From the NCBI GenBank assembly GCA_965242525.1, contig OZ251459.1, positions 4,064,001-4,128,000 of the forward strand: a stretch of DNA of 64,000 nt, in the 5' to 3' direction. Numbering within the stretch: position 1 is the first letter of the stretch; every line of letters starts with the position of its first letter. This document shows positions 1 through 64,000 of this stretch, one piece after another. Under the pieces are notes generated by a model that saw nothing but the letters and a program-made list of their open reading frames with translations, did no database searches and was not told where the DNA came from. The DNA comes from an uncultured Candidatus Binatia bacterium. GTDB lineage: Bacteria; Desulfobacterota; Binatia; UBA9968; JAJDTQ01. The translations under genes were made by a program, and so were the position numbers.

Positions 1-917
1 GCTGCTTCTTCCCCTTCGTTGTGCTGGGGCCAGGAAGACGGCTCCGCGAACAGCGGCTCCGCGAACGGGTCGTCCGGCATGGCCCTGCGCAAGAGATCCG
101 GCAAGCCCGGATACAGGGCGGGCGCCTCGGCGAAACGCCGCCATACCGACGCCCACGCCCCCTCGCGTCTGCCCAGGCGCTCCGCCGCGACGGTCTCGCC
201 GTCCTTCTCCGGGTCGAACCCCAGGTCCGCGTTGCAGCGGGACGCAAAAGCGTTCCAGCGCTCGGCGGCCCACCCGGTCCGTACCGCCGCGGGGTCGCTC
301 AGCCAGACCAGCACGTCCCTCACGGGATCGTCGGAGAAGAGCCGGTCGAAGTCCTCCGCTTCCAGGCGCCTGCCCCGCAACGCCGTCACCGGGGTCGCCG
401 CAAGCTCGGTCAAGGCCCGCAGCATGGACTGCCGGGTGGCCGCGTCGCGCGCGACGTCCAGGTCCAGGCCGCTGTCCCGGGAGGTCAGGAACGCCTCCAC
501 CGTCCAGTCCCTGCCGTTCCTCTGGGTCCAGCAGACGCCGCGGTACTGGAGCTCCACCAGGGGTTTCAGGTGGTCCGGGCAGGTCCCGGCGGCGCCGATC
601 TCCTGGCGGCCCGCGCCGGCCAGATAGACGATGGGCGTCGTCCCGGGGGGAAACCCGGGAGGCTCCAGCGCCCGGTCGATGACGCACCGCAGCCAGATCG
701 CCGGCCCGGTGCGCTCCTCGGGACGGTACTCCCCGAGGACCAGGAGCTGCGGCAACAGGGGCCGGAGTTGCGGGACGATGGGCCGCCACCGCGAATCGGG
801 GTCCGTCCAAAGCACCGCGGCCGGCCTCTCCGCGTCGCCGGGGTTGGAAGCGGAGGCGGCTTCGAGGAAGGCGGCCAGGACCTCGATGACGGTGGCGGAA
901 GGCGGCGGTGTGTTCAT
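1..917 (-). CDS. pglZ: BREX phosphatase PglZ (type B-like), N-terminal part; runs off the left edge
   Basis: Absent from the ORF track (no stop in window). Manual translation from ATG at 917 gives MNTPPPSATVIEVLAAFLEAAS...AVLWTDPDSRWRPIV...GEYRPEERTGPAIWLRC...LVELQYRGVCWTQRNGRDWTVEAFL, typical of the PglZ-B N-terminus. ATGA overlap with the upstream stop; last visible gene of the brx operon. Confidence 0.85.
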   Translation of the reverse strand, partial: MNTPPPSATVIEVLAAFLEAASASNPGDAERPAAVLWTDPDSRWRPIVPQLRPLLPQLLVLGEYRPEERTGPAIWLRCVIDRALEPPGFPPGTTPIVYLAGAGRQEIGAAGTCPDHLKPLVELQYRGVCWTQRNGRDWTVEAFLTSRDSGLDLDVARDAATRQSMLRALTELAATPVTALRGRRLEAEDFDRLFSDDPVRDVLVWLSDPAAVRTGWAAERWNAFASRCNADLGFDPEKDGETVAAERLGRREGAWASVWRRFAEAPALYPGLPDLLRRAMPDDPFAEPLFAEPSSWPQHNEGEEA

Positions 918-1738
918 TGCTCCGGACCGGCGGCGCCCGGCTCCAGGTGGAACGTCACCCGCACGAATCGGTTGCGTTCGTCGTTGACCAGTGCCGGTTC
1001 GGTTCCGTTGAAGCGCCTCATGGCGTGGCGCATGGTCAGCCAGCCCCGCCCGCGCCGCTCCATGAGTCCGCGCACGACCATGGCGTTCGCCATCATTTCG
1101 TTGCGGGAACGCGGAGCTCCGCCCATCCGCGCCTGCTCGATCGTCATGTGGTTGGGCAACGCGCCGGGGCTCGTCACCGCGATGCGGTCGTCGAACACTT
1201 CCAGCAGGATCTGGGATCCGGTGATGGCGTAGTCCCTGTGGATGACCGCGTTGACCAGCGCCTCTCGCAGCGCGCCTTCCGGCAGCCGCGGAACGTCCTG
1301 GCGGTAGAGGCCTCGATAGACCTCCCGCCGGCCCAGGCTGCGAAACCACCCCATCGCACGGTTCACCTGTTCTTCCAGGCGCCCCTTTCCTTCCCCCGCA
1401 CTCAGTACGTCGGCCGCCTGGTCGGCGCCGCCGTACGCGGCGCATTGCACGAACAGGCTCAGGGTGTGCGGATACGCCTGCGGGTCCCGCCCGAACACCA
1501 TCAGTCCGTACAATGTAGGGCGAAGCACGCCGTCCAGTTCATCGACGATGCTGGCGTTGCGCAAGTCGTCCTCCCGCGCCGGCTGCGGCGTCCGGTCGGT
1601 ATCCAGCCCCTGCGCCCGCATGAAGGTGCGCACGGCGCCGAAGTCGATGTCATCCACGGTGGCGTACGGCACGACCTGTCTTTCGTTGAGGACGAGGTCA
1701 TGCAGCAGTACTTGAGATTTCGGAAGAAACGAAGGCAT
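914..1738 (-). CDS. HATPase_c_4 (RecG-C-like) ATP-binding protein lacking the N-terminal AlbA_2 domain; possibly truncated
   Basis: EALVNAVIHRDY...SPGALPN...RN...MERRGRG motifs; paralogue of the C-terminal two-thirds of 2114..3406. Start placed at ATG 1738 (ORF is open from 1861). Confidence 0.7.
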   Translation of the reverse strand: MPSFLPKSQVLLHDLVLNERQVVPYATVDDIDFGAVRTFMRAQGLDTDRTPQPAREDDLRNASIVDELDGVLRPTLYGLMVFGRDPQAYPHTLSLFVQCAAYGGADQAADVLSAGEGKGRLEEQVNRAMGWFRSLGRREVYRGLYRQDVPRLPEGALREALVNAVIHRDYAITGSQILLEVFDDRIAVTSPGALPNHMTIEQARMGGAPRSRNEMMANAMVVRGLMERRGRGWLTMRHAMRRFNGTEPALVNDERNRFVRVTFHLEPGAAGPEQ

Positions 1739-1784
1739 TGCTTCTGAATGAGCGATGGCTCGATCCGTAATCACTTCGGCCGTT

Positions 1785-2117
1785 CTACGCCGGTCCAGGC
1801 TCCGGATTACGGGAGCGATTGCGGTCCTTCCTGAGATCATCGATGTTGACGACACGACCATACTCGTCGACGAGTGTGGCCGTGCGGGGTTTCCTCATCT
1901 CGTACAGCGCCTTGCCTTGGCCATTGAAATAGCTTTGGCAGACGGGTTCATCTCGAAAGAAGTGGAGTATTGCTTCAGGACCTTCTTCGGAACGGAGGGT
2001 CAATGAACCAGCCTCTGCGCCATGAGTATCCCACAGGATCAAACGGTAATGATCCGCCGTCTTCTCCACTTCGAGTCTGCCCCAGGGCTGCTTCAGGTCA
2101 TAGTAGGAAGTGCTCAT
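1785..2117 (-). CDS. Hypothetical protein (110 aa)
   Basis: ATGA-coupled to the upstream stop (2114-2117), protein-like composition, lower GC; no recognisable motif. Confidence 0.6.
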   Translation of the reverse strand: MSTSYYDLKQPWGRLEVEKTADHYRLILWDTHGAEAGSLTLRSEEGPEAILHFFRDEPVCQSYFNGQGKALYEMRKPRTATLVDEYGRVVNIDDLRKDRNRSRNPEPGPA

Positions 2118-3406
2118 GTCCGATGGTCCTCACTTGATGGTTCTTCCGGGTCGGCCGGGGCGTAGATCGTCAACAGGATCTCCGCGTCGCCGACCAGGCG
2201 GTACTCGGGCTCCCGGCCAGACAACCTGATGCTGTTGTCCAGGATCACGGGCACGCCCTCGCCGCGCCTGTCCATCATCGTCTGGCGATGCGTCGTCAAC
2301 CAAGGTATGTTCTTCGGCACGGGGCACTTGGCAAGGAGGCTGGTGACCACCTCGTTTCGGGTCGCCTGCAAATGAGGCAGATCCTGCAAACCCATCGTGT
2401 TCGGAATCGCGCCTGGCGAATAGAGTTCGAGGCGGTCCTGAAAGAGACGCAGTCGGATCTTCGATCCCTGGATGGAGTAGTCGCGGTGGGCCACGGCGTT
2501 GACGACGGCTTCGAATACCGCCCCCATGTCGAACTGCGGTCGATCCATGCGGCCTTGATCCTTGAACGCGGCCACCTTCATGTTCTTTGCCACGAACCGG
2601 CAGGCTCCCTCTACCTGTTCATTCAATGGCCCGGCAACGTCGGCAGCGTCCAGTTGGTAGGGATCATGGGTGCTCGTTCTGATCGTCGTGCCTCGGTAGG
2701 CAACGGCCTGGATGTATGCACTGGACAACCATCTCCTCGGGTCCTCGGAGGCCATGAGTACCCCGGCAACGGTTGGTCTGAGCGATCCGTTCTCGTCCAT
2801 CCGGGCCAAATGGAGCTTGGCCAACACGTCGTCCCGCTCATCCCCCGTGTGTGTGGTCTGAAATCGACTCCAGATTTCGCGAGACAGATCGTCCAGGGTT
2901 GCATCGGGAACGATTTGCTCATCGAAGCGGATGATGCGAACCTGGCTCCGCTGCTGGAACAACCGCGCGAGGTATTCGGGTGACATCGCCCGTTTTCCGC
3001 TGCCGACCCGATGCATATAGCCGCCCGGGGATCGATGCACGAACAGGCTGCGAGGCACGTCGATCTTGATGACTGCCGCCTCCTCGCCGGTGATCGTCGG
3101 CAAAAACAGACGCTCGATGACGGGCGTAATGGTTGGTTCGATGGAGTCTTGGCAAACATCCCGTACATGACGCTCTGCCGATTCGAGACGATCCAGAGGA
3201 ATCCCGATGATCTCACGCGTCTTGTCTTCCACGCCCAGTACGAAGACGCCTCCATGGCTGTTGGCAAACGCAGCGAGCTCATCGGCAAGAGAATCACGGT
3301 GAGGTCCGGTAACCCGTTCCCCGGCGAAGCGCGCCTCCTTGTATTCCAGGAACGTGTCCTCGCCCAACCGAATCTTGTCCAGCAGCTCCTTTCTGTTGTC
3401 AAACAT
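2114..3406 (-). CDS. AlbA_2 (Schlafen-like) + HATPase_c_4 protein
   Basis: N-terminal GEDTFLEYKE...LAAFANSHGGVFVLGVED (AlbA_2); C-terminal EAVVNAVAHRDY...SPGAIPN...DRRGEG. ATG at 3406 overlaps the end of the upstream gene. Confidence 0.85.
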   Translation of the reverse strand: MFDNRKELLDKIRLGEDTFLEYKEARFAGERVTGPHRDSLADELAAFANSHGGVFVLGVEDKTREIIGIPLDRLESAERHVRDVCQDSIEPTITPVIERLFLPTITGEEAAVIKIDVPRSLFVHRSPGGYMHRVGSGKRAMSPEYLARLFQQRSQVRIIRFDEQIVPDATLDDLSREIWSRFQTTHTGDERDDVLAKLHLARMDENGSLRPTVAGVLMASEDPRRWLSSAYIQAVAYRGTTIRTSTHDPYQLDAADVAGPLNEQVEGACRFVAKNMKVAAFKDQGRMDRPQFDMGAVFEAVVNAVAHRDYSIQGSKIRLRLFQDRLELYSPGAIPNTMGLQDLPHLQATRNEVVTSLLAKCPVPKNIPWLTTHRQTMMDRRGEGVPVILDNSIRLSGREPEYRLVGDAEILLTIYAPADPEEPSSEDHRT

Positions 3407-6230
3407 GAGGCGGCTCCGGCCCCAGACGCCGATAGCGGCGTCTGAACGCTTCGCGTCCACCCTCCATGATTCGGCAGACTTCCTCTCGCATCGCTTCCTC
3501 CTGCAGGGAACCTGACTGCGCGACGACGCACTGACCTCCCCGAAAGTCAAGGGCATACAGCATCTCCGCATCCCCGTTCACGACGATGTTGGGGTTGTGG
3601 GTCACCACGATGATCTGTCGCCTGAGCTTGTTTTCCCGAATCTGCCGCACGACCAGATCATAGATCAGGTAGTTGTCCAGGTCGTCTTCCGGCTGATCCA
3701 GTACCAGCGGCTCCTCGCCATGGGCGAGCAGGAATGCCAGCATTGCCGCCGCCCGCTGTCCCGCGGACGCCTGGACAATGGGATGGAAATCCGTTCCGTC
3801 GCCCCGGCGGCTATACTCCACCAGCAACCCGTCTTCGGGGAACCATGTCTGCACCTTGTCGAAGACCTCGGGGCTCTTCTTGTATTTGGCTTCGAGATGG
3901 TTGTTGAAATGTCCACCGAAGCCGCCCTTGCCCGTGCCAGCGGCATGGATGCGGTCCTTGATCTGTCTGAGGCGGTCTTCCATTTCCAAGCCTCGGTGGG
4001 TCGGATCCTCCGGCAAGTCTTTGAGGATCTCTGCGACACAGCCCTTGACTGCACGCCCCTCCTCCATGACGAGGATGTCACCCTCGAAGTGATCGAGAGT
4101 CTCCAGTGTCTCACGCAGGGAAAGTTCGACAGATCGAGGGTCATCGCCATATTTCAAGCTTCGCATATGCACGAATCCGTTGTGCGCCAATGTTTCTCTC
4201 AAGAATCGGTCGCGGCCATGACTCAACGCGCGGCGAGCTTTCGTCACGTTCTCGAGCAGGGATCGAGATTGCTCGACCAACCTGTCGCGCTCTTCTTCCA
4301 CCGCTTTCAGGCTGGCCAATTCACTATCGAGCCGTTGCCTGTCCTGCACCAAGTGGCCGTATTCGTTCGGGTCGGTGACGCCTTCCTTGCGCAACGTCTC
4401 GATCAGTGCTTCGTACTCGTTCGCCGCGTCTTCGAATGCAGCTTGCCAAGCGCTCTTGGTCAACTTTTCGCGTTGCGTCTCGATACATCCGCGCAGGCGC
4501 TCTGCGATGTTACACAAGTCTTGGGCAGCACTGCGCAGGTTGGTGGCCAGTGTAGCCATGATTGCGGTAATTTGCCGATCTTCTTCCAGGTCCTCATTGA
4601 ATAGTCCGTCGGGCAGATCTTCGGGTTGCAGCGTCGCTGCCGCGTGCTCAATGCGACTGGCCGCCGCTTCTGCCGTATCGAACTGCCGGTCTGCTTCCGC
4701 GTGCTGACGATTGCGACTCCGGTAAGCCGTCAGGATTGCGGTATGCCCTGCTTCCTCGAAGCGCTTCAACTTGCGTTCTACGTCCCGCTGGTCGGTGGCG
4801 AGGTTGTTCCGGCGGCTCAACTTGCCTTCGAGTTCCCGGATACGCGCTTTCGCCGCATAAAATGCGTTGCGGGCTTCTTCCATCTCTCTTTGCAGCGTGG
4901 TCATTCCTGCCGCTTCATCAATGACCTGTAGCAACGCCCGCTGGTTTTCGCCTGCCAGCGCGGCGATCTGTCCCTGGCTGAACATACGAACCGGAAAGCG
5001 CTCGGGCGTGACCGTCTGGGCGAGCGACGGCTGCCAATCGGCTTTGCCTGTGTCTTCCTCCACTGTCGTGCCGTTGCCGTCCTGTCGCCAATGCAGGCGA
5101 TGCCGGACACCATCACGCACCATGATCCATTCAATGTTCGTCTTCTTTCTCAAACCGCCCTTGCCAGTGCGATCCTTGGGCACCTGCTTGAACCGTTCGA
5201 AGGTCCAGAGAGGTTCACTGTGTTCTTCCAGATGCTTCAATTCATCTTCACGCCTTGCCGCAAGCCTCATTGCATGGATCACGGTCGATTTGCCGGTGCC
5301 GCGTCCGCCCACCAAAGCGTTGAACCACGGGTTGAATCCGAGCTTGGCGGGCTCGCCGCGGCCCATATATTGCGCGTTTGAGATCTCGATGGATTCAATG
5401 AAATGTTCGGGTACTCTGAATGGATCGAGAGGTTTCGGGTCGTCGCTACGCCGAATGGAAAAACCGCTTCCGTCCAGAAGGGCCAAGCGCAACCCTTCAA
5501 GGGATGGTTTTTCCATTTTCACCCACGTATAGTGGGAGCCGGGGAGACGATCTCCGGTTTCATCTACCGGGCGATGAGAATCCGATCCTAGAACCTCCGA
5601 CCATGTGAGCTTGCGTTGTCGATATAAATCTGGTTTTTCCTTGCTTACATCAACCACTTCCATGGCGAACAAGTCGTCGAGGTCGAGTAATGGCGCGAGC
5701 GTGTTTCCGGGCAGTTCCCAAGCGCCAGACGGCCCGTCAACGTGTGCAAGTATGGGGATTCCGCCGGCATCCGTGATGGCTTTCACAACGTCGATGGCTG
5801 CCGCATCCGCCGCGATGTCGCTTTTCCCCGCGTCACCTTGATATCGGGTCGTTCCAAGCAGCCGGTCTATATCGGTTGATCTCTTGTCACCGTCAAGTAT
5901 CGCAAGGATGTGGATACTGCCGTTTGCGGTGATCTCTACACCCGGGAACAGGTGCAGCGCTCGAAAATCCGGAGGAGGCTCCTGCTCCAAATCATGAAGC
6001 GCATCCTTCAGATCATTGATCCACCCTCCCGAGTTGTGATCGGTGACCGCCACACAATCCACGCCGGCTCGCATGAATCCGAGTAGCCATTCCCGCGGGG
6101 TTGTCTTCTTGAGTGCGGTTTGGTTGGATCCCTTCCCATAATCCATTGATGCTGGCGTATGTGTGTGGAAGTCGAACTTCCACCAACGCGCACCGGGGTA
6201 GGGCCAACCAGTGGATGTATTGTTGGTCAT
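3399..6230 (-). CDS. PHP phosphoesterase fused to a coiled-coil ABC/SMC-type ATPase (TrlF/Ppl-like)
   Basis: PHP motifs DFHTHT, VTDHN, PGVEI, LAHVD, GSDSH; Walker A GGRGTGKST; long coiled coil; signature ASAGQR; Walker B LVLDQPEDDLD; H-loop VVTHN. Confidence 0.88.
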   Translation of the reverse strand: MTNNTSTGWPYPGARWWKFDFHTHTPASMDYGKGSNQTALKKTTPREWLLGFMRAGVDCVAVTDHNSGGWINDLKDALHDLEQEPPPDFRALHLFPGVEITANGSIHILAILDGDKRSTDIDRLLGTTRYQGDAGKSDIAADAAAIDVVKAITDAGGIPILAHVDGPSGAWELPGNTLAPLLDLDDLFAMEVVDVSKEKPDLYRQRKLTWSEVLGSDSHRPVDETGDRLPGSHYTWVKMEKPSLEGLRLALLDGSGFSIRRSDDPKPLDPFRVPEHFIESIEISNAQYMGRGEPAKLGFNPWFNALVGGRGTGKSTVIHAMRLAARREDELKHLEEHSEPLWTFERFKQVPKDRTGKGGLRKKTNIEWIMVRDGVRHRLHWRQDGNGTTVEEDTGKADWQPSLAQTVTPERFPVRMFSQGQIAALAGENQRALLQVIDEAAGMTTLQREMEEARNAFYAAKARIRELEGKLSRRNNLATDQRDVERKLKRFEEAGHTAILTAYRSRNRQHAEADRQFDTAEAAASRIEHAAATLQPEDLPDGLFNEDLEEDRQITAIMATLATNLRSAAQDLCNIAERLRGCIETQREKLTKSAWQAAFEDAANEYEALIETLRKEGVTDPNEYGHLVQDRQRLDSELASLKAVEEERDRLVEQSRSLLENVTKARRALSHGRDRFLRETLAHNGFVHMRSLKYGDDPRSVELSLRETLETLDHFEGDILVMEEGRAVKGCVAEILKDLPEDPTHRGLEMEDRLRQIKDRIHAAGTGKGGFGGHFNNHLEAKYKKSPEVFDKVQTWFPEDGLLVEYSRRGDGTDFHPIVQASAGQRAAAMLAFLLAHGEEPLVLDQPEDDLDNYLIYDLVVRQIRENKLRRQIIVVTHNPNIVVNGDAEMLYALDFRGGQCVVAQSGSLQEEAMREEVCRIMEGGREAFRRRYRRLGPEPPHV

Positions 6231-9200
6231 CTTTGTTCTGCCTTTGCTCGTATCCGAGCTTCATGCTTGTCCGCAGTGGCGAAGTGCACGTCGTTCATCC
6301 GCTCCCCGGTGAACTCGCCGTCGCGCCAGAACCAGGGGAAGCGTTCCTGGTCGCGGAAGGGCTCCCTGCCGCGGTCCTTGTTCCAGTGGACGTTTGGTTT
6401 GGCGCGGAGGAGGCCGGCGTCCTTCTTGCCGCCGGGGAGGTCGGCGGCCATGAAGGGGCGGAGGTGGAGGCGCACGCCGTCGTTCACGTCCGGCTCCCAG
6501 CCCACGGGTTGCGCTTCGACGGGTTTCCAGCGGATGAAGAGGTCGTGGGGCGGCTCGCCTTCGAGGATGGCGGCGAGGCGCTTTTGCAGCTCCAGGGCCG
6601 CGGCCAGGCGGTCTTCCGCCCCGCCTTCGCCGCGCTTCACCCCGTCCTGCTGGCGGACGATCCAGTCGCCGAGGTAGCTGTAGGTGAGGGCTTCGAGGCA
6701 TCGGCGGCCGTTGCCGCCGCCCTCCACCAGCTTGTGGTAGTTGACCAGCGCATGGAAGCCGTCGCGCTTGCGGCCGTCCCAGACGTGCCAGACGAAGGGA
6801 CGGTGGTGGAACAGCTTGCAGTGCTGCTCGAAGAAGCGGTTGCGGAGCCAGTCGTCGAGGCTCGGGCTGCCAACCTCGGCGAGCAAACGGCCGAGCAGGC
6901 CGTCGCTCCATGCGTCGCCGAAGGCGGCGGCCAGAAGCTGCCGGACTCGCTCCGCGGCGGACGGTTCGCCCCGTACCGGCGGGATGCAGACGATGCCGTC
7001 TTCGTCCGCGAAGGCGCACAAGGTCTCGCAACGCCGGACCCACTCGCGCTGCTCGTCGGCCAGCTCCATGTCGGCATCCTGTTCGGCGGGCCAGCGGTAG
7101 CCTGACAGGCGGGCGACGGCGACTTGGAGCACGGTGGGATCGGTGCGGAGCGGGCCGTGGGCGGTGCGTTTCTCCGCCTCGTCCCAGACCACCGAGCCGC
7201 AGGGGTGGCCGTGGAAGATCCATTGGGTGGGATCGTCGGAGTAGGGGCGGGGGAGGCTGTAGGGGTATTTCTCCCGCGCTACTTTGGTCCAGCGGTCGAG
7301 GTCGAAGGGGACCTTGACCAGCGTGGCGTTGGTGACCTTGAGTGCTTGATCTATGCTTCTCACCGATTCGTGGTACTCGGATGAAGAACAGAAACACCAG
7401 ATGGCAGGAAGATACGAATCTTCCTTCGGCGATACCACGGCAACGTTCTTATCGAAGATTTCCCTCGTAAACAACGTACAGGGGAGAGTCTGCATTTGAC
7501 TGACAGCGACACCAACCTTTCCCCATGCCATGCTTCCGGCAGGGACTGCCAGTCCCTTTCGTCCCCGTTCCGCTAGTACACCGAGACCCTTTTGCCAGTA
7601 AACGATCTGCTCGCAGCCGTGCCAGGCATGTGTGTTTTCAACGGTGGTTTGGAGGAATTGCCAATCATCGGTGAAGTTCACGATTTCCCAGAACTGCCTG
7701 AAGAAACCGGGGGAATCCTTGCTTCCGAACCCGTGAACCCCGTCAGCATATTTTGACAAAAGCGCGACATCTTCCGCTTTATCCAGCGCCACCCGCGCAT
7801 CCGGATTCTCCAACTGTCGGGCTTGCGCAACGCCAATGACCTCCATTTCCCGCAACCGTGCGGCCTTCTCACCCACGGTGCGGGCTTCGGAAACGTCCAG
7901 GCCGTACATCGTCCCGGCTGCCGACGCATCGTCGAACAACTCGCCCGGATCGCTGGCGGGGTGCCTGTGGCTCAGGGTGAGCAGGATCGCCTTGACGACT
8001 TCTCCGCTGATGGTCTCGAAGGCGCCCGGTCCCAACCGCGCCAACAGATGCCACGTCTCCGTCTTCAGCAGTTTTCCCCGCAGCTTCCGGTAGCCGGTGA
8101 GGAACAGCCAGTTTTGCGGCAGCACGAGGCTGGCGGTTCCTCCTTCCTCGCACAGCGCCAGGCAGCGCTCCAGGAACACGGTGGCCAGGTCGTTCTTTGC
8201 GTCGGGGTAGCGCCGCTGGCAGAAGGCGCGCAACGTCTTGTCCTGCTTGCCCCGGGCCAGGTACGGCACGTTGGTGGCCACTAGGTGGTAACGTCCGGCC
8301 AGCAGTTCCGCGGCGCGCGCCATCCCCTGCGCGGCCACCGCGTGCTCCGTCTGCTCGTCGCTCATTCGCTCCCGTTCGAGCGCGGCTGCGAACAGCGCCC
8401 GCACCGACTCGAAGTCGCTCTGGTAGAGGTCTGCCTCCAGCGCGTGCGGGTCGATGAGCGAACCGCGCTCCGGCGCCTGCCCGAACAGGTCGTGGAGCGC
8501 GTCCAGGCTGTTGCGGAGCGGCGCGGAGAGCAGCGTGTCTTCCACGTCGAACAGGTCGCGCGCCGGGGGCATCCCACCGGCAGCCGCGGCCAACTCCGCC
8601 AGCGCGGCCCATTGCTCCTTCGTCGCGTTGGGCGCCAACCCCGAACAGGCGACGTTGAGTTCCGGCAGGGGCCGATACCCTTCCGCACCCGGATACGTCC
8701 AGGCAGCGAGCGCAAGGGCGAACGCCGCGAGCTCCACGCATCGCGGGTCCAGTTCCAGGCCGTGCAGGTTGTCCTGCAGGACCGCGTCCACGGCATCGCG
8801 GGCGGCAAGGCCCTCCCGCGCCATGCGCATGGGGACCAGCATCAGGAACGCGGCGACCAGGAAGTGCCCCGAACCGCAGCAGGGGTCGAGGATCTTCAAC
8901 TCCCCCAAATGTTCCGGCCAGCCGCGGAATTCGCCGGCGGCGGGGCGCCACCCGGGCAACCGCGAAACGGTCGCGTCCTGTACGAAGCGCAGGGAGTCGA
9001 GGGTTGCGCCGGGAATCGCCACCTTCCGGCGCAACCCGGTTTCGCCGCCGGCTCCTTCCGGGTCGGCGCCGTCCAGCCGCCGCGCCGCCCACCAGGCCCC
9101 CAGAGTGTTGTCGAGCAGGAAGCTCACCATGTAGGGTTCGGTGAAGAGCTGGGTGACCGCGGGCAGTTCTCCGGCCCCGATCTTGGCCTCGGAACGGTTC

Positions 9201-9799
9201 ACCTCCGCCTTCTTCCGGGACTGCCAGAACTGATAGACCCAGCCGAGGGAATCGGTCGCCGTGAACGTTTCGGCCGGCAGACCTTCCACCAGCCCTTCCA
9301 GCTTCAGCCGGTGCTCCCGCGCGAACCGGACCTCGAACACCGGAAGGTCGGGCCGGAACACCTGGGGCAGCATCCGGTGGGCGAAGCGCGCCGCCAGCGC
9401 CCACTTGTCCGCGCCTTCGTCCTTGGCCAGTTCCTCGCATTCGTCCAGGGTGACGGCGACCTCCGTCTCCGGTTCGATGAGCAGCCGGTTCTCGGCGAGG
9501 AACCGGGCGAACAACATGCCGTGCCAATGCTCGTAGGCGCACTCCTGCGCCAGGCCTTCGATTGCCCGGCGTTGGCCGCCGGAGCGTGCGTCGAGCGGGT
9601 CGCCGAGCTGCAGGGCGTGGGCGCGCAGCCGCCGGCGCAGCGCCCGCTGCCCCTCGTCCATGTGCCCGTAGGGATCGCGCTCGTGCACCGCCAGCGCTTC
9701 CAGCGCCGCACGGGCGCCGGCCTCCGCACCGTCGCGTGCGTCCGCGACGGTGCGTTCGAGGTGGCGCCGCTGGCTGGATGTCAACGTCCGCATACTCAT
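6227..9799 (-). CDS. pglX: BREX adenine methyltransferase PglX, copy 2 (1190 aa)
   Basis: TQLFTEPYMV, motif I LDPCCGSGHF, motif IV TNVPYL, C-terminal FFEQHCKLFHHRPFVWHVWDG; position in the brx operon. Confidence 0.88.
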   Translation of the reverse strand: MSMRTLTSSQRRHLERTVADARDGAEAGARAALEALAVHERDPYGHMDEGQRALRRRLRAHALQLGDPLDARSGGQRRAIEGLAQECAYEHWHGMLFARFLAENRLLIEPETEVAVTLDECEELAKDEGADKWALAARFAHRMLPQVFRPDLPVFEVRFAREHRLKLEGLVEGLPAETFTATDSLGWVYQFWQSRKKAEVNRSEAKIGAGELPAVTQLFTEPYMVSFLLDNTLGAWWAARRLDGADPEGAGGETGLRRKVAIPGATLDSLRFVQDATVSRLPGWRPAAGEFRGWPEHLGELKILDPCCGSGHFLVAAFLMLVPMRMAREGLAARDAVDAVLQDNLHGLELDPRCVELAAFALALAAWTYPGAEGYRPLPELNVACSGLAPNATKEQWAALAELAAAAGGMPPARDLFDVEDTLLSAPLRNSLDALHDLFGQAPERGSLIDPHALEADLYQSDFESVRALFAAALERERMSDEQTEHAVAAQGMARAAELLAGRYHLVATNVPYLARGKQDKTLRAFCQRRYPDAKNDLATVFLERCLALCEEGGTASLVLPQNWLFLTGYRKLRGKLLKTETWHLLARLGPGAFETISGEVVKAILLTLSHRHPASDPGELFDDASAAGTMYGLDVSEARTVGEKAARLREMEVIGVAQARQLENPDARVALDKAEDVALLSKYADGVHGFGSKDSPGFFRQFWEIVNFTDDWQFLQTTVENTHAWHGCEQIVYWQKGLGVLAERGRKGLAVPAGSMAWGKVGVAVSQMQTLPCTLFTREIFDKNVAVVSPKEDSYLPAIWCFCSSSEYHESVRSIDQALKVTNATLVKVPFDLDRWTKVAREKYPYSLPRPYSDDPTQWIFHGHPCGSVVWDEAEKRTAHGPLRTDPTVLQVAVARLSGYRWPAEQDADMELADEQREWVRRCETLCAFADEDGIVCIPPVRGEPSAAERVRQLLAAAFGDAWSDGLLGRLLAEVGSPSLDDWLRNRFFEQHCKLFHHRPFVWHVWDGRKRDGFHALVNYHKLVEGGGNGRRCLEALTYSYLGDWIVRQQDGVKRGEGGAEDRLAAALELQKRLAAILEGEPPHDLFIRWKPVEAQPVGWEPDVNDGVRLHLRPFMAADLPGGKKDAGLLRAKPNVHWNKDRGREPFRDQERFPWFWRDGEFTGERMNDVHFATADKHEARIRAKAEQR
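9125..9754. repeat. ~630-bp direct repeat, copy in the pglX2 5' region
   Basis: Aligns without gaps to 12786..13415 (offset 3661); about 18 mismatches by manual count. Confidence 0.92.
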
Positions 9800-10059
9800 C
9801 GCATCAATACGCCTGATCCGGCATAACCGGAACCAAAGGTTGGTCTCGGTCCCGGGATAGCGTGGCCGGTAGATGAAGCATGTTTCGTCACCTTGCTCAA
9901 AGGTTTCATGGACAGGAAGGCTAATACACGCCCCATCGACGGCCGCCCTTCATCCTGAATTCTCCTTCGATGGAGGCTGAACGTTGCTTCCACTTCTTCA
10001 CCTCGGCCATGCGGCCAATCGTCAGCCGCACGCGTCGCCAGCAACTTCAGGACTTTCAT
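9796..10059 (-). CDS. Small hypothetical ORF (87 aa) between the two pglX genes
   Basis: ATG at 10059 overlaps the pglX1 stop (ATGA) and its own stop overlaps the pglX2 ATG (ATGA); no motif recognised. Confidence 0.4.
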   Translation of the reverse strand: MKVLKLLATRAADDWPHGRGEEVEATFSLHRRRIQDEGRPSMGRVLAFLSMKPLSKVTKHASSTGHAIPGPRPTFGSGYAGSGVLMR

Positions 10060-13000
10060 GCTTTTTCCCTCGAAGCGCTGTCGTACTCGAAGGGCGCATG
10101 ACGGGAGATCTCCGCCATCGTCCGCCGATGCTGTTTTTCTGCGTTCCGAAAATGCCCGTCGTTGGTCCGGGCTCCGGTGAATACGTCGCCTTCCCAAAAC
10201 CAGGGGAAGCAGGTCTGGTTCCGTAAGGGCTCTCTGCCTCGATCCTTCTTCCAGTGAAGGTTGGGCCTGGAGCGAAGGATGCCCGTTCCTTTCCTGCCGC
10301 CAGGGATGTCGTCGGCCATGAAGGGGCGGATGTTGAGGCGCACGCCGTCGTCGATGTCCGGCGCCCAGCCGATGGGTTGCCGATCGATCGGTTTCCAGCG
10401 AATGAAGATGTCGAAGGGCGGTTCGCCCTCCAGGATGGCGACAAGGCGTTTCTGCAACTCCACCGCTGCCGACAAACGGTCTTCCGCGCCGTCCCCGTTT
10501 CGTTTCAAGGCGTCCTGCTGGCGGGAAATCCAGTCACCGAGATAGCTGTACGTCAGCGATTCCAGGAGCTGGCGGCCACGGCCACCGCCGGCGGCCAGTT
10601 TGTGGTAGTTGATGAAGGCGTGGAAGCCGTCGCCTCTCCGTCCGTCCCAGACGTGCCAGATGAAGGGACGATGGAGAAACAGCTTGCAATGCTCGTCGAA
10701 GAACCGATCCCGAAGCCAGTCGTCGAGGCTGGAACTGCCGGCATCGACGAGCAGGTTGGAAAGTACGCCGTCGTGCCAGTCCGCGCCCCAGCAGGCCGCC
10801 AGCAGCCTGAGCAGACGTTCTTCGGCCGGCCGTTCGCCCAAGACGGAAGGGAGGCAGACGATGCCGTCCTTGTCCTCGAAGTCGTGGAGTGTCCTCGTGT
10901 CCTCGACCCGGGCGCGGGCGGCCTCCGACAATTCCATGTCGGGGTCACCTTCCGCCGGCCACCGGTAGCCGAGAAGTCGCGCCATGGCCACCTGCAACGG
11001 CTCCGTCGCATCTCCCGGATGGCCGTGGAACGCCCATTGTGTCGGGTCCGTCGTATGGACGCTGAACAGATCGGCCGTCGTCCGCCCGCCTGCCTTCCGT
11101 TCCCACTTCCCGGCGGAGTAGGGGACCTTGGCGAGCGCGCCATTGGTCACGGAGAGCTTCTTGTTCAGCTTTCTCACGTCTTCGCCATATTTCGGGGAGC
11201 TGCAATACGTCCATATTGCCGGAACGTCCTTTTCGTCGCAGGGGATGAGGACAGCGACGTTGCAATCGAATTTGGAGCCGAAATACAACGACGCCGGGAG
11301 ATCGCCCATCCGATTGACGGCGATGCCGCGCTTTCCCCACGCCGCGTGTCCCGATTGCCATCCGCCGAGTCTTCCCTCCAGCCTGAGGGCTGCCGCATGA
11401 TTGGCGTATCTTCCCTGCTCGTCTCCCCAGAAGATGACGTGGCTGCAACCGCTCATCTCCGTCGTGGCGTCGGGAGCGAATTGGAAGAACTCCCAACCCC
11501 GTCCGATGGCCGGAAGCTCCCAGAAGTTGAACACGAACTGCGCGTTGTCGCTGGTCGCAAGCCCCTGGTGGCTGTACGCCCTGGTTTCCAGAAGCTCGCA
11601 TGATTCCGCTGGTGCGTATCCGATGATCGAATCCGGGTTGGCGATCTGGCCGGAACGAGTGAGCGGTACGGAAGGCGCGTTGCGCAGTGCGCTTTCCTTG
11701 TCCGACAGGCCCTTGCATTCGGAAACGTCAAGCCATGAAAGATCGTCGTTTCCCTTTCCCGGTGAACGCGCGATTGCCAGGAGGCAGGTTTTCACTACTT
11801 CACCGGAGATGGTCTCGAAGGCCCCGGCTCCCAACGTCGCCAGGAACCGCCACCGATGCCGTTCCAGAAGCTGTTTGCGAAGTTGCTTGTACCGGTTGAG
11901 GAACAGCCAGTTCCATGGCAGTACCAGGAATACGTCACCGGCCGGTTCACAGAATTCCATGAGGCGTTCAACGAAGACCGTGGCCAAATCGTGTTTCGAT
12001 ACGGGATAATGGTCTTCGCAGAAGCGTCGAAGGCTTTCCGTATGTTTTTCCCTCCCGAGATAGGGTACGTTGGTGACTACCAGATGATAGCGGGAAGTCA
12101 ACAAATCGGCAGCCTCGGCCAGCCCCCGTGCTGCGATGGCCGTCTCTTCGTACTCCTCATCGCCGCCATGTTCCCGCAGCGCCGTTCCCAGGAGTTGCTC
12201 CAGGTCGGCAAAATCGGCCCTCAGCAGATCACCGGAGAGGCCGCCCGGATCGATGAGACTGCCGAGAACGGAGGCTTCGCGGAACATGTCGTACAGCCTG
12301 CCCATCCCGCCTTCCCGGCGAGGGTCGCCTTCCGCCAGCGCCGTCCACTGCCCGCGTTTCCCGCTCACCGGCTGCCCGCACCATGCGAGCCGGATCCGCG
12401 GCAGGGGTCGATAGCCCCCGGCGCCAGGATAGCGCCACGCTTCCAGCGCGAGTGCGAAGGCGGCTATCGCCACGCAGCGCCGGTCCAACTCCAATCCGTT
12501 CAGGTTGTCTCGCAATACTGCATCCACGGCTTCGCCGGCGCCTGTGCCTTCCAGCGCCATGCGCATGGGCACGAGCATCAGGAATGCGGCGACGAGGAAG
12601 TGTCCCGAGCCGCAACATGGGTCCAGCATCCTGAACTTCGCGAGATCGTCAGGCCAGCTTTCAAAACCGCCAGTCTCGGGCGAACCCTGCTCCGTCTCGC
12701 GCAGATACGTCAACTCGACCGGACGCCGCTTGTCCGGATGTCGGTTAACCCACCACGCTCCCAGCGAGTTATGCAGCAGGAACTGCACCATGTAGGGCTC
12801 GGTGAAGAGCTGGGTGACCGCGGGCAGCTCTCCGGCCCCGATCTTGGCTTCGGAACGGTTCACCTCCGCCTTCTTCCGGGACTGCCAGAACTGATAGACC
12901 CAACCGAGGGAATCCGTCGCCGTGAACGTTTCGGCCGGCAGACCTTCCACCAGCCCTTCGAGCTTCAGCCGGTGCTCCCGCGCGAACCGGACCTCGAACA

Positions 13001-13454
13001 CCGGAAGGTCGGGCCGGAACACCTGGGGCAGCATCCGGTGGGCGAAGCGCGCGGCCAGCGCCCACTTGTCCGCTCCCTCGTCCTTCGCCAGTTCCTCGCA
13101 TTCCTCCAGGGTGACGGCGACCCCCGTCTCCGGTTCGATGAGCAGCCGGTTCTCGGCGAGGAACCGGGCGAACAACATGCCGTGCCAATGCTCGTAGGCG
13201 CACTCCTGCACCAGGCCTTCGATGGCCCGGCGTTGGCCGCCGGAGCGTGCGTCGAGCGGGTCGCCAAGCTGCCGGGCGTGGGCGCGCAGCCGCCGGCGCA
13301 GCGCCCGCTGCCCCTCGTCCATGTGCCCGTAGGGTTCGCGCTCGTGCACCGCCAGCGCTTCCAGCGCTGCACGGGCGCCGGCCTCCGCACCGTCGCGTGC
13401 GTCCGCGACGGTGCGCTCAAGCTGCTTTCGGAGATTCGGTGGCAATGTGTTCAT
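10056..13454 (-). CDS. pglX: BREX adenine methyltransferase PglX, copy 1 (1132 aa)
   Basis: Same architecture as 6227..9799: TQLFTEPYMV, LDPCCGSGHF, TNVPYL, FFDEHCKLFLHRPFIWHVWDG. Confidence 0.88.
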   Translation of the reverse strand: MNTLPPNLRKQLERTVADARDGAEAGARAALEALAVHEREPYGHMDEGQRALRRRLRAHARQLGDPLDARSGGQRRAIEGLVQECAYEHWHGMLFARFLAENRLLIEPETGVAVTLEECEELAKDEGADKWALAARFAHRMLPQVFRPDLPVFEVRFAREHRLKLEGLVEGLPAETFTATDSLGWVYQFWQSRKKAEVNRSEAKIGAGELPAVTQLFTEPYMVQFLLHNSLGAWWVNRHPDKRRPVELTYLRETEQGSPETGGFESWPDDLAKFRMLDPCCGSGHFLVAAFLMLVPMRMALEGTGAGEAVDAVLRDNLNGLELDRRCVAIAAFALALEAWRYPGAGGYRPLPRIRLAWCGQPVSGKRGQWTALAEGDPRREGGMGRLYDMFREASVLGSLIDPGGLSGDLLRADFADLEQLLGTALREHGGDEEYEETAIAARGLAEAADLLTSRYHLVVTNVPYLGREKHTESLRRFCEDHYPVSKHDLATVFVERLMEFCEPAGDVFLVLPWNWLFLNRYKQLRKQLLERHRWRFLATLGAGAFETISGEVVKTCLLAIARSPGKGNDDLSWLDVSECKGLSDKESALRNAPSVPLTRSGQIANPDSIIGYAPAESCELLETRAYSHQGLATSDNAQFVFNFWELPAIGRGWEFFQFAPDATTEMSGCSHVIFWGDEQGRYANHAAALRLEGRLGGWQSGHAAWGKRGIAVNRMGDLPASLYFGSKFDCNVAVLIPCDEKDVPAIWTYCSSPKYGEDVRKLNKKLSVTNGALAKVPYSAGKWERKAGGRTTADLFSVHTTDPTQWAFHGHPGDATEPLQVAMARLLGYRWPAEGDPDMELSEAARARVEDTRTLHDFEDKDGIVCLPSVLGERPAEERLLRLLAACWGADWHDGVLSNLLVDAGSSSLDDWLRDRFFDEHCKLFLHRPFIWHVWDGRRGDGFHAFINYHKLAAGGGRGRQLLESLTYSYLGDWISRQQDALKRNGDGAEDRLSAAVELQKRLVAILEGEPPFDIFIRWKPIDRQPIGWAPDIDDGVRLNIRPFMADDIPGGRKGTGILRSRPNLHWKKDRGREPLRNQTCFPWFWEGDVFTGARTNDGHFRNAEKQHRRTMAEISRHAPFEYDSASREKA
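12786..13415. repeat. ~630-bp direct repeat, copy in the pglX1 5' region
   Basis: Aligns without gaps to 9125..9754. Confidence 0.92.
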
Positions 13455-13463
13455 CGAACCGGC

Positions 13464-13843
13464 TTACTCGAACAACGACCGGGGCAAGCCCGACTGCCGG
13501 ATAACGGACATGGCTCTTCGGGATTCCGTGTGGGTTGTGACACTCCCCACCCAGGCGATGAGGTCGCTTCCCTCCCCTTCCGACCACGCCGTCCTGGTTT
13601 GGCGTTGCAGACGCCCCACCCCGTCATTCCCGCGAAAGCGGGAATCCATCCATTCTTATGAAAACCCCCGTGTTCCCATCCTTCCGACCCAACCCCAGGG
13701 TGCCCTGCATGATGGATTCCCGCTTTCGCGGGAATGACAGGGGATGGGAGTGCGGGAGTGACCGCGTGATCCTTTTCTCTCCCCTTTCCCTCCTACCTTG
13801 CCCACACGAAAGCCGGAAGAGCCAGAATCCGCAGCTTAGCCAA
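13464..13843 (-). pseudogene. hicA: hicA toxin pseudogene whose centre is replaced by a MITE
   Basis: TTG start overlapping the hicB stop encodes MAKLRIL (13843-13823); beyond the MITE, SVIRQSGLPRSLFE* (13508-13464) is a typical HicA C-terminus; the GSH-containing core is missing. Confidence 0.7.
13512..13823. mobile_element. MITE, copy 1 (~312 bp)
   Basis: Terminal inverted repeats GGCTCTTCGGGATTCCGTGTGG / CCACACGAAAGCCGGAAGAGCC; internal GTCATTCCCGCGAAAGCGGGAATCC palindromes; interior similar to the reverse complement of 58593..58990. Confidence 0.8.
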
Positions 13844-14057
13844 CTGCAACCTCGACTTGGGTTACGTACACCTCGTTGTGTAGCCGCCGTTCGATCTCCG
13901 TAGCGGAGGCTTCCTCGAAGAACAGCTCCAACGCCTCCTTCAGGTTGCTGCGCGCTTCGTCCACGGTCCCGCCCTGGCTGGCTATATCCAGCTCGGGGCA
14001 GAGTGACACGTAACCGTCGCCTTCGCGCTCTATGATTGCCGTCAACTGTCTGGTCAT
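13836..14057 (-). CDS. hicB: HicB-family antitoxin (short form)
   Basis: LTAIIEREGDGYVSLCPELDIASQGGTVDEARSNLKEALELF; AGGAGG RBS upstream. Confidence 0.88.
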   Translation of the reverse strand: MTRQLTAIIEREGDGYVSLCPELDIASQGGTVDEARSNLKEALELFFEEASATEIERRLHNEVYVTQVEVAVG

Positions 14058-14103
14058 CGTGCCCTCCTGTTTCGGAATCCGTGCTCCGGCCTTCGACTGC
14101 CGT

Positions 14104-15297
14104 TCACGGGTTTGCTCCCAACTCGCCCATTAGCCACAAGTCGCCGAGCCGGTAATCTTCCAGCCACGAGGCGAGCTTCTCCGGGTCAAGTCTTCGCAGG
14201 ACGGTTCCGGCCCCTGGCCTTTCACAGGCGATGATGGCGTCCGGCTGGTTGGTCAATGCCGAAACCAGGGCATCGGAATGCGTCGTGACCACGAGTTGCG
14301 TTCTTTCGGATGCATCGACGAGCAGGTCGGCGAGCAACGAAATCGCGTCGGGGTGCAACCCGAGCTCGGGCTCCTCGATACACACGAGGGGCGGCGGCGA
14401 TGGAGACAGCAGCGTTGCCAGGATCGCGATGAATCGAATCGTGCCGTCGGACAGCCGGGTTGCCGGTATGGGCGCCCGGAAGCCGGATTCGTGAAGGTAG
14501 AACTGTACCGTGCCGCCGGAGACCTTGGTGGACAGTCGTTCGAAGCGGGGAAAGAACTGCTTCAACATCTGGTTCAGGCGGGTCTCCCCGGCGTGTTCGA
14601 TCTGGTTCAGCACCAGCGCCAGATTACGGCTGTCCGGGAGCAGCCGGTCTTCAGGGAGGTCCGCGGGTTGCGGCTGCCGGAGCGGGACGTAGCGGCCGAA
14701 GGTCCATTCCCGGAAGGTCTGGATACTGCCGAACATCCTGCCCGTCCAGGTGACTTCCGGATACTGATCGGGGTCCTTCCGTTGCGCCAGAACGGACTGA
14801 TCGGGCAACAGGTCCTGGCGCCGAAGCTGCCGCCGGTCCATCGGTCCGCCCTTATGATCCCGAACGCTGATTGCCGGATGGCCCTGCTGGAAGCGGTAAT
14901 AGAAAAGCACGTCCGAAGCGTCCGGTCTGTAGGGGTCCCGTTCGGCCTCTTCGATTGCTTCGTCCAGGATCTCCACACGACTCTGAACCGTAGAGAACCT
15001 CAGCCGATACCGCAATGGCCGGCCGGTCGGCGTGCCGCTTTCGAGCACGGCCTCGATCTCCGCATGTCCCTTTGCATCGCCTCCCTTCCACAGCCACTCG
15101 GCCGGCCCTCCTCCGTCTCGCACCGACGCCGCGAAGTCGTGCGGAGTCGCCGATAGCAGCTCGAACGCCTCGATCAGGTTCGATTTGCCGGATCCGTTCG
15201 GCCCGATCAGTACGTTCAGGTCCCGCAACTCGAAGGCCTCCGAACCCGGGGGGAACGACAGCAACCCGTCGAGACGGATATCCTTGATGGCGATCAT
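14104..15297 (-). CDS. AAA_21/AbiEii-like ABC ATPase
   Basis: MIAIKDIRLDGLLSF start; Walker A IGPNGSGKSN; LSDGT signature; CIEEPELGLHP; VVTTHS; C-terminal LGDLWLMGELG. Confidence 0.88.
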   Translation of the reverse strand: MIAIKDIRLDGLLSFPPGSEAFELRDLNVLIGPNGSGKSNLIEAFELLSATPHDFAASVRDGGGPAEWLWKGGDAKGHAEIEAVLESGTPTGRPLRYRLRFSTVQSRVEILDEAIEEAERDPYRPDASDVLFYYRFQQGHPAISVRDHKGGPMDRRQLRRQDLLPDQSVLAQRKDPDQYPEVTWTGRMFGSIQTFREWTFGRYVPLRQPQPADLPEDRLLPDSRNLALVLNQIEHAGETRLNQMLKQFFPRFERLSTKVSGGTVQFYLHESGFRAPIPATRLSDGTIRFIAILATLLSPSPPPLVCIEEPELGLHPDAISLLADLLVDASERTQLVVTTHSDALVSALTNQPDAIIACERPGAGTVLRRLDPEKLASWLEDYRLGDLWLMGELGANP

Positions 15298-15380
15298 CTG
15301 GCACCTCGTTGCGCCCTGCGCTTCTCCCTGCAACCCGGCGGGGCCGGCCGGATGCGCCGCATGAACCCTTGCCCGCCTCC

Positions 15381-18300
15381 TCAGCTTACCACGACCGGAC
15401 CCTTCTTGATCCCGTCCAGCAGTTCCCGTTCGGTCGCTTCTACCCACGACTTCACGTCCTCCGGCGTCCGCAGCGGAGGGCTTGCGAGTTTCAGGTGGCG
15501 CACCGCAGGCTCGATGAGCCGGTCGGCTTCGGCCCGGGCGTCCGCGAAGAGCTGCGGGAGGGCGGCGCTGCGCGTCCGCCAGCCATCCAGGGAGATACGC
15601 TCCAGGGACTCCAGCACTTCCCGTTCCGTGCCGGTGGCGCCCTTCGCCGCCTTTGCCATGCGCAGCCGGCCGAGTATCCCGTCGCGGGCCTCCGGTTGGA
15701 TCTTCCGCCAGCTCTCCGCGCTCGACAGGCGCTGCAACTCTTCGTCGTAGATTTCGGCGTGGCGCTTCTCCGCGTCCGCCAAGGCGGTACGGAGCGCGTC
15801 CGCCAGCTTCCCGGCGAGGTCGGGCACGGGGTCCGTCGGCGCCAGCAGGCTCCGGTTCGCGGCGACCGCCTCGATTTGCGGCCGCGCCTCCTGCGCTGCG
15901 TCCAACCCCTCGCCATGCTTGGCGAGAGCCAGCAAGCGCCGGTAGGCAGGCAGGCGCTCTTCCGCCAGGGCGCGCGCCTTGCTCCATTTCTCGAAGTTCG
16001 CAGCCAACTCGTCGTGCCGTTCGAGGATGGCCGCAAGCTGCTCGTTCCCCGCAAGCGACCCTAGGTCCGACAGGCTGCGGGTGTCGGGGCGTTCCGGCAA
16101 CGGCGCCTCGCCCCCGGTGTCCCGGGCCAACTCCCCGAGCTTCTCCAGCAACCGTCCGGCCGCCGCAGCCTCCTCGTTGGGCTTGCAATCGACCCCCGCG
16201 GTCTGGAAGAGCTTGCGCAGCTTCAGGCGCTGCCGGGTGTCGATGGTGGCGCTCTCCACCCGGAAGTCGGCGTTGGGGACCTTCGCCTGGTCGAGTTGGG
16301 GCGGGCGCAACGCCGCGCCGTTCACGACCGCGCGCAGATGCCCGGCGCCGAACAGGCTGATGAGGGCCGCGTCGATGGCGTCCCTCGGCCAGCCGTGGGG
16401 CGGGGCGGAGAAGTAGGCGCGCACCTCCTTCCCCTTCCTGCCGGAGCCCACGAAGGACAGCACCGCGGCGCACACGGGGTGGTCCTCGGTCCTGCCCGGG
16501 TGGTCCAGGACCTCCAGCGGGTGTTCGGCGCCCCCGCGGGCGCGTTCGATGGCCTTGGGCCAGCGATGGTCGTCGGCGTCGTCGAACTCGTGGAAGAGCC
16601 GGGCCAGGGAGGCGTATGCGGCTTCCTTCACCTTGTCGGGCAGGGTCGCTTCGAACCGTTCGTTGCCGCCGCCCGAGAGGACCCTCGCGCCGCCGATGAC
16701 GTCGGCCACCAGGGCGCGCAAGCCGTTCTCCGCCTCGGTGCGGCGGGTCTCCATTCCCTGGCGGGCCTCAGCGCCTTCCCGGGTCGAAGGGATGCCCTTG
16801 TAATCCAGCGTGTCGTTGGCGGCATGCCGGGTAGCGATGAGGCGCGCCAACTCATCCGCCCGGGACTTGGGCACGAACACGTGGACCGTCGGGCTGTCTG
16901 CCCCGGCCGCCCGGGCGTCGGCGACCACGCCCTTTTCCTCGGCGCCCCAGCCGTCGCGTATCCACACCGCCACTTCGGGGCCGTCGTCCGGCGGCGGCTC
17001 GGCGCCGAAGTGCAGGGAGAGCTTGCGCGGTTCCTTGCACGTTCCGTGCAGGAGCCGCATGGACCCCAACGCATCGCGCACCGCGGCGCCGAGCCGCTGG
17101 GCGCGCTTGCCGCTCATGTCCGTGAGGTCGTTGGCGAGCCGGCTCTGCCGGTTGCGGAACTCGGCCTCCCACTCGCTGCTCTCCCGCGTTTGCAGGCTGT
17201 ACTCGTCGTCCAGCTTCATCAGCGTGCCGGCCGCGGCCAACTCGTCCAGGAGCGCCGGGAGCCGCCCGCGCAACGCCGCGCCGCCCCCGGCCAGGTCCTG
17301 CACCAGCAGATCCGCCAGGGTGTCCGCGGTGGCGCGCACGCCGCTGTCCACGCCGGCCTCGCGGGGGAGCTTGCGGATCAGGAACACCAGCGCGCACAGC
17401 CGGGACTTGAGCCTCCCGTCCGCGCCGCCGTCGTCCTGGCTGACGATGGTTTCGTGGAGCTCCCGGAGCAGCACGCCGGATTGCAGCAGGTTGGCCGCGA
17501 CCTGCTCGAACAGGAAGTCGGCCGGCACCACCGTGCCCACCGGGTCGTCGGCGCTGTGGCGGATGGCGTCGTACACGATGCGGAGCTGGGTGCGGAGCTG
17601 GCCCGCGGTGCCCGCGCGATCGACCGCGCGCAGCGCCTGCTCCCAGAAGCGCCGGCGCACGGGCAGGAGCGGGTAATCCTCCACCAGGACCTGCTTGTCT
17701 TCGCCGCGGGGGGCGATCCGGGAGCCGCCCAGGTGGCGGTCGATCTCCCCTGCGCTGGCGTCCAGCGCGGCCTGGACGTGGCCCGTACGGTCCGGGCGTT
17801 TCGCGAGGACCACCCGCCGGATCACCGTCTCCACGTCGTGGTCCGACAATTCCACGTTGACCGTGAACCGTCCTTGCAGGCGTTGCAGCGCCGGGGTGCC
17901 GGAGAGCGCGGTCTGTCCGGTGCCCAGGAAGAGCAGGCGGTCGCCGAAGCGCTTGCTGCACGCCTCGACCACCTCCTGCACCACGTAGGAGCGGCCGGTG
18001 TCCTCCCCGATGTACTGCTGCACCTCGTCGAGGATGACGACCGTGCAGGGCATGTGGCCGTCGGGGGCGAGCACGTCCTTCAGGGCGTCGGTGAACTCGT
18101 CCGTCGTGATGTCCGCGGGCCTGGGAAACTGGACGCGCAGGGCCGCCCGGGCGTCCTTCTCGTTGCTTGCGAAGCCCGGGTCCGCGTCCAGCAGCGCCCG
18201 GGCGATGAGCGGGCTCACGTACAGGTCGTTCAGCTCCCGCCGGAACTCCCTCCCGGCCGCCTCGACCGCTTCCCGCACCCGGTCGTGGACGCCGTTCTTC

Positions 18301-18824
18301 CCGAGCCAGAGGCGGAAGCGCGCCTGGGGGAAGCTCTCGGGAAGCCCCGCGGACTTGAACACGATTCCGAGCAGGGCGAGCCGGACGCTGTTCCCCGCGC
18401 CGGCACCGAGGGTTCCCGCCGCGGCATGCAGCCCGTGCCCTCGCCGACCGAGGGTCGAGACCTCGGTCAACAGTTCCAGCACGTCGTCCGGCAGCCGCGC
18501 CAGCCCGCGGGCGCGGGCGCCGTCTTCGGGGAACTCGTAGTCCGTCCACAGGAAGCGCAGCATCTTCGCCAAGTGCGACTTGCCGCTGCCGAAGAAGCCG
18601 CTGACCCACGCGGCCGGCTGCTCGGGCTGGCCCTGGTGGTGGACGTAGGACTCCAGGATGCGGACGAGTCCGCTCCGGTACTGGCCCTCGCAGACGAAGT
18701 GCGTGAGCTCGAAGCGCAGCGTGCGGCGCTCGTCGCCGGTCAGGGCGTCCGTCACGGTCGCCACGCCGTTGTTCAGGAGTGCGATCTCGAAGGGGTCCCG
18801 CTGGTAGACGTCCCGGTTCTTCAT
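15381..18824 (-). CDS. brxC: BREX P-loop ATPase BrxC
   Basis: MKNRDVYQRDP...LRFELTHFVCEGQY; Walker A WVSGFFGSGKSHL; Walker B VILDEVQQYIG; ATGA overlap with brxB. Confidence 0.92.
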   Translation of the reverse strand: MKNRDVYQRDPFEIALLNNGVATVTDALTGDERRTLRFELTHFVCEGQYRSGLVRILESYVHHQGQPEQPAAWVSGFFGSGKSHLAKMLRFLWTDYEFPEDGARARGLARLPDDVLELLTEVSTLGRRGHGLHAAAGTLGAGAGNSVRLALLGIVFKSAGLPESFPQARFRLWLGKNGVHDRVREAVEAAGREFRRELNDLYVSPLIARALLDADPGFASNEKDARAALRVQFPRPADITTDEFTDALKDVLAPDGHMPCTVVILDEVQQYIGEDTGRSYVVQEVVEACSKRFGDRLLFLGTGQTALSGTPALQRLQGRFTVNVELSDHDVETVIRRVVLAKRPDRTGHVQAALDASAGEIDRHLGGSRIAPRGEDKQVLVEDYPLLPVRRRFWEQALRAVDRAGTAGQLRTQLRIVYDAIRHSADDPVGTVVPADFLFEQVAANLLQSGVLLRELHETIVSQDDGGADGRLKSRLCALVFLIRKLPREAGVDSGVRATADTLADLLVQDLAGGGAALRGRLPALLDELAAAGTLMKLDDEYSLQTRESSEWEAEFRNRQSRLANDLTDMSGKRAQRLGAAVRDALGSMRLLHGTCKEPRKLSLHFGAEPPPDDGPEVAVWIRDGWGAEEKGVVADARAAGADSPTVHVFVPKSRADELARLIATRHAANDTLDYKGIPSTREGAEARQGMETRRTEAENGLRALVADVIGGARVLSGGGNERFEATLPDKVKEAAYASLARLFHEFDDADDHRWPKAIERARGGAEHPLEVLDHPGRTEDHPVCAAVLSFVGSGRKGKEVRAYFSAPPHGWPRDAIDAALISLFGAGHLRAVVNGAALRPPQLDQAKVPNADFRVESATIDTRQRLKLRKLFQTAGVDCKPNEEAAAAGRLLEKLGELARDTGGEAPLPERPDTRSLSDLGSLAGNEQLAAILERHDELAANFEKWSKARALAEERLPAYRRLLALAKHGEGLDAAQEARPQIEAVAANRSLLAPTDPVPDLAGKLADALRTALADAEKRHAEIYDEELQRLSSAESWRKIQPEARDGILGRLRMAKAAKGATGTEREVLESLERISLDGWRTRSAALPQLFADARAEADRLIEPAVRHLKLASPPLRTPEDVKSWVEATERELLDGIKKGPVVVS

Positions 18825-19384
18825 GCCTCGTACACTCCTCGGGGGTCCCGCAAGGTGATGGGGGTGGCCAGGTAGTTCCACCCGTCCCGCGCGTCCAGCA
18901 GCCGATAGTTGCCGTCCTCGTATTCGCCGGGAAAGAAGACCGCGATGCGGCCCTTGACGTCAGGCTCTATGGCCTGCATCAGTTCCGATACGCGGAGGAA
19001 CCCGTACAGCGAGGCGATGCCGGAGACGGCGACCACCGAGTTGTCGTCCGCCTCCGCCAGCGCTTGCCGTACCCTGTCGGCGACGTGGTTCAGAAGGTCG
19101 TCCTCCAGTTTCAGGTCCAGGTCCTGCGGAGACTCGAAGTAGCTGTCCCGATACTCGACGTCCGCCATCCACCTCGCGAACGTCCCGGTCAGGTCGCAGT
19201 CGATCCAGCCGTGTCCGAGTTCCCGGGTCGCCATTTCGAAGAGGGCCTTGCGCGCTCGCAGCCGCCGCTCGTCGCCCTTGTCATAGACGATGAAGATGGT
19301 GCGCTCCGCGCCGGCGAGGTCCTTCCGCCACGGCAGCGCGATGTGGCGCCGGTAGCGCTCAGCCAGACTGTCGATGCGCCCCAC
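18821..19384 (-). CDS. brxB: BREX protein BrxB (DUF1788-like)
   Basis: 187 aa; C-terminal GRIAVFFPGEYEDGNYRLLDARDGWNYLATPI; directly upstream of brxC. Confidence 0.88.
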   Translation of the reverse strand: MGRIDSLAERYRRHIALPWRKDLAGAERTIFIVYDKGDERRLRARKALFEMATRELGHGWIDCDLTGTFARWMADVEYRDSYFESPQDLDLKLEDDLLNHVADRVRQALAEADDNSVVAVSGIASLYGFLRVSELMQAIEPDVKGRIAVFFPGEYEDGNYRLLDARDGWNYLATPITLRDPRGVYEA

Positions 19385-20207
19385 GGATCAACGCTCCTTC
19401 CTTCCGGGTGAACATGGCCGGAAACGACACGTCTATCATGCGTCCGGACTGTTTGAGGTCCATCAGACCGAGTCTCTTGGCCTCGACGGCGGCGTCGATC
19501 AAGCTGTCGGGATCGGAATCCAGGACCGCGGCCCACGGGGTCTCGAACAGCAAGCGCCCCCGGCGGCCCACGGCGAATCCGAGAAGCAGCGCATACGCCG
19601 CGGCCGCGGGCGTCGCCCGGACGCGCTGGCGGCTCTTTCGGCCCCTTCCCCTCAGATGGCCGGATTGCGTCCAGGACGAAGCCGCGTTGCGCACGGCCTT
19701 GTCCAGGGTGTCCTGGTTCAGACGGTCGCCGGTGGCCTCGGACAGGGCGTCCTTCATGGGTTGCCGCGAAAGCTCGTGCCCGTAGGGGGTCCGAAGGACG
19801 GCTGCCGCCGCGGCCCGGAGCAGCGGATCCCGCGCCAGTGCGAGCAGGAGCGCCAGCAAGGGACGACTCGATTCGTGGCGGGGCCACAGGTCCCTGAAGA
19901 CGCGGAACAGGATTGCCCGCGGTTCGAGGCCGTAGAGTTCCTTCAGGTGTTGCAGCGAGATCCTGCGGTTCACCGCGGTCTTCTTTCCGAGGCAGTTGCC
20001 CGCGGTGACGGCATCCGCATAGTCCCCGCGGGACGCGGCCCCGGGCACGGCCGCCAGAAGCTGCGTTATTTCGTCGAGCATGATCGTCCGGCTCGTGTGG
20101 GTCCCTCGTTCACCCGAACGGAATCCCCAGGTCGAGGCCTCGCCCGGGGGAAGGCCGACGATCCCGCGCTCGAAGTCCAGGTCCACCAAGTCGGATGTTG
20201 CAGTCAT
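19359..20207 (-). CDS. brxA: BrxA-like protein
   Basis: GTHTSRTIMLDE...NCLGKKT...RDPLLR...RNAASSWTQSGHL; first gene of the operon, overlapping brxB. The ORF-track extension to 20462 runs into repeat DNA. Confidence 0.72.
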   Translation of the reverse strand: MTATSDLVDLDFERGIVGLPPGEASTWGFRSGERGTHTSRTIMLDEITQLLAAVPGAASRGDYADAVTAGNCLGKKTAVNRRISLQHLKELYGLEPRAILFRVFRDLWPRHESSRPLLALLLALARDPLLRAAAAAVLRTPYGHELSRQPMKDALSEATGDRLNQDTLDKAVRNAASSWTQSGHLRGRGRKSRQRVRATPAAAAYALLLGFAVGRRGRLLFETPWAAVLDSDPDSLIDAAVEAKRLGLMDLKQSGRMIDVSFPAMFTRKEGALIRGAHRQSG

Positions 20208-20256
20208 GTCGGAGGGGACCGTAGCAGGTTTTGGAGCCGATGGCAAGGCGTTGATA

Positions 20257-20262
20257 ATTATA
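20257..20262 (-). promoter_or_regulatory. Candidate sigma70 -10 box (TATAAT) for the BREX operon
   Basis: Perfect TATAAT on the minus strand ~50 bp upstream of brxA in GC-rich DNA; no convincing -35. Confidence 0.4.
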
Positions 20263-20293
20263 CCGGCAAACTGGCCGGTTGAATTTTCGGACT

Positions 20294-20480
20294 GGATTCC
20301 CGCTTTCGCGGGAATGACGGAGGTGGGGGTCTGCGGGAATGACAGGAGGCGGGCGTTTGCGGGAATGACGGAGGTGGGCGTGCGCGGGAATGACGGGGCG
20401 GGCGTTTGCGGAGCAATGACGGCGTGATCCTTTTCGATCCTCTTTCCATCCTGCTTCACCACACGAAAGCCGGAAGAGCC
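20294..20480. mobile_element. Partial MITE copy with a tandem array of GCGGGAATGAC half-sites
   Basis: GGATTCCCGCTTTCGCGGGAATGAC followed by ~25-bp units, ending in the terminal repeat CCACACGAAAGCCGGAAGAGCC (20459-20480); left terminus not found. Confidence 0.7.
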
Positions 20481-20577
20481 GGGTAAAGTTTTCGGCGAAT
20501 CGAGCTTGCGTTCGAGGGATGGCTGGACTATTAGGGCTTATCCGTTTGAGGGATCATTACGCCAAGGAGGTATTCCC

Positions 20578-21675
20578 ATGTCGGAGAAGTTCACGAGGAA
20601 GGGCCGTTTGCTGCGGTTCCTGGGCGGTCTTTCGGCTCTGGCGCTGGCGGGCTCGCTGCTCACGCCGTCCGGCGCATGGGCCCAGCGTTCCCAGGAAGAT
20701 CTGGCCAGGCTCTTCGAGTCCAAGCCGGTGACGATCATCGTGGGGTCGGCTCCCGGAGGCGGTTACGACACGTTCTCCCGGCTGGTGGCGCGTTTCGTCG
20801 GCAACTACCTGCCGGGCAACCCGTCGTTCATCGTCCGCAACGTGCCGGGGGCGGGCCAGCTCCGGGGTCTGCGCCGGGCCATGAAGGCCAAGCCGGACGG
20901 TCTGACCCTGGGACTGCTCCATCCCCGGTTCGTCCAGCGCGAGCTGGCAGGCAAGGACGTGCCGGATTTCGATCTCAAGACCGTGCGGGTGCTGGGAAGC
21001 CCCAGTTCCGGCGAGGTGCCTCGCATCTGGTGCGTCCGCCGCAGTATCGGCACGACCTACGCGGACCTGGTCAAGCGCGGCAAGCCGGTGACCAGCGGCG
21101 GCAACGCTCCGGGCGCGGCCTTCGGCATCGGCCCCCAGTTCGTGCAGGATCTGGGCGGTCCGATCAAGATGGTCTATGGCTACGGCGGCACCTCCGAGAT
21201 CATGGCCGCCTTCGACCGGGACGAGATGGAAGGCGTCGATCGCTGCGTCGAGGAGAACGTGCCGCGGCTGTTCCCGAAATGGATCACCGACAAGAAGGCG
21301 GCGCCCATCTTCTGGTGGGAAAAGGAACCCTCCAAGGACTGGCTGGGCCAGCTCGGAGCCGCCGACGTGCCGCACATCTTCGAGGTGGTGAACGCCACCG
21401 AGGAGCAGCAGAACGCCTTCCTCGTGGCCCAGAGGTTCAACACGTTCAGCCGGATCTACGTGCTCCAGCCCGGCGTCCCGAACGACGTGTACGGCGTCTG
21501 GAAGAAGGCCTTCGAGTCAACCACGAAGGACGCCGGGTTCCTGAAGGCCGCAGGGGTCGCGGGCTACGAGGTCTCGCTGGGCACCGCGGAAGACTTCAAC
21601 GATGGGCTCAAGCGCTACCAGTCCCTTACCCCGGACGGGGAAAAGCTGCTCAAGAGGCTCATGGGCATCAACTAG
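20578..21675 (+). CDS. Tripartite tricarboxylate transporter substrate-binding protein (Bug/TctC-like)
   Basis: Signal peptide; KPVTIIVGSAPGGGYDTFSRLVARF...NVPGAG; GYGGTSEIMAAFDRDEMEG. Confidence 0.88.
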   Translation: MSEKFTRKGRLLRFLGGLSALALAGSLLTPSGAWAQRSQEDLARLFESKPVTIIVGSAPGGGYDTFSRLVARFVGNYLPGNPSFIVRNVPGAGQLRGLRRAMKAKPDGLTLGLLHPRFVQRELAGKDVPDFDLKTVRVLGSPSSGEVPRIWCVRRSIGTTYADLVKRGKPVTSGGNAPGAAFGIGPQFVQDLGGPIKMVYGYGGTSEIMAAFDRDEMEGVDRCVEENVPRLFPKWITDKKAAPIFWWEKEPSKDWLGQLGAADVPHIFEVVNATEEQQNAFLVAQRFNTFSRIYVLQPGVPNDVYGVWKKAFESTTKDAGFLKAAGVAGYEVSLGTAEDFNDGLKRYQSLTPDGEKLLKRLMGIN

Positions 21676-21698
21676 CCATCCCGGAAGCTGCGGGCGCG

Positions 21699-21737
21699 AA
21701 AACGGCCATCCGTCACTTGGCGGATGGCCGTTTTTTT
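21699..21737. terminator. Bidirectional intrinsic terminator
   Basis: AAAACGGCCATCCG-loop-CGGATGGCCGTTTTTTT between convergent genes. Confidence 0.85.
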
Positions 21738-21743
21738 CCCGGG

Positions 21744-22289
21744 TCAACCCCAGAACAGCCTGAGGAGCGGGGGTTCGTGCCACGTGGCGTTCAGGAACCG
21801 GTCATAGACCAGCACGATCAGGGCCAGGAACAGGAGACCCAGGACCGAGGACCAGAACCACCCGGCGCGGCCGTACACGAGCACGTAGAAGAAGACCCAC
21901 AGCGGGACGGCGATGTGGAACCCCACCAGCCAGACCGCGGCGTAGAGGCCCAGGATGTAGAGGCAGATGCGGGCGAAGCGCATCCTCTCGCCCCCGGGGT
22001 CGGCGCCGGTTCGGAAGCCCAGGTCCATGATCTGCCCGGATGCGGGCTCCCGGGCGCTGCGCACCAGGACGACCAGGCGCAAGACCCAGAACGGCGTCCC
22101 CAACCCGATGGCGATGCGGGGCATGAGGGCCGAGCCTTCGGGCCAGGAGAAGGACTCGATGAACATGTAGAGGAAGAGCCCGCCGACCATGGCCAGCAGG
22201 ATGATCTCTCCCAGCACTTCCACGGAGAAGCCGCGCCGGGCGGTCCCCGCGGGGTCCTTGCCGGCGTTCGCCTGCCTGTTTCCATCCAT
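21744..22289 (-). CDS. tctB: TctB-family small transmembrane subunit
   Basis: About five hydrophobic segments; TGATG coupling to the tctA stop. The ORF-track extension to 23822 is a shadow frame. Confidence 0.78.
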   Translation of the reverse strand: MDGNRQANAGKDPAGTARRGFSVEVLGEIILLAMVGGLFLYMFIESFSWPEGSALMPRIAIGLGTPFWVLRLVVLVRSAREPASGQIMDLGFRTGADPGGERMRFARICLYILGLYAAVWLVGFHIAVPLWVFFYVLVYGRAGWFWSSVLGLLFLALIVLVYDRFLNATWHEPPLLRLFWG

Positions 22290-23824
22290 CAGATCTGGTC
22301 CGTCCCCGCTTCCTGCCCTTCCCCGGTGGACTCCTCCGCGGCCCTCTTGGCGCCCTGCTGCATCCGCAGGCTCACCACCATCACCAGGACCATCACTGCG
22401 ATGATGGCAAGGAACTGCGGGCGCGCGAACATGGACCAGCCATAGCTGTTGGCCGAGAGCCAGAGGTACTTCTCCACGATGTCCGCCAGCACCACCGCGA
22501 TGAGGATCGGCGGACGGGGCCAGCCGTAGCGCTTCATGAAGAGCCCCAGGACGCCGAAGGCAAGCACCAGGCCCAGGTCCTCCATGGAGTAGGTGGCCTG
22601 GTAGGCGGCGAGGGTGACCAGGCCGATGATGACCGGGGCCAGGACGTTGGGCGATATGGCCGCGATGCGCGTCATGAAAGGCGCGAACCAGAGCATGATG
22701 GGCACCACCACCACGTTCCCCAGGACGATGGTGTAAACCAGGCTGATGGTGAGGTCCAGGTTCTCGGTCAGCATGGCCGGGCCCGGCTGCACCCCGGACA
22801 GCACCAGGATCGCCAGCAGGATGGCCATGCCGCCGCTCCCCGGTATGCCGAACACCACCGTGGGGATCAGCACGCCCCCGTCCACCGAGTTGTTGGCCGA
22901 GTCCGCGGCGATGACGCCCCTCACGTCGCCCTTGCCGAAGGTCTCCATGGCGCCCTTCTCGGTATGGCGCGCCTGGGCGTAGGCGATCCAGTGGGCCCCC
23001 GACGAGCCGATGCCCGGCATCATCCCCACGAAGGTGCCGATGAGGGACGAGCGCACCAGCAGCCACTTGTTGCGAAGGGCTTCGCGCATGCCCTTGTACA
23101 CGTCCCGGTCCGCCTCCTTCAGCATGGTTTCGAGACGTTCCCGGGCGATGGGGGTGTTGGACACCACCAGGTCCACCACCTCGGGCAGCGCGAACAGGCC
23201 GATGACCACCGGGGCCAGCGGTATCCCGTCCCAGAGGTAGTCGATGCCGAAGGTGGAGCGGGCGTTGCCGCCGATGACGGAGAAACCGATCATGGAGATG
23301 GCGAGGCCGAAACAGGCCGTGAGCATGCCCTTGACGAACGCTCCCGAACTGACGATGGCCACGCACATGAGCCCCAGGAGCGACAGCAGGAAGAACTCCG
23401 CGGACCCGAAGAGCTTCAGCAGTTCCCGTGAGACGGGCAGGGCGAGGAGCAGGGCGAGGGCGCCCACGATGCCGCCCACCAGCGTGCACATGTAGCTGGC
23501 CCCCAAGGCCACGCCGGCCAGCCCCTTGCGGGACATGGGATAGCCGTCGAGGATGGTGGCCTGGGCCGAGCGGGCGCCCGGAATCCCCATGAGTATGGAG
23601 GGGACCGGCTCGGTGATGTCGCTGGCCGCCAGGAAGAACACCACCGCGGTCACCGTGATCCACGGGTCCACGTACCCGGCGAACCCCAGCAGCACCACCG
23701 CCACGGGAAGGTTCCCCCCGGGCATGAGGCCCGAGACCAGCGCAACGGGCAGCATCACCAGCATGGCCAGCAGCGGCCCGGTGGAAAAGAGCTTGTCCGC
23801 CGCGCTTATGGCAGCTTCCCACAT
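22289..23824 (-). CDS. tctA: Tripartite tricarboxylate transporter permease TctA
   Basis: GIPGARSAQATILDGYPM; GDVRGVIAADSANNS; FGIPGS. Confidence 0.9.
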   Translation of the reverse strand: MWEAAISAADKLFSTGPLLAMLVMLPVALVSGLMPGGNLPVAVVLLGFAGYVDPWITVTAVVFFLAASDITEPVPSILMGIPGARSAQATILDGYPMSRKGLAGVALGASYMCTLVGGIVGALALLLALPVSRELLKLFGSAEFFLLSLLGLMCVAIVSSGAFVKGMLTACFGLAISMIGFSVIGGNARSTFGIDYLWDGIPLAPVVIGLFALPEVVDLVVSNTPIARERLETMLKEADRDVYKGMREALRNKWLLVRSSLIGTFVGMMPGIGSSGAHWIAYAQARHTEKGAMETFGKGDVRGVIAADSANNSVDGGVLIPTVVFGIPGSGGMAILLAILVLSGVQPGPAMLTENLDLTISLVYTIVLGNVVVVPIMLWFAPFMTRIAAISPNVLAPVIIGLVTLAAYQATYSMEDLGLVLAFGVLGLFMKRYGWPRPPILIAVVLADIVEKYLWLSANSYGWSMFARPQFLAIIAVMVLVMVVSLRMQQGAKRAAEESTGEGQEAGTDQI

Positions 23825-23925
23825 GTGTCCCTCACGAACCCTCGGAGCGACGGCGTTGCGCCGCGGCCCCGCGCCAATGCGAAGTGCTGACTTGCCATGA
23901 CCGGCGCGTGCTGTCAACTTGACCC

Positions 23926-24798
23926 ATGCCCATCGAAGTCCTCGCCCTGCTGACGGCGCTGTCCTACGCCACGGCCAACGTCTCGGCCCGGTGGGGGCTG
24001 CGGTACTCGACTCCCAACACCGCGGTCATCTTCTCCCTGACCCTGCATGCGGTGGGACTCTCCACCCTGGCGCTCCTCACCGGAGGCGTGGCCGCGGTCC
24101 CCCGGACCGCCCTCTACCTCGTGGTCGCCACCGGCCTGCTGCAGGCCCTGCTGCGCTCCTGCCACTACCTAGCCATATCCCGGGTCGGCGTATCCCGGGC
24201 CGTGACCCTGCGCAACACGCACCCCATGTTCGCCGTCCTCATCGGCATCACGGTCCTGGGAGAGCAGGCGGGGGCGCTCAACCTCCTGGGAGTGGCGCTG
24301 ATCGTGGGCGGCACGGCCTTCACCTCGTGGCGGATGGACGAGAACGTCCCGGACTTCCGCCCGAAATACCTCTGGCTGCCGGCCGCCACCTGCGTCATCA
24401 CCGCCACGGTCCACCCCGTCCGACGGTACGCCCTGACCATCGCCCAGGAGCCGCTCTTCTTCGCCGCCCTGGTGGGCGTGGTCTCGCTGGCCTGCTTCGC
24501 CGCCTACCTGGCGCTGCCGCTGCCCCGGGAGAAGCTGATGTGGCACCCCAAGGCCCTGCTGCCCTTCGCCGTCTCGGGGGTCAGCGAGACCCTGGCCATC
24601 CTGTTCCTGTTCTTCGCCCTGGCCTCGGGTCCGGTGGTAGTGGTCTCGCCCATCGCCGCCACCTCCCCGGTCTGGACCGTGATCCTCGCCAGCATCGTCC
24701 TGCGCCGCGTCGAGCGCACCACGCTGGCGGTGGTCCTCGGCACCCTGCTGGTGGTGGCGGGGGCGGCGTGCGTGGCGGTGGGGAGGATCGGGGGTTAG
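23926..24798 (+). CDS. DMT/EamA-family transporter
   Basis: 290 aa, ~10 TM segments in two EamA-like repeats. Confidence 0.85.
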   Translation: MPIEVLALLTALSYATANVSARWGLRYSTPNTAVIFSLTLHAVGLSTLALLTGGVAAVPRTALYLVVATGLLQALLRSCHYLAISRVGVSRAVTLRNTHPMFAVLIGITVLGEQAGALNLLGVALIVGGTAFTSWRMDENVPDFRPKYLWLPAATCVITATVHPVRRYALTIAQEPLFFAALVGVVSLACFAAYLALPLPREKLMWHPKALLPFAVSGVSETLAILFLFFALASGPVVVVSPIAATSPVWTVILASIVLRRVERTTLAVVLGTLLVVAGAACVAVGRIGG

Positions 24799-24894
24799 GG
24801 AGACCCTGGACCATCGAGACATGGATGGGGGACTTCCTTCACCCTGACTATCCTTCCCCGTTACGGGGGATTGCCCTCACCCCGACCCTCATTC

Positions 24895-24935
24895 CCGTTC
24901 GTCCTGAGCGTAGCGAAGCGAAGTCGAAGGACGCG
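24895..24935 (+). repeat. REP-like palindrome, copy 1
   Basis: CCGTTCGTCCTGAGCGTAGCGAAGCGAAGTCGAAGGACGCG; seven intergenic copies in the window. Confidence 0.9.
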
Positions 24936-25121
24936 CTCCTTTGAGCCGGGCGGGCGACCGGGCCGCTACAAGACCATCGAGGTCTTCGGCCGAAGCACCG
25001 AGTGGTCTCGGCCGTGCCCTTCCGCGACCGGGTGGCGCAGAGGGCGAATCGGGTTGACGCACGCCAAGGATCCGCTGGCGCCGTGCGTCCAACTTGGCGA
25101 CGGGGGGAGAACGGCGGATGA

Positions 25122-25667
25122 ATGGCGGATAGCGACAGGGTGTTGAGCCGGCGGGCCGGCGAGGGCGACCGGGAGGCGTTCGCGGAGTTGGTGGAGCGGC
25201 ACTATGAACGGATCTACCGGATCGGGTTGCGCCTGCTCGGGGATGCGGACGACGCCGCGGACTTGGCCCAGGAGGTCTGCGAGGGGCTCGCCCGGAAGGT
25301 CCGGTCCTATCGCGGAGAGAGCGAGTTCACCACTTGGCTCTACCGGATCGTGGTCAACGCCGCGCGCGACGCGGTGCGGCGTAATGCGGCCCGGCGACGG
25401 GCCAACCAGCGCTACGCGGACGTGAGCGCGCTGGCGCGCGCCGGGGCCGCGGCCCGGGAGGCGGAGGCGCGCTGGCTCTACGAGGTCCTGGCCGTCCTGA
25501 CCGACGATCTCCGCGAGACCGCGGTGCTGGTGCTGCAGGAAGGGCTCGGCCATGCCGAGGCCGGGGAGGTCCTGGGAGTGAAGGAATCCACCGTCTCCTG
25601 GCGCATGCACGAGGTGCGCAAGCGGCTGAAAGCGCTGGCCCGGGCCGGCGGGGATGGACTGCCATGA
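25122..25667 (+). CDS. ECF RNA polymerase sigma factor
   Basis: GDREAFAELVERH...DLAQEV...FTTWLYRIVVNAARD; region 4 HAEAGEVLGVKESTVSWRM. Confidence 0.92.
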   Translation: MADSDRVLSRRAGEGDREAFAELVERHYERIYRIGLRLLGDADDAADLAQEVCEGLARKVRSYRGESEFTTWLYRIVVNAARDAVRRNAARRRANQRYADVSALARAGAAAREAEARWLYEVLAVLTDDLRETAVLVLQEGLGHAEAGEVLGVKESTVSWRMHEVRKRLKALARAGGDGLP

Positions 25668-27715
25668 CGGACGAGTTGAAGCGGCTGGAAGAGGCGCTGC
25701 GCGGGCCGTTGCCCGGACCCGAACCGCAGGCGCGCGAACGCGCCCTGGCCGCGGCTCTGGCGGCCTTCGATGCGGCGGGCCAACAAGCCCGCCAAGGATC
25801 GCGCGCCGCGGAACGTCCAATGGGGCGAGCTTGGATTTGGCTCGAAAACCTTTTCAGGAGGAACGCCATGAACCTTGCCCGCGCCAACTTTCGCTACCGC
25901 CTCATAGGCGCCGCCGGCCTTGCGGTGCTCGCGGCGGCGGTCGCCGCCAGGACGCTCATCACGGACCCGGCCTCCGTGTACGGTCCCGAAGAGGACATGC
26001 ATGCCTTGTCGTTGCCGAGCCCGGTCGAGCAGCCCATGGGGGGTTCCATGCCGGAGTTCGCCAGCAACAAGGCGAGAGAATTGTCGTTGCGGAGCCTGGT
26101 CGAGCAGCGCATGAGGGAGATGGAGATGCCGCGCATGAGGGAGATGGAGATGTCGGCTTTGCACGCACGCCCGCCGGAGAGCAGCGGGAGACCGAAAGAG
26201 TCGATAGAGGGTCTGATGAACTTCATGGTGGGCCCGCACGTCTCGGACGATACCCCGGAGGTCCACGAACACTTGCAGGGCCGCGACCGCTTCCCTGCCT
26301 TCGGGACCAACCCGGTCAAGGCGGTGGCCCGGGAACCGGTATCGACCTTCTCCATCGACGTGGACACCGCCTCCTACGGCTTCGTGCGCGCCGCGCTGAA
26401 CCGGGGCGCCCTGCCCCCGCCCGAGGCGGTCCGGGTCGAGGAACTGGTCAACTATTTCCCCTACGACTACGAGGCCCCCGGGGACCGGCAGGCCCCCTTC
26501 GCCGTGGGCGTCTCGCTGATGCCGACGCCGTGGAACCCCGCCACCCGGCTCATGCACGTCGGTATCCGGGGCTACGCCCTGGCGCCCGAGGCGAAGCCCC
26601 GGACCAACCTGGTCTTCCTCATCGACACCTCGGGCTCCATGCACGAACCCGAGCGGCTGCCGCTGCTGGTGCGCTCCCTCAAGCTGCTGCTCGACGCCCT
26701 GGCGCCCGACGACACCGTGGCCATCGCGGCCTACGCGGGTTCCGCCGGCGTCGTGCTGGAGCCCACCCGGGCGGCCGAGCGGAGGAAGATCCTGGCGGCC
26801 CTCGACGGCTTGGACGCGGGCGGCTCCACCGCGGGCGCCGAAGGCCTCCGGCTGGCCTATGGACTGGCCGAGCAGAACTTCGCCGAAGACCGCATCAACC
26901 GGGTCATCCTCGCCACCGACGGCGACTTCAACGTCGGCGTCTCCGACCCCGGGGAGTTGGAGCGCTACGTGGCGCGCAAGCGCGCCACCGGCGTGTTCCT
27001 GTCGGTGCTGGGCTTCGGCATGGGCAACTACCACGACGAGATGATGCAGGCCCTGGCCCAGAACGGCAACGGCCACGCCGCCTACATCGACAGCCTGTCC
27101 GAGGCCCGCAAGGTGCTGGTGGAGGAGGCCACTTCGACGCTGTTCCCCATCGCCAGGGACGTCAAGGTCCAGGTGGAGTTCAACCCGGCGCTGGTGAGCG
27201 AGTACCGGCTCATCGGCTACGAGACCCGCAGGCTGGCGCGGGAGGACTTCAACGACGACAAGGTGGACGCCGGGGAGGTCGGCGCCGGCCACACGGTGAC
27301 CGCCATCTACGAGTTGACGCCGGCCGGTTCGGGCGCCGAGCGGATGGAGCCCTCGCGGTACCGGCCCGAAGGTCCCGATGCCGGGACCCCGGACCCCCGC
27401 TTCGCCGGGGAGTACGCCTTCCTCAAGATCCGCTACAAGCTGCCCGACCGTGACGACAGCACCCTGATCACCCGCACGGTGACCCGCGCCGACGAGGCGG
27501 AAGGGGTGGGCGGCGCCCCGCAGGAGGCGCGGTTCGCCGCAGCCGTGGCCGGCTTCGGCCAGTTGCTGCGCGGCGGCCGCTACACCGGCGACTACGGCTA
27601 CGACGATGTCCTCGCCCTGGCCCGGGACGCCCGGGGCGAGGACCGCTTCGGCTACCGCGCCGAGTTCCTCAACCTCGTCCGGTCCGCGGCCGCCCTCGAA
27701 GCGCAACGGCCCTGA
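25664..27715 (+). CDS. Membrane-anchored VWA-domain protein (YfbK/DUF3520-like), putative anti-sigma
   Basis: PVSTFSIDVDTASY; MIDAS DTSGSM; RVILATDGDFNVG; EYRLIGYE...DFNDDKVDAGEVG; one TM near the N-terminus; ATGA overlap with the sigma gene. Confidence 0.9.
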   Translation: MTDELKRLEEALRGPLPGPEPQARERALAAALAAFDAAGQQARQGSRAAERPMGRAWIWLENLFRRNAMNLARANFRYRLIGAAGLAVLAAAVAARTLITDPASVYGPEEDMHALSLPSPVEQPMGGSMPEFASNKARELSLRSLVEQRMREMEMPRMREMEMSALHARPPESSGRPKESIEGLMNFMVGPHVSDDTPEVHEHLQGRDRFPAFGTNPVKAVAREPVSTFSIDVDTASYGFVRAALNRGALPPPEAVRVEELVNYFPYDYEAPGDRQAPFAVGVSLMPTPWNPATRLMHVGIRGYALAPEAKPRTNLVFLIDTSGSMHEPERLPLLVRSLKLLLDALAPDDTVAIAAYAGSAGVVLEPTRAAERRKILAALDGLDAGGSTAGAEGLRLAYGLAEQNFAEDRINRVILATDGDFNVGVSDPGELERYVARKRATGVFLSVLGFGMGNYHDEMMQALAQNGNGHAAYIDSLSEARKVLVEEATSTLFPIARDVKVQVEFNPALVSEYRLIGYETRRLAREDFNDDKVDAGEVGAGHTVTAIYELTPAGSGAERMEPSRYRPEGPDAGTPDPRFAGEYAFLKIRYKLPDRDDSTLITRTVTRADEAEGVGGAPQEARFAAAVAGFGQLLRGGRYTGDYGYDDVLALARDARGEDRFGYRAEFLNLVRSAAALEAQRP

Positions 27716-27718
27716 ACC

Positions 27719-27757
27719 CGTCCTTCGACTTCGCTTCGCTACGCTCAGGACGAACGG
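27719..27757 (-). repeat. REP-like palindrome, copy 2
   Basis: Reverse complement of the 41-bp unit immediately after the VWA stop. Confidence 0.9.
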
Positions 27758-28014
27758 AGGGCTTGGTTCAGGGTTTCCGCAACCCTGAACCCCTTTCCGG
27801 ACCGCAGCCTTGCGCCGCTCCAGCGCAGCGGCCTCGGCTGCGGTCTTGCCTCAGGATGTGCAACGGCGTCACGGGTTCCTCCACCGCGGAAGAACAGGAG
27901 GGAGAAAGGACGAAAACGAGTTTCAAGCGTCCCGCTTGTAGAGTACCGCCCGCTCAAGGTACTAAGGAACGGACTCTCTGATTCCCGGTTCTCGATCTCT
28001 CCAGGGAGGCGTTC

Positions 28015-29118
28015 ATGCTTCGAAACATGGTTTGGGCGGCGGTTGCGGCGCTGGCGCTGTCCTCGTCTCCCCTGTGGGCGGACTACGACGCGGGGCGGAA
28101 GGCATGGAATGCGGGCAATCCCGCGCAGGCGCTGTCGGAGTGGCGGACGGCGGCGAACGCGGGGGACCGGCGGGCCATGCTGGCGTTGGGACGGCTGTAT
28201 GCCCGGGGGCTGGGAGCGCCGCAGAATTACGTGTTGGCGCACGTGTGGCTCAACTTGGCGGCGAGCCGGGGAGAGTTGGCGGCAGTGAAGGATCGAGACG
28301 CGATCGAGGCGAAGCTGATGCCGGCGGAACGGGCAGAGGCGCAGAAGCGGGCGCAGGGCTTGGGAGAGAGGGTGGAACGAGGAGAGCGTTTGGCGAGAAA
28401 GTACCCGCCGGGAAGGAGGCTGCGGGACTGTGATGAGTGTCCTGAGCTGGTGGCGGTTCCCCGGGGGAGTTACAGGATGGGTCCTTCGCTTTCCGTGCAT
28501 CGTGTGGTGATAGGGGAGCCGTTTGCTGTGGGGATGTACGAGGTAACGTTCGATGAGTGGGAAGCGTGTGTGCGAGGGGGTGGGTGCAACGGATATCGGC
28601 CGGATGACGAAGGTTGGGGCCGGGGTCGTCGGCCGGTAGTCAATGTGGATTGGGGGGATGCGAAGGCGTATGTGGAGTGGTTGTCGAGAGAGACGGGCAA
28701 GGAGTATCGGTTGTTGAGCGAGTCGGAGTGGGAGTACGTGGCGCGAGGGGGGAGCAGGACGAGGTATCATTGGGGAGACTCGATAAGGCAGAACCGTGCG
28801 AATTGCAATGGTTGCGGGAGTCGGTGGGACAACGAGAGGACAGCGCCGGTGGGGAGTTTCGGAGCGAACGGATTTGGATTGTACGACGTGCACGGGAACG
28901 TGTGGGAGTGGGTGGAGGACTGTTGGAACGACGATTACGTGGGGGCGCCATCGGATGGGAGCGCATGGGAGAGTGGGCAATGTCGCCGGCGGGTGCTTCG
29001 CGGGGGTTCCTGGAGCTACATTCCGTGGCTCCTGCGGTCCGCGAACCGCAACTGGCTCGCCAGCGGTATCCGGTTCAACAACGTCGGGTTCCGTGTTGCC
29101 CGGACGCTCACCCTGTGA
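28015..29118 (+). CDS. Secreted Sel1-repeat + FGE-sulfatase (SUMF1, CLec-fold) protein; probable DGR target
   Basis: Signal peptide; Sel1-like AMLALGRLYARGLGAPQNY; RDCDECPELV, YEVTFDEW, RLLSESEWEYVAR, NGFGLYDVHGNVWEWV, RVLRGGSW...GFRVARTL. Confidence 0.9.
   Translation: MLRNMVWAAVAALALSSSPLWADYDAGRKAWNAGNPAQALSEWRTAANAGDRRAMLALGRLYARGLGAPQNYVLAHVWLNLAASRGELAAVKDRDAIEAKLMPAERAEAQKRAQGLGERVERGERLARKYPPGRRLRDCDECPELVAVPRGSYRMGPSLSVHRVVIGEPFAVGMYEVTFDEWEACVRGGGCNGYRPDDEGWGRGRRPVVNVDWGDAKAYVEWLSRETGKEYRLLSESEWEYVARGGSRTRYHWGDSIRQNRANCNGCGSRWDNERTAPVGSFGANGFGLYDVHGNVWEWVEDCWNDDYVGAPSDGSAWESGQCRRRVLRGGSWSYIPWLLRSANRNWLASGIRFNNVGFRVARTLTL
28990..29118 (+). other. Putative DGR variable region (VR) and IMH
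   Basis: Codons TGG AGC TAC ATT CCG TGG CTC CTG CGG TCC GCG AAC CGC AAC TGG CTC GCC AGC GGT ATC CGG TTC AAC AAC GTC GGG TTC: NNC pattern expected from an AAC-rich template; abrupt switch from the C-poor gene body. Confidence 0.7.
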
Positions 29119-29147
29119 ATCGTCGGCTCCTTGCCTCGGCGCTCCGC

Positions 29148-29222
29148 AGGCGGCGCCTGGACGAGATCGGGTGCAAGATCGGGGCCTGGAGCAAGATACA
29201 TCGTGTTAGGGAAAGCGCGTAA
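29148..29222 (+). pseudogene. avd: C-terminal fragment of a DGR accessory protein (Avd-like)
   Basis: Encodes RRRLDEIGCKIGAWSKIHRVRESA*, matching the Avd C-terminal helix pattern LxEIGxxIGxW; no start codon or N-terminus. Confidence 0.62.
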
Positions 29223-29320
29223 CTTCTTGGACAGAAGGGCTACGCGGGCTATGTGGACGACTTCGCTCTGCTCCACGACGATCCCGAACGGTTACATGGC
29301 GTCGTCGTCGTGTGTCGGGG
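29203..29320 (+). pseudogene. Collapsed reverse transcriptase remnant (DGR type)
   Basis: 29235-29297 reads KGYAGYVDDFALLHDDPERLH (YVDD motif), then WRRRRVSG in a shifted frame; VLGKARNFLDR at 29203 resembles an RT start overlapping the avd end. Confidence 0.7.
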
Positions 29321-29377
29321 CGACCGTTGTATCGTCCTGAAGTTTGTGGGAGTATTGGCAGAACAAGGCAGGCGCCC

Positions 29378-29602
29378 ATGCGTACTTGCACCGCAGTCGT
29401 GGAACGCTGTCCCGACACGGGCCTCTATGTTGGCTACGTCCCGGGGTTTCCGGGGGCCCACAGTCAGGGAGAGACGCTCGAGGAGCTCGACGAGAACCTC
29501 AAGGAGGTGGTCGCCCTTCTCCTCGATGGCGGGGATCCCGTGTTGGAGGGCGAGTACGTCGGCGCCCGGACCGTCGTCGTAGCCTGCCCGTCCCCGTCCT
29601 GA
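29378..29602 (+). CDS. hicB: HicB-family antitoxin (probable read-through of the original stop)
   Basis: MRTCTAVVERCPDTGLYVGYVPGFPGAHSQGETLEELDENLKEV. Confidence 0.85.
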   Translation: MRTCTAVVERCPDTGLYVGYVPGFPGAHSQGETLEELDENLKEVVALLLDGGDPVLEGEYVGARTVVVACPSPS

Positions 29603-29718
29603 AACCGCGCGACGTCATCGTCATCCTTGCCGCACTCGGCTTCGAGGAAGCGCGCCAGCGTGGTTCACACAAGCAGTTTCGCCATGCCGACCGGAGTCGA
29701 GCCGGGCTTGACTCGTAG
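29594..29718 (+). pseudogene. hicA: hicA toxin fragment
   Basis: PVLKPRDVIVILAALGFEEARQRGSHKQFRHAD then a stop; lacks a start codon and the C-terminal half. Confidence 0.75.
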
Positions 29719-29740
29719 TATCGAACCCAGGAGGAATCCG

Positions 29741-30808
29741 ATGGCCAAAGCCAAAGTGTTCGTGTTCGCCCCCAACGACGCCAAGGGCGATTCCCACAGG
29801 AAGATGGAGGACGCCGGCTGCGAGCTGGTGCTGGGCCAGGCGGGCTGGCACACCCCGCAAGGCGACAACGAAGCCGAGATGTGCGCCATGGCCGAGGGGG
29901 CCCATGCCCTGGTGGGCACGTCCATCCGCAGTTCCCCCATCACCAAAGCCGTCATGCAGAGTTCCCGGGACCTGCGGGTGGTGGCCAAATACACCATCGG
30001 CGTGGACGACGTGGACGTGGAGGCGGCCACCGAGTTGGGCGTCATGGTTTGCCACGCGCCCACGGAGTCCAACTGGGGCGGCGTGGCCGAGGGAACCATC
30101 ACGGGCATGTTGACCATGCTCAAGCGGGTGCGCGAACGGGACCGGCACCTGAAGTCGGGGGGCGAATGGCGGGACCTGAGCCTGCAGGGAACCTACGTGG
30201 GGTCCCGCGCCATGGACGGCTACCCCGGCATCACCCTCGGCATCATCGGCCTGGGCCGCATCGGGACCCGCGTGGCCAAGCTCATGAAGCCCTGGGGCAT
30301 GAGGATGATCGCATCGGATCCCTACGTGCCGGACGGGAAGTTCGAGGAAGCCGGCGTGGAGAAGGTCGATCTGCCCACGCTGCTGCGGGAGTCGGACGTG
30401 GTGACGCTCCACGTGGTCCTCACCGGGGAGACCCACCACATGATCGGCAGAGAGCAGTTGGCGCAGATGAAGAAGACCGCGGTCTTCATCAACACCTCCC
30501 GCGGGTACTGCGTCAACGAGCCCGAGTTGGCAGAAGCGTTGCAGGACGACGTGATCTCGGGCGCGGTCCTCGACGTGTTCGAGGACGAGCCGCTGTCCAT
30601 GGACAGCCCGCTCAGGAAACTCGGTGACAAGGTGATCCTGTCGGCCCACATGGTATCGTCCAACCGGGGCAGCGGCCTCCACCCCGGCGTGGTCTGGGCC
30701 ACGAGCTCCGTGCTGGCCGCGCTGCGCGGCGAGGTCCCGGACAACGTCTACAACAAGGAGGTCATCGAGCAGTGGAAGAGCCGCTTCGGCGGCAAGAGCC
30801 TCATCTGA
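29741..30808 (+). CDS. D-isomer-specific 2-hydroxyacid dehydrogenase (SerA-like)
   Basis: LGIIGLGRIG, INTSRG, LDVFEDEP, SAH motifs; AGGAGG RBS. Confidence 0.9.
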   Translation: MAKAKVFVFAPNDAKGDSHRKMEDAGCELVLGQAGWHTPQGDNEAEMCAMAEGAHALVGTSIRSSPITKAVMQSSRDLRVVAKYTIGVDDVDVEAATELGVMVCHAPTESNWGGVAEGTITGMLTMLKRVRERDRHLKSGGEWRDLSLQGTYVGSRAMDGYPGITLGIIGLGRIGTRVAKLMKPWGMRMIASDPYVPDGKFEEAGVEKVDLPTLLRESDVVTLHVVLTGETHHMIGREQLAQMKKTAVFINTSRGYCVNEPELAEALQDDVISGAVLDVFEDEPLSMDSPLRKLGDKVILSAHMVSSNRGSGLHPGVVWATSSVLAALRGEVPDNVYNKEVIEQWKSRFGGKSLI

Positions 30809-30842
30809 GCCGTATGGCGACGACGGGACGGGGTTCAGGAAG

Positions 30843-31115
30843 ATGAGCACGGGATACATCCTCAGCGACTATCTCGAACAGGCCATGGCGTCGGCGACCT
30901 ACGACAAGCTGGACGACGGCAGCTTCGCGGGCCGGATCCCGCCGTGTACGGGCGTGGTCGCCTTTGGAGCTACGCTGATGGAGTGCGAGCGCCTGTTGCG
31001 CTCCACATTGGAGGATTGGCTTGTCCTCGGCCTGAGGCTCGGCCACTCGATCCCGGTTCTCGCGGGGCTCGATCTGAACGGGGAGACCGCTCGTGAGCGG
31101 TTGGACACCGTGTAA
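30843..31115 (+). CDS. hicB: HicB-family antitoxin
   Basis: YDKLDDGSFAGRIPPCTGVVAFGATLMECERLLRSTLEDW...GHSIP. Confidence 0.8.
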   Translation: MSTGYILSDYLEQAMASATYDKLDDGSFAGRIPPCTGVVAFGATLMECERLLRSTLEDWLVLGLRLGHSIPVLAGLDLNGETARERLDTV

Positions 31116-31323
31116 GCGCAATCTCTTCATCCGCCGCTTGCGCAAACTCGATTTCGATGGACCGTTCTCGGGCTCACGGCACCAGTTCATGCTCTACGGG
31201 GTTCACCGGTTGGCCTTGCCGTCGAACGACGAGTATTCGGTCCCGCAGCTTCGCATGATGATTCGGGAAGTCGAAGGCGTCATGGGCCGTCCCGTTTCGC
31301 TGGACGAGTGGCGTCGGCTCTAG
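31093..31323 (+). CDS. hicA: HicA-family toxin (apparently intact)
   Basis: FIRRLRKLDFDGPFSGSRHQFM...LALP...LRMMIRE; overlaps hicB. Confidence 0.78.
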   Translation: MSGWTPCKRNLFIRRLRKLDFDGPFSGSRHQFMLYGVHRLALPSNDEYSVPQLRMMIREVEGVMGRPVSLDEWRRL

Positions 31324-31368
31324 CCGGGAATCACGGACGCTCTGAGCGGGTCGGGAACGGGAAGGGTA

Positions 31369-33300
31369 GTGGGAGACCAGGACGTAAGGCGGGACGAGGA
31401 CGCGGTCCGGCTGCGCTCGTTCATCTCGCGCCTGCTGTGCGACGTGCAGGCGTTGGAGCGGATGCTGTCGGAGGGGATGATCGAGTCCGGGGTGCACCGC
31501 ATCGGCGCCGAGCAGGAACTCTTCCTGGTGGACGCCTCCCGGCGGCCGGCGCCGCGGGCGCTGGAGTTGCTGGAGCGGGTGGCTGATCCCCACTACACCA
31601 CCGAGCTCGGGCTCTTCAACCTGGAGATCAACCTCGACCCGTTGCCGTTCGAGGACGACTGCCTGAGCCGGCTGGAGCGGCAGCTCGACGGCGCGCTGGC
31701 CCGGCTCCGGGAGGCGGCCCGCGAGTGCGGCGCGGAGGTGGTCCTCACCGGCATCCTGCCGACCCTGCGCAAGTCCGACCTGGCGCTGGCCTGCATGACC
31801 CCCCGGCCGCGCTACCGGGCGCTCAACTCGGTGCTCCGGCAACTGCGCGGGGGCGACTACGAGTTCCGGCTCAAGGGCGCCGACGAGTTGAACGTCAAGC
31901 ACGACTCGGTGATGCTCGAAGCGGCGTGCACCAGCTTCCAGGTGCACTACCAGGTGGAGCCCGCGGAGTTCGCCCGGTGCTACAACCTAGCCCAGGCCAT
32001 GACCGCGCCGCTGCTGGCCGCGGCCGCCAACTCGCCGCTGCTGTTCGGGCGCAGGCTGTGGCGCGAGACGCGCATCCCGCTGTTCCAGCAATCCATCGAC
32101 ACGCGCCAGGCCGCCCACCACATGCGCGAGCGCGCCGCGCGCGTGAGCTTCGGGCGGCAGTGGGTGCGGGACTCCATCCTGGAGTTGATCCAGGAGGACC
32201 TGGCGCGCTTCCGCGTGCTGATCGAGAGCGACGTGGAGGAGGACTCCCTGGAGGTCCTGGAGCAGGGCGGCCTCCCGGAGCTCAAGGCGTTGCGCACCCA
32301 CACCGGCACGGTATATCGTTGGAACCGGGGTTGCTTCGGCATCGGCGAGGGCAAGGCCCACCTGCGGATCGAGAACCGGGTCCTGCCCGCGGGTCCCACG
32401 GTGGTCGATGAGGTGGCCAACGCCGCCTTCTTCCTCGGGCTGCTCCGGGGCGGACAGGAGGCCTACGGAGACGTGGCCGCAGCCATGCCCTTCCACGACG
32501 CCGAGGCCAACTTCCTGGCCGCGGCGCAACGGGGGCTCGACGCCCAGTTCGCCTGGGTGGACGGCAAGGCGGCGCCGGCCCGGGACCTGATCCGCCGGGA
32601 GCTGCTGCCGCTGGCGCGGGAGGGGCTGCGCGCCGCCGGTCTCCGTTCCGAGGACGGCGACCGTTACCTGGGGGTGGTGGAGCAGCGGGTGGCGTCGGGT
32701 CGGACCGGCGCGTCCTGGTTGCTGCGCTCGCTGACGGACATGCAGGGGGCGGACACCCGGGAGGCGCTGCTCAGCGCCCTCACCGCGGCCACCGTCAACC
32801 GCCAATGGGAGGGAGCGCCCGTGCACGAATGGCCCTTGGCCCGGGTGGAGGAAGGCCGCGTCCGCAGGCTGCAGGACCTGCGCATCGAGGAGTTCATGAC
32901 CACGGACCTGTTCACCGTCCATCCGGACGAGCCCGTGGACCTGGTGGCCCGGCTCATGGACTGGAAGCGCATCCGGCACGTGCCGGTGGAGGACGAGCAG
33001 GGCAAGCTCGCGGGCCTGATCTCGTGCTTCGAGGTCTTGCGCCACTGCGCGTCGGCCTCGCGCGCGGCCGACGGAGGTCCCGCGCCGGTCAGCGCCGTGA
33101 TGCAGCCCCGGCCCATGACCGTCGCGCCGGAAGCCCCGGTGCTGGAGGCCATCGCCCTCATGCGGCGGGAGAAGAGCGACTACCTGCTGGTGGTCAAGGA
33201 GGAGCGCCTGGTGGGGATCGTGACGGAACCCGACATCCTCGACCTGACGGCGCGGCTGCTCGGCGACGCCGCCCGGGAGTCCGAGACCGGTGGCGCCTGA
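31369..33300 (+). CDS. Glutamate-cysteine ligase (GCS2-like) protein with a C-terminal CBS pair
   Basis: IGAEQELFLVD, TELGLFNLEINL, CTSFQVHYQV, LWRETRIPLFQQS, HLRIENRVLPAGPT; CBS FMTTDLFTV...IRHVPVED. Confidence 0.88.
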   Translation: MGDQDVRRDEDAVRLRSFISRLLCDVQALERMLSEGMIESGVHRIGAEQELFLVDASRRPAPRALELLERVADPHYTTELGLFNLEINLDPLPFEDDCLSRLERQLDGALARLREAARECGAEVVLTGILPTLRKSDLALACMTPRPRYRALNSVLRQLRGGDYEFRLKGADELNVKHDSVMLEAACTSFQVHYQVEPAEFARCYNLAQAMTAPLLAAAANSPLLFGRRLWRETRIPLFQQSIDTRQAAHHMRERAARVSFGRQWVRDSILELIQEDLARFRVLIESDVEEDSLEVLEQGGLPELKALRTHTGTVYRWNRGCFGIGEGKAHLRIENRVLPAGPTVVDEVANAAFFLGLLRGGQEAYGDVAAAMPFHDAEANFLAAAQRGLDAQFAWVDGKAAPARDLIRRELLPLAREGLRAAGLRSEDGDRYLGVVEQRVASGRTGASWLLRSLTDMQGADTREALLSALTAATVNRQWEGAPVHEWPLARVEEGRVRRLQDLRIEEFMTTDLFTVHPDEPVDLVARLMDWKRIRHVPVEDEQGKLAGLISCFEVLRHCASASRAADGGPAPVSAVMQPRPMTVAPEAPVLEAIALMRREKSDYLLVVKEERLVGIVTEPDILDLTARLLGDAARESETGGA

Positions 33301-34483
33301 GTCCCCGGCAGGCCCGCGCCGCTTTCCCCGCGTGCTCGGGACCTGGGGCGGCGACGCCCCCGGACCCCTGGTGATCGGCATCGGCGGGATGCACGGCAAC
33401 GAGCCCGCGGGCGCGCTGGCCTTGCAGCAGGCGCTGGAGACCCTGCGGTCCTCCCGCACGCCCTTTCGCGGCCGGTTCGTCGGCCTGTCCGGCAACCGGG
33501 CGGCCCTGGCCCGGGGGCGCCGGTACGTCCACGAGGACTTCAACCGGCTGTGGTCCGCGGAGCGCGTCCGGCGGCTGCGGAACGGCCGCGACTCGGTGGA
33601 GGCGACCTCCGAGACGGAGGAGCAGCGCGAGCTCCTGGCGGTGCTGGAGGACCATCTCGCCCAACGCAGCGGACCGGTGGTCTGCCTCGACCTCCACACC
33701 ACCTCCGCCGCGGGCACGCCGTTCGTGGTCATCGGCGACACCCTCCTCAACCGGCGCTTTGCCTTTGGTCTCGGCGCCCCGGTGGTCCTTGGCCTGGAGG
33801 AGCGGCTGGAGAGCACCATTCTGAACCACCTGGGGGAACAGGGGTATGTGGCGGTGGGCTTCGAGGGCGGACAACACGATTCGCCTTCGGCGTTGGCCAT
33901 CCACCTGGCGGCCATCCGCAGCGTGCTGGCCACCGCGGGGTGCGTCCGGGCGGAAGACTTCCGGGCGGCGCCGGACCGCGGAAGCGCCGGGTCCGCGGCG
34001 GAGGCGTCCGCGGGTCGGGCGGCGCCGCAGGTGGTGGAGATCCGGGACCATCACGTGATCCGGGAAGGCGACGACTTCGTCATGGAGCCCGGTTTCACCA
34101 ACTTCCAGCCGGTGCAGCGCGGCCAGGTGCTCGCCCGGGACCGCCGCGGCCCCATCCTTGCGCGCGAGTCCGGCCAGATCCTCATGCCGCTCTACCAGGA
34201 ACAGGGCACGGACGGGTTCTTCCTGGTGCGGCAGGTGCGGCCCTTCTGGCTGCGCGCGGCCGCGTGGCTGCGGCGTCTCCGGTTCGAGCGCTTCCTGCCG
34301 TTCCTGCCCGGGGTGCGCCTGCATGCGGACCGTCCGGTGACCCTGGTGGTGGACCCGCGCATCGCCCGGTGGTTCGTGGTGGAGTTGTTCCACCTGCTGG
34401 GTTTCCGCAAGAGACGCTCGCGGCAAGGCAAGCTGGTGGTCAGCCGGCGGTGGCATGAACCCTGCTCGTTCGAAGAACCGTAG
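33290..34483 (+). CDS. Succinylglutamate desuccinylase/aspartoacylase (M14-like) protein
   Basis: GGMHGNEPAG, DFNRLW, LDLHTTS, FEGGQH; overlaps the upstream gene. Confidence 0.88.
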   Translation: MAPESPAGPRRFPRVLGTWGGDAPGPLVIGIGGMHGNEPAGALALQQALETLRSSRTPFRGRFVGLSGNRAALARGRRYVHEDFNRLWSAERVRRLRNGRDSVEATSETEEQRELLAVLEDHLAQRSGPVVCLDLHTTSAAGTPFVVIGDTLLNRRFAFGLGAPVVLGLEERLESTILNHLGEQGYVAVGFEGGQHDSPSALAIHLAAIRSVLATAGCVRAEDFRAAPDRGSAGSAAEASAGRAAPQVVEIRDHHVIREGDDFVMEPGFTNFQPVQRGQVLARDRRGPILARESGQILMPLYQEQGTDGFFLVRQVRPFWLRAAAWLRRLRFERFLPFLPGVRLHADRPVTLVVDPRIARWFVVELFHLLGFRKRRSRQGKLVVSRRWHEPCSFEEP

Positions 34484-34523
34484 GAAACCTTGGACGATTA
34501 CCCCCGTTCGTCCCGGGATCCCC

Positions 34524-34564
34524 CCGTTCGTCCTGAGCGTAGCGAAGCGAAGTCGAAGGACGCG
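34524..34564 (+). repeat. REP-like palindrome, copy 3
   Basis: Exact 41-bp unit. Confidence 0.9.
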
Positions 34565-34680
34565 CTTTCCCACCGGGAGAGGGAGTCCGAGCCGGAACGG
34601 ATCAGACGTTCCCGTGCAGGCTTGGGGGCCTCGACGACGGACGTGAGCGGCGTGACGGAAGAGCGGAAGGAGACGGACCC

Positions 34681-36201
34681 ATGAGAACGGCGCGGAACCG
34701 GACCTCCCCGGTGTGGGCGGTCGCGGCGCTGGCCGCGGCCATGCTTGCCGCAGGCGCGTGCTTCGCGGAACCGGTGGCCCTCACCATCGTCCACTTCAAC
34801 GACCTGGACCGCATGGAAGAACGCCGCGGCCAGGGCGGCGTCGCCCGCCTCGCCGCGGTGGTACGGGCCGAGCGGGCCCGCGGCTCCCGCGTCCTCGTGA
34901 CCTTCGCCGGCGACGCCCTGTCGCCTTCGCTCCTGTCCGGCATCGACCAGGGCGCCCACATGATCGACCTGCTGAACCGGGTGGGCCTCACGGCCATGGC
35001 CATCGGCAACCACGAGTACGACTTCGGCCCGGACGTGGCCGGGCAGCGTTTCTCCGAAGCCAGGTTCCCCGTCCTCGGGGCCAACAACCTGGATACCGAC
35101 GGGGAGGTCATCGATGGCGCCCGGGCGTCGATCATGGTCGATGCCGGGCGGTTCAAGGTGGGGATCTTCGGTCTCACCACCGTCAGCACCGCGGTCAAGT
35201 CGAAACCCGGGAGGATCGTCTTCCGTCCGGTCATGGAAACGGCCGCGGCCCAGGCCGCCAGGCTGCGCGCGGCCGGCGCGCACCTGGTGGTCGCGCTGGC
35301 CCATACCCACGCGGACGAGGACGCCGCGCTGATCGAGCAGCGCGCGGTGGACGTGTTGCTCAGCGGCGACGACCACCGGCTCGCCCTGGAGTACGACGGC
35401 GCCGTCCTGTTCGCCGAATCGGGCCAGCAGGCGGACTGGGTGACGGTCATCGACCTCACCCTCGACGAGGTGGAGTCCCGCGGCAAGACGCGGTTCGTGT
35501 GGAGCCCGGCCTTTCGCGCGGTCCATACCGGCCGCGTCAGCCCGGACCCCGAGCTGGCCGCGGCCGTCCGGGAGTACCGCGGCAAGCTGTCGCGGGACCT
35601 GGGCTTGGAGATCGGCGAGACCGCCACCGAGCTGGACAGCCGCCGGGCCACGGTCCGCACCCGCGAGGCCGCCGTCGGCAACCTGGTCACCGACGCCATG
35701 CGCGCGGCGGTGGGCGCCGACCTGGCCCTCGTCAACAGCGGCGGCATCCGCGGCGACAAGGTCCATCCGCCCGGCGCGAGGCTGACCCGGCGCGACATCC
35801 TGAACGAGCTGCCCTTCGGCGACAAGACCGTCCTCATCCGGGTGACCGGGCGCCAAGTCCGCGCCGCCCTCGAGAACGGGTTCAGCCGGATCGAGAGCAA
35901 GTCCGGCCGGTTCCCCCAGGTCTCCGGGATGGAGGTGGTGTTCGACCCCGCCCGCCCGGCCGGCAGCCGCGTGGTGGAGGTCCGGCACGACGGCGCCGCC
36001 CTCGACCCGGACGCTGCCTACCGGTTGGCCACCAACCACTTCCTGGGCCGCGGCGGCGACGGGTACGGCGTCCTCGCCAACGGGGAACCCCTGATCGACG
36101 CCAACGCGGGCAGGCTGACGGCCGCCCAGGTCATGGAATACGTCGCTGCCCGGGGCTCGGTCGCGCCGCGCCCGGAAGGCCGTCTGCGCACCGTCGATTA
36201 G
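34681..36201 (+). CDS. Secreted bifunctional metallophosphatase/5'-nucleotidase
   Basis: IVHFND, AGDALSPS, IGNHEYDFG, LAHT, SGDDH; C-domain NSGGIR, LPFGD, FPQVSG, GGDGY. Confidence 0.92.
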   Translation: MRTARNRTSPVWAVAALAAAMLAAGACFAEPVALTIVHFNDLDRMEERRGQGGVARLAAVVRAERARGSRVLVTFAGDALSPSLLSGIDQGAHMIDLLNRVGLTAMAIGNHEYDFGPDVAGQRFSEARFPVLGANNLDTDGEVIDGARASIMVDAGRFKVGIFGLTTVSTAVKSKPGRIVFRPVMETAAAQAARLRAAGAHLVVALAHTHADEDAALIEQRAVDVLLSGDDHRLALEYDGAVLFAESGQQADWVTVIDLTLDEVESRGKTRFVWSPAFRAVHTGRVSPDPELAAAVREYRGKLSRDLGLEIGETATELDSRRATVRTREAAVGNLVTDAMRAAVGADLALVNSGGIRGDKVHPPGARLTRRDILNELPFGDKTVLIRVTGRQVRAALENGFSRIESKSGRFPQVSGMEVVFDPARPAGSRVVEVRHDGAALDPDAAYRLATNHFLGRGGDGYGVLANGEPLIDANAGRLTAAQVMEYVAARGSVAPRPEGRLRTVD

Positions 36202-36352
36202 CCCGCCGGGCCTCGTCCGCGAGCGTCTCCGCTCCGGTGGCAAGGCGTCCCGGAAAGGGGTTCGGGACGCTTGCAACCCACCCGGAAATCGAATAGGGAT
36301 GGATTCCCGGCCCTCGTTGCCGCCGCGGCAACGTTTGGTCAGGGAGGACGCC

Positions 36353-38317
36353 GTGAAGTCCGTGAAGTTCAAGGTGACAGCCGCCGCGGTTTCGGTCACG
36401 GCCCTGGTGCTGGGGGTGAGCTACTGGCTCGGGGCGGGGACCTGGAGCCTGCGCGTCCAGACACCCGCGGACACGAGGCCTGCCCCGGCGTCCGACCCGC
36501 CGCGGCGTCCCCCGATCCGGCCAGAGATCCGCATGGCGGCGCTGAAGCCGCCCGACCCCGAGCCGCCTCGACGGTCGCTCCTGCCGAACGTCCTGTCCGA
36601 CAGGGACGCGGCCCTGTACCGGAACGTGTTCGAACTGCAGGAGGAAGGGCGCTGGCGCGAGGCCGACGCCTCCATCGAGCGCATCGACGACCCGCTGCTC
36701 ATGGGCCACGTCCGCTTCCAGCGCTACATGCACCCGACCCGCTACCGTTCGTCGTACCCGGAGCTGAGGGACTGGCTCAGGGACTACGCCGACCATCCGG
36801 GCGCCCGAAGGATCTACCGGCTGGCCAAGCGGCGACAACCCGAAGGCTGGAGACCGCCGCGGCGTCCGGTCAGTCCCCGGCCTGCGTCCGGAATCGGGCT
36901 CGACCGCTATCCCGCGGCGTCGCAGCCGCGCCCCATGGACCCCCGGGACGCGGTGAGGAAGGCCGCGGGGCATTCGGCCGCGGAGCGCCGCAGGATCCGG
37001 CAGGTCCGGCGGCAGGTCCGGCAGTGGTTGGCGTCCGGCTACGTGACCAGGGCCCTCCGGTTCCTGGACCGGCCAAACAACGTTCGGTTGATGGACCCCC
37101 TGAGCTTCGACGAGACCCTGGCCCGGATCGCCGCGGGATATTTCCTGTGGGGCGAGGACCGCAAGGCGCTGCACGTGGCAAACCGTGCGGTGGCGCGGTC
37201 GGGACGCCTGGTGCCGTTGGCCCGGTGGTGGGGCGGGCTGGCTGCGTGGCGCCTGGAGGAGCACCGGGAGGCCGCGCGCCACTTCCATGCCCTGGCCGAA
37301 TCGGAATGGATGACTCCGTGGCTGGTGTCCGCCGGGGCCTATTGGGCCAGCCGCGCCTACGGGAAGGCCGGCCAACCGGAACGGGTGGAGCCCATGCTGC
37401 GCGCGGCCTCCCGGCACCCGCGCACTTTCTACGGACTCCTGGCCGTCGCCGCCCTGGGCGAGAGGCTGCCCCTCGATTTCGACATGCCCCGGCTCCACCG
37501 CGGCGACGTGGACGTCCTGCTGCGCATGGAGCCGGCGCGCCGCGCCCTGGGCCTGATCCAGGTGGGCCGGTTCGTGACCGCGGGCACCGAGTTGCGCCGG
37601 TTCGCCCACCGTCTCCCGCCCCGGTTGGCGCAGGTGATCCTGGCCCTTGCGTCGGAGTCGGGGTTGGCGGACCTGTCGCTCCGGGCCGCGGAGAGGTTGC
37701 GGCAGAGCACCGGCAAATCCCTGGACGCCGCCCTCTATCCGCTGCCCGTATGGAAGCCCGACGGCGGGCACCTGCTCGACCGCGCGTTGCTGTTCTCGGT
37801 GATACGGCAGGAATCGGCGTTCCAGGCCGACGCCAGGAGCTCCCGCGGCGCCCTGGGCCTGATGCAGATCGTGCCCGGCACCGCCAGCGACATGGCCGGT
37901 CGGCGTTACCACGGCGCGAACCGCCGCGACCTCATGGACCCGGTGCTCAACCTGACCCTAGGGCAGAGGTACTTGAGGCACATCCTGTCGAAGGACGGCA
38001 TCGACGGGAACCTGATCTACGCGTTGATCGCCTACAACCGCGGCCCCGGAAGGCTCAGGGAGTGGCGCCGCAAGGTCGATTATCGAGACGACCCGCTGCT
38101 GTTCATCGAAAGCATCCCGGTCAGGGAGACGCGGATCTTCATCGAGCGGGTGCTGACCAACCTGTGGATCTACCGCGCCCGCCTCGGGCAGCCGGCGCGC
38201 TCGCTGGAAACCGTGGTGTCGGGCGGTTGGCCCGCCTACGTCCCCCTCGACCGCGCGTCGAGACCTATGGAGACCGCTCGTCCCGGGAGCGGAGCACCGG
38301 AGAGGAGACCAGGATGA
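36353..38317 (+). CDS. Soluble lytic transglycosylase (SLT-domain) protein
   Basis: IRQESAF, GALGLMQI, AYNRGPG, FIESIPVRETRIF; GTG start with GGAGGA RBS. Confidence 0.9.
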   Translation: MKSVKFKVTAAAVSVTALVLGVSYWLGAGTWSLRVQTPADTRPAPASDPPRRPPIRPEIRMAALKPPDPEPPRRSLLPNVLSDRDAALYRNVFELQEEGRWREADASIERIDDPLLMGHVRFQRYMHPTRYRSSYPELRDWLRDYADHPGARRIYRLAKRRQPEGWRPPRRPVSPRPASGIGLDRYPAASQPRPMDPRDAVRKAAGHSAAERRRIRQVRRQVRQWLASGYVTRALRFLDRPNNVRLMDPLSFDETLARIAAGYFLWGEDRKALHVANRAVARSGRLVPLARWWGGLAAWRLEEHREAARHFHALAESEWMTPWLVSAGAYWASRAYGKAGQPERVEPMLRAASRHPRTFYGLLAVAALGERLPLDFDMPRLHRGDVDVLLRMEPARRALGLIQVGRFVTAGTELRRFAHRLPPRLAQVILALASESGLADLSLRAAERLRQSTGKSLDAALYPLPVWKPDGGHLLDRALLFSVIRQESAFQADARSSRGALGLMQIVPGTASDMAGRRYHGANRRDLMDPVLNLTLGQRYLRHILSKDGIDGNLIYALIAYNRGPGRLREWRRKVDYRDDPLLFIESIPVRETRIFIERVLTNLWIYRARLGQPARSLETVVSGGWPAYVPLDRASRPMETARPGSGAPERRPG

Positions 38318-39354
38318 AGACGCACCGACCGATCCATCGGATCCTTCTGCTTGCCGCCATCGCGGTATTCCTCGGCAGCGCGGGAGCGGGAGCCGCGGAC
38401 TTCTATGCCGGCAAGACCATCACCATCGTCTGTCCCTACTCCACGGGCGGCACCTACGACCGCATGTCGCGGCTCGCCGCCAAGTACCTGCCTCGGCACA
38501 TTCCGGGCAACCCGGCCGCCGTCGTGCACAACCGCCCCGGCGCCGGCGGCGTCATCGGGCTGCGGTCGGTTTACCGCGCCGAGCCGGACGGCCTGTCGCT
38601 GGTCCACTTCACCAGTCCCATGGTGGTGCGCAGCCTGACCGGCGGCATCCCGGACATCGACTTCACCAAGCTGACCTGGCTCGGCAGCGTGGGCGGCGCG
38701 CACTACATCTTCGCGCTCCGGTCCGAACGGCCCGAACGCAGCCTCGACGACTTCAAGAACGCCGGGGACCCCATCCGCGTGGCGGCGTCGGGTCCGAGCT
38801 CGCTGCTCACCCAGGCGGCCAAGTTCCTGCAGCGTGCGGGCAAGTTCCGCATCCGGCTGGTGTCGGGGTACAAAGGGTACAACCCCATGGCGCTGGCGCT
38901 GAAGCAGAACGAGGTGGACGGCGTGACGACCGCGGGGTCCGCGGTAGCCGTCAACGCCGCGACCCGGGAGATGCATGAGGACGGCACGATCCGGCTGGCG
39001 CTGTCCATGGGCGGGGCTCCCCCTCCCGCACGCCTGGCCGAGGAGGTCGCGGCGCTTCCGAAGTTCGTGGACGGCATCGACGACCCGAAGGACCGGGAGG
39101 CGTACGTGGCGTTCTCGGGGCTCCTGAACGCCAGCCGGCCGTTCGCCGCCACCCCGGGACTGCCCGCGGAGCGGGCCGCCATCCTCGAGAAGGCCATGGC
39201 CGACATGATGGCCGATCCCGAGTTCGTGAAGACCGCCACGGACCAGGGGTTCGTGCTCAACCCGCTGCCCTCCAGGGAGGCGGAGAAGCTGATCCTGTCG
39301 GTCTTCCACCTGTCCCCGGAGATCCGGGAACGGTTGCAGGCGCTCCTGAAGTAG
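38314..39354 (+). CDS. tctC: Tripartite tricarboxylate transporter substrate-binding protein (Bug/TctC-like)
   Basis: FYAGKTITIVCPYSTGGTYDRMSR...NRPGAGG; signal peptide. Confidence 0.88.
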   Translation: MKTHRPIHRILLLAAIAVFLGSAGAGAADFYAGKTITIVCPYSTGGTYDRMSRLAAKYLPRHIPGNPAAVVHNRPGAGGVIGLRSVYRAEPDGLSLVHFTSPMVVRSLTGGIPDIDFTKLTWLGSVGGAHYIFALRSERPERSLDDFKNAGDPIRVAASGPSSLLTQAAKFLQRAGKFRIRLVSGYKGYNPMALALKQNEVDGVTTAGSAVAVNAATREMHEDGTIRLALSMGGAPPPARLAEEVAALPKFVDGIDDPKDREAYVAFSGLLNASRPFAATPGLPAERAAILEKAMADMMADPEFVKTATDQGFVLNPLPSREAEKLILSVFHLSPEIRERLQALLK

Positions 39355-39375
39355 CCCGGCGGACCCTCGCGCAAG

Positions 39376-40851
39376 ATGGCGCTCGAGGCCTTCCACGAGG
39401 CCGTCGGCATCACCTTCACCCTGCCGGTGCTCGGGGGGATCCTGCTGGGGCTGCTGATGGGTCTCGTCTTCGGCGCGGTGCCGGGTCTCACCGCGGTGCT
39501 CGGCATCGTGCTGCTCCTGCCGTTCGTGTGGAACCTGTCGCCTTTCGTCGCCTTCGCCATCATGCTCTCTCTGGTGTCCGCGGTGCATACCTCGAACACC
39601 TTCCCGGCCTTCTTCTTCAACGTGCCCGGCAGCCCCAGCGCCGCGGCCACCATCCTGGACGGCTACCCCATGGCGCGCAACGGCGACGCCGCCCGGGGAC
39701 TGACCGCGGCGTTCGTGGTCTCCGCGGTGGGCGGCGTCATCGGCGCGCTGGTCCTCCTGGCGGCCCTGCCCGCCTTGCAGCCGGTGGTGCTCGCGTTCGC
39801 GGCCCCGGAACGTTTCATGCTGGTGGTGCTGGGGATCCTGATGATCAGCTTCCTCAGCGGCGCGAAACCGGTCAAGGGCCTGCTGGCCGGTACGCTGGGT
39901 CTCTGGCTGGGCGCCGTGGGCCAGGACCCGCAACTGGGAGTGCCCCGGTTCACCTTCGGCGCCGACTACCTGCTCGACGGGCTCCACGCCGTGCCCATCA
40001 TCATGGGGTTGTTCGCCTTGCCGGAGGTGGTGTCCCTGGCCATGCGCGGGCGCATCGCGGAACGCACGCGCGTGGACATGGGCGAGGGGTTCCGGCCCGG
40101 CGTCCGGGCCTGCGTGGCCAACCGGTGGCTGGTGGCGCGGAGCGCGTTGGTGGGGGTGGTGGGCGGAGCCATACCGGGCATCGGCGGCACCGCGGCCGCG
40201 TTCTACGCATACGGCATGGCCGTGCAGGGAGCGGAGGGCGCCCAGCGCGAGGGGTTCGGCAAGGGCGAGATCCGGGGCGTCATCGCGCCCGAGAGCGCCA
40301 ACAACGCTTCGGCCGGCGGGGAGCTGGTGCCGTTGCTGGCCTTCGGCGTGCCCGGAGGAGCCACGTCGGCCATCCTGCTGGCGGCGTTCCTGGTCCTCGG
40401 CATCAACCCCGGCCCCGAGATGCTGGGCGAGAAGCTGCCCCTCAGCTTTTCCATGGTGATCGTGTTGATGCTGTCGAACCTGCTGGCCACCGCGGTGTGC
40501 ATCGCGGTGACCCGCCCCGCCGCCCGCATCGCCTTCCTCCGGAGCAACCGGCTGATCCCGGGACTGCTGCTGTTCGTGCTGTTCGGCTCCTACGTGGCCT
40601 ATCCGCACCCCTACACCCTGGTGCTCACGCTCGCCTTCGGGGCCCTGGGTTACCTCATGATGCGGCTCGACTGGGCCCGGGCGCCGCTCCTGGTGGGTTT
40701 CATCCTCGGTCCGCTGGCCGAGAACAACTTGGCCATCTCGCTGTCGAGCTACGGCGCCGCGTTCCTCATCCGGCCCATCCCCCTCGCCGCGGCGGCGGTC
40801 ATGCTGCTGGTGGTCTTCGTAGCGGTTCGCCGCGGGGTGCGCGGCGCATGA
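39376..40851 (+). CDS. tctA: Tripartite tricarboxylate transporter permease TctA
   Basis: NVPGSPSAAATILDGYPM; GVIAPESANNA; AFGVPG. Confidence 0.92.
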   Translation: MALEAFHEAVGITFTLPVLGGILLGLLMGLVFGAVPGLTAVLGIVLLLPFVWNLSPFVAFAIMLSLVSAVHTSNTFPAFFFNVPGSPSAAATILDGYPMARNGDAARGLTAAFVVSAVGGVIGALVLLAALPALQPVVLAFAAPERFMLVVLGILMISFLSGAKPVKGLLAGTLGLWLGAVGQDPQLGVPRFTFGADYLLDGLHAVPIIMGLFALPEVVSLAMRGRIAERTRVDMGEGFRPGVRACVANRWLVARSALVGVVGGAIPGIGGTAAAFYAYGMAVQGAEGAQREGFGKGEIRGVIAPESANNASAGGELVPLLAFGVPGGATSAILLAAFLVLGINPGPEMLGEKLPLSFSMVIVLMLSNLLATAVCIAVTRPAARIAFLRSNRLIPGLLLFVLFGSYVAYPHPYTLVLTLAFGALGYLMMRLDWARAPLLVGFILGPLAENNLAISLSSYGAAFLIRPIPLAAAAVMLLVVFVAVRRGVRGA

Positions 40852-41279
40852 GGGACCTCCGGGAAGCGGCGCTGGGGAGCGCCGCGGCCGCGCTGTTCGC
40901 CGGCGTGGTCCTGGCCGCGCTGGAGTGGGAGCCGGAAGCGGCCACGTTCCCCCTGTTCATCGGCGTCACCGGCCTGGGACTCGCGGTGTGGAGCGTGACA
41001 GGCGACTTGGTGCGGAAGCCTGCGGCGCCGGCCGGGGAGGCGAGGGTCGAGGAGGCGGCGCGGGCCCGGGCCGCGTTCGGCTGGATCGCGGTCTTCTTCG
41101 CGCTGGTGCTCCTGATCGGTTTCCAATGGGGCCTGCCCCTGGCCGTCCTGGCCTATTACCGCCTGGAGGCGCGCATGGGCTGGACCGGCGCAGTAAGCGC
41201 CGCCGCGGCGTGCGCGGCCTTCCTCCACGCCGCCGTGCATTTCCTGTACCTTCCGCTGTACACCGGCCTGCTGCCGTAG
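40848..41279 (+). CDS. tctB: TctB-family small transmembrane subunit
   Basis: 143 aa hydrophobic protein, ATGA-coupled to tctA. Confidence 0.8.
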   Translation: MRDLREAALGSAAAALFAGVVLAALEWEPEAATFPLFIGVTGLGLAVWSVTGDLVRKPAAPAGEARVEEAARARAAFGWIAVFFALVLLIGFQWGLPLAVLAYYRLEARMGWTGAVSAAAACAAFLHAAVHFLYLPLYTGLLP

Positions 41280-41401
41280 CCGTGAGTTACCGAAACGACG
41301 AGGGTGAACCTCGAGGAACATGAATTCCTGGATCGGACCTTGGGGCAACCTCGGCGAGGTCGCAGGGGAGCCGTGTTCGGGTTGCCAAAAGTATCTTAAG
41401 T

Positions 41402-41423
41402 GTTACCATTGATTCGTGGTAAC
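41402..41423. promoter_or_regulatory. Palindromic operator upstream of the antitoxin/regulator
   Basis: GTTACCA-N8-TGGTAAC perfect inverted repeat in an AT-rich patch ~20 bp before the ATG. Confidence 0.55.
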
Positions 41424-41441
41424 TAATTTGAGGGTAACGAA

Positions 41442-41759
41442 ATGGCCTTGACAAGAGACTTCAAGGAAACGATACGTGCTCGCGTGGAGAACGACCCGGC
41501 CTTTCGTGAGGCATTGCTCAGGGAAGGCGTCGAGTGCCTGCTTTCCGGTGACGTGGACACCGGCAAGGCGGTGCTGCGCGACTACATCAACGCCACCGTC
41601 GGCTTCGAGGAGCTGGGCGGCGTTATCGACAAATCGCCCAAGAGCCTGATGCGCATGTTCAGTCCCTCGGGCAATCCGCAGGCGCGCAACCTGTTCGAGG
41701 TCCTCCGTTATCTCCAGAAGCAGGAGGGCCTGCATTTCATGGTGCAGGCCGTTCGATAG
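41442..41759 (+). CDS. HTH addiction-module antidote (HigA-like), orphan
   Basis: MALTRDFKETIRARVENDPAF...LRDYINATVGFEEL...KSLMRMFSPSGNPQARNLF. Confidence 0.82.
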   Translation: MALTRDFKETIRARVENDPAFREALLREGVECLLSGDVDTGKAVLRDYINATVGFEELGGVIDKSPKSLMRMFSPSGNPQARNLFEVLRYLQKQEGLHFMVQAVR

Positions 41760-41791
41760 GCGGATGGAAAACGAAGGGAACCGCCCCTTCC

Positions 41792-42874
41792 CTACGGGTG
41801 CACGTCCTGGGTGAACCATTCCGTGGGCAGGGTCCGGCCGACGCCTTTGGCTACGGCCTCGCGATAGACCCGGTGGGCCACTGCGGTGAACTGGAGCCCC
41901 TGCCCGACGTTGTTGACGAACGCCGTGGTCTCGTCCGGCGACCGTCGTCCCTCCACCGCGCCGATGAGGGCCTGGGGCAGTTCCCGGATGCGCTCCCAGA
42001 GCGGCGTCGAGCGGTCGGACCACCAGCCACCGGCGCCCTCCGGGGTCTCCACCGCGGGCGTGCGGTAGGTCTGCGGGCGGATGTTGGCGGGGTTCGTGGA
42101 GAACAGGAACACCTTGTCCACGGCGTTCAGGAAGTCATGGTCCATCTCCTGCACCTTGACGGCGCTGTAGTGGACGCCGGGGCGCAGCCATTTTTGCCGG
42201 TGCACCGGCGACATGGAGTTGGTCCCCGTCACCACCATGTCGGCCCCTTCCACCGCTTCGTCCGCGGACTCCACCGGCGTGAGCCGGGCCTGGACCTCCG
42301 GGGCCAGCTCTCGGCAGAAGCGTTCGCGGTTCACCGGGTTGGGGCTGAACACCTTCACCTCGGCGATGGGCCGCACCGCACAGTGGGCCATCAGTTGTCC
42401 GCCGGCCTGCCACCCGGTCCCCAGCAGCGCCATGACCCGGGCGTCTTCCCGCGCCAGGTGACGCGCGGCCAACCCGTTGGCCGCGCCCACGCGCATGCGC
42501 GAGACGTAGCCGTCGGGACAGATCATGACCGGGGTTCCGGTCTCCATGCTGAAGAGCAGCAGGAGCCCGTTCCAGCGGCCGTCGGCCGAAGGCAGCCGGT
42601 CCCTCCTCACGTTGCCCATGACCTCCGGCCAGACGAGCACGTCGCTGTCGATGCGCAGGGCCGCCATGCCCGCGTCGGGCCAGAGGCCGCTCATGGTCTT
42701 CAGGCTGTAAACCCCTCGGGTCTCGCCGAAGACGGTGGGCGCCAACGTGTCCACCCGCGGACTGTTGACCGCTTCCCCGGCCTCCAGCGACCGTTGCGAG
42801 CGCTCGACGCACTCCATGGCCATCTCCATGGTCAGTATCCGGCCGATTTCTTCGTTGCTGAGCAGCAGTGTCAT
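41792..42874 (-). CDS. Ornithine cyclodeaminase/mu-crystallin family protein
   Basis: SRMRVGAANGLAARHLA, LGTGWQA, VVTGTNS, GQGLQFTAVA. Confidence 0.88.
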   Translation of the reverse strand: MTLLLSNEEIGRILTMEMAMECVERSQRSLEAGEAVNSPRVDTLAPTVFGETRGVYSLKTMSGLWPDAGMAALRIDSDVLVWPEVMGNVRRDRLPSADGRWNGLLLLFSMETGTPVMICPDGYVSRMRVGAANGLAARHLAREDARVMALLGTGWQAGGQLMAHCAVRPIAEVKVFSPNPVNRERFCRELAPEVQARLTPVESADEAVEGADMVVTGTNSMSPVHRQKWLRPGVHYSAVKVQEMDHDFLNAVDKVFLFSTNPANIRPQTYRTPAVETPEGAGGWWSDRSTPLWERIRELPQALIGAVEGRRSPDETTAFVNNVGQGLQFTAVAHRVYREAVAKGVGRTLPTEWFTQDVHP

Positions 42875-42925
42875 CCGTGAACCTCCGGTTGCGACGGCGG
42901 TCCAAGGTCAACGATCGGGACCGTC

Positions 42926-42960
42926 ATCCTGACGTGGTGGAATCCTGACGTGGTGGAATC
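42926..42960. repeat. 16-bp tandem duplication
   Basis: ATCCTGACGTGGTGGA x2 plus ATC. Confidence 0.8.
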
Positions 42961-43051
42961 GTGCAGGGTAGCCCATTCGGCCCGCAGGGAAAAGCCTTCG
43001 GCGGGATTCGGTTGACGAGACCGGCGTTTTCGGCCATATATCCTTGCGTCT

Positions 43052-43124
<73 letters not shown>

Positions 43125-43186
43125 CCTCTTCCTTCCGCGCCGGGTCTTCCACCACCCTTCACTTCCATGCTGAACCGAGGACTCCC

Positions 43187-44329
43187 ATGGCGGCCATGAA
43201 CCATCCCATGCTGGAAGCGGCCCGAGCGCTGTCCCCCACCATCCGGTCGTGCGCGGACCGGATCGAGGCGGACCGGGAGTTGCCCCGGCCGCTGTTCGAG
43301 GCGCTGGCCGACGCGGACCTGTTCAAGCTCGGACTGCCTCGGTCCCTGGGAGGAGTCGAGATCGACCTGCCGACCTTCGTCGAGGTGCTGGAGGAGTTGG
43401 GCAAGGCCGACGCCAGCACCGCGTGGCTGGTCAACCAGTGTTCGATCTTCGCCACCTATGCGGCGCGCATGCCGCCGGAGGCGGCCCGCCTCATCTGGAC
43501 CGACACCCCGCGTAGCGTCGTGGCCAATACGTCGATGCCCACGGCCGAGGCGGAACCGGTCCCGGGCGGTTACCGGGTGACCGGCCGGCACCGCTTCAGC
43601 TCGGGTTCCCGGCACGCCTCCTGGTTCGCGGCTCGGGCTTGGGTCCCGGAGGACGGGGAGCGCGTGCAGAAGTTCCTGTTCGTGCCGGCCGCAGATGTGG
43701 AGGTGCTGGACACCTGGAAGGTCCGCGGGATGCGCGGCACCGGCACCCACGACTTCGTGGTGGACGGCGCCTTCGTCCCCGCGGACCGGACCGTGCGCCA
43801 ACTCGGCAGCCCGCTCCTGGAGACGGGGCCGCTGTACCGGATCTCCCTGGTGCTGCTGTTCGCCTCGGGCGATGGCGCCCTGGCCCTGGGGGCGGCCCGG
43901 TCGTGCCTGGACGCGTTCCTGGAGTTGGCGGGGGCCAAGACCCCCCACGCCATGAAGTCGCTGATGCGGGACCAGCCATCGGTCCAGTTGATGGTGGGGC
44001 AGACCCGCGCGGCGCTGGCGTCCGGGCGGGCCTACTTGCGGGAGGCCGTCCGCGCCATCTGGGCCGAGATGGCGTCCGCCGGCCCCGTTACGCTGGAGCA
44101 GCGGGTGGGCCTGCGGCTGGCGGCGACGCACGTCATCCGGCTCGCGGTCCGGGCGGTGGAGATCCTGTACCAGGCCGCGGGCGCCACCGCCATCTACGAA
44201 GGCAACCTGATACAGCGCCACTTCCAGGACCTGCACGTCATCAGCCAGCACCAGCAGGCGCGCCAAGTGGCCTACGAGCTGGCCGGGAAGCAGCGCCTGG
44301 GACTGGAGATCGAAACCTCGCGGCTCTGA
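43187..44329 (+). CDS. Acyl-CoA dehydrogenase-fold flavin-dependent hydroxylase
   Basis: ADASTAW, FSSGSRHASW, DTWKVRGMRGTGTHD, IQRHFQDLH; GAGG RBS. Confidence 0.88.
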   Translation: MAAMNHPMLEAARALSPTIRSCADRIEADRELPRPLFEALADADLFKLGLPRSLGGVEIDLPTFVEVLEELGKADASTAWLVNQCSIFATYAARMPPEAARLIWTDTPRSVVANTSMPTAEAEPVPGGYRVTGRHRFSSGSRHASWFAARAWVPEDGERVQKFLFVPAADVEVLDTWKVRGMRGTGTHDFVVDGAFVPADRTVRQLGSPLLETGPLYRISLVLLFASGDGALALGAARSCLDAFLELAGAKTPHAMKSLMRDQPSVQLMVGQTRAALASGRAYLREAVRAIWAEMASAGPVTLEQRVGLRLAATHVIRLAVRAVEILYQAAGATAIYEGNLIQRHFQDLHVISQHQQARQVAYELAGKQRLGLEIETSRL

Positions 44330-44451
44330 CCGTCCACGTCACAGGGCCTCGGCCCTCGGACTGTCCGCGGACGCGGTCCAGGAGCGCGCCATCCGGCTTT
44401 GCGGCTGCACGCTTTCCGGTGTCCGTACGAATTCCCTTTGGGGAGAAGCGC

Positions 44452-44751
44452 CTAATCGCGGTCTGCGATCAAGGTGTCCGGCTGCCAGTTTCTCCTGTTC
44501 AACCACTTCCACGCCCTCTCCGGCAGCCAACCCTGGTAGTTATTGGTCACTTGTATGACCAGAAGGCTGTCATCGGCGTCCATGTGCTTGCGAAGACGTT
44601 TCTGCCACTCGGCCGGACCGGATTGCGTGCTGATTATCCACGTCGAATCCAAATGGTGCCACCAAGCGTCCGCCGCCTTGATTTCTTCGTACAGGCCGCT
44701 GTAATCCTGTCCGGGGTCGATGAGATCATACGAAATCAAGAGAATCATCAC
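44452..44751 (-). CDS. Small Cas2/VapD-like ferredoxin-fold protein
   Basis: ILLISYDL...QDYSGLYEEIK...WWHHLDSTWII...DADDSLLVIQV...GWL; the first-strand YD motif resembles Cas2/VapD. Confidence 0.6.
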   Translation of the reverse strand: MMILLISYDLIDPGQDYSGLYEEIKAADAWWHHLDSTWIISTQSGPAEWQKRLRKHMDADDSLLVIQVTNNYQGWLPERAWKWLNRRNWQPDTLIADRD

Positions 44752-45113
44752 GCATCCTCCTTGTCCGCGATCTCCCTGGTCGCATCTATCTTCGATAGCT
44801 CCCTGGGTCCATATGGCGTCGGCAGCTCACTGTCGCGGAGTCCTTCCCGCAAAACGGCCAAGTGGGTCTCCTGATCGAAAACAAGTTTCTTCGGAAAAAA
44901 TACGATCAAGAGCGTAACAACGACGATTACGATCAGGAACATTCCGAATGTCATATAGATGATATTCGCTGTGACATCCGGCGGCAACCCTGACTCCCAC
45001 GTCAGTCCTACAACGATAATAACGGCCAACGAGATAACCACCGCAGTAAAAAACTTCAGTGGGCTGGCAACGTTCTTTATGGTCTTGTACGCGATTCCTC
45101 GAACGTCGTTCAT
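44748..45113 (-). CDS. Hypothetical two-TM membrane protein
   Basis: Two long hydrophobic helices; low GC; stop overlaps the next start (GTGA). Confidence 0.7.
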   Translation of the reverse strand: MNDVRGIAYKTIKNVASPLKFFTAVVISLAVIIVVGLTWESGLPPDVTANIIYMTFGMFLIVIVVVTLLIVFFPKKLVFDQETHLAVLREGLRDSELPTPYGPRELSKIDATREIADKEDA

Positions 45114-45116
45114 CGG

Positions 45117-45998
45117 CTACAGCGCCACCGCCGACTCATAAGGTTGGTCGAGGGCGTCGTCGAAGAGTTTCCGCGAGGCCATCCAGCGGTGCGTCTGCTC
45201 GAAGACTTCGCGGGTGTAGGGCTCGAAGACCATGCGTTCGCCGAGTCCCATGCCATCGACCTCCACCAGCTCGTGGTATCGTTCGGGCAGCTCCTTGAGC
45301 AGGTAGTGGCGGTAACGCTCCGGCTCCATGTCGATGGCGCGCTGCGCCCTTTGGAGCGCGTTGAAGTACTTCTTGGCGGCTTCTTCGTCCGTGTCCGGCT
45401 CCAGGAGGAAGCCGATCATGAACGTGGTATCGACCACCTTTCGGAACCCCTGCTGCTCCACCACGTACATGGGCGCGCCGAAGACGTTGCCCGCGGGAAC
45501 CTGGCGTTCCAGCAACCGCGCCATACGGTCCAGCGGACGGCCGGCGAATTGCAGCTTGATCCGGGAAGGCTCCATGACGTTCTCCAGGGCCTGCAGCGCC
45601 GAGAAGTGGCTGCCGGAATGGTAGCCCACGGCGACCTCCACGTCGGCCAGGTCCGAGGGTTTGTGGATGGGGGACTCCGGCGGGACGTAGATGCCCGCAG
45701 GCGTCACCGAGTAGGCGTGTCCCCACATGCGGCCGTGCTGCCCGGTGGCCGCCACGTTGACCATCCAATGGCAGGCCGAGCTTACCTCGCAGGAACGGCC
45801 GTCCTGGATGTCCTCCAGAGCGCCGTGCCGGACCTCCCGGACCGCCTCGGGCTCTGGCGCCTGCGGTTGCACGGTCTGCTCCGAGACCAAGCCGTAGATG
45901 AACTCGTAGTCCAACCCTTCGTCCTCGAAGTACCCCAACTCCTCCGCCACCCATTCCTGGAGCCTGCCGTGCGGCTGGATGCGAAACTTTGTCGCCAT
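45117..45998 (-). CDS. ABC-type (NitT/TauT-like) substrate-binding-fold protein
   Basis: VAEELGYFEDEGLDYE; IHKPSDLADVEVAVGYHSGSH; no signal peptide. Confidence 0.78.
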   Translation of the reverse strand: MATKFRIQPHGRLQEWVAEELGYFEDEGLDYEFIYGLVSEQTVQPQAPEPEAVREVRHGALEDIQDGRSCEVSSACHWMVNVAATGQHGRMWGHAYSVTPAGIYVPPESPIHKPSDLADVEVAVGYHSGSHFSALQALENVMEPSRIKLQFAGRPLDRMARLLERQVPAGNVFGAPMYVVEQQGFRKVVDTTFMIGFLLEPDTDEEAAKKYFNALQRAQRAIDMEPERYRHYLLKELPERYHELVEVDGMGLGERMVFEPYTREVFEQTHRWMASRKLFDDALDQPYESAVAL

Positions 45999-46106
45999 GG
46001 TCCTTTCCTCCGCCGTGTGTTGGTTCGCCCGACTCGTCGTCAGTATGGGAAACCCTGAACGATCGAAACATGGAGGATGGGTTCCCTCACCCTGACCCTC
46101 CTGTCT

Positions 46107-46147
46107 CCGTTCGTCCTGAGCGTAGCGAAGCGGAGTCGAAGGACGCG
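46107..46147 (+). repeat. REP-like palindrome, copy 4
   Basis: 41-bp unit with one substitution. Confidence 0.9.
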
Positions 46148-46326
46148 CTCATGCCCCCTGCCCAATCGTCCAGAGTCGCCCATGACAAGTTAATGGAACC
46201 ACGGCGGCGCGTCAATGACGGACGCGGGTCCTTTCCCGGTCCACCTGTGACACGGAAAGGGAGAGGGCTTCCCGCGCGCGGGAGCGGGAAGCCCGTGACT
46301 CCGGCAAGCTCGCGGGGAGCCCCGCC

Positions 46327-46974
46327 TCAGCGGGTCTCCTTCACCACCTCCATGGGCCCGGAGGCGCCTCGGCCGCCATCGGTGGTCTCCTCGGGTCCGA
46401 CCGCGAAGGTCTGGCCCGCGTTCACCATGCCGGGGGTCGCCTCTCCGGGGCCATGCCAGCGGAAGTCGGCCAGGGAGGCGCCCGATCCCTTGAGTTGGAG
46501 CGAATGGCCCGTCTGCGTGGTGTTCGATTCCCGCACGCCGATGTCCGCGGCCGCCAGCCCCTCGGCCGGTCCCGAAGCCGCGGTGAAGCCGCCTTCATAG
46601 CTCAGGAAGTGGACCACCTCGTTCTCGGGGTTGACCAGCGCGATGCCGTCCGGGGCGCCGTTCTCGATGCGGTTGATGGGAAAGGAGAGGGTCCCGTAGC
46701 CTCCCTGCTGGTCCGGGATGACACCCCCCAGCGGAATGGTCCTGTAGGGCATGCCGTTCTTGCCGTTGTAGAGCACCAGGCTCCATCCTCCGGTGTCGGT
46801 CCCCGCGGGTCCCGCCACCTCCAGTCCTTCCTCGGTGTCCGGGCCGAGGTTGTCGTAGTGGATCTCGTTGATGAATATCGTCTGCCCCCACGCGGGGAAC
46901 CCTGCGCACATGGCCATCCCCAACACCGCCGCGGCCGATACCCATCGCCAACAGGCTGTCGAACCCTTGCGCAT
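46327..46974 (-). CDS. Secreted lamin-tail-like domain protein
   Basis: Signal peptide then IFINEIHYDN...EVAGPAGTD...LVLYNG...ENGAPDGIALV...FLSYEG...ATPG, a domain usually seen on extracellular nucleases. Confidence 0.78.
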   Translation of the reverse strand: MRKGSTACWRWVSAAAVLGMAMCAGFPAWGQTIFINEIHYDNLGPDTEEGLEVAGPAGTDTGGWSLVLYNGKNGMPYRTIPLGGVIPDQQGGYGTLSFPINRIENGAPDGIALVNPENEVVHFLSYEGGFTAASGPAEGLAAADIGVRESNTTQTGHSLQLKGSGASLADFRWHGPGEATPGMVNAGQTFAVGPEETTDGGRGASGPMEVVKETR

Positions 46975-47088
46975 CTCTGCACCTCCTTCGGGCGTGATCC
47001 GTGCCGGGTCCACGAGTGTCCCGGCCCATACAGGAGATGATCGTCAGGAGCGCGGAAAACTTTAGCCCGCGCCCTCGGCGCGGAGGCC

Positions 47089-48411
47089 TCAGTCCATCAG
47101 CCCCGGCAACCACAGCACCAGCCCGGGGAAGAGGATCATGAGGGCCATGACCACGAGGTTCAAACCCACGAAGGGGAGGGCCGCCCGGTAGATGTCGCCC
47201 ATGGTGGTGCCCGGCGACGCGATCCCCTTCATGACGAAGAGGGACAGGCCGAAGGGCGGCGAGATGGTGGCCAGCTCCAGGTTGAGCAGCATGATGGCGC
47301 CGAACCACACCGGGTCCCATCCCAGGGCGTTGACGATGGGCATGTAGATGGGGATGGTCACCAGGACGATGGAGGTCTGCTCGATGAACATGCCCAGGAA
47401 CACCAGCACCACCTGCATCAGGATTAGGATGACGATGGGGTGCACCGGCAGTCCCACCACGAGGTTGGTGATGCCGGAGGTGACCCCGGTGAAGGCCAGG
47501 ACCTGGCTGAAGGCGGCGGAGCCGGTGAGTATGACCAGGACCATCACCGCGATGGAGGTGGTGGCGCCCACCGCCTCCCGGGCCACTCGCCATGTGAGCC
47601 TGCCGTAGGCCAGAGCGAGCAGGAAGCAGAGCAGCGCGCCCACGGCCGCGGCCTCCGTGGGCGTGGCGATGCCCAGGAAGATCGTCCCGATGACGATGAC
47701 GATGACGGACACGAGCGGCGCCACGTAGCGGAAGGTGTCGGCGATGCGGCGCCCCAGCGGGGTCGGCGCCACGTCGTAGGCGGGGGCCAGGGAGGGTTGG
47801 AGGGTGCACCGGATGATGATGTAGGCGGCGTACACGCAGGCCAGCAACAGGCCCGGGACGACGATGCCCACCAGCAGCTTGCCCACCGATATCTTGCCCA
47901 GGCTCGCCAGGATGACGCCCAGGGCGGTGGGCGGGATCATGATGGCGAGGCTGCCGCTGGCCAGTATGGGGCCGAACGACATGGACTTGCTGTAGCCGCG
48001 CTTTTCCATGTCCGGGGCCAGGGTGGAGCCCAGCATGGCCACGCTGCCCATGGCCACGCCGGTGAGGGTGGCGAACAGGGCCCCGGCGCCCACCGCGAGC
48101 AGGGACAGCCTGCCGGCGATGCGCCCGAGCCATTCGTCCAGCACGTCGATCATCTTGTAGGCCACGCCGGAATGGAACATGACCGCGCCCATGAGGATGA
48201 ACATGGGCACGGGCACCAGCACGAACGTGGAGATGGAGCTGTCGATGCTGAGGACGAGCTGCTGCAGGCCGATGGCGCCGCCCCAGAACACGTACACCCC
48301 GATGAGGTTCACCAGGGTGAAGGCGAAGGCCACCGGCAGTCCGATGAGGAGCAGGACGGTGAGACCGCCGAAGAAGAACAGCATGTACGCCCACCACTCC
48401 ACCGGCCTCAC
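47089..48411 (-). CDS. dctM: TRAP transporter large permease
   Basis: VPMFILMG, GSLAIMIPPT, IATPTEAAAVG, ISPPFGLSLFV. Confidence 0.93.
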   Translation of the reverse strand: MRPVEWWAYMLFFFGGLTVLLLIGLPVAFAFTLVNLIGVYVFWGGAIGLQQLVLSIDSSISTFVLVPVPMFILMGAVMFHSGVAYKMIDVLDEWLGRIAGRLSLLAVGAGALFATLTGVAMGSVAMLGSTLAPDMEKRGYSKSMSFGPILASGSLAIMIPPTALGVILASLGKISVGKLLVGIVVPGLLLACVYAAYIIIRCTLQPSLAPAYDVAPTPLGRRIADTFRYVAPLVSVIVIVIGTIFLGIATPTEAAAVGALLCFLLALAYGRLTWRVAREAVGATTSIAVMVLVILTGSAAFSQVLAFTGVTSGITNLVVGLPVHPIVILILMQVVLVFLGMFIEQTSIVLVTIPIYMPIVNALGWDPVWFGAIMLLNLELATISPPFGLSLFVMKGIASPGTTMGDIYRAALPFVGLNLVVMALMILFPGLVLWLPGLMD

Positions 48412-48412
48412 C

Positions 48413-48928
48413 TCATGGTTCGGGGTTCCTGGTCCCGGTTCCTTCGAGGGCGCGCCGCGCCCGCCGCATGAACTGCACGAAGAGGAGGAAGGTCCCCAAC
48501 GGAATGACGCCGAGGTTGATGACCCTGGGGATCTCGATCTCGGCCGGGATGAGTATGCCCCGCTGCCAGGAGGTGAACGATTCCATGGCGCCGTACACGG
48601 TCACCACCAGGCAGATGAGCGCGCCGATGACGGAGTTGACGCACGTGAGCCAGCGCCGGGAGTCGGGCCGGAGCCGGGAGACCAGGATGTCGATGGTGAC
48701 GTGCTCTTCCCTGCGGAGCACCCAGGCTGCGCCCAGGAACGCGATATAGACCAGCAGCGTGCCGCTGATCTGGTCCACCCCGATCAGGCCTTCCCGGAGA
48801 CCGTACCGGAAGAAGACCTTGACGGAGGTCAGGAGCATGACGGCCACCAAGAGCGCGCCCGCCAACGCCGCGCCCAGGTCCAGGATGGAATCGAAGAGGC
48901 GGGCGATCTTGTTCTTGCCGGCCGTCAT
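48413..48928 (-). CDS. dctQ: TRAP transporter small permease
   Basis: Four TM segments; FLGAAWVLRREEHVTID. Confidence 0.9.
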   Translation of the reverse strand: MTAGKNKIARLFDSILDLGAALAGALLVAVMLLTSVKVFFRYGLREGLIGVDQISGTLLVYIAFLGAAWVLRREEHVTIDILVSRLRPDSRRWLTCVNSVIGALICLVVTVYGAMESFTSWQRGILIPAEIEIPRVINLGVIPLGTFLLFVQFMRRARRALEGTGTRNPEP

Positions 48929-48944
48929 GCGGAGACGCGGGGTC

Positions 48945-49934
48945 TCAGTCGTAGCCCATGAGCTTTCTCGCCTTGGCGTGGTCGTCGGCGCTCATCACGG
49001 TCTTGAAATGGGCCCACAGGGCGTCGTTGGAGGTCTTGGCCCAGTTCCTGGCCTCGGCGTCCGAGAACTTGATGACCTTCATGCCGGCCTTCTTCATGGT
49101 GGCCAACTGGAAGCCCTGGTGCGCGGACATCCACCCGCGGGACCATTGCTGGATCACCGCCACCGAGTCCATCATGACCTGCTGCACGTCCTCGGGCAGG
49201 CTGTCCCATTTCTTCTTGTTCACGGCCATGCCGATGCCGTCCCGGTACAGCGGGTGGGCGATGAGGTACTTGGACACCTTGTGCCAGCCGAAGTTGGTGA
49301 AGCCGTCGTAGTAGGGCCAGGTGAAGCCCTCCACCGTGCCCCGCTCCAGGGCCAGGTAGATCTCCGAGGGAGGCAGGGTCACCGGCTCCGCTCCCACCGC
49401 CTTGACGAAGAAGCGCGTGAGCGGCGGCACCCGCACCTTCATGCCCTTCAAGTCCGCGGGGCTGGAAACCTCCTTCTGCGTGGACATGAAATGGTTTCCG
49501 GTCTCCCGGTCCCCCGAGAAGGTGCCCAGGAACTGGATGCCCCGCTTGGCGAACATGTCGACCATGAAATCGTGAAGCTCACTGCCCGGCCCGCCGTCGG
49601 CAGGATCCAGGGGCGACAGCTCGGTCACGTACCCCGCCTTGACCACGCCCGCCCAATAGTTCAGGGCGCCGTACCAGACGTCGAAGACGCCTCTCACCAG
49701 GGCTTCGGGCTGGTCGAAGGTGGGCACGACTTCCCGCGACCCCCTGAAGTTGATGACCACCTTGCCGTTGGCCCGCCGGTTCACCTCTTCCATGTAGCGG
49801 ACGCCGATGTCCGCCGCGGAGGAGACTCCCGGAGGCCAGGACCCCACCATGTTCAGCTTGACCTGGGCCAACGCGGTCCCGCACCAAGCCAGCAACGCCG
49901 CCGCGAATACACTGACGAACAGGTTCCGTTTCAT
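48945..49934 (-). CDS. dctP: TRAP transporter substrate-binding protein
   Basis: Signal peptide; DLKGMKVRV; EIYLALERGTVEG; WDSLPEDVQ. Confidence 0.92.
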   Translation of the reverse strand: MKRNLFVSVFAAALLAWCGTALAQVKLNMVGSWPPGVSSAADIGVRYMEEVNRRANGKVVINFRGSREVVPTFDQPEALVRGVFDVWYGALNYWAGVVKAGYVTELSPLDPADGGPGSELHDFMVDMFAKRGIQFLGTFSGDRETGNHFMSTQKEVSSPADLKGMKVRVPPLTRFFVKAVGAEPVTLPPSEIYLALERGTVEGFTWPYYDGFTNFGWHKVSKYLIAHPLYRDGIGMAVNKKKWDSLPEDVQQVMMDSVAVIQQWSRGWMSAHQGFQLATMKKAGMKVIKFSDAEARNWAKTSNDALWAHFKTVMSADDHAKARKLMGYD

Positions 49935-50092
49935 CTTTCGCTCCTCCCTTCAGGGCGCCTTGCAGGGGCGCCGTAACCGACAGATCGACGATCCCCGGGG
50001 AACTCCGCCCGCTCCCCGGAGGACCGAACCGATTACACCTTTTTGTCGGGGGGCTGTCAACATCTTCCCGTTTTCCGCGACCGGCAGGGGGT

Positions 50093-50704
50093 TCACGACC
50101 GGAACATGGCGGGCACGTACCGGGGCGCGCCCAGGGCGTCCATGAACCGCTGCTTGATGACGGGCGGGTTCAACGGAAAGGCGGGCGTCGCCGGAGCCAC
50201 GTCGGGCGCGGTGGCCAGCACCAGGACGCAGGGGCCGCCCCGCTCTTCCAGGGCGGGCGGCAGCAGCGCCCGGAAGGCTTCCACGGAACCCACGCGCTCG
50301 GTCCTCTCGACGCCGGCCGAGCGCGCCAGGTCGGCAAAGTCCAGGTCCGTGCTCGTCAACGGCTGCCCCCCGGAGGCCGCGTGCACGTTGTTGTGCACCA
50401 GCAGGACCGTGAGGTTCCGGGGCGCCACCGACCCCACCGTCACCAAGGCTCCCAGGTGCATCAGCAGCCCGCCGTCGCCCTCCACCACTACCACGCGCTC
50501 GTGCGGCCGGGACACCGCCAGACCCAGGGCCAAGGGAAGCGCCAGTCCCATGGCGTCTTCCAGGTAGAAGTTCTCCGGACGGTCGCAGACGTTGGACCAG
50601 ACGTAGGAGGCGTTGCCCAGGGAGGTCACCACCAGGGTCTCGGCCGAAATGCATTCGGCGAGGACACGGTAATAGGCTTCCCGCGCGGGTCTCGCTTCAC
50701 TCAC
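50093..50704 (-). CDS. ThDP-dependent decarboxylase beta subunit (sulfopyruvate decarboxylase ComE-like)
   Basis: AMGLALPLALGLA, EGDGGLLM...HNN ThDP motif, SGGQP; GTG start overlapping the alpha-subunit stop. Confidence 0.82.
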   Translation of the reverse strand: MSEARPAREAYYRVLAECISAETLVVTSLGNASYVWSNVCDRPENFYLEDAMGLALPLALGLAVSRPHERVVVVEGDGGLLMHLGALVTVGSVAPRNLTVLLVHNNVHAASGGQPLTSTDLDFADLARSAGVERTERVGSVEAFRALLPPALEERGGPCVLVLATAPDVAPATPAFPLNPPVIKQRFMDALGAPRYVPAMFRS

Positions 50705-51212
50705 AGCGGATGTCCTCGCCGTCCAGCAGCAGCACGAAGGGCGCGGAGCCTTCCTCGGCGTAGGCCGCGGCCCGTTCGACCTGGACGCCGATGGGCGTCT
50801 CCGGGTCGGCAACCGCGTAGGAAATCCCGTAGGCCCGGAGGACCGGCTCGGTGGCCCGCCCCTTGGGGATGTGGTAGAAGACCGGGTCCCGGGCAGACCC
50901 GCGGTAGGAGGCCAGGATGAGCACGGGGAACTGGTAGCGCTGGGCCAGGCACACCATGCCCGCGCCCATGGTCAGCATCCCCACGTTCTGGATCAGCAGG
51001 ACCGTGCGCGCGCCCCCGAGCCGCGCGCCGCAGGAAACGGCGAGGGCCTCTTCCTCATGGGTGGCCCGGATGAGCGTCATGTGGGGGTCCTGCTCGACCT
51101 TCTCCATGATCCCTCCGAGCCAGCTATCGGGAACGGAGACGGCGACCGTCACCCCGGCCCGCTTCAGGGCCGCGAACAGTTCGATCGGGCGATGAGGGTC
51201 TTTTTCGCTCAT
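50697..51212 (-). CDS. ThDP-dependent decarboxylase alpha subunit (ComD-like)
   Basis: VSVPDSWL, THEEEALAVSCGA, LIQNVG, SYRG. Confidence 0.82.
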   Translation of the reverse strand: MSEKDPHRPIELFAALKRAGVTVAVSVPDSWLGGIMEKVEQDPHMTLIRATHEEEALAVSCGARLGGARTVLLIQNVGMLTMGAGMVCLAQRYQFPVLILASYRGSARDPVFYHIPKGRATEPVLRAYGISYAVADPETPIGVQVERAAAYAEEGSAPFVLLLDGEDIRCE

Positions 51213-51352
51213 GGAATCGGTTTCGCAGCAAGGGTTTCCCGCGCGGGACCGCCGCCGGTTTTGCCGTGTCCCTTCGGGCAGCCCCCGAAGCATAGCCCAC
51301 GCGGTTGCGGATGACAACGAAGGGCGGCGCCGGAAGCCGCGGAGGTGAAGCC

Positions 51353-52234
51353 ATGCGGGTCTTCGCCCTGTCGGACGTGCACGTGGACTACCCGGAGAAC
51401 ATGGAGCGCATGCGGCGTCTTTCCGGCAGTCGATACCTGCGCGACACGCTGCTGCTGGCCGGGGACGTGAGCCACGACCTCGCAAAGCTCGCGGACGTCC
51501 TCCGCTGTCTCCGCGGGAAGTTCGCCCACGTCTTCTTCGTGCCCGGGAACCACGACCTGTGGATCGGGCGCGGCGAGGCCGGCGATTCCACCGCCAAGTT
51601 CCGCAAGGTCCTGCGGTTGTGCGCCGAGCTCGCCGTCGCCACGAGCCCGGCCAAGGTGGCCTCCGGTCCCGACGACCCCGGCGCCTGGGTGGTGCCGCTG
51701 TTCTCGTGGTACGTCAAGCCGGAACAGGGCGCCGCCAGCCTGTTCGTCCCCAGGGAGGACGACGACGCGAGCCTCTCCCTGTGGGCCGACGAGGTGCGCA
51801 CCCGGTGGCCGGAACGCCTGTCCGTGGCGGACTATTTCCTGGACATGAACGAGCCCCACCGCAACCGGCGCTACGACGCCCCGGTCCTGTCGTTCAGCCA
51901 CTTCCTGCCCAGGAGGGAGTTGATGTTCCGGCCGTCGTCCGCGGCCCTGCCCGCCCGCGCCGGGCGCTTCCGGCGGTTCAACTTCAGCAGGGTCGCGGGC
52001 GCCGCGCGGCTCGACGTCCAGATCCGCGCGCTGGGCTCCGTCCTCCACGTCTATGGCCATCAACACCGAAACCGCGACCGGGTCATCGACGGCCTGCGTT
52101 ACGTCTCCAACTGCCTGGGCTACCCGCGCGAACGCGCCCGCAGCGGCTTCACCGGCGCCCCCCGAAACCCCAGGCTCGTCTGGGACACCGGGTGGAAGCC
52201 GCGCGTACGGGCGTTGGTGCATAGGAAACCCTGA
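51353..52234 (+). CDS. Calcineurin-like metallophosphoesterase
   Basis: LSDVH, LAGDV, VPGNHDLW, FSHFLP, VYGHQH, LGYPRE. Confidence 0.9.
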   Translation: MRVFALSDVHVDYPENMERMRRLSGSRYLRDTLLLAGDVSHDLAKLADVLRCLRGKFAHVFFVPGNHDLWIGRGEAGDSTAKFRKVLRLCAELAVATSPAKVASGPDDPGAWVVPLFSWYVKPEQGAASLFVPREDDDASLSLWADEVRTRWPERLSVADYFLDMNEPHRNRRYDAPVLSFSHFLPRRELMFRPSSAALPARAGRFRRFNFSRVAGAARLDVQIRALGSVLHVYGHQHRNRDRVIDGLRYVSNCLGYPRERARSGFTGAPRNPRLVWDTGWKPRVRALVHRKP

Positions 52235-52263
52235 ACAATTCCGGCTCGATCCCTGTGGGAAAG

Positions 52264-52304
52264 CGCGTCCTTCGACTTCGCTTCGCTACGCTCAGGACGA
52301 ACGG
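52264..52304 (-). repeat. REP-like palindrome, copy 5
   Basis: Reverse complement of the 41-bp unit. Confidence 0.9.
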
Positions 52305-52575
52305 GGTACTCGTTCAGGGTTTCCCCATGGGGAGTGACGCAGTGGCGCCGCATCCCCACGCGGGAGCCGCGCGTCCGGGCGTCGGTGGCCGGGAGGAACG
52401 GGGCGTGAACGTGGAACACCACCGGCCGGCGGAAGGCCGCCCCGTTCCGGGGATCGTGGAGTAGCCTCTGGACAACGTTCCCCGTTCCATGGAGTAGCCC
52501 GAGTCCGGCGGAGTGGTCTGGTTGGAAGATTCCAATGACCCCCGTTCCATGGAGTAGCCTCTGGACAACACCCCC

Positions 52576-52616
52576 CCGTTCGTCCTGAGCGTAGCGAAGC
52601 GAAGTCGAAGGACGCG
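52576..52616 (+). repeat. REP-like palindrome, copy 6
   Basis: Exact 41-bp unit, inverted relative to copy 5. Confidence 0.9.
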
Positions 52617-52658
52617 CGGCATTACGTGGTTTTGCCGTCGGCCGGGAAGGAGCATGAC

Positions 52659-52988
52659 ATGCAGTTCGTTCGCCTGTTCACCGGAGACGACGGCCGGTCC
52701 CACTTTGAGGACCTGGACACCGGCGCCCAAGGCGGGTACTTCTTCGAGACCCTGCCGGCAACGGGGCTGGTCCTCAAGAACGATCCGGCCACCCATCTGG
52801 GCGACTTTCACAACGCCCCGCGCCGGCAGTACTGCATCACCCTGTCGGGCTCCGCGGAGGTCCGGGTGGGCGGCGGCGCGTCGCGGACGTTCGTTGCCGG
52901 CGACGTCTTCCTCGCCGAGGACGTCACCGGAGAGGGCCACGCCCTGGTCCCGGACAACTGGGTCAGGGCGTTCATCCACCTGGACTAG
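52659..52988 (+). CDS. Cupin-like protein
   Basis: RLFTGDDGRSHFED...FHNAPRRQYCITLSG...GDVFLAEDVTGEGH. Confidence 0.82.
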   Translation: MQFVRLFTGDDGRSHFEDLDTGAQGGYFFETLPATGLVLKNDPATHLGDFHNAPRRQYCITLSGSAEVRVGGGASRTFVAGDVFLAEDVTGEGHALVPDNWVRAFIHLD

Positions 52989-53092
52989 CCGCCTGCCTCC
53001 CGCTCCCTCCGCTTGCATCTCGAATCCCGCAGGGTCAATATCCACGTGGAAGATCCACGAGTGCGAAGCCGCGAACACGAAGGAGACGAGAC

Positions 53093-53611
53093 ATGGGTAC
53101 AACGGAACGAAGCGAGACGCCGATCAAGGTCAGGAAGATCGGGCACGTGGTGTTCAACGTCAGCGACGTGGAGCGCAGCACCCGGTTCTGGACGGAGATC
53201 ATGGGGTTCAAGGTGTCCGACGTGAACGAGCGGGGCATGGTGTTCCTGCGGAACGCCTCGGACCACCATTCCATTGCGCTCTTTCCGTCGAAGGAGGACA
53301 AGGGCCGGCCCGAGCCGGACCAGGTGGCGTTCAACCATTGCGCCCTGGAGGTGGGAAGCGTCTCCGAGTTGTTCGCGATCCGCGACTTCCTGAAGGCCAG
53401 GGGAGTCCCGATCCTGTACGAGGGCCGCAGGGGGCCGGGCTGCAACCCCGGGGTGGAGTTCACCGATCCCGACGGTTTCCAGATCGAGGTGTATGCGTCC
53501 ATGGACCAGATCGGTTGGGAGGGCGCGAGCCGGCCCGCGGAGCAGTGGTCCCGGGCCGCCTCCCTCGAGGAAGTGCTGGAGAAGCCCATACCCGGTGTCG
53601 CCTACGACTGA
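53093..53611 (+). CDS. VOC family protein (glyoxalase/extradiol dioxygenase-like)
   Basis: KIGHVVFNVSDVERS...DHHSIAL...NHCALEV...FTDPDGFQIE. Confidence 0.9.
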   Translation: MGTTERSETPIKVRKIGHVVFNVSDVERSTRFWTEIMGFKVSDVNERGMVFLRNASDHHSIALFPSKEDKGRPEPDQVAFNHCALEVGSVSELFAIRDFLKARGVPILYEGRRGPGCNPGVEFTDPDGFQIEVYASMDQIGWEGASRPAEQWSRAASLEEVLEKPIPGVAYD

Positions 53612-53724
53612 TCCATCCCCGAGCGAGGTTTCTTTCGGCGCGCGCTCCCGGCCCCGGGCGGTGCGGAGCCGCGCACGTGGGCTCCCGCGCCTTGGTCCCC
53701 GCCCGCGGAGCGGTTGAGGACGCC

Positions 53725-55035
53725 ATGGCGGTGGACGTGATCATGCCGGCCATGGGGGCCACCCAGGAAACCGGCCGTCTGGTGCGCTGGCTCAAGCAGG
53801 AGGGGGAGCCCGTGGTCGAGGGCGAGGCGCTGATGGAGGTGGAGACCGACAAGTCCGTGGTGGAGGTGGAGGCGCCGGCCTCCGGCGTCCTTGCCCGCGT
53901 CGCCGCATCCCCGGGCGACGACGTCCCGGTGGGACGCACCATCGCGCTCATCCTCCGGCCGGACGAGGCCCCGTCCCCATCGGGCGAAGCGCCCCGCGGT
54001 CGCCGTGGCGTTGCGTCGGCCCGTCGGGACGCACAGCCGGAACAACTCCTCGAGATGCTTGGGCGTGGCCCCGCGTCGGCGCGTCGGGACTCCTCCCCGG
54101 GCGGGGAAACGCCTGCGCGGCCTCCGCGGCCGCGCGCGGCGTCGGACCGGAAGGCGAAGAAGCCCGCATCCCGCGCAGCCGCGGCGTCCGCGTCCGCTCC
54201 CCGCGGCGCCACGGGCCGGAAGCCGGCTTCTCCCGCGGCCCGGCGGCTGGCCGTGGAGAAGGGCGTGGACCTCGCCCGGGTGACGGGCGCCGGACCGGAA
54301 GGCGCGGTGCTGGCTCGGGACGTGCTGTCCGCGGCCTCGGGCGCCTCCACGGCCGTCGCCTCCGACCCCGCGGTCGGGTACGTCCCGCTCCACCGCATGC
54401 GGCGCGTCATCGGCGAGCGCATGGCGTGGAGCAAGCAGACGGCGCCGCACTTCTACCTCAACATGGACGTGGACATGACCGCCGTCGAGGTCCGGCGCAG
54501 CGCGTTGCAGCAGCAGGGGGTTCGGCCGGCGCCGTCCATCAACGACTTCGTTCTCGGAGCGGTGAGCCGGGCGCTGTCGGAGTCCCCCGCCATGAACGCG
54601 GTATGGACGGACCGCGGGGTCGAGCGGTTCGCGGAGGTGGACCTCGGGGTCGCGGTGGCGCTGGAGGACGGCCTGGTCGCGCCGGTGATCCGGAACGCCG
54701 ACAGGCTCGGCCTCCACGAACTGGCCCGGCGCAGCCGTGAGCTCGCAAACCGGGCCCGGAGCGGGAAGCTCGCTCCCGCGGACTGCGAAGGCGGCGCCTT
54801 CACCGTGTCCAACCTCGGTATGTTCGGCGTGGACAGCTTCGCCGCCATCATCAACCCGCCGCAAAGCGGCATCCTGGCCGTGGGCCGGGTGGCCCCCCGA
54901 GTGGTTCCCCGCGGCGAAGACATCGCCGTCCGCCCCATGATGACCATGACCCTATCCGCGGACCACCGCGTGGTGGACGGCGCCATCGGCGCCCGCTTCC
55001 TCCAGCGAGTCAAGCAGCGCCTGGAGGAGCCGTGA
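53725..55035 (+). CDS. Dihydrolipoamide acyltransferase (E2) family protein
   Basis: Lipoyl EVETDKSVVEVEAP; subunit-binding ASPAARRLA; catalytic DHRVVDG. Confidence 0.92.
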   Translation: MAVDVIMPAMGATQETGRLVRWLKQEGEPVVEGEALMEVETDKSVVEVEAPASGVLARVAASPGDDVPVGRTIALILRPDEAPSPSGEAPRGRRGVASARRDAQPEQLLEMLGRGPASARRDSSPGGETPARPPRPRAASDRKAKKPASRAAAASASAPRGATGRKPASPAARRLAVEKGVDLARVTGAGPEGAVLARDVLSAASGASTAVASDPAVGYVPLHRMRRVIGERMAWSKQTAPHFYLNMDVDMTAVEVRRSALQQQGVRPAPSINDFVLGAVSRALSESPAMNAVWTDRGVERFAEVDLGVAVALEDGLVAPVIRNADRLGLHELARRSRELANRARSGKLAPADCEGGAFTVSNLGMFGVDSFAAIINPPQSGILAVGRVAPRVVPRGEDIAVRPMMTMTLSADHRVVDGAIGARFLQRVKQRLEEP

Positions 55036-55144
55036 CCGTCACGCCCGCCATCGCTGTCTCGATGGCAGGTTCCGAGTCCCACCGCTTCTCCCGGGATTGC
55101 CGAAGTGGTTTACGGCAGGGTCCACCAGCGCAGAGGCGGGTGCG

Positions 55145-55795
55145 ATGACGGAACTGACGACAGAGTCGCTCAAGGCTGAGGCCAGGGCGTTCGCCCGTAG
55201 AGAGTCCCGTCACAGAGAGCCGTCTCTGTATGGAGTGACGGACGGCAAAGCTGTCGGGACGTACTTCGAGCACAAGTTCCGCGACTACCTGAGCCGCAAG
55301 TATGACTTCGCCGAAGGCTCGTCAGCCAAGGGCATCGACTTTCCTGCACTCAACGTGGACATGAAGGTCACCAGCGCCAAACAGCCCCAGTCGTCGTGTC
55401 CGTACAAGTCGGCGCGACAGAAGATCTACGGGCTTGGCTACTCTCTCCTGGTGTTCGTTTACGAGAAACACGAGGACGACGAGTCCCGGACGGGTCGGCT
55501 GGAAATCGTGCATGTGGTGTTCGTCGAGGCAAGCCGCACGGCCGACTTCCAGACCACGACGGGCATCGTGGACATCTTGTCGAAGCAGGGCAACAAGGAC
55601 GACCTCGTTGCTTTCATGACGGATCGAATGCTCCCCGTGGACGACATCGGAGCGTCCAACCTTGCCGACGAGTTGCTGTCCAACCCGCCTGATATCGGCT
55701 ACCTGACGATTTCCAACGCGCTGCAGTGGCGGCTGCAATACAGCCGTATCATCGAACGGGCGGACAGCGTATCCGGGGTCTTGCGTTTGCGATGA
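55145..55795 (+). CDS. Putative type II restriction endonuclease
   Basis: GVTDGKAVGTYFE...GIDFP...VDMKVTS (PD-(D/E)xK-like), ISNALQWRLQY; coupled to a methyltransferase. Confidence 0.75.
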   Translation: MTELTTESLKAEARAFARRESRHREPSLYGVTDGKAVGTYFEHKFRDYLSRKYDFAEGSSAKGIDFPALNVDMKVTSAKQPQSSCPYKSARQKIYGLGYSLLVFVYEKHEDDESRTGRLEIVHVVFVEASRTADFQTTTGIVDILSKQGNKDDLVAFMTDRMLPVDDIGASNLADELLSNPPDIGYLTISNALQWRLQYSRIIERADSVSGVLRLR

Positions 55796-57306
55796 CGACC
55801 AGGAATACGAAACGCAGGATCGAGTTCGGCGATTTCCAGACGCCGGCCCACCTTGCCCACGCGGTCTGTCGAGTCGTTGCCCGCCGCGGCCTTTCCCCGG
55901 CAGCGGTGATCGAACCCACTTGCGGTCGAGGCAGTTTTCTGGCAGCGGCGATCAACGCCTTTCCGAAAGCGGCCATACGCGGCTACGAATGCGACTCCGC
56001 TCACGTCGAAGCTGCTCGGCAGCTTACTTCGGCGCATTGGCAGGCGGACGTAGCGCACGGCGACTTTTTCCAACGCAACTGGGATGCGGAACTGGCGGCA
56101 CAGCCGGAACCCGTGCTGATACTCGGCAATCCGCCCTGGGTGACCAATGCGGCGGTCGGCTCCCTGGGGGGCGCGAACCTGCCCGCCAAATCCAACCTGG
56201 ACGGTTTGCGCGGCATCGACGCGCTCACGGGAAGCGCCAACTTCGACATCTCCGAGTGGATGATCCGGGAGAACATGCGTTGGCTGCGGCGCCGGACCGG
56301 AGCCATTGCCGTGCTGTGCAAGACCAGCGTGGCGCGGAAGGTGCTCGTACACGCCTGGTCCTCGAACCTGCCCATTGCGGGCGCTGCCATCTACGGCATC
56401 GACGCGCAACGGGATTTCGGCGTATCCGCGGACGCCTGCTTGCTCTACGCGAGCTTCGCGGGCGGCGCCCGGTCTTGCCGATGCGATGTTTACGACTCGC
56501 TGGACGCCGCTGCGCCGGTTTCGGTATTGGGCATGAACGATGGCGTGTTGGCGTCCGATTCGACCGCTTACGAACGCCTTGCCAGTCTCCACTCGGCGGA
56601 TTCCAGCGGCTGGCGTTCGGGTCTCAAGCACGATTGCCGACCGGTGTTCGAGTTCTCCCTGACGGCCGGCGAACTGACGAACGGTCTCGGAGAGAAGCCC
56701 GGCATCGAGCCGGAGACCCTGTTCCCCCTCCTGAAGAGTTCGGATGTCGCCAAGCGCCGTGCGGCCCGGAGGTTCGTCCTGGTGCCGCACCGAACGATGG
56801 CGGAGTCGCCGCTTCGGCTGCGGCAGTCCGCTCCGAACGCTTGGCGCTACCTCGTCTCCCACCGTGAAGCCATCGAGCGGCGGGCCAGTTCGATCTATCG
56901 GAAGCGGCCGACGTTCTCGATCTTCGGCGTGGGTCCGTACTCGTTCGCGCCGTGGAAGGTGGCCATCGCCGGCCTCTACAAGGAATTCCGCTTCGCCAAG
57001 GTCGGCCCGATGGAAGGTCGGCCGGTACTGCTGGACGACACTTGCTATTTCTACCCCTGCGAGTCGGAAGCGGAGTGCGACTTGCTGCACCGCATGGTCT
57101 CGTCCCCGCCCGCCATCGAGTTCTGGTCCTCGATGGTCTTCTGGGACGCCAAGCGCCCGGTCACCGCCAAGCTCCTCAATCGGCTCGACCTGGGCCGCTT
57201 GGCGGAAATGCTCGGTTTCGAGGATGATCCGATAGCGGCACGATGGGTGGAACCACAGACTGCGGGGAAAGACTCGGGAAGTCTTCCGCTATGGCCTGCC
57301 GGGTAG
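55792..57306 (+). CDS. N6-adenine DNA methyltransferase (gamma-type motif order)
   Basis: EFGDFQTP, IEPTCGRGSF (motif I), ILGNPPW (motif IV); ATGA overlap with the nuclease gene. Confidence 0.88.
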   Translation: MTTRNTKRRIEFGDFQTPAHLAHAVCRVVARRGLSPAAVIEPTCGRGSFLAAAINAFPKAAIRGYECDSAHVEAARQLTSAHWQADVAHGDFFQRNWDAELAAQPEPVLILGNPPWVTNAAVGSLGGANLPAKSNLDGLRGIDALTGSANFDISEWMIRENMRWLRRRTGAIAVLCKTSVARKVLVHAWSSNLPIAGAAIYGIDAQRDFGVSADACLLYASFAGGARSCRCDVYDSLDAAAPVSVLGMNDGVLASDSTAYERLASLHSADSSGWRSGLKHDCRPVFEFSLTAGELTNGLGEKPGIEPETLFPLLKSSDVAKRRAARRFVLVPHRTMAESPLRLRQSAPNAWRYLVSHREAIERRASSIYRKRPTFSIFGVGPYSFAPWKVAIAGLYKEFRFAKVGPMEGRPVLLDDTCYFYPCESEAECDLLHRMVSSPPAIEFWSSMVFWDAKRPVTAKLLNRLDLGRLAEMLGFEDDPIAARWVEPQTAGKDSGSLPLWPAG

Positions 57307-57382
57307 CGGTTCCCGCGCGCCACGCCGCCGAAAGGTCATTGCCCGCCTGGCCTTCCCCTCAACCCCGCCGTAACCCCCTGTG

Positions 57383-57449
57383 TCCCTCCCCGCAAGAGGG
57401 AGGGAACGCCAGGCCGTGAGACCCTGCCCACACAAAAGCCGGAAGATTC
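57383..57449. repeat. Hairpin plus an isolated MITE terminal repeat
   Basis: TCCCTCCC-CGCAAGA-GGGAGGGA hairpin, then CCACACAAAAGCCGGAAGA (57428-57446) just before the nicotinamidase stop. Confidence 0.55.
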
Positions 57450-58553
57450 TCATTTTTCAGACCATCCCGGCCAGCTTTCCATGGGGTCGGTGGACCGGAC
57501 CAGGTTCATGCCGGCGGACGCGGCTTCGTCGAGGGTCTGCTGTGCGGCTTCGGTGAAATCGGCTGCGATGCCGCCGTTCTCGTCCCGGACCACCACCGAG
57601 GACATGCAGTCGGTCAGGACATAGACCTTGTGCGCCAGCGAGGGGTCCTCGCGCCGTATCTCTTCGAGCAGATCCTGCACGGTGCTCCGGACGCAGTGGC
57701 TGGCGGCCTGTCCGGCGACCACCAGCGCGTCCGCTTCCATCAGGGTCCGGTAGAACCCGACGTTCCTTTCCGCCAGCACGCCGCCGTCCCAGGCGGCCAG
57801 GACCTCGGGACGCAGCACCGAGTAGTTCTCGGTCAGGTCGTGGGCGCCCTTGATCTCGGTCCAGGACTGGGTGACCCGGGCCAGCGAGTGCAGGGTCCGG
57901 GCCTCGTCGATGACGCCCGCCACCGTGTGGCCCGGGCTGCCCATGAGGCAGTGCGGAGGCCAGAGGTAGAGGGTGTAGCGCCCGCCGTCCGCCAGTTCCC
58001 GGTTGTAGAAGCGGCACTGCTCCGCCAGCCAGTCGTAGCCCTTGCGGGTGAGCCAGGACGTCATGGCGGGGTTGGGCGCCACGTCCTCCGCGACGACGTT
58101 CCCCAGCGGGTCGACGTTGACCAGAAGTCGGGCGTCGCGGCCGTCGGCCCTGATGAGGGTGTGGGGCGCCAGGGGCTCGCCGCGGGAATCCACCCAGAAC
58201 CAGGGAAAGAAGATCTGGAAGTTGGAATGGCTGTCCAGGGTGCAGCGGATGTGGGTGATGCGCGCGAGGTTGCGGTAGATGAACTCCGCGATGCGCCGGT
58301 TGTCGTCCAACGCGCCCCGGCCGCTGCGGCCGCCCACGTACAGCGTTCCTTCCGGGTGGCAGAAGTCGCGCTGCACGTCGATGAGCAGCAGATCGACCCT
58401 CCTGGCGTCCGCCGCGGCCGGTGCGATTCCGAACTCTCGCCGGAACCGCTTGGCCTCCTCGAACACCGCCATTCGGTCCGGCGTGTAGGAGAAGTCGCCG
58501 GCATGGCCCGCCCGGTAGAACGCGGGCGTCTCGCTGATCTCGGTGGGTTCCAT
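57450..58553 (-). CDS. Nicotinamidase/isochorismatase-like cysteine hydrolase (long form)
   Basis: LLLIDVQRDFC, TLDSH, WPPHC, IKG...ENYS, AGQAASHCV, LTDCMS. Confidence 0.85.
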   Translation of the reverse strand: MEPTEISETPAFYRAGHAGDFSYTPDRMAVFEEAKRFRREFGIAPAAADARRVDLLLIDVQRDFCHPEGTLYVGGRSGRGALDDNRRIAEFIYRNLARITHIRCTLDSHSNFQIFFPWFWVDSRGEPLAPHTLIRADGRDARLLVNVDPLGNVVAEDVAPNPAMTSWLTRKGYDWLAEQCRFYNRELADGGRYTLYLWPPHCLMGSPGHTVAGVIDEARTLHSLARVTQSWTEIKGAHDLTENYSVLRPEVLAAWDGGVLAERNVGFYRTLMEADALVVAGQAASHCVRSTVQDLLEEIRREDPSLAHKVYVLTDCMSSVVVRDENGGIAADFTEAAQQTLDEAASAGMNLVRSTDPMESWPGWSEK

Positions 58554-58592
58554 GGTTCCGATTGTACCAGGGGGAAGGGCGCAGACAATAGC

Positions 58593-58990
58593 GGTTCTTC
58601 CGGCTTTCGTGTGGTTTTGTGTGGGTAAGGTAGAGGGAAAGGGATCCCTTGGTCATTGCTCCGCAGACGCCCACCTCCGTCATTCCCGCGAAAGCGGGAA
58701 TCCATCCAGTTTCATCGCTCTCGTTGTACAAACCCTTCCAGATCAGATTACCTTCCTACAGTGATGCAGGGCGCCTTGGGATTGGGTCGAAAGGATGGAA
58801 ACACGGGGAGTTTTCATAAGAATGGATGGATTCCCGCTTTCGCGGGAATGACGGGGGATGGGCGTCTGCGGGAATGACGGAGTGGGGCGTCCGCAACGCC
58901 GAACCGAGGACGGTATGGTCGGAATGGGAGGGAATCAGACTTCATCGCGGGGAAGGGAAGTGTCACAGGCCACGCGAATCCGGAAGTGCC
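58593..58990. mobile_element. MITE, complete copy with an 8-bp target-site duplication
   Basis: Ends GGTTCTTCCGGCTTTCGTGTGG and CCACGCGAATCCGGAAGTGCC; flanked on both sides by ACAATAGC (58585-58592 and 58991-58998); inverted homologue of 13512..13823. Confidence 0.88.
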
Positions 58991-59040
58991 ACAATAGCCT
59001 CGGCGGTTGCCGCGGACGGGCATGTGGCGTAAAGGAAGGC

Positions 59041-59898
59041 ATGGCGACAGGATGGATCGAGGTCCTCGTACAGGCGGAAGGTCCGGTGCAGGACCCCATA
59101 TCGAACTTCCTGGCGGAGCAGGGGTCCACCGGCATGGTCTGCGGCGAGCGGTCTTTGCGCGCGTTCTTTCCGGCCGCGGAGGACGGCGCGGGTCTCAGGG
59201 AGAGGGTCCGGTCGTACCTGCGCGGGCTCCGCGGGGTCTTTCCCGACCATCCCCCGGTGCGCACGCGCTGGCGGGCGGTGGCCCGGGAAAACTGGCACGA
59301 CGCGTGGCGCGCGCGTTTCAAGCCGCAGAAGATCGGACGGCGGTTGCTGGTGACGCCGCCGTGGATCCGCCCCGCGGAGACCCGCCGCCGCGTGGTCTTC
59401 ATCGAACCGGCCATGGCCTTCGGCACCGGGACCCACGAGACCACGCGCTGTTGCCTGGAGTTCATCGACGAGCTTTGCGCCGGCGGTGCGCCGGCCAAGG
59501 CCCTCGACGTGGGCACGGGTTCGGGCATCCTCGCCATCGCCCTGGCCGGGCTCGGGGTGCGCGAGGTGCTGGGGCTGGACAACGACCCGGTGGCGCTGGA
59601 GGCGGCCCGGGCGAACCTCGCGCTGAATGGGGTGGCCGGCGCGGTGACCCTGAGCGGCGCGCGCGTCGCCCAGGTGCGGCGCCGGTTCCCGCTGGTGGCG
59701 GCGAACATCCTGCTGGAGACCCTGGTGGGCATGGCCGCGTCCCTGACCCGGTGCGTGGCCGTTCGCGGGCGCCTGATCCTTTCCGGGCTGCTGCACCGCC
59801 ACGTGCCCGAGGCGTTGCGCCGCTTCCCCGGCCTGCGGCTGGAGCGGCGCAAGGACCGGGGGGAGTGGAGCACGTTGCTGCTGCGGAAGGAGCCATGA
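59041..59898 (+). CDS. prmA: 50S ribosomal protein L11 methyltransferase
   Basis: IEPAMAFGTGTHETT, LDVGTGSGILAI, ANIL, LILSG. Confidence 0.95.
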   Translation: MATGWIEVLVQAEGPVQDPISNFLAEQGSTGMVCGERSLRAFFPAAEDGAGLRERVRSYLRGLRGVFPDHPPVRTRWRAVARENWHDAWRARFKPQKIGRRLLVTPPWIRPAETRRRVVFIEPAMAFGTGTHETTRCCLEFIDELCAGGAPAKALDVGTGSGILAIALAGLGVREVLGLDNDPVALEAARANLALNGVAGAVTLSGARVAQVRRRFPLVAANILLETLVGMAASLTRCVAVRGRLILSGLLHRHVPEALRRFPGLRLERRKDRGEWSTLLLRKEP

Positions 59899-60641
59899 GC
59901 CTGCCGCGTTTCTTCGTGCCCCCGGACGCGGTGCGCGACGGCGCCGCCGCGGTGGGGGGCCAGGAGCTCGCGCACATGCGCAAGGTCCTGCGCCTGCGGC
60001 CCGGCGCCCGGGTGTTGCTGTGGGACGGGGCCGGGACCGAGCACGAGGCGCGGGTGGACGCCTACGGCGATGGAGTCGCGGCCATGACCGTGGTACGGTC
60101 GTACCGCCCGGAGCGGGAGTCGCCCCTGGCCGTGACCCTGGCCCAGGCGGTGGGCAAGGGCGACAAGATGGACTGGATCGTGGAGAAGTCCACGGAGTTG
60201 GGCGTGGCCTGCGTGGCCCCCTTCGTTTCGTCGCATACGGTGCCCCGGTTCGCCGGCGACAAGGGCGAGCGCCGCCGCGGCCGCTGGGAGAAGATCGCCG
60301 CGGCCGCGGCCCGGCAATCCGGCCGCACCCGGGTCCCCGCGGTCCTCGACGTGGGCCGGTTCGACGAGGTGCTGGCGCGAGACTGGCAGTGCGAGGCCAG
60401 GATGCTGTTCCTGGAAGGCCCAGGGGGCCGGCCGCTGGCGTCCGTCCGGGAGGATCTCGGGAGCCTGCGCTCCGTCCTCGTCATGGTGGGCCCGGAAGGA
60501 GGGTTCACTCTCGCGGAAGCCGAGGACGCCGCGGACCGCGGGTTCCGGCCGGTGCGGTTGGGCCGCCGCATCCTGCGCACGGAAACGGCTGCGTTGGCCG
60601 CGGTCTGTGCCGTCCAGTTGTTGTGGGGAGACCTGGGATGA
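59895..60641 (+). CDS. rsmE: 16S rRNA m3U1498 methyltransferase
   Basis: HMRKVLRL, KGDKMDWIVEKSTELG, VGPEGGF, LGRRILRTETA. Confidence 0.95.
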   Translation: MSLPRFFVPPDAVRDGAAAVGGQELAHMRKVLRLRPGARVLLWDGAGTEHEARVDAYGDGVAAMTVVRSYRPERESPLAVTLAQAVGKGDKMDWIVEKSTELGVACVAPFVSSHTVPRFAGDKGERRRGRWEKIAAAAARQSGRTRVPAVLDVGRFDEVLARDWQCEARMLFLEGPGGRPLASVREDLGSLRSVLVMVGPEGGFTLAEAEDAADRGFRPVRLGRRILRTETAALAAVCAVQLLWGDLG

Positions 60642-60682
60642 GCCGAGACAGTCGCACGACCGGAAACCCCGGACGACCGTCT

Positions 60683-60723
60683 CCGTTCGTCCTGAGCGTA
60701 GCGTAGCGAAGTCGAAGGACGTG
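60683..60723 (+). repeat. REP-like palindrome, copy 7
   Basis: 41-bp unit with two substitutions. Confidence 0.88.
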
Positions 60724-60774
60724 TCTTCCCAAGGGAGATGCGGCATCGTTCAGCCATTCCGACAGGAGGTTCGC

Positions 60775-60969
60775 ATGGACAAACATACGGAAGAGACCCT
60801 GGGCCGGTTGCTGCGCCGGGCCGGCATGGAGATGGCCGAAAGCGACCGGGAGCGATTCCTCCCGATGCTGGACGCCTACATGGAAAGCCTGGAGCGGCTC
60901 CACTCCATCAACCTGGCGGGCGAGGAAGTGGGCGGGGTGTTTCGGCCGGAACCCGGCGAGGACCGGTAG
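60775..60969 (+). CDS. Small GatC/AtzG-like amidase accessory protein (64 aa)
   Basis: AGGAGG RBS; helical acidic peptide ending EVGGVFRP directly upstream of the amidase. Confidence 0.6.
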   Translation: MDKHTEETLGRLLRRAGMEMAESDRERFLPMLDAYMESLERLHSINLAGEEVGGVFRPEPGEDR

Positions 60970-60983
60970 CCCGAGGAGCGGAC

Positions 60984-62357
60984 ATGTCGGAACTGTGTTT
61001 CTCCAGTATTGACAGCATGGCTCCGCGCCTGCGGAAGCGCGAGGTCTCCCCCGTCGAGTTGACCCGGGCCTACCTGGACCGGGTCCATGCCCTCGACCCC
61101 GAACTGCACGCCTACGTCAACCTCATGGAGGAGAGCGCGCTGGCGGAGGCCCGGGCCGCGGAGCAGGAAATCGGGCAGGGCCGGTACCGGGGACCGCTCC
61201 ACGGGGTTCCGGTGGCGGTGAAGGACCAGTACGACGTCGCGGGCGCGCCGGCCGCGGTGCGCATCCCGCAGCCCGCTGGTCCCGGCGAGGACTCCACCGC
61301 GGTGCGCCGCCTGCGCGAGGCCGGGGCGGTGCTGCTGGGCAAGCTCAACATGAGCGGCCTTCCCGGCGGCGTCCCGGCCGCCCGCAACCCCTGGAACCTC
61401 GACCACGTGCCGGGAGGCTCCAGCACGGGTTCGGGCGCGGGGATCGCCGCGGGACTGTGCATGGGCTCGTTGGGGGAGGACACCGCGGGGTCGATCCGGA
61501 ACCCCGCCTCCTACTCCGGCATATCCGGTCTGAAGCCCACCTACGGACGGGTCAGCCGGTTCGGCCTGGCGCCGCTGGGCTGGTCGCTGGACACCGTGGG
61601 ACCCATGACCCGGGTGGTGGAGGACCTCGCGCACATGCTCCAGGTCCTCGCCGGGTTCGACCCCAGGGACCCCACTTGCAGTCCGGCGGCGGTGTCCGAC
61701 TACGGCGCGGACCTGCGGGCCGGGGTCTCGGGCCTGGCGGTGGGGGTCCCGCGGGAGTACATGAAGCTCGTCGAGACCGACCCCGAAGTGCTGGGCTGCC
61801 TGGAGCGGGCGCTGGCCGCGCTGGAGTCCCTGGGGGCCAAGGTCCGGGACGTGGCGGTTCCGAGCATGGAGTTCGCCACCATCGCCAACGGCCTCATCTA
61901 CTCCTGCGAGTTCTACAACATCTGCCGGGCCGACATGGACGAGGCGTTGCAGGGCGAGGCTTCCGAATCCCGCCGGGCGCGCATGTTCCTGGGCGCGGTT
62001 TCCACCTGCGGCGACTATATCCAGGCCCAGCGCATGCGCAGCCGCCTGAGGCGGGAGTTGGCCGAGGTCTTCCGGGAGGTCCACGTGATGGCCCTGCCCA
62101 CCAACCCCACGCCCGCGCCAAGGGCCGGGGAGCTCGACGGCCTGGACGCGGTGTACAAGATGCTGCGCCCGGACTTCGTGTCGCCGGCCAACCTCGCGGG
62201 CATCCCCGCCCTGGCCATCCCGTGCGGCTTCGACTCCAGGGGGCTGCCCGTGGGCATGCAACTCTGGGGCAAGGCGTTCGGGGAATCCACGGTGCTGCGC
62301 GCGGGTTACGCCTACCAGCAGCACGCGGGCTGGCGCGAGCGCCGTCCGCCGGAGTAG
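60984..62357 (+). CDS. Amidase-signature family enzyme
   Basis: GPLHGVPVAVKD, PGGSSTGSG, GEDTAGSIRNPAS, GLKPTYGRVS. Confidence 0.93.
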   Translation: MSELCFSSIDSMAPRLRKREVSPVELTRAYLDRVHALDPELHAYVNLMEESALAEARAAEQEIGQGRYRGPLHGVPVAVKDQYDVAGAPAAVRIPQPAGPGEDSTAVRRLREAGAVLLGKLNMSGLPGGVPAARNPWNLDHVPGGSSTGSGAGIAAGLCMGSLGEDTAGSIRNPASYSGISGLKPTYGRVSRFGLAPLGWSLDTVGPMTRVVEDLAHMLQVLAGFDPRDPTCSPAAVSDYGADLRAGVSGLAVGVPREYMKLVETDPEVLGCLERALAALESLGAKVRDVAVPSMEFATIANGLIYSCEFYNICRADMDEALQGEASESRRARMFLGAVSTCGDYIQAQRMRSRLRRELAEVFREVHVMALPTNPTPAPRAGELDGLDAVYKMLRPDFVSPANLAGIPALAIPCGFDSRGLPVGMQLWGKAFGESTVLRAGYAYQQHAGWRERRPPE

Positions 62358-62532
62358 GGGGGACGGGACGGAGCGGGCCGCACGGTACTTCCGGCCGGAG
62401 GCCATCGTGTCGGACCGGAACCACACGGCCCGGCCGTCATCGACGAGGTCCCGGGGCCAAACGCAGGGAGACTCTACGGCCTGTAACGGAGCATCGGCCC
62501 ATGGAGCCGCAAGTCGGCGAAAGGAGACCCTC

Positions 62533-63621
62533 ATGGACGGCGTCATCGACGCGGATACCCACGTGGTCGAATCGGAAGCGGTGTGGGAGTTCATGGACGA
62601 GGACATGTACGACCGCAGGCCGATCCTGCTCCGGGCGCCCAGCGACACCCTGTACCAGGGGTCCAACGCGTTCTGGCTCATCGACGGACAGATCTTCCCC
62701 AAGTCCGCGGGCAAGGGCAGCGCCCGGCTCAGCTCCCCCGCGGAGCAGGACCGGCAGTGGAACCGGCGCGACATCGACCTCGGTGTCCGGCAGTTGACCG
62801 ACCCCGCGGCCCGGGTGAAGGAGTTGGACAAGCGCGGCGTGGAGGCGGAGGTGATCTACTCGACCCTCTGGGGCGTCTATCTCACCGACGACGTGGACCT
62901 CGACGTGGCGCTCTGCCGCGCCTACAACCGCTGGATGGGAGAGGTCTGGTCCCAGGGAGGGAACCGGCTGCGGTGGACCGCGGTCTTCCCGCTGACCTCC
63001 ATCGAGGAGTCCGTCAAGCAGTTGCACTACGCCAAGGAGCACGGCGCGGTGGGCGTTTACATGCGCGGCATCGAGGGGGACCGTTCGCTGGCCGAGCCCT
63101 ATTTCTTTCCGCTCTACGAGGAAGCGAGCCACCTCGACTTCCCCATCTGCATCCACATCGGCGCGGGCTCGCCGGCCATATCGAGCGTGTTCGACGTCCG
63201 GGTGAGCCACACGCTGCCGCACCTGCGCATGCTGCCGTTGATCGCCTTCCGGGACCTGGTGGCCAACCGCATCCCCGAGTCGTTCCCGAACCTGCGGTTC
63301 GGTTTCGTGGAGGCCAGCGCTTCCTGGGTCCCGTACCTGCTGCACCAGCTCCGACGCACCACCCGACCGGGAGACTTCCCCCTGGGGCCGGAACTGTTCG
63401 AGGAATGCCGGCTCTGGGTCGTGTGCGAGGTGGACGAAGACCTGCCCATGCTGCTCGACTACATCCACGAAGACCACATCATGATCGGCTCCGATTACGG
63501 CCACCTCGACCAGTCCTTCGAGGACAACGTGGCCAGCAAGCTGCGGGCGCGCGACGACATCCCGCCGCGCGTGGCGGAGAAGATCCTCGGCGACAACGCC
63601 CGGACCTTCTACGGACTGTAG
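62533..63621 (+). CDS. Amidohydrolase_2 family protein
   Basis: IDADTHVVE, CRAYNRW, ICIHIG, FVEASASW, GSDYGH, ILGDNA. Confidence 0.9.
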   Translation: MDGVIDADTHVVESEAVWEFMDEDMYDRRPILLRAPSDTLYQGSNAFWLIDGQIFPKSAGKGSARLSSPAEQDRQWNRRDIDLGVRQLTDPAARVKELDKRGVEAEVIYSTLWGVYLTDDVDLDVALCRAYNRWMGEVWSQGGNRLRWTAVFPLTSIEESVKQLHYAKEHGAVGVYMRGIEGDRSLAEPYFFPLYEEASHLDFPICIHIGAGSPAISSVFDVRVSHTLPHLRMLPLIAFRDLVANRIPESFPNLRFGFVEASASWVPYLLHQLRRTTRPGDFPLGPELFEECRLWVVCEVDEDLPMLLDYIHEDHIMIGSDYGHLDQSFEDNVASKLRARDDIPPRVAEKILGDNARTFYGL

Positions 63622-63699
63622 CCCGCGAAGGGGCAACGGCCGAAGCGCGGAACGGCCGAAGCGCGGGGACCCTCCCGGAACCCGAACGGGCAAGGAGCG

Positions 63700-64000
63700 C
63701 TATGGCTGCCCGGCCGTCGGGCCGGGGTCGGCGGCCGGTTCGCTGGCCGCGGCGAGGATGTCGTGGACGTCGCTCGGATTCCGGGATACGGCCCAGCGCC
63801 AGCGGCCGAAGCCGCGGTGGGCGTTGACCGCGGCGACCCATTCGTCGAGGAAGCGGCGCTTGGTGTGGTCCCGGTCGCGCTCCCTTCCCTTGACCTCCAG
63901 CACCAGCATGTGGCCGGACGCGAGCCGGACGAGGAAGTCCGGGCGGTATTTGTGGACCACCCCGGTGTGGACGTAGAAGACCTCGAAGCCCAGGTGGTCG
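63700..64000 (-). CDS. Type III restriction endonuclease (Res), C-terminal nuclease end; enters from the right edge
   Basis: DHLGFEVFY...HKYRPDFLVRL...LVLEVKG...WVAAVNAHRGFGRW (PD-ExK motif). Confidence 0.82.
   Translation of the reverse strand, partial: DHLGFEVFYVHTGVVHKYRPDFLVRLASGHMLVLEVKGRERDRDHTKRRFLDEWVAAVNAHRGFGRWRWAVSRNPSDVHDILAAASEPAADPGPTAGQP

Follow-up and report, generated by a model that had tools for sequence, protein, structure and literature searches.

Type-1 BREX phage-defence systems with a single PglX (BrxX), such as those of E. coli HS, Salmonella and Acinetobacter, rely on an enzyme of four parts: an N-terminal domain (NTD), a gamma-class N6-adenine methyltransferase (MTase), a target-recognition domain (TRD) plus spacer, and a C-terminal domain. 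The locus described here lies in a window of 64,000 nucleotides from an uncultured Candidatus Binatia bacterium, the window being the whole stretch of DNA that was analysed. Its PglX proteins share the four-part build, and it likewise carries accessory defence genes inside the operon. It differs in having tandem full-length pglX genes of two deep lineages, and in that the N-terminal domains of this pair evolve in concert.

When type I restriction-modification systems have multiple hsdS genes, a single enzymatic core is combined with alternative specificity modules, and type III mod and type IIG genes undergo allelic TRD exchange in which the conserved flanks act as recombination arms. Both features probably recur here; however, the BREX TRD lies within the methyltransferase polypeptide, so that the whole MTase-TRD-spacer segment is the exchanged unit, and the alternative subunits of this locus would coexist instead of switching. 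Concerted evolution of paralogues by gene conversion is familiar from bacterial tuf and rRNA genes. As in those genes, copies within a genome are closer than orthologues, gene trees conflict, and the tracts have sharp boundaries and low synonymous divergence. Here, in contrast, conversion is limited to one domain of very divergent genes (57% amino-acid identity) and recurs with different limits in different genomes.

The pglX shufflons of Lacticaseibacillus rhamnosus, L. paracasei Zhang and Brevibacterium casei also hold more than one pglX-derived sequence per locus, with constant N- and C-termini and a variable, specificity-determining middle. They are reported to be phase-variable: the copies are inverted, often partial and beside a recombinase, and programmed inversion exchanges them so that one gene is expressed at a time (PMC9881135, PMC10164179). 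In contrast, our locus has two complete co-oriented genes with neither recombinase nor inverted repeat, and its N-terminal constancy comes from gene conversion.

Organization of the locus

Open reading frames (ORFs) and profile searches of the window gave the minus-strand gene order brxA-brxB-brxC-[HEC-01A ATPase]-pglX-B-[PLD relic]-pglX-A-[Ppl]-[Schlafen-like]-pglZ. All of brxA, brxB, brxC, two pglX genes and pglZ were found, which identifies the cluster as type-1 BREX; its PglX genes are both complete and point in the same direction. brxL was not seen in the window because its place would be past the window edge. The features of the locus are as follows.

3..917, minus strand: pglZ, N-terminal 305 codons; the gene continues past the window start
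914..3571, minus strand: pair of ORFs at 914-1861 and 2114-3571, of Schlafen/AlbA_2 and HATPase_c_4 type, accessory, between Ppl and pglZ
3399..6230, minus strand: Ppl/TrlF-family AAA-like ATPase, candidate single-gene defence inside the BREX locus
6227..9799, minus strand: pglX-A (X2 paralogue), 1190 aa, ORF intact, downstream gene of the pair
9922..10059, minus strand: relic of a PLD-family nuclease gene between pglX-B and pglX-A, both gene ends kept
10056..13454, minus strand: pglX-B (X1 paralogue), 1132 aa, ORF intact, upstream gene of the pair
13511..13823, no strand: REP/MITE-like repeats with palindrome ATTCCCGC-N4-GCGGGAAT, upstream of pglX-B
13836..14057, minus strand: 73-aa ORF, weakly HicB/UPF0150-like, every Pfam match being under the cut-off (E 0.01-0.03)
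14104..15294, minus strand: HEC-01A-type AAA_21 ATPase, between brxC and pglX-B
15381..18881, minus strand: brxC ORF, whose actual start probably lies near 18824
18821..19384, minus strand: brxB (PADLOC BrxB E 3e-72; Pfam BrxB 36.7 bits, cut-off 26.8)
19359..20200, minus strand: brxA (PADLOC BrxA E 2e-95)

The core assignments rest on profile matches. BrxC scores 756 bits against NCBIfam BREX_BrxC (cut-off 400) from residue 21 and 1487 bits against PADLOC BrxC. PglZ, whose start (MNTPPPS...) was taken from the translation, scores 374 bits against NCBIfam BREX_PglZ_1_B over profile positions 1-292 of 675 (PADLOC PglZ E 9e-112). The brxA ORF reaches 20462, and its domain begins at ORF residue 109, which places the real start at about 20140-20200. 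Among the accessory genes, Ppl matches NCBIfam TrlF_fam_ATP at 596 bits (cut-off 350) and PADLOC Ppl at E 6e-134; the Schlafen-like ORFs match, in Pfam, SLFN_AlbA_2 at E 1e-16 and HATPase_c_4 at E 3e-20 and 2e-15; and the HEC-01A-type ATPase matches HEC-01A of PADLOC at E 6e-157 and AAA_21 of Pfam at E 2e-40, with its tblastn position at 15294-14110. HEC-01B (DUF4276), the partner of HEC-01A in two related loci (L007 and L001), gave no tblastn match in the window. The REP/MITE palindrome has 5 matches against 0 expected by chance, and related copies of the repeats lie upstream of brxA (20289-20481) and at 58592-58991.

Two intact pglX genes that share a 5' cassette

Both PglX proteins match the PADLOC PglX model PDLC02528 over its full length (pglX-A 1651 bits, pglX-B 1459 bits); against NCBIfam BREX-1 PglX both score about 303 bits, under the cut-off of 500. 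Each contains motif I (DPCCGSGHFLV) and motif IV (TNVPYL), in agreement with the earlier note, which had described two full-length intact genes with these motifs. Orthologues of pglX-A are 85-90% identical across all domains, and those of pglX-B (P0121 and P0122) are of equal length with bodies 85-92% identical; the C-terminal tail of pglX-B is native. Between the two paralogues, nucleotide identity outside the cassette is about 61% (0.615) and protein identity 57% (bodies 53-57%). The most diverged part is the TRD, mapped by alignment, where the two share 36% of amino acids.

7189..7939, minus strand: pglX-A TRD, low GC
11009..11738, minus strand: pglX-B TRD

The pglX-A TRD has a GC content of 54-56%, against about 70% in its flanks. 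These positions match the lower-GC central region in which the earlier note had seen the strongest divergence. TRD alleles vary even among otherwise near-identical pglX-A orthologues (in P0008 the MTase is 98% and the TRD 59% identical).

Near their 5' ends, the two genes are almost the same.

9125..9754, minus strand: homogenised cassette, pglX-A copy, codons 16-225
12786..13415, minus strand: homogenised cassette, pglX-B copy, codons 14-223

Aligned without any gap, the copies differ at exactly 18 of 630 bp (97.14% identity), where the earlier note had counted about 18 by hand; blastn extends the match to 9088-9754 versus 12749-13415 at 96%. The probability of at least 612 identical positions out of 630 is about 1e-102 at the background identity of 0.615, and about 1e-37 even at 0.80. 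Both limits are abrupt. The first 13-15 codons of the two genes differ (pS 0.76), and right after ...TQLFTEPYMV identity falls to about 50% of nucleotides in the next windows. Judged by alignment to Salmonella PglX 8C45 and a structure model of the NTD, the cassette spans the NTD and linker and takes in the MTase domain's first conserved helix/motif. It thus ends roughly 25-40 residues within the MTase domain as structure papers define it, and not at the domain's start, where the earlier note had put the break. The NTD model (pLDDT 84, with a low-confidence linker at residues 202-213) has PglX/BrxX structures as all six of its best PDB matches, and the cassette thus encodes the PglX/BrxX N-terminal domain.

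Gene conversion between two ancient PglX lineages

In the tree of the protein bodies the root split separates A from B with support 100, and the X1 clade (support 100) contains the X1 proteins of the window, L001, L007 and L022 together with P0121, P0122, P0123, P0126 and P0137. Identities of the MTase, TRD and spacer also sort by paralogue type. Only the N-terminal domain does otherwise: in its tree the paralogue types are intermixed and grouped by genome, and the body-defined X1 clade is rejected on N-domain data (AU test, p = 3.9e-9). pglX-A and pglX-B belong to two anciently separated PglX lineages and are not a recent duplication.

Synonymous divergence (dS) between pglX-A and pglX-B is 0.085 in the cassette. 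The linker, MTase, TRD and spacer give 1.2-1.8, and the far C-terminal domain gives 0.80. In the three genomes whose two copies are both intact, N-domain dS between the copies is 0.09 (window), 0.69 and 0.80, compared with 0.91-1.72 between orthologues and 1.3-3.1 over the rest of these within-genome gene pairs. Because cassette dS is so low relative to the values above 1.2 elsewhere, and because the N-domain and body trees disagree, the data support the view that the near-identical cassette is the product of gene conversion, as first proposed in the earlier note, and not of slow evolution. N-domains in the tandem-pglX relatives are 80-85% identical, and the limits of the converted patches differ from genome to genome. 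The same mosaic recurs elsewhere: among 241 family proteins, MTase domains are at most 65% identical in 69 of the 585 pairs whose N-domains are at least 90% identical, examples from other lineages being P0050-P0174 (NTD 98%, MTase 52%) and P0101-P0133 (96% and 53%).

An inherited tandem with a lost nuclease

The arrangement was traced in 80 related loci, chosen as the best tblastn matches to pglX-B rather than sampled at random; P0002-P0020, P0121 and P0122, the closest relatives, are proteins without genome placement. Three of the 80 (L001, L007 and L022) have two same-strand pglX genes with a PLD-family gene of 351-357 aa between them, the stops and starts of pglX1, PLD and pglX2 overlapping or abutting; in L001 the second pglX copy is interrupted. 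Other genomes therefore do carry tandem pglX genes, as the earlier note had suggested looking for, but not with one common identity breakpoint. The PLD-family gene of these relatives has an HxK...GSGN motif, a profile match to the N-terminal region of PDB 7CLG (E 7e-7) and Atlas neighbours of the PLDc_2/NgoFVII/BfiI type. In the window, tblastn with these genes recovers a relic (58% identity, E 2e-9) whose start codon overlaps the pglX-B stop (ATGA) and in which about 9 N-terminal codons (MKVLKLLAT) run straight into the final 38 codons (...WGVY stop) in a different frame, an internal deletion of about 0.93 kb. By this comparison the pglX pair is inherited, not newly duplicated, with pglX1-PLD nuclease-pglX2 as the ancestral form, from which the nuclease gene has been lost in the window by internal deletion.

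Co-variation with the BREX core

Across 69 loci, pairwise identity of the NTD and of the far C-terminal domain closely follows that of BrxC (Mantel Spearman 0.80 and 0.76, values reached by 0 of 999 permutations). The corresponding values are 0.24 for the MTase, 0.18 for the spacer and 0.07 for the TRD (49 of 999 permutations). Compared in 39 loci with BrxB and the PglZ N-terminus, the two ends again co-vary, unlike the MTase, TRD and spacer. Mean pairwise identity is 0.67 for the far C-terminal domain versus 0.62 for the N-domain.

BrxB, BrxC and BrxZ are reported to be necessary for the activity of a BrxX/PglX-type enzyme, and the BrxX NTD and CTD have been proposed as contact surfaces (PMC11842806, PMC12839542, PMC13326643), the N-terminal domain specifically as an interface to other BREX proteins (Drobiazko 2025, PMC11842806; 2026 NAR survey, PMC12839542). 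The docking role that the earlier note gave to the N-terminal domain agrees with the co-variation seen here, from which docking itself is inferred. The co-variation could also reflect physical linkage, the ends of PglX serving as recombination arms instead of contact surfaces.

Probable sharing of one core by two specificity subunits

On balance, the best reading is that two specificity subunits share one BrxB/BrxC/PglZ core, a function inferred from the comparisons above. Both copies look functional, because their ORFs and motifs are intact, long-term dN/dS is low (0.13-0.16 among X1 and 0.19-0.23 among X2 orthologues), and changes since the last conversion are mostly synonymous (13 versus 5 non-synonymous; dN/dS 0.13). 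Against this reading, the PLD nuclease that accompanies X1 in relatives is deleted here, possibly a sign of a decaying X1 module, and conversion can proceed without selection wherever homology permits.

In a rather unlikely alternative, BREX would work with just one of its PglX proteins, the second being silent, regulatory or decaying and the cassette a neutral by-product of homology-driven conversion between neighbouring paralogues. The interrupted second copy of L001 shows that one PglX can suffice, the PLD gene adjoining pglX-B is gone, and GC3 of the pglX-B body is 0.75, below the 0.91 of brxC. In L. paracasei Zhang, 6mA is reported to be lost only on inactivation of pglX, not of the second methyltransferase (PMC10164179). 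That system, whose architecture is different from that of our locus, is the one two-methyltransferase BREX known to have been tested experimentally. The intact ORFs and motifs and the purifying selection in both lineages, including after conversion, argue against a single working enzyme. Moreover, the far C-terminal domain, whose mean conservation is no lower than that of the N-domain, is not homogenised, so homology alone fails to explain where conversion is kept.

It is less likely still that pglX-B belongs to a separate restriction-modification-like module embedded in BREX, consisting of the X1 methylase, the PLD nuclease and perhaps the HEC-01 ATPase, and is now an orphan methylase. A PLD gene follows the X1-lineage pglX in 4 of the 80 loci (L001, L007, L022 and the single-pglX locus L030) and survives as the overlapping relic in the window; the gene immediately upstream is HEC-01A in the window and in L001, L007 and L022; and the pglX-B TRD is 66-71% identical to the X1 TRDs of the latter three, unusually conserved against a family mean of 41%. 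However, L030 is a complete BREX locus (brxA, brxB, brxC, pglZ, brxL) with an X1-type gene as its sole pglX, and the X1 lineage therefore does serve BREX. The X1 N-domain also tracks the resident BREX lineage, and PglX-type enzymes are reported to be inactive without BrxB, BrxC and BrxZ (PMC11842806).

A programmed specificity switch, in which recombination between the cassettes excises 3661 bp and changes specificity, was proposed in the earlier note and is highly improbable. The cassettes are direct repeats spaced 3661 bp apart and, since they share a frame, crossing over between them would produce a hybrid gene that is intact. One protein, P0013, joins an A-type body to a leader (11 of 11 residues) and N-domain (95% identity) matching those of the B-type P0122; its build is what a cassette crossover would leave. 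P0013 is only suggestive, since A-type proteins from further lineages (P0004, P0015, P0026) have similar leaders too. A cassette crossover would not act as a toggle: it would irreversibly delete the pglX-B body, so that one specificity is lost, and leave a hybrid with the A-type MTase and TRD. Profile and repeat searches of the window found no recombinase, inverted copy or simple-sequence repeat at the locus, the longest perfectly identical stretch between the cassettes is only 92 bp, and the tandem is old, persisting in relatives whose N-domain DNA is 79-83% identical.

That the pair is an assembly artefact joining two strain alleles is very unlikely indeed, since bodies 53-57% identical and in different deep clades are not alleles, the same order occurs in three other, independent assemblies, all labelled chromosome-level, and a relic of the ancestral intervening gene sits between the copies.

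Under the shared-core reading, each PglX brings its own methyltransferase, TRD and spacer module, and the DNA motifs that the two recognise most likely differ. The N-terminal domains of the pair have been overwritten time and again by intragenomic conversion, in this genome recently and over 630 bp. Family-wide, the N-terminal domain and the far C-terminal domain move together with BrxB, BrxC and PglZ, whereas the protein's middle is freely exchanged; both enzymes therefore most likely dock through the same N-terminal (and C-terminal) surfaces on one BrxB-BrxC-PglZ core. BREX would then act on two motifs simultaneously, both in methylation and in exclusion. The near-identical 210-codon N-terminus thus suggests one defence machine with two target-recognition subunits that have a common attachment domain.

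A type-1 BREX locus with two pglX genes

On the strength of five of the six signature genes, brxL lying out of view, the locus is predicted to be a type-1 BREX system. Its features are listed here.

pglZ, minus strand, first 305 codons only, the gene being cut by the window edge; NCBIfam BREX_PglZ_1_B, E 9e-112
Two Schlafen/HATPase_c_4 ORFs, minus strand, around the pglX pair
Ppl/TrlF ATPase, minus strand, around the pglX pair
6227-9799, minus strand, pglX-A (the downstream copy), 1190 aa; PADLOC PglX model PDLC02528 matched end to end, 1651 bits
9922-10059, minus strand, relic of a PLD-family (HKD-motif) nuclease gene, in the 256-bp gap between pglX-B and pglX-A
10056-13454, minus strand, pglX-B (the upstream copy), 1132 aa; PADLOC PDLC02528 matched end to end, 1459 bits
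HEC-01A-type AAA_21 ATPase, minus strand, embedded in the BREX locus
15381-20200, minus strand, brxA, brxB and brxC; PADLOC BrxA E 2e-95 and BrxB E 3e-72, NCBIfam BREX_BrxC 756 bits (cut-off 400)

The pglZ fragment scores 374 bits against BREX_PglZ_1_B (cut-off 400) over profile positions 1-292 of 675. No BrxL was found within the window; the gene is expected downstream of pglZ, past the window start, and brxL follows pglZ in the related locus L030. The other 43 kb of the window hold ordinary transport and metabolic genes. A MANTIS/Gao_RL system was considered for the set of methylase, ATPase and PLD protein and rejected, since the full BREX core is present and since the MANTIS nuclease, in the parts of the preprint that bear on it, is a helicase-nuclease fusion (bioRxiv 10.64898/2026.09.23.753747).

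The NCBIfam model BREX_1_MTaseX gives 303 bits for pglX-A and 302 bits for pglX-B. Both scores fall under the BREX-1 PglX cut-off of 500, and the two genes are therefore placed in a divergent PglX subfamily. The solved PglX/BrxX structures 8C45 (E 2e-45) and 9EWZ (E 3e-44) were matched by phmmer. An earlier note on this DNA had claimed that both genes are full-length with motifs I and IV, and this holds: both ORFs are intact and carry DPCCGSGHFLV (motif I) and TNVPYL (motif IV), which are invariant across a 13-sequence alignment.

A 73-aa ORF at 13836-14057 (minus strand), weakly HicB/UPF0150-like (Pfam E 0.01-0.03, under cut-off), occupies the position at which the related loci L007 and L001 carry HEC-01B (DUF4276), the partner of the HEC-01A ATPase. 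The window has no HEC-01B, so the HEC-01 pair looks broken there. The interval from pglX to pglZ is a hotspot for cargo genes, some of them shared between loci (window 914-6230, L007:17181-22518, L022:17985-23458). It holds Ppl and Schlafen-like genes in the window; SIR2, a split HerA and Ppl in L007; a STAND NTPase of 1500 aa plus a Schlafen-like gene in L022; and a GmrSD type IV enzyme in L030.

A scan for promoters and terminators did no better than shuffles. A REP/MITE-like element with the palindrome ATTCCCGC-N4-GCGGGAAT (5 matches, 0 expected by chance) lies at 13511-13823, 20289-20481 and 58592-58991. About 100 bp of this element precedes pglX-B and, equally oriented and at 82% identity, brxA; it might carry a shared promoter or terminator, or be a mere mark of insertion-prone spots. 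A second family of intergenic repeats of about 44 bp, 97-100% identical and in both orientations, occurs at 24894, 27719, 34523, 46107, 52263, 52574 and 60683, and is probably another REP family.

A near-identical cassette encoding the N-terminal domain

The earlier note had described a 630-bp repeat shared by the two genes at about 97% identity, with some 18 mismatches counted by hand. The hand count was exact: 9125-9754 and 12786-13415 align gap-free with 18 mismatches in 630 bp (97.14% identity), within a longer blastn match of 96% (9088-9754 and 12749-13415). The copies are direct repeats spaced 3661 bp apart, and the cassette is in frame in both genes, covering codons 16-225 of pglX-A and 14-223 of pglX-B. 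Both edges are sharp. The codons before the cassette (the first 13-15) differ strongly between the genes, and directly after TQLFTEPYMV identity falls to about 50%, as abruptly as had been claimed. Given the 61.5% identity over the rest of the two genes, 612 matches in 630 positions have a probability of about 1e-102. The dS between the copies is 0.085 over the cassette and rises to 1.2-1.8 for the linker, methyltransferase domain, target-recognition domain (TRD) and spacer; the far C-terminal domain has 0.80.

Residues 1-235 of the pglX-B product were modeled with AlphaFold2 from a 42-sequence alignment (pLDDT 84) as a helical domain reaching to about residue 200, followed by a low-confidence linker and then a helix with TQLFTEPYMV. 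The six best PDB matches of the N-domain model are all chains of Salmonella PglX or E. coli BrxX (probability 1.00, TM 0.47-0.56, E 1e-3 to 1e-2), and the rest are noise; by sequence search alone, alignment to PglX structures starts only at residue 164. When aligned to 8C45, the tract ends at about residue 250 of Salmonella PglX. Model and alignment together identify the tract as the N-terminal domain along with the first motif conserved in the methyltransferase domain. The earlier note had placed its end where the methyltransferase domain begins; by this mapping the tract also takes in that first motif.

In the excerpts of the papers on the published structures, the N-terminal domain is assigned no function (PMC11341690, PMC11842806). 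The corresponding sections of Drobiazko 2025 report that BrxX is inactive alone and hypothesize that BrxZ and BrxC meet it at the conserved N- and C-terminal domains (PMC11842806). A 2026 NAR survey, in the section on this domain, likens it to the N-terminal domain of M.EcoKI and suggests an interaction interface (PMC12839542).

Ancestry of the tandem pair

Sequence comparison indicates that the pglX pair is not a recent duplication. The closest of the 120 best database relatives of the pglX-A protein are 85-90% identical to it in every domain, and the identity of the 120 to the pglX-B protein stays at or below 60% for the methyltransferase domain and 40% for the TRD. Two orthologues of pglX-B (P0121 and P0122, both 1132 aa) have bodies, the part outside the N-domain, that are 85-92% identical to that of pglX-B. 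In a tree built from the body columns of 38 sequences, A and B separate at the root with full support, and B falls, again with full support, in one clade with the upstream pglX genes of the related loci L001, L007 and L022. These three loci, on gammaproteobacterial MAG chromosomes, are the only ones with a second pglX among 80 related loci, a lower bound from a biased sample, as the 80 are the best matches to pglX-B and several have short flanks. A scan of genome contigs gave none closer than 68% identity among the matches listed.

Gene order in the three loci is identical and on one strand: a B-like gene (X1), a gene of 351-357 aa and an A-like gene (X2). The product of the intervening gene has an HxK...GSGN motif of phospholipase-D type, its profile hits PDB 7CLG in the N-terminal region (E 7e-7), and its nearest Atlas clusters are PLDc_2/NgoFVII/BfiI-like. 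It is assigned to the PLD family on the basis of this motif, profile match and neighborhood; its Pfam matches lie under cut-off in 4 of 4 homologues. The start of the PLD gene overlaps the X1 stop in L007 and L001, and a full-length homologue follows the sole pglX in L030.

Both ends of this gene are preserved in the gap between the two pglX genes of the window. The start codon of the relic overlaps the pglX-B stop; some nine N-terminal codons (MKVLKLLAT) remain and are fused, in a different frame, to the final 38 codons (58% identity, E 2e-9). The window therefore derives from a pglX1-PLD-pglX2 arrangement from which about 0.93 kb of the nuclease gene was lost. Misassembly of two alleles into an apparent tandem pair is very unlikely, because the relic of that arrangement sits between the copies.

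In L001 (15396-20531) the second pglX is interrupted: after N-domain residues 3-144 come about 1.6 kb that match nothing in Pfam, the gene resumes at residue 135, and a further frame break lies near residue 405. An Abi_C-domain gene stands between the PLD gene and this second pglX.

Recurrent gene conversion of the N-terminal domain

Identity in the methyltransferase domain, TRD and spacer goes by paralogue type (X1-X1 56-71%, X2-X2 52-77%, X1-X2 35-58%). For the N-domain, the best or equal-best match is the within-genome pair (window 96%, L022 85%, L007 80%; 74-83% between genomes). The N-domain dS is 0.09, 0.69 and 0.80 within genomes and 0.91-1.72 between orthologues; over the rest of the same within-genome gene pairs it is 1.3-3.1. 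The N-domain tree unites A, B and the A-orthologue P0008 in a supported clade that mixes A- and B-types, and it pairs the X1 of L007 with the X2 of L007. Tested on the N-domain columns, the X1 clade as drawn from the rest of the alignment is rejected (AU test, delta lnL 114, p = 3.9e-9).

The low within-genome dS, the conflicting trees and the AU test bear out the earlier proposal that the cassette is kept uniform by gene conversion, and this conversion is recurrent, patchy and limited to the 5' third of the pglX genes. In the window the converted stretch covers codons 14-223; L022 has two stretches, at about codons 60-135 and 166-300, and L007 has one, at about 121-180. A search of other genomes for tandem pglX with the same identity breakpoint had been proposed; the tandem arrangement recurs in L001, L007 and L022, but the limits of the tract in L007 and L022 differ.

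GC3 gives no clue to the direction of the last conversion in the window, being 0.876 in both copies, a value between those of brxC and of the gene bodies. The converted N-domain has a higher GC3 than the rest of the gene in the window (0.876 versus 0.75-0.82) and in L022 (10001-10700 and 14536-15240; 0.82 versus 0.65), and not in L007. The raised GC3 may reflect GC-biased gene conversion.

The repeat as a proposed specificity switch

The earlier note had also suggested that a single crossover between the cassettes could act as a built-in specificity switch. Such a crossover would indeed form an in-frame hybrid, but the hybrid would keep the methyltransferase domain and TRD of pglX-A, so that the outcome would be an irreversible loss of pglX-B and not a changed specificity. 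Nor does anything point to a programmed event: there is no recombinase, inverted repeat or simple-sequence repeat, and the longest perfect stretch within the cassette alignment is 92 bp. The 43 ORFs scanned (16 + 27) include no member of the recombinase, integrase or transposase families, Tandem Repeats Finder returns 0 arrays in 6000-14200, and no extra inverted pglX piece occurs in the 80 related loci. The tandem arrangement holds stably in relatives whose N-domain DNA is only 79-83% identical.

Known pglX multiplicity, in the portions of PMC9881135 that describe it, takes the form of an inversion shufflon with inverted, often partial copies and a recombinase. The window, unlike phase-variable pglX, has only direct pglX repeats, with no inverted pieces and no recombinase. 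The BREX survey of Goldfarb et al. 2015 reportedly mentions pglX duplications beside recombinases. Our literature search, from which that survey was missing, returned neither tandem co-oriented full-length pglX nor gene conversion in BREX, and the locus differs from every BREX described in the literature searched.

A database protein, P0013, combines an A-type body with a leader identical (11/11) to that of the B-type P0122 and an N-domain 95% identical to that of P0122. It may be a natural crossover product of tandem cassettes in another genome. We treat it only as a lead, because similar leaders occur on other A-type proteins.

PglX ends that track the core and an exchangeable middle

Pairwise identity in each PglX domain was compared with that in BrxC over 68 loci and the window (Mantel test, Spearman, 999 permutations). 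BrxC is tracked by the N-terminal domain (0.80) and the far C-terminal domain (0.76), values reached by 0 of 999 permutations, and barely tracked by the methyltransferase domain (0.24), the spacer (0.18) and the TRD (0.07; 49 of 999 permutations). With BrxB and the PglZ N-terminus as reference (39 loci) the pattern is the same (0.76-0.84 versus 0.04-0.21), and the core proteins correlate with one another at 0.89-0.93. PglX is thus a chimera whose ends track the core and whose middle floats freely. Linkage could contribute to this signal, with the ends serving as recombination arms beside brxC and pglZ, and the signal fits such linkage as well as it fits physical contact.

Exchange of the middle is also visible in individual proteins. 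P0008 is 97-98% identical to the pglX-A protein in the N-domain and methyltransferase domain and 59% identical in the TRD, and linker alleles are reshuffled. Among 585 protein pairs with N-domains at least 90% identical, there are 69 in which the methyltransferase domains reach 65% identity at most; several of these pairs fall outside the lineage of the window (N-domain and methyltransferase identities of 98% and 52% for P0050-P0174, 96% and 53% for P0101-P0133).

The TRD of pglX-A (7189-7939) has a GC content of 54-56% within a gene of 70% GC, and looks like a recent exchange of a TRD cartridge through recombination. The TRDs of the X1 lineage (window 11009-11738; L001, L007 and L022) are 66-71% identical, when their BrxC proteins are only about 70% identical and TRDs of the family average 41%. 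It seems that the PLD-associated paralogue has kept an unusually stable specificity.

A proposed mechanism with two PglX proteins on one core

In the proposed mechanism, both PglX proteins would dock on a single BrxB-BrxC-PglZ core through matched N-terminal (and C-terminal) surfaces, and each would supply its own recognition module. The TRDs of the two proteins, 36% identical, are almost certainly specific for different motifs, to judge from the relevant part of Went 2024, in which single substitutions suffice to change PglX specificity. That both proteins function is supported by the intact ORFs and catalytic motifs, by a long-term dN/dS of 0.13-0.23 in both lineages, and by the 13 synonymous versus 5 non-synonymous changes since the last conversion. 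Against both being active stand the interrupted second copy in L001, the loss of the nuclease partner of X1 in the window, and the two-methyltransferase BREX of L. paracasei Zhang, which according to the pertinent passages of PMC10164179 needs only pglX for 6mA; the architecture of that system differs from that of the window.

Taken jointly, the observations allow a tentative reading, to which we give somewhat less than even credence. BREX cores would be able to host more than one specificity subunit at once; the N-terminal and far C-terminal domains would form a system-specific adaptor that chooses the core, and the methyltransferase-TRD-spacer part would be a freely exchangeable cartridge. 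Among gammaproteobacteria, one lineage of BREX loci would have fixed two cartridges, one originally with its own PLD nuclease, their adaptors being matched by recurrent conversion.

The locus bears on an open question of BREX biology: what brings PglX into the BrxB-BrxC-PglZ complex, and why the protein by itself is inactive. In the sections of published work that treat them, contacts through the N- and C-terminal domains are no more than a hypothesis (PMC11842806, PMC12839542). The locus and its relatives are a natural experiment on this question: two very different PglX bodies share one core, and in the tandem loci it is precisely the N-terminal domain that selection or conversion holds matched. 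The pattern of core-tracking ends and free middle also points to a design rule by which BREX might be re-targeted or multiplexed. One BREX system may recognize two motifs at once and, if so, phage escape through motif loss or a single acquired methylation would be harder.
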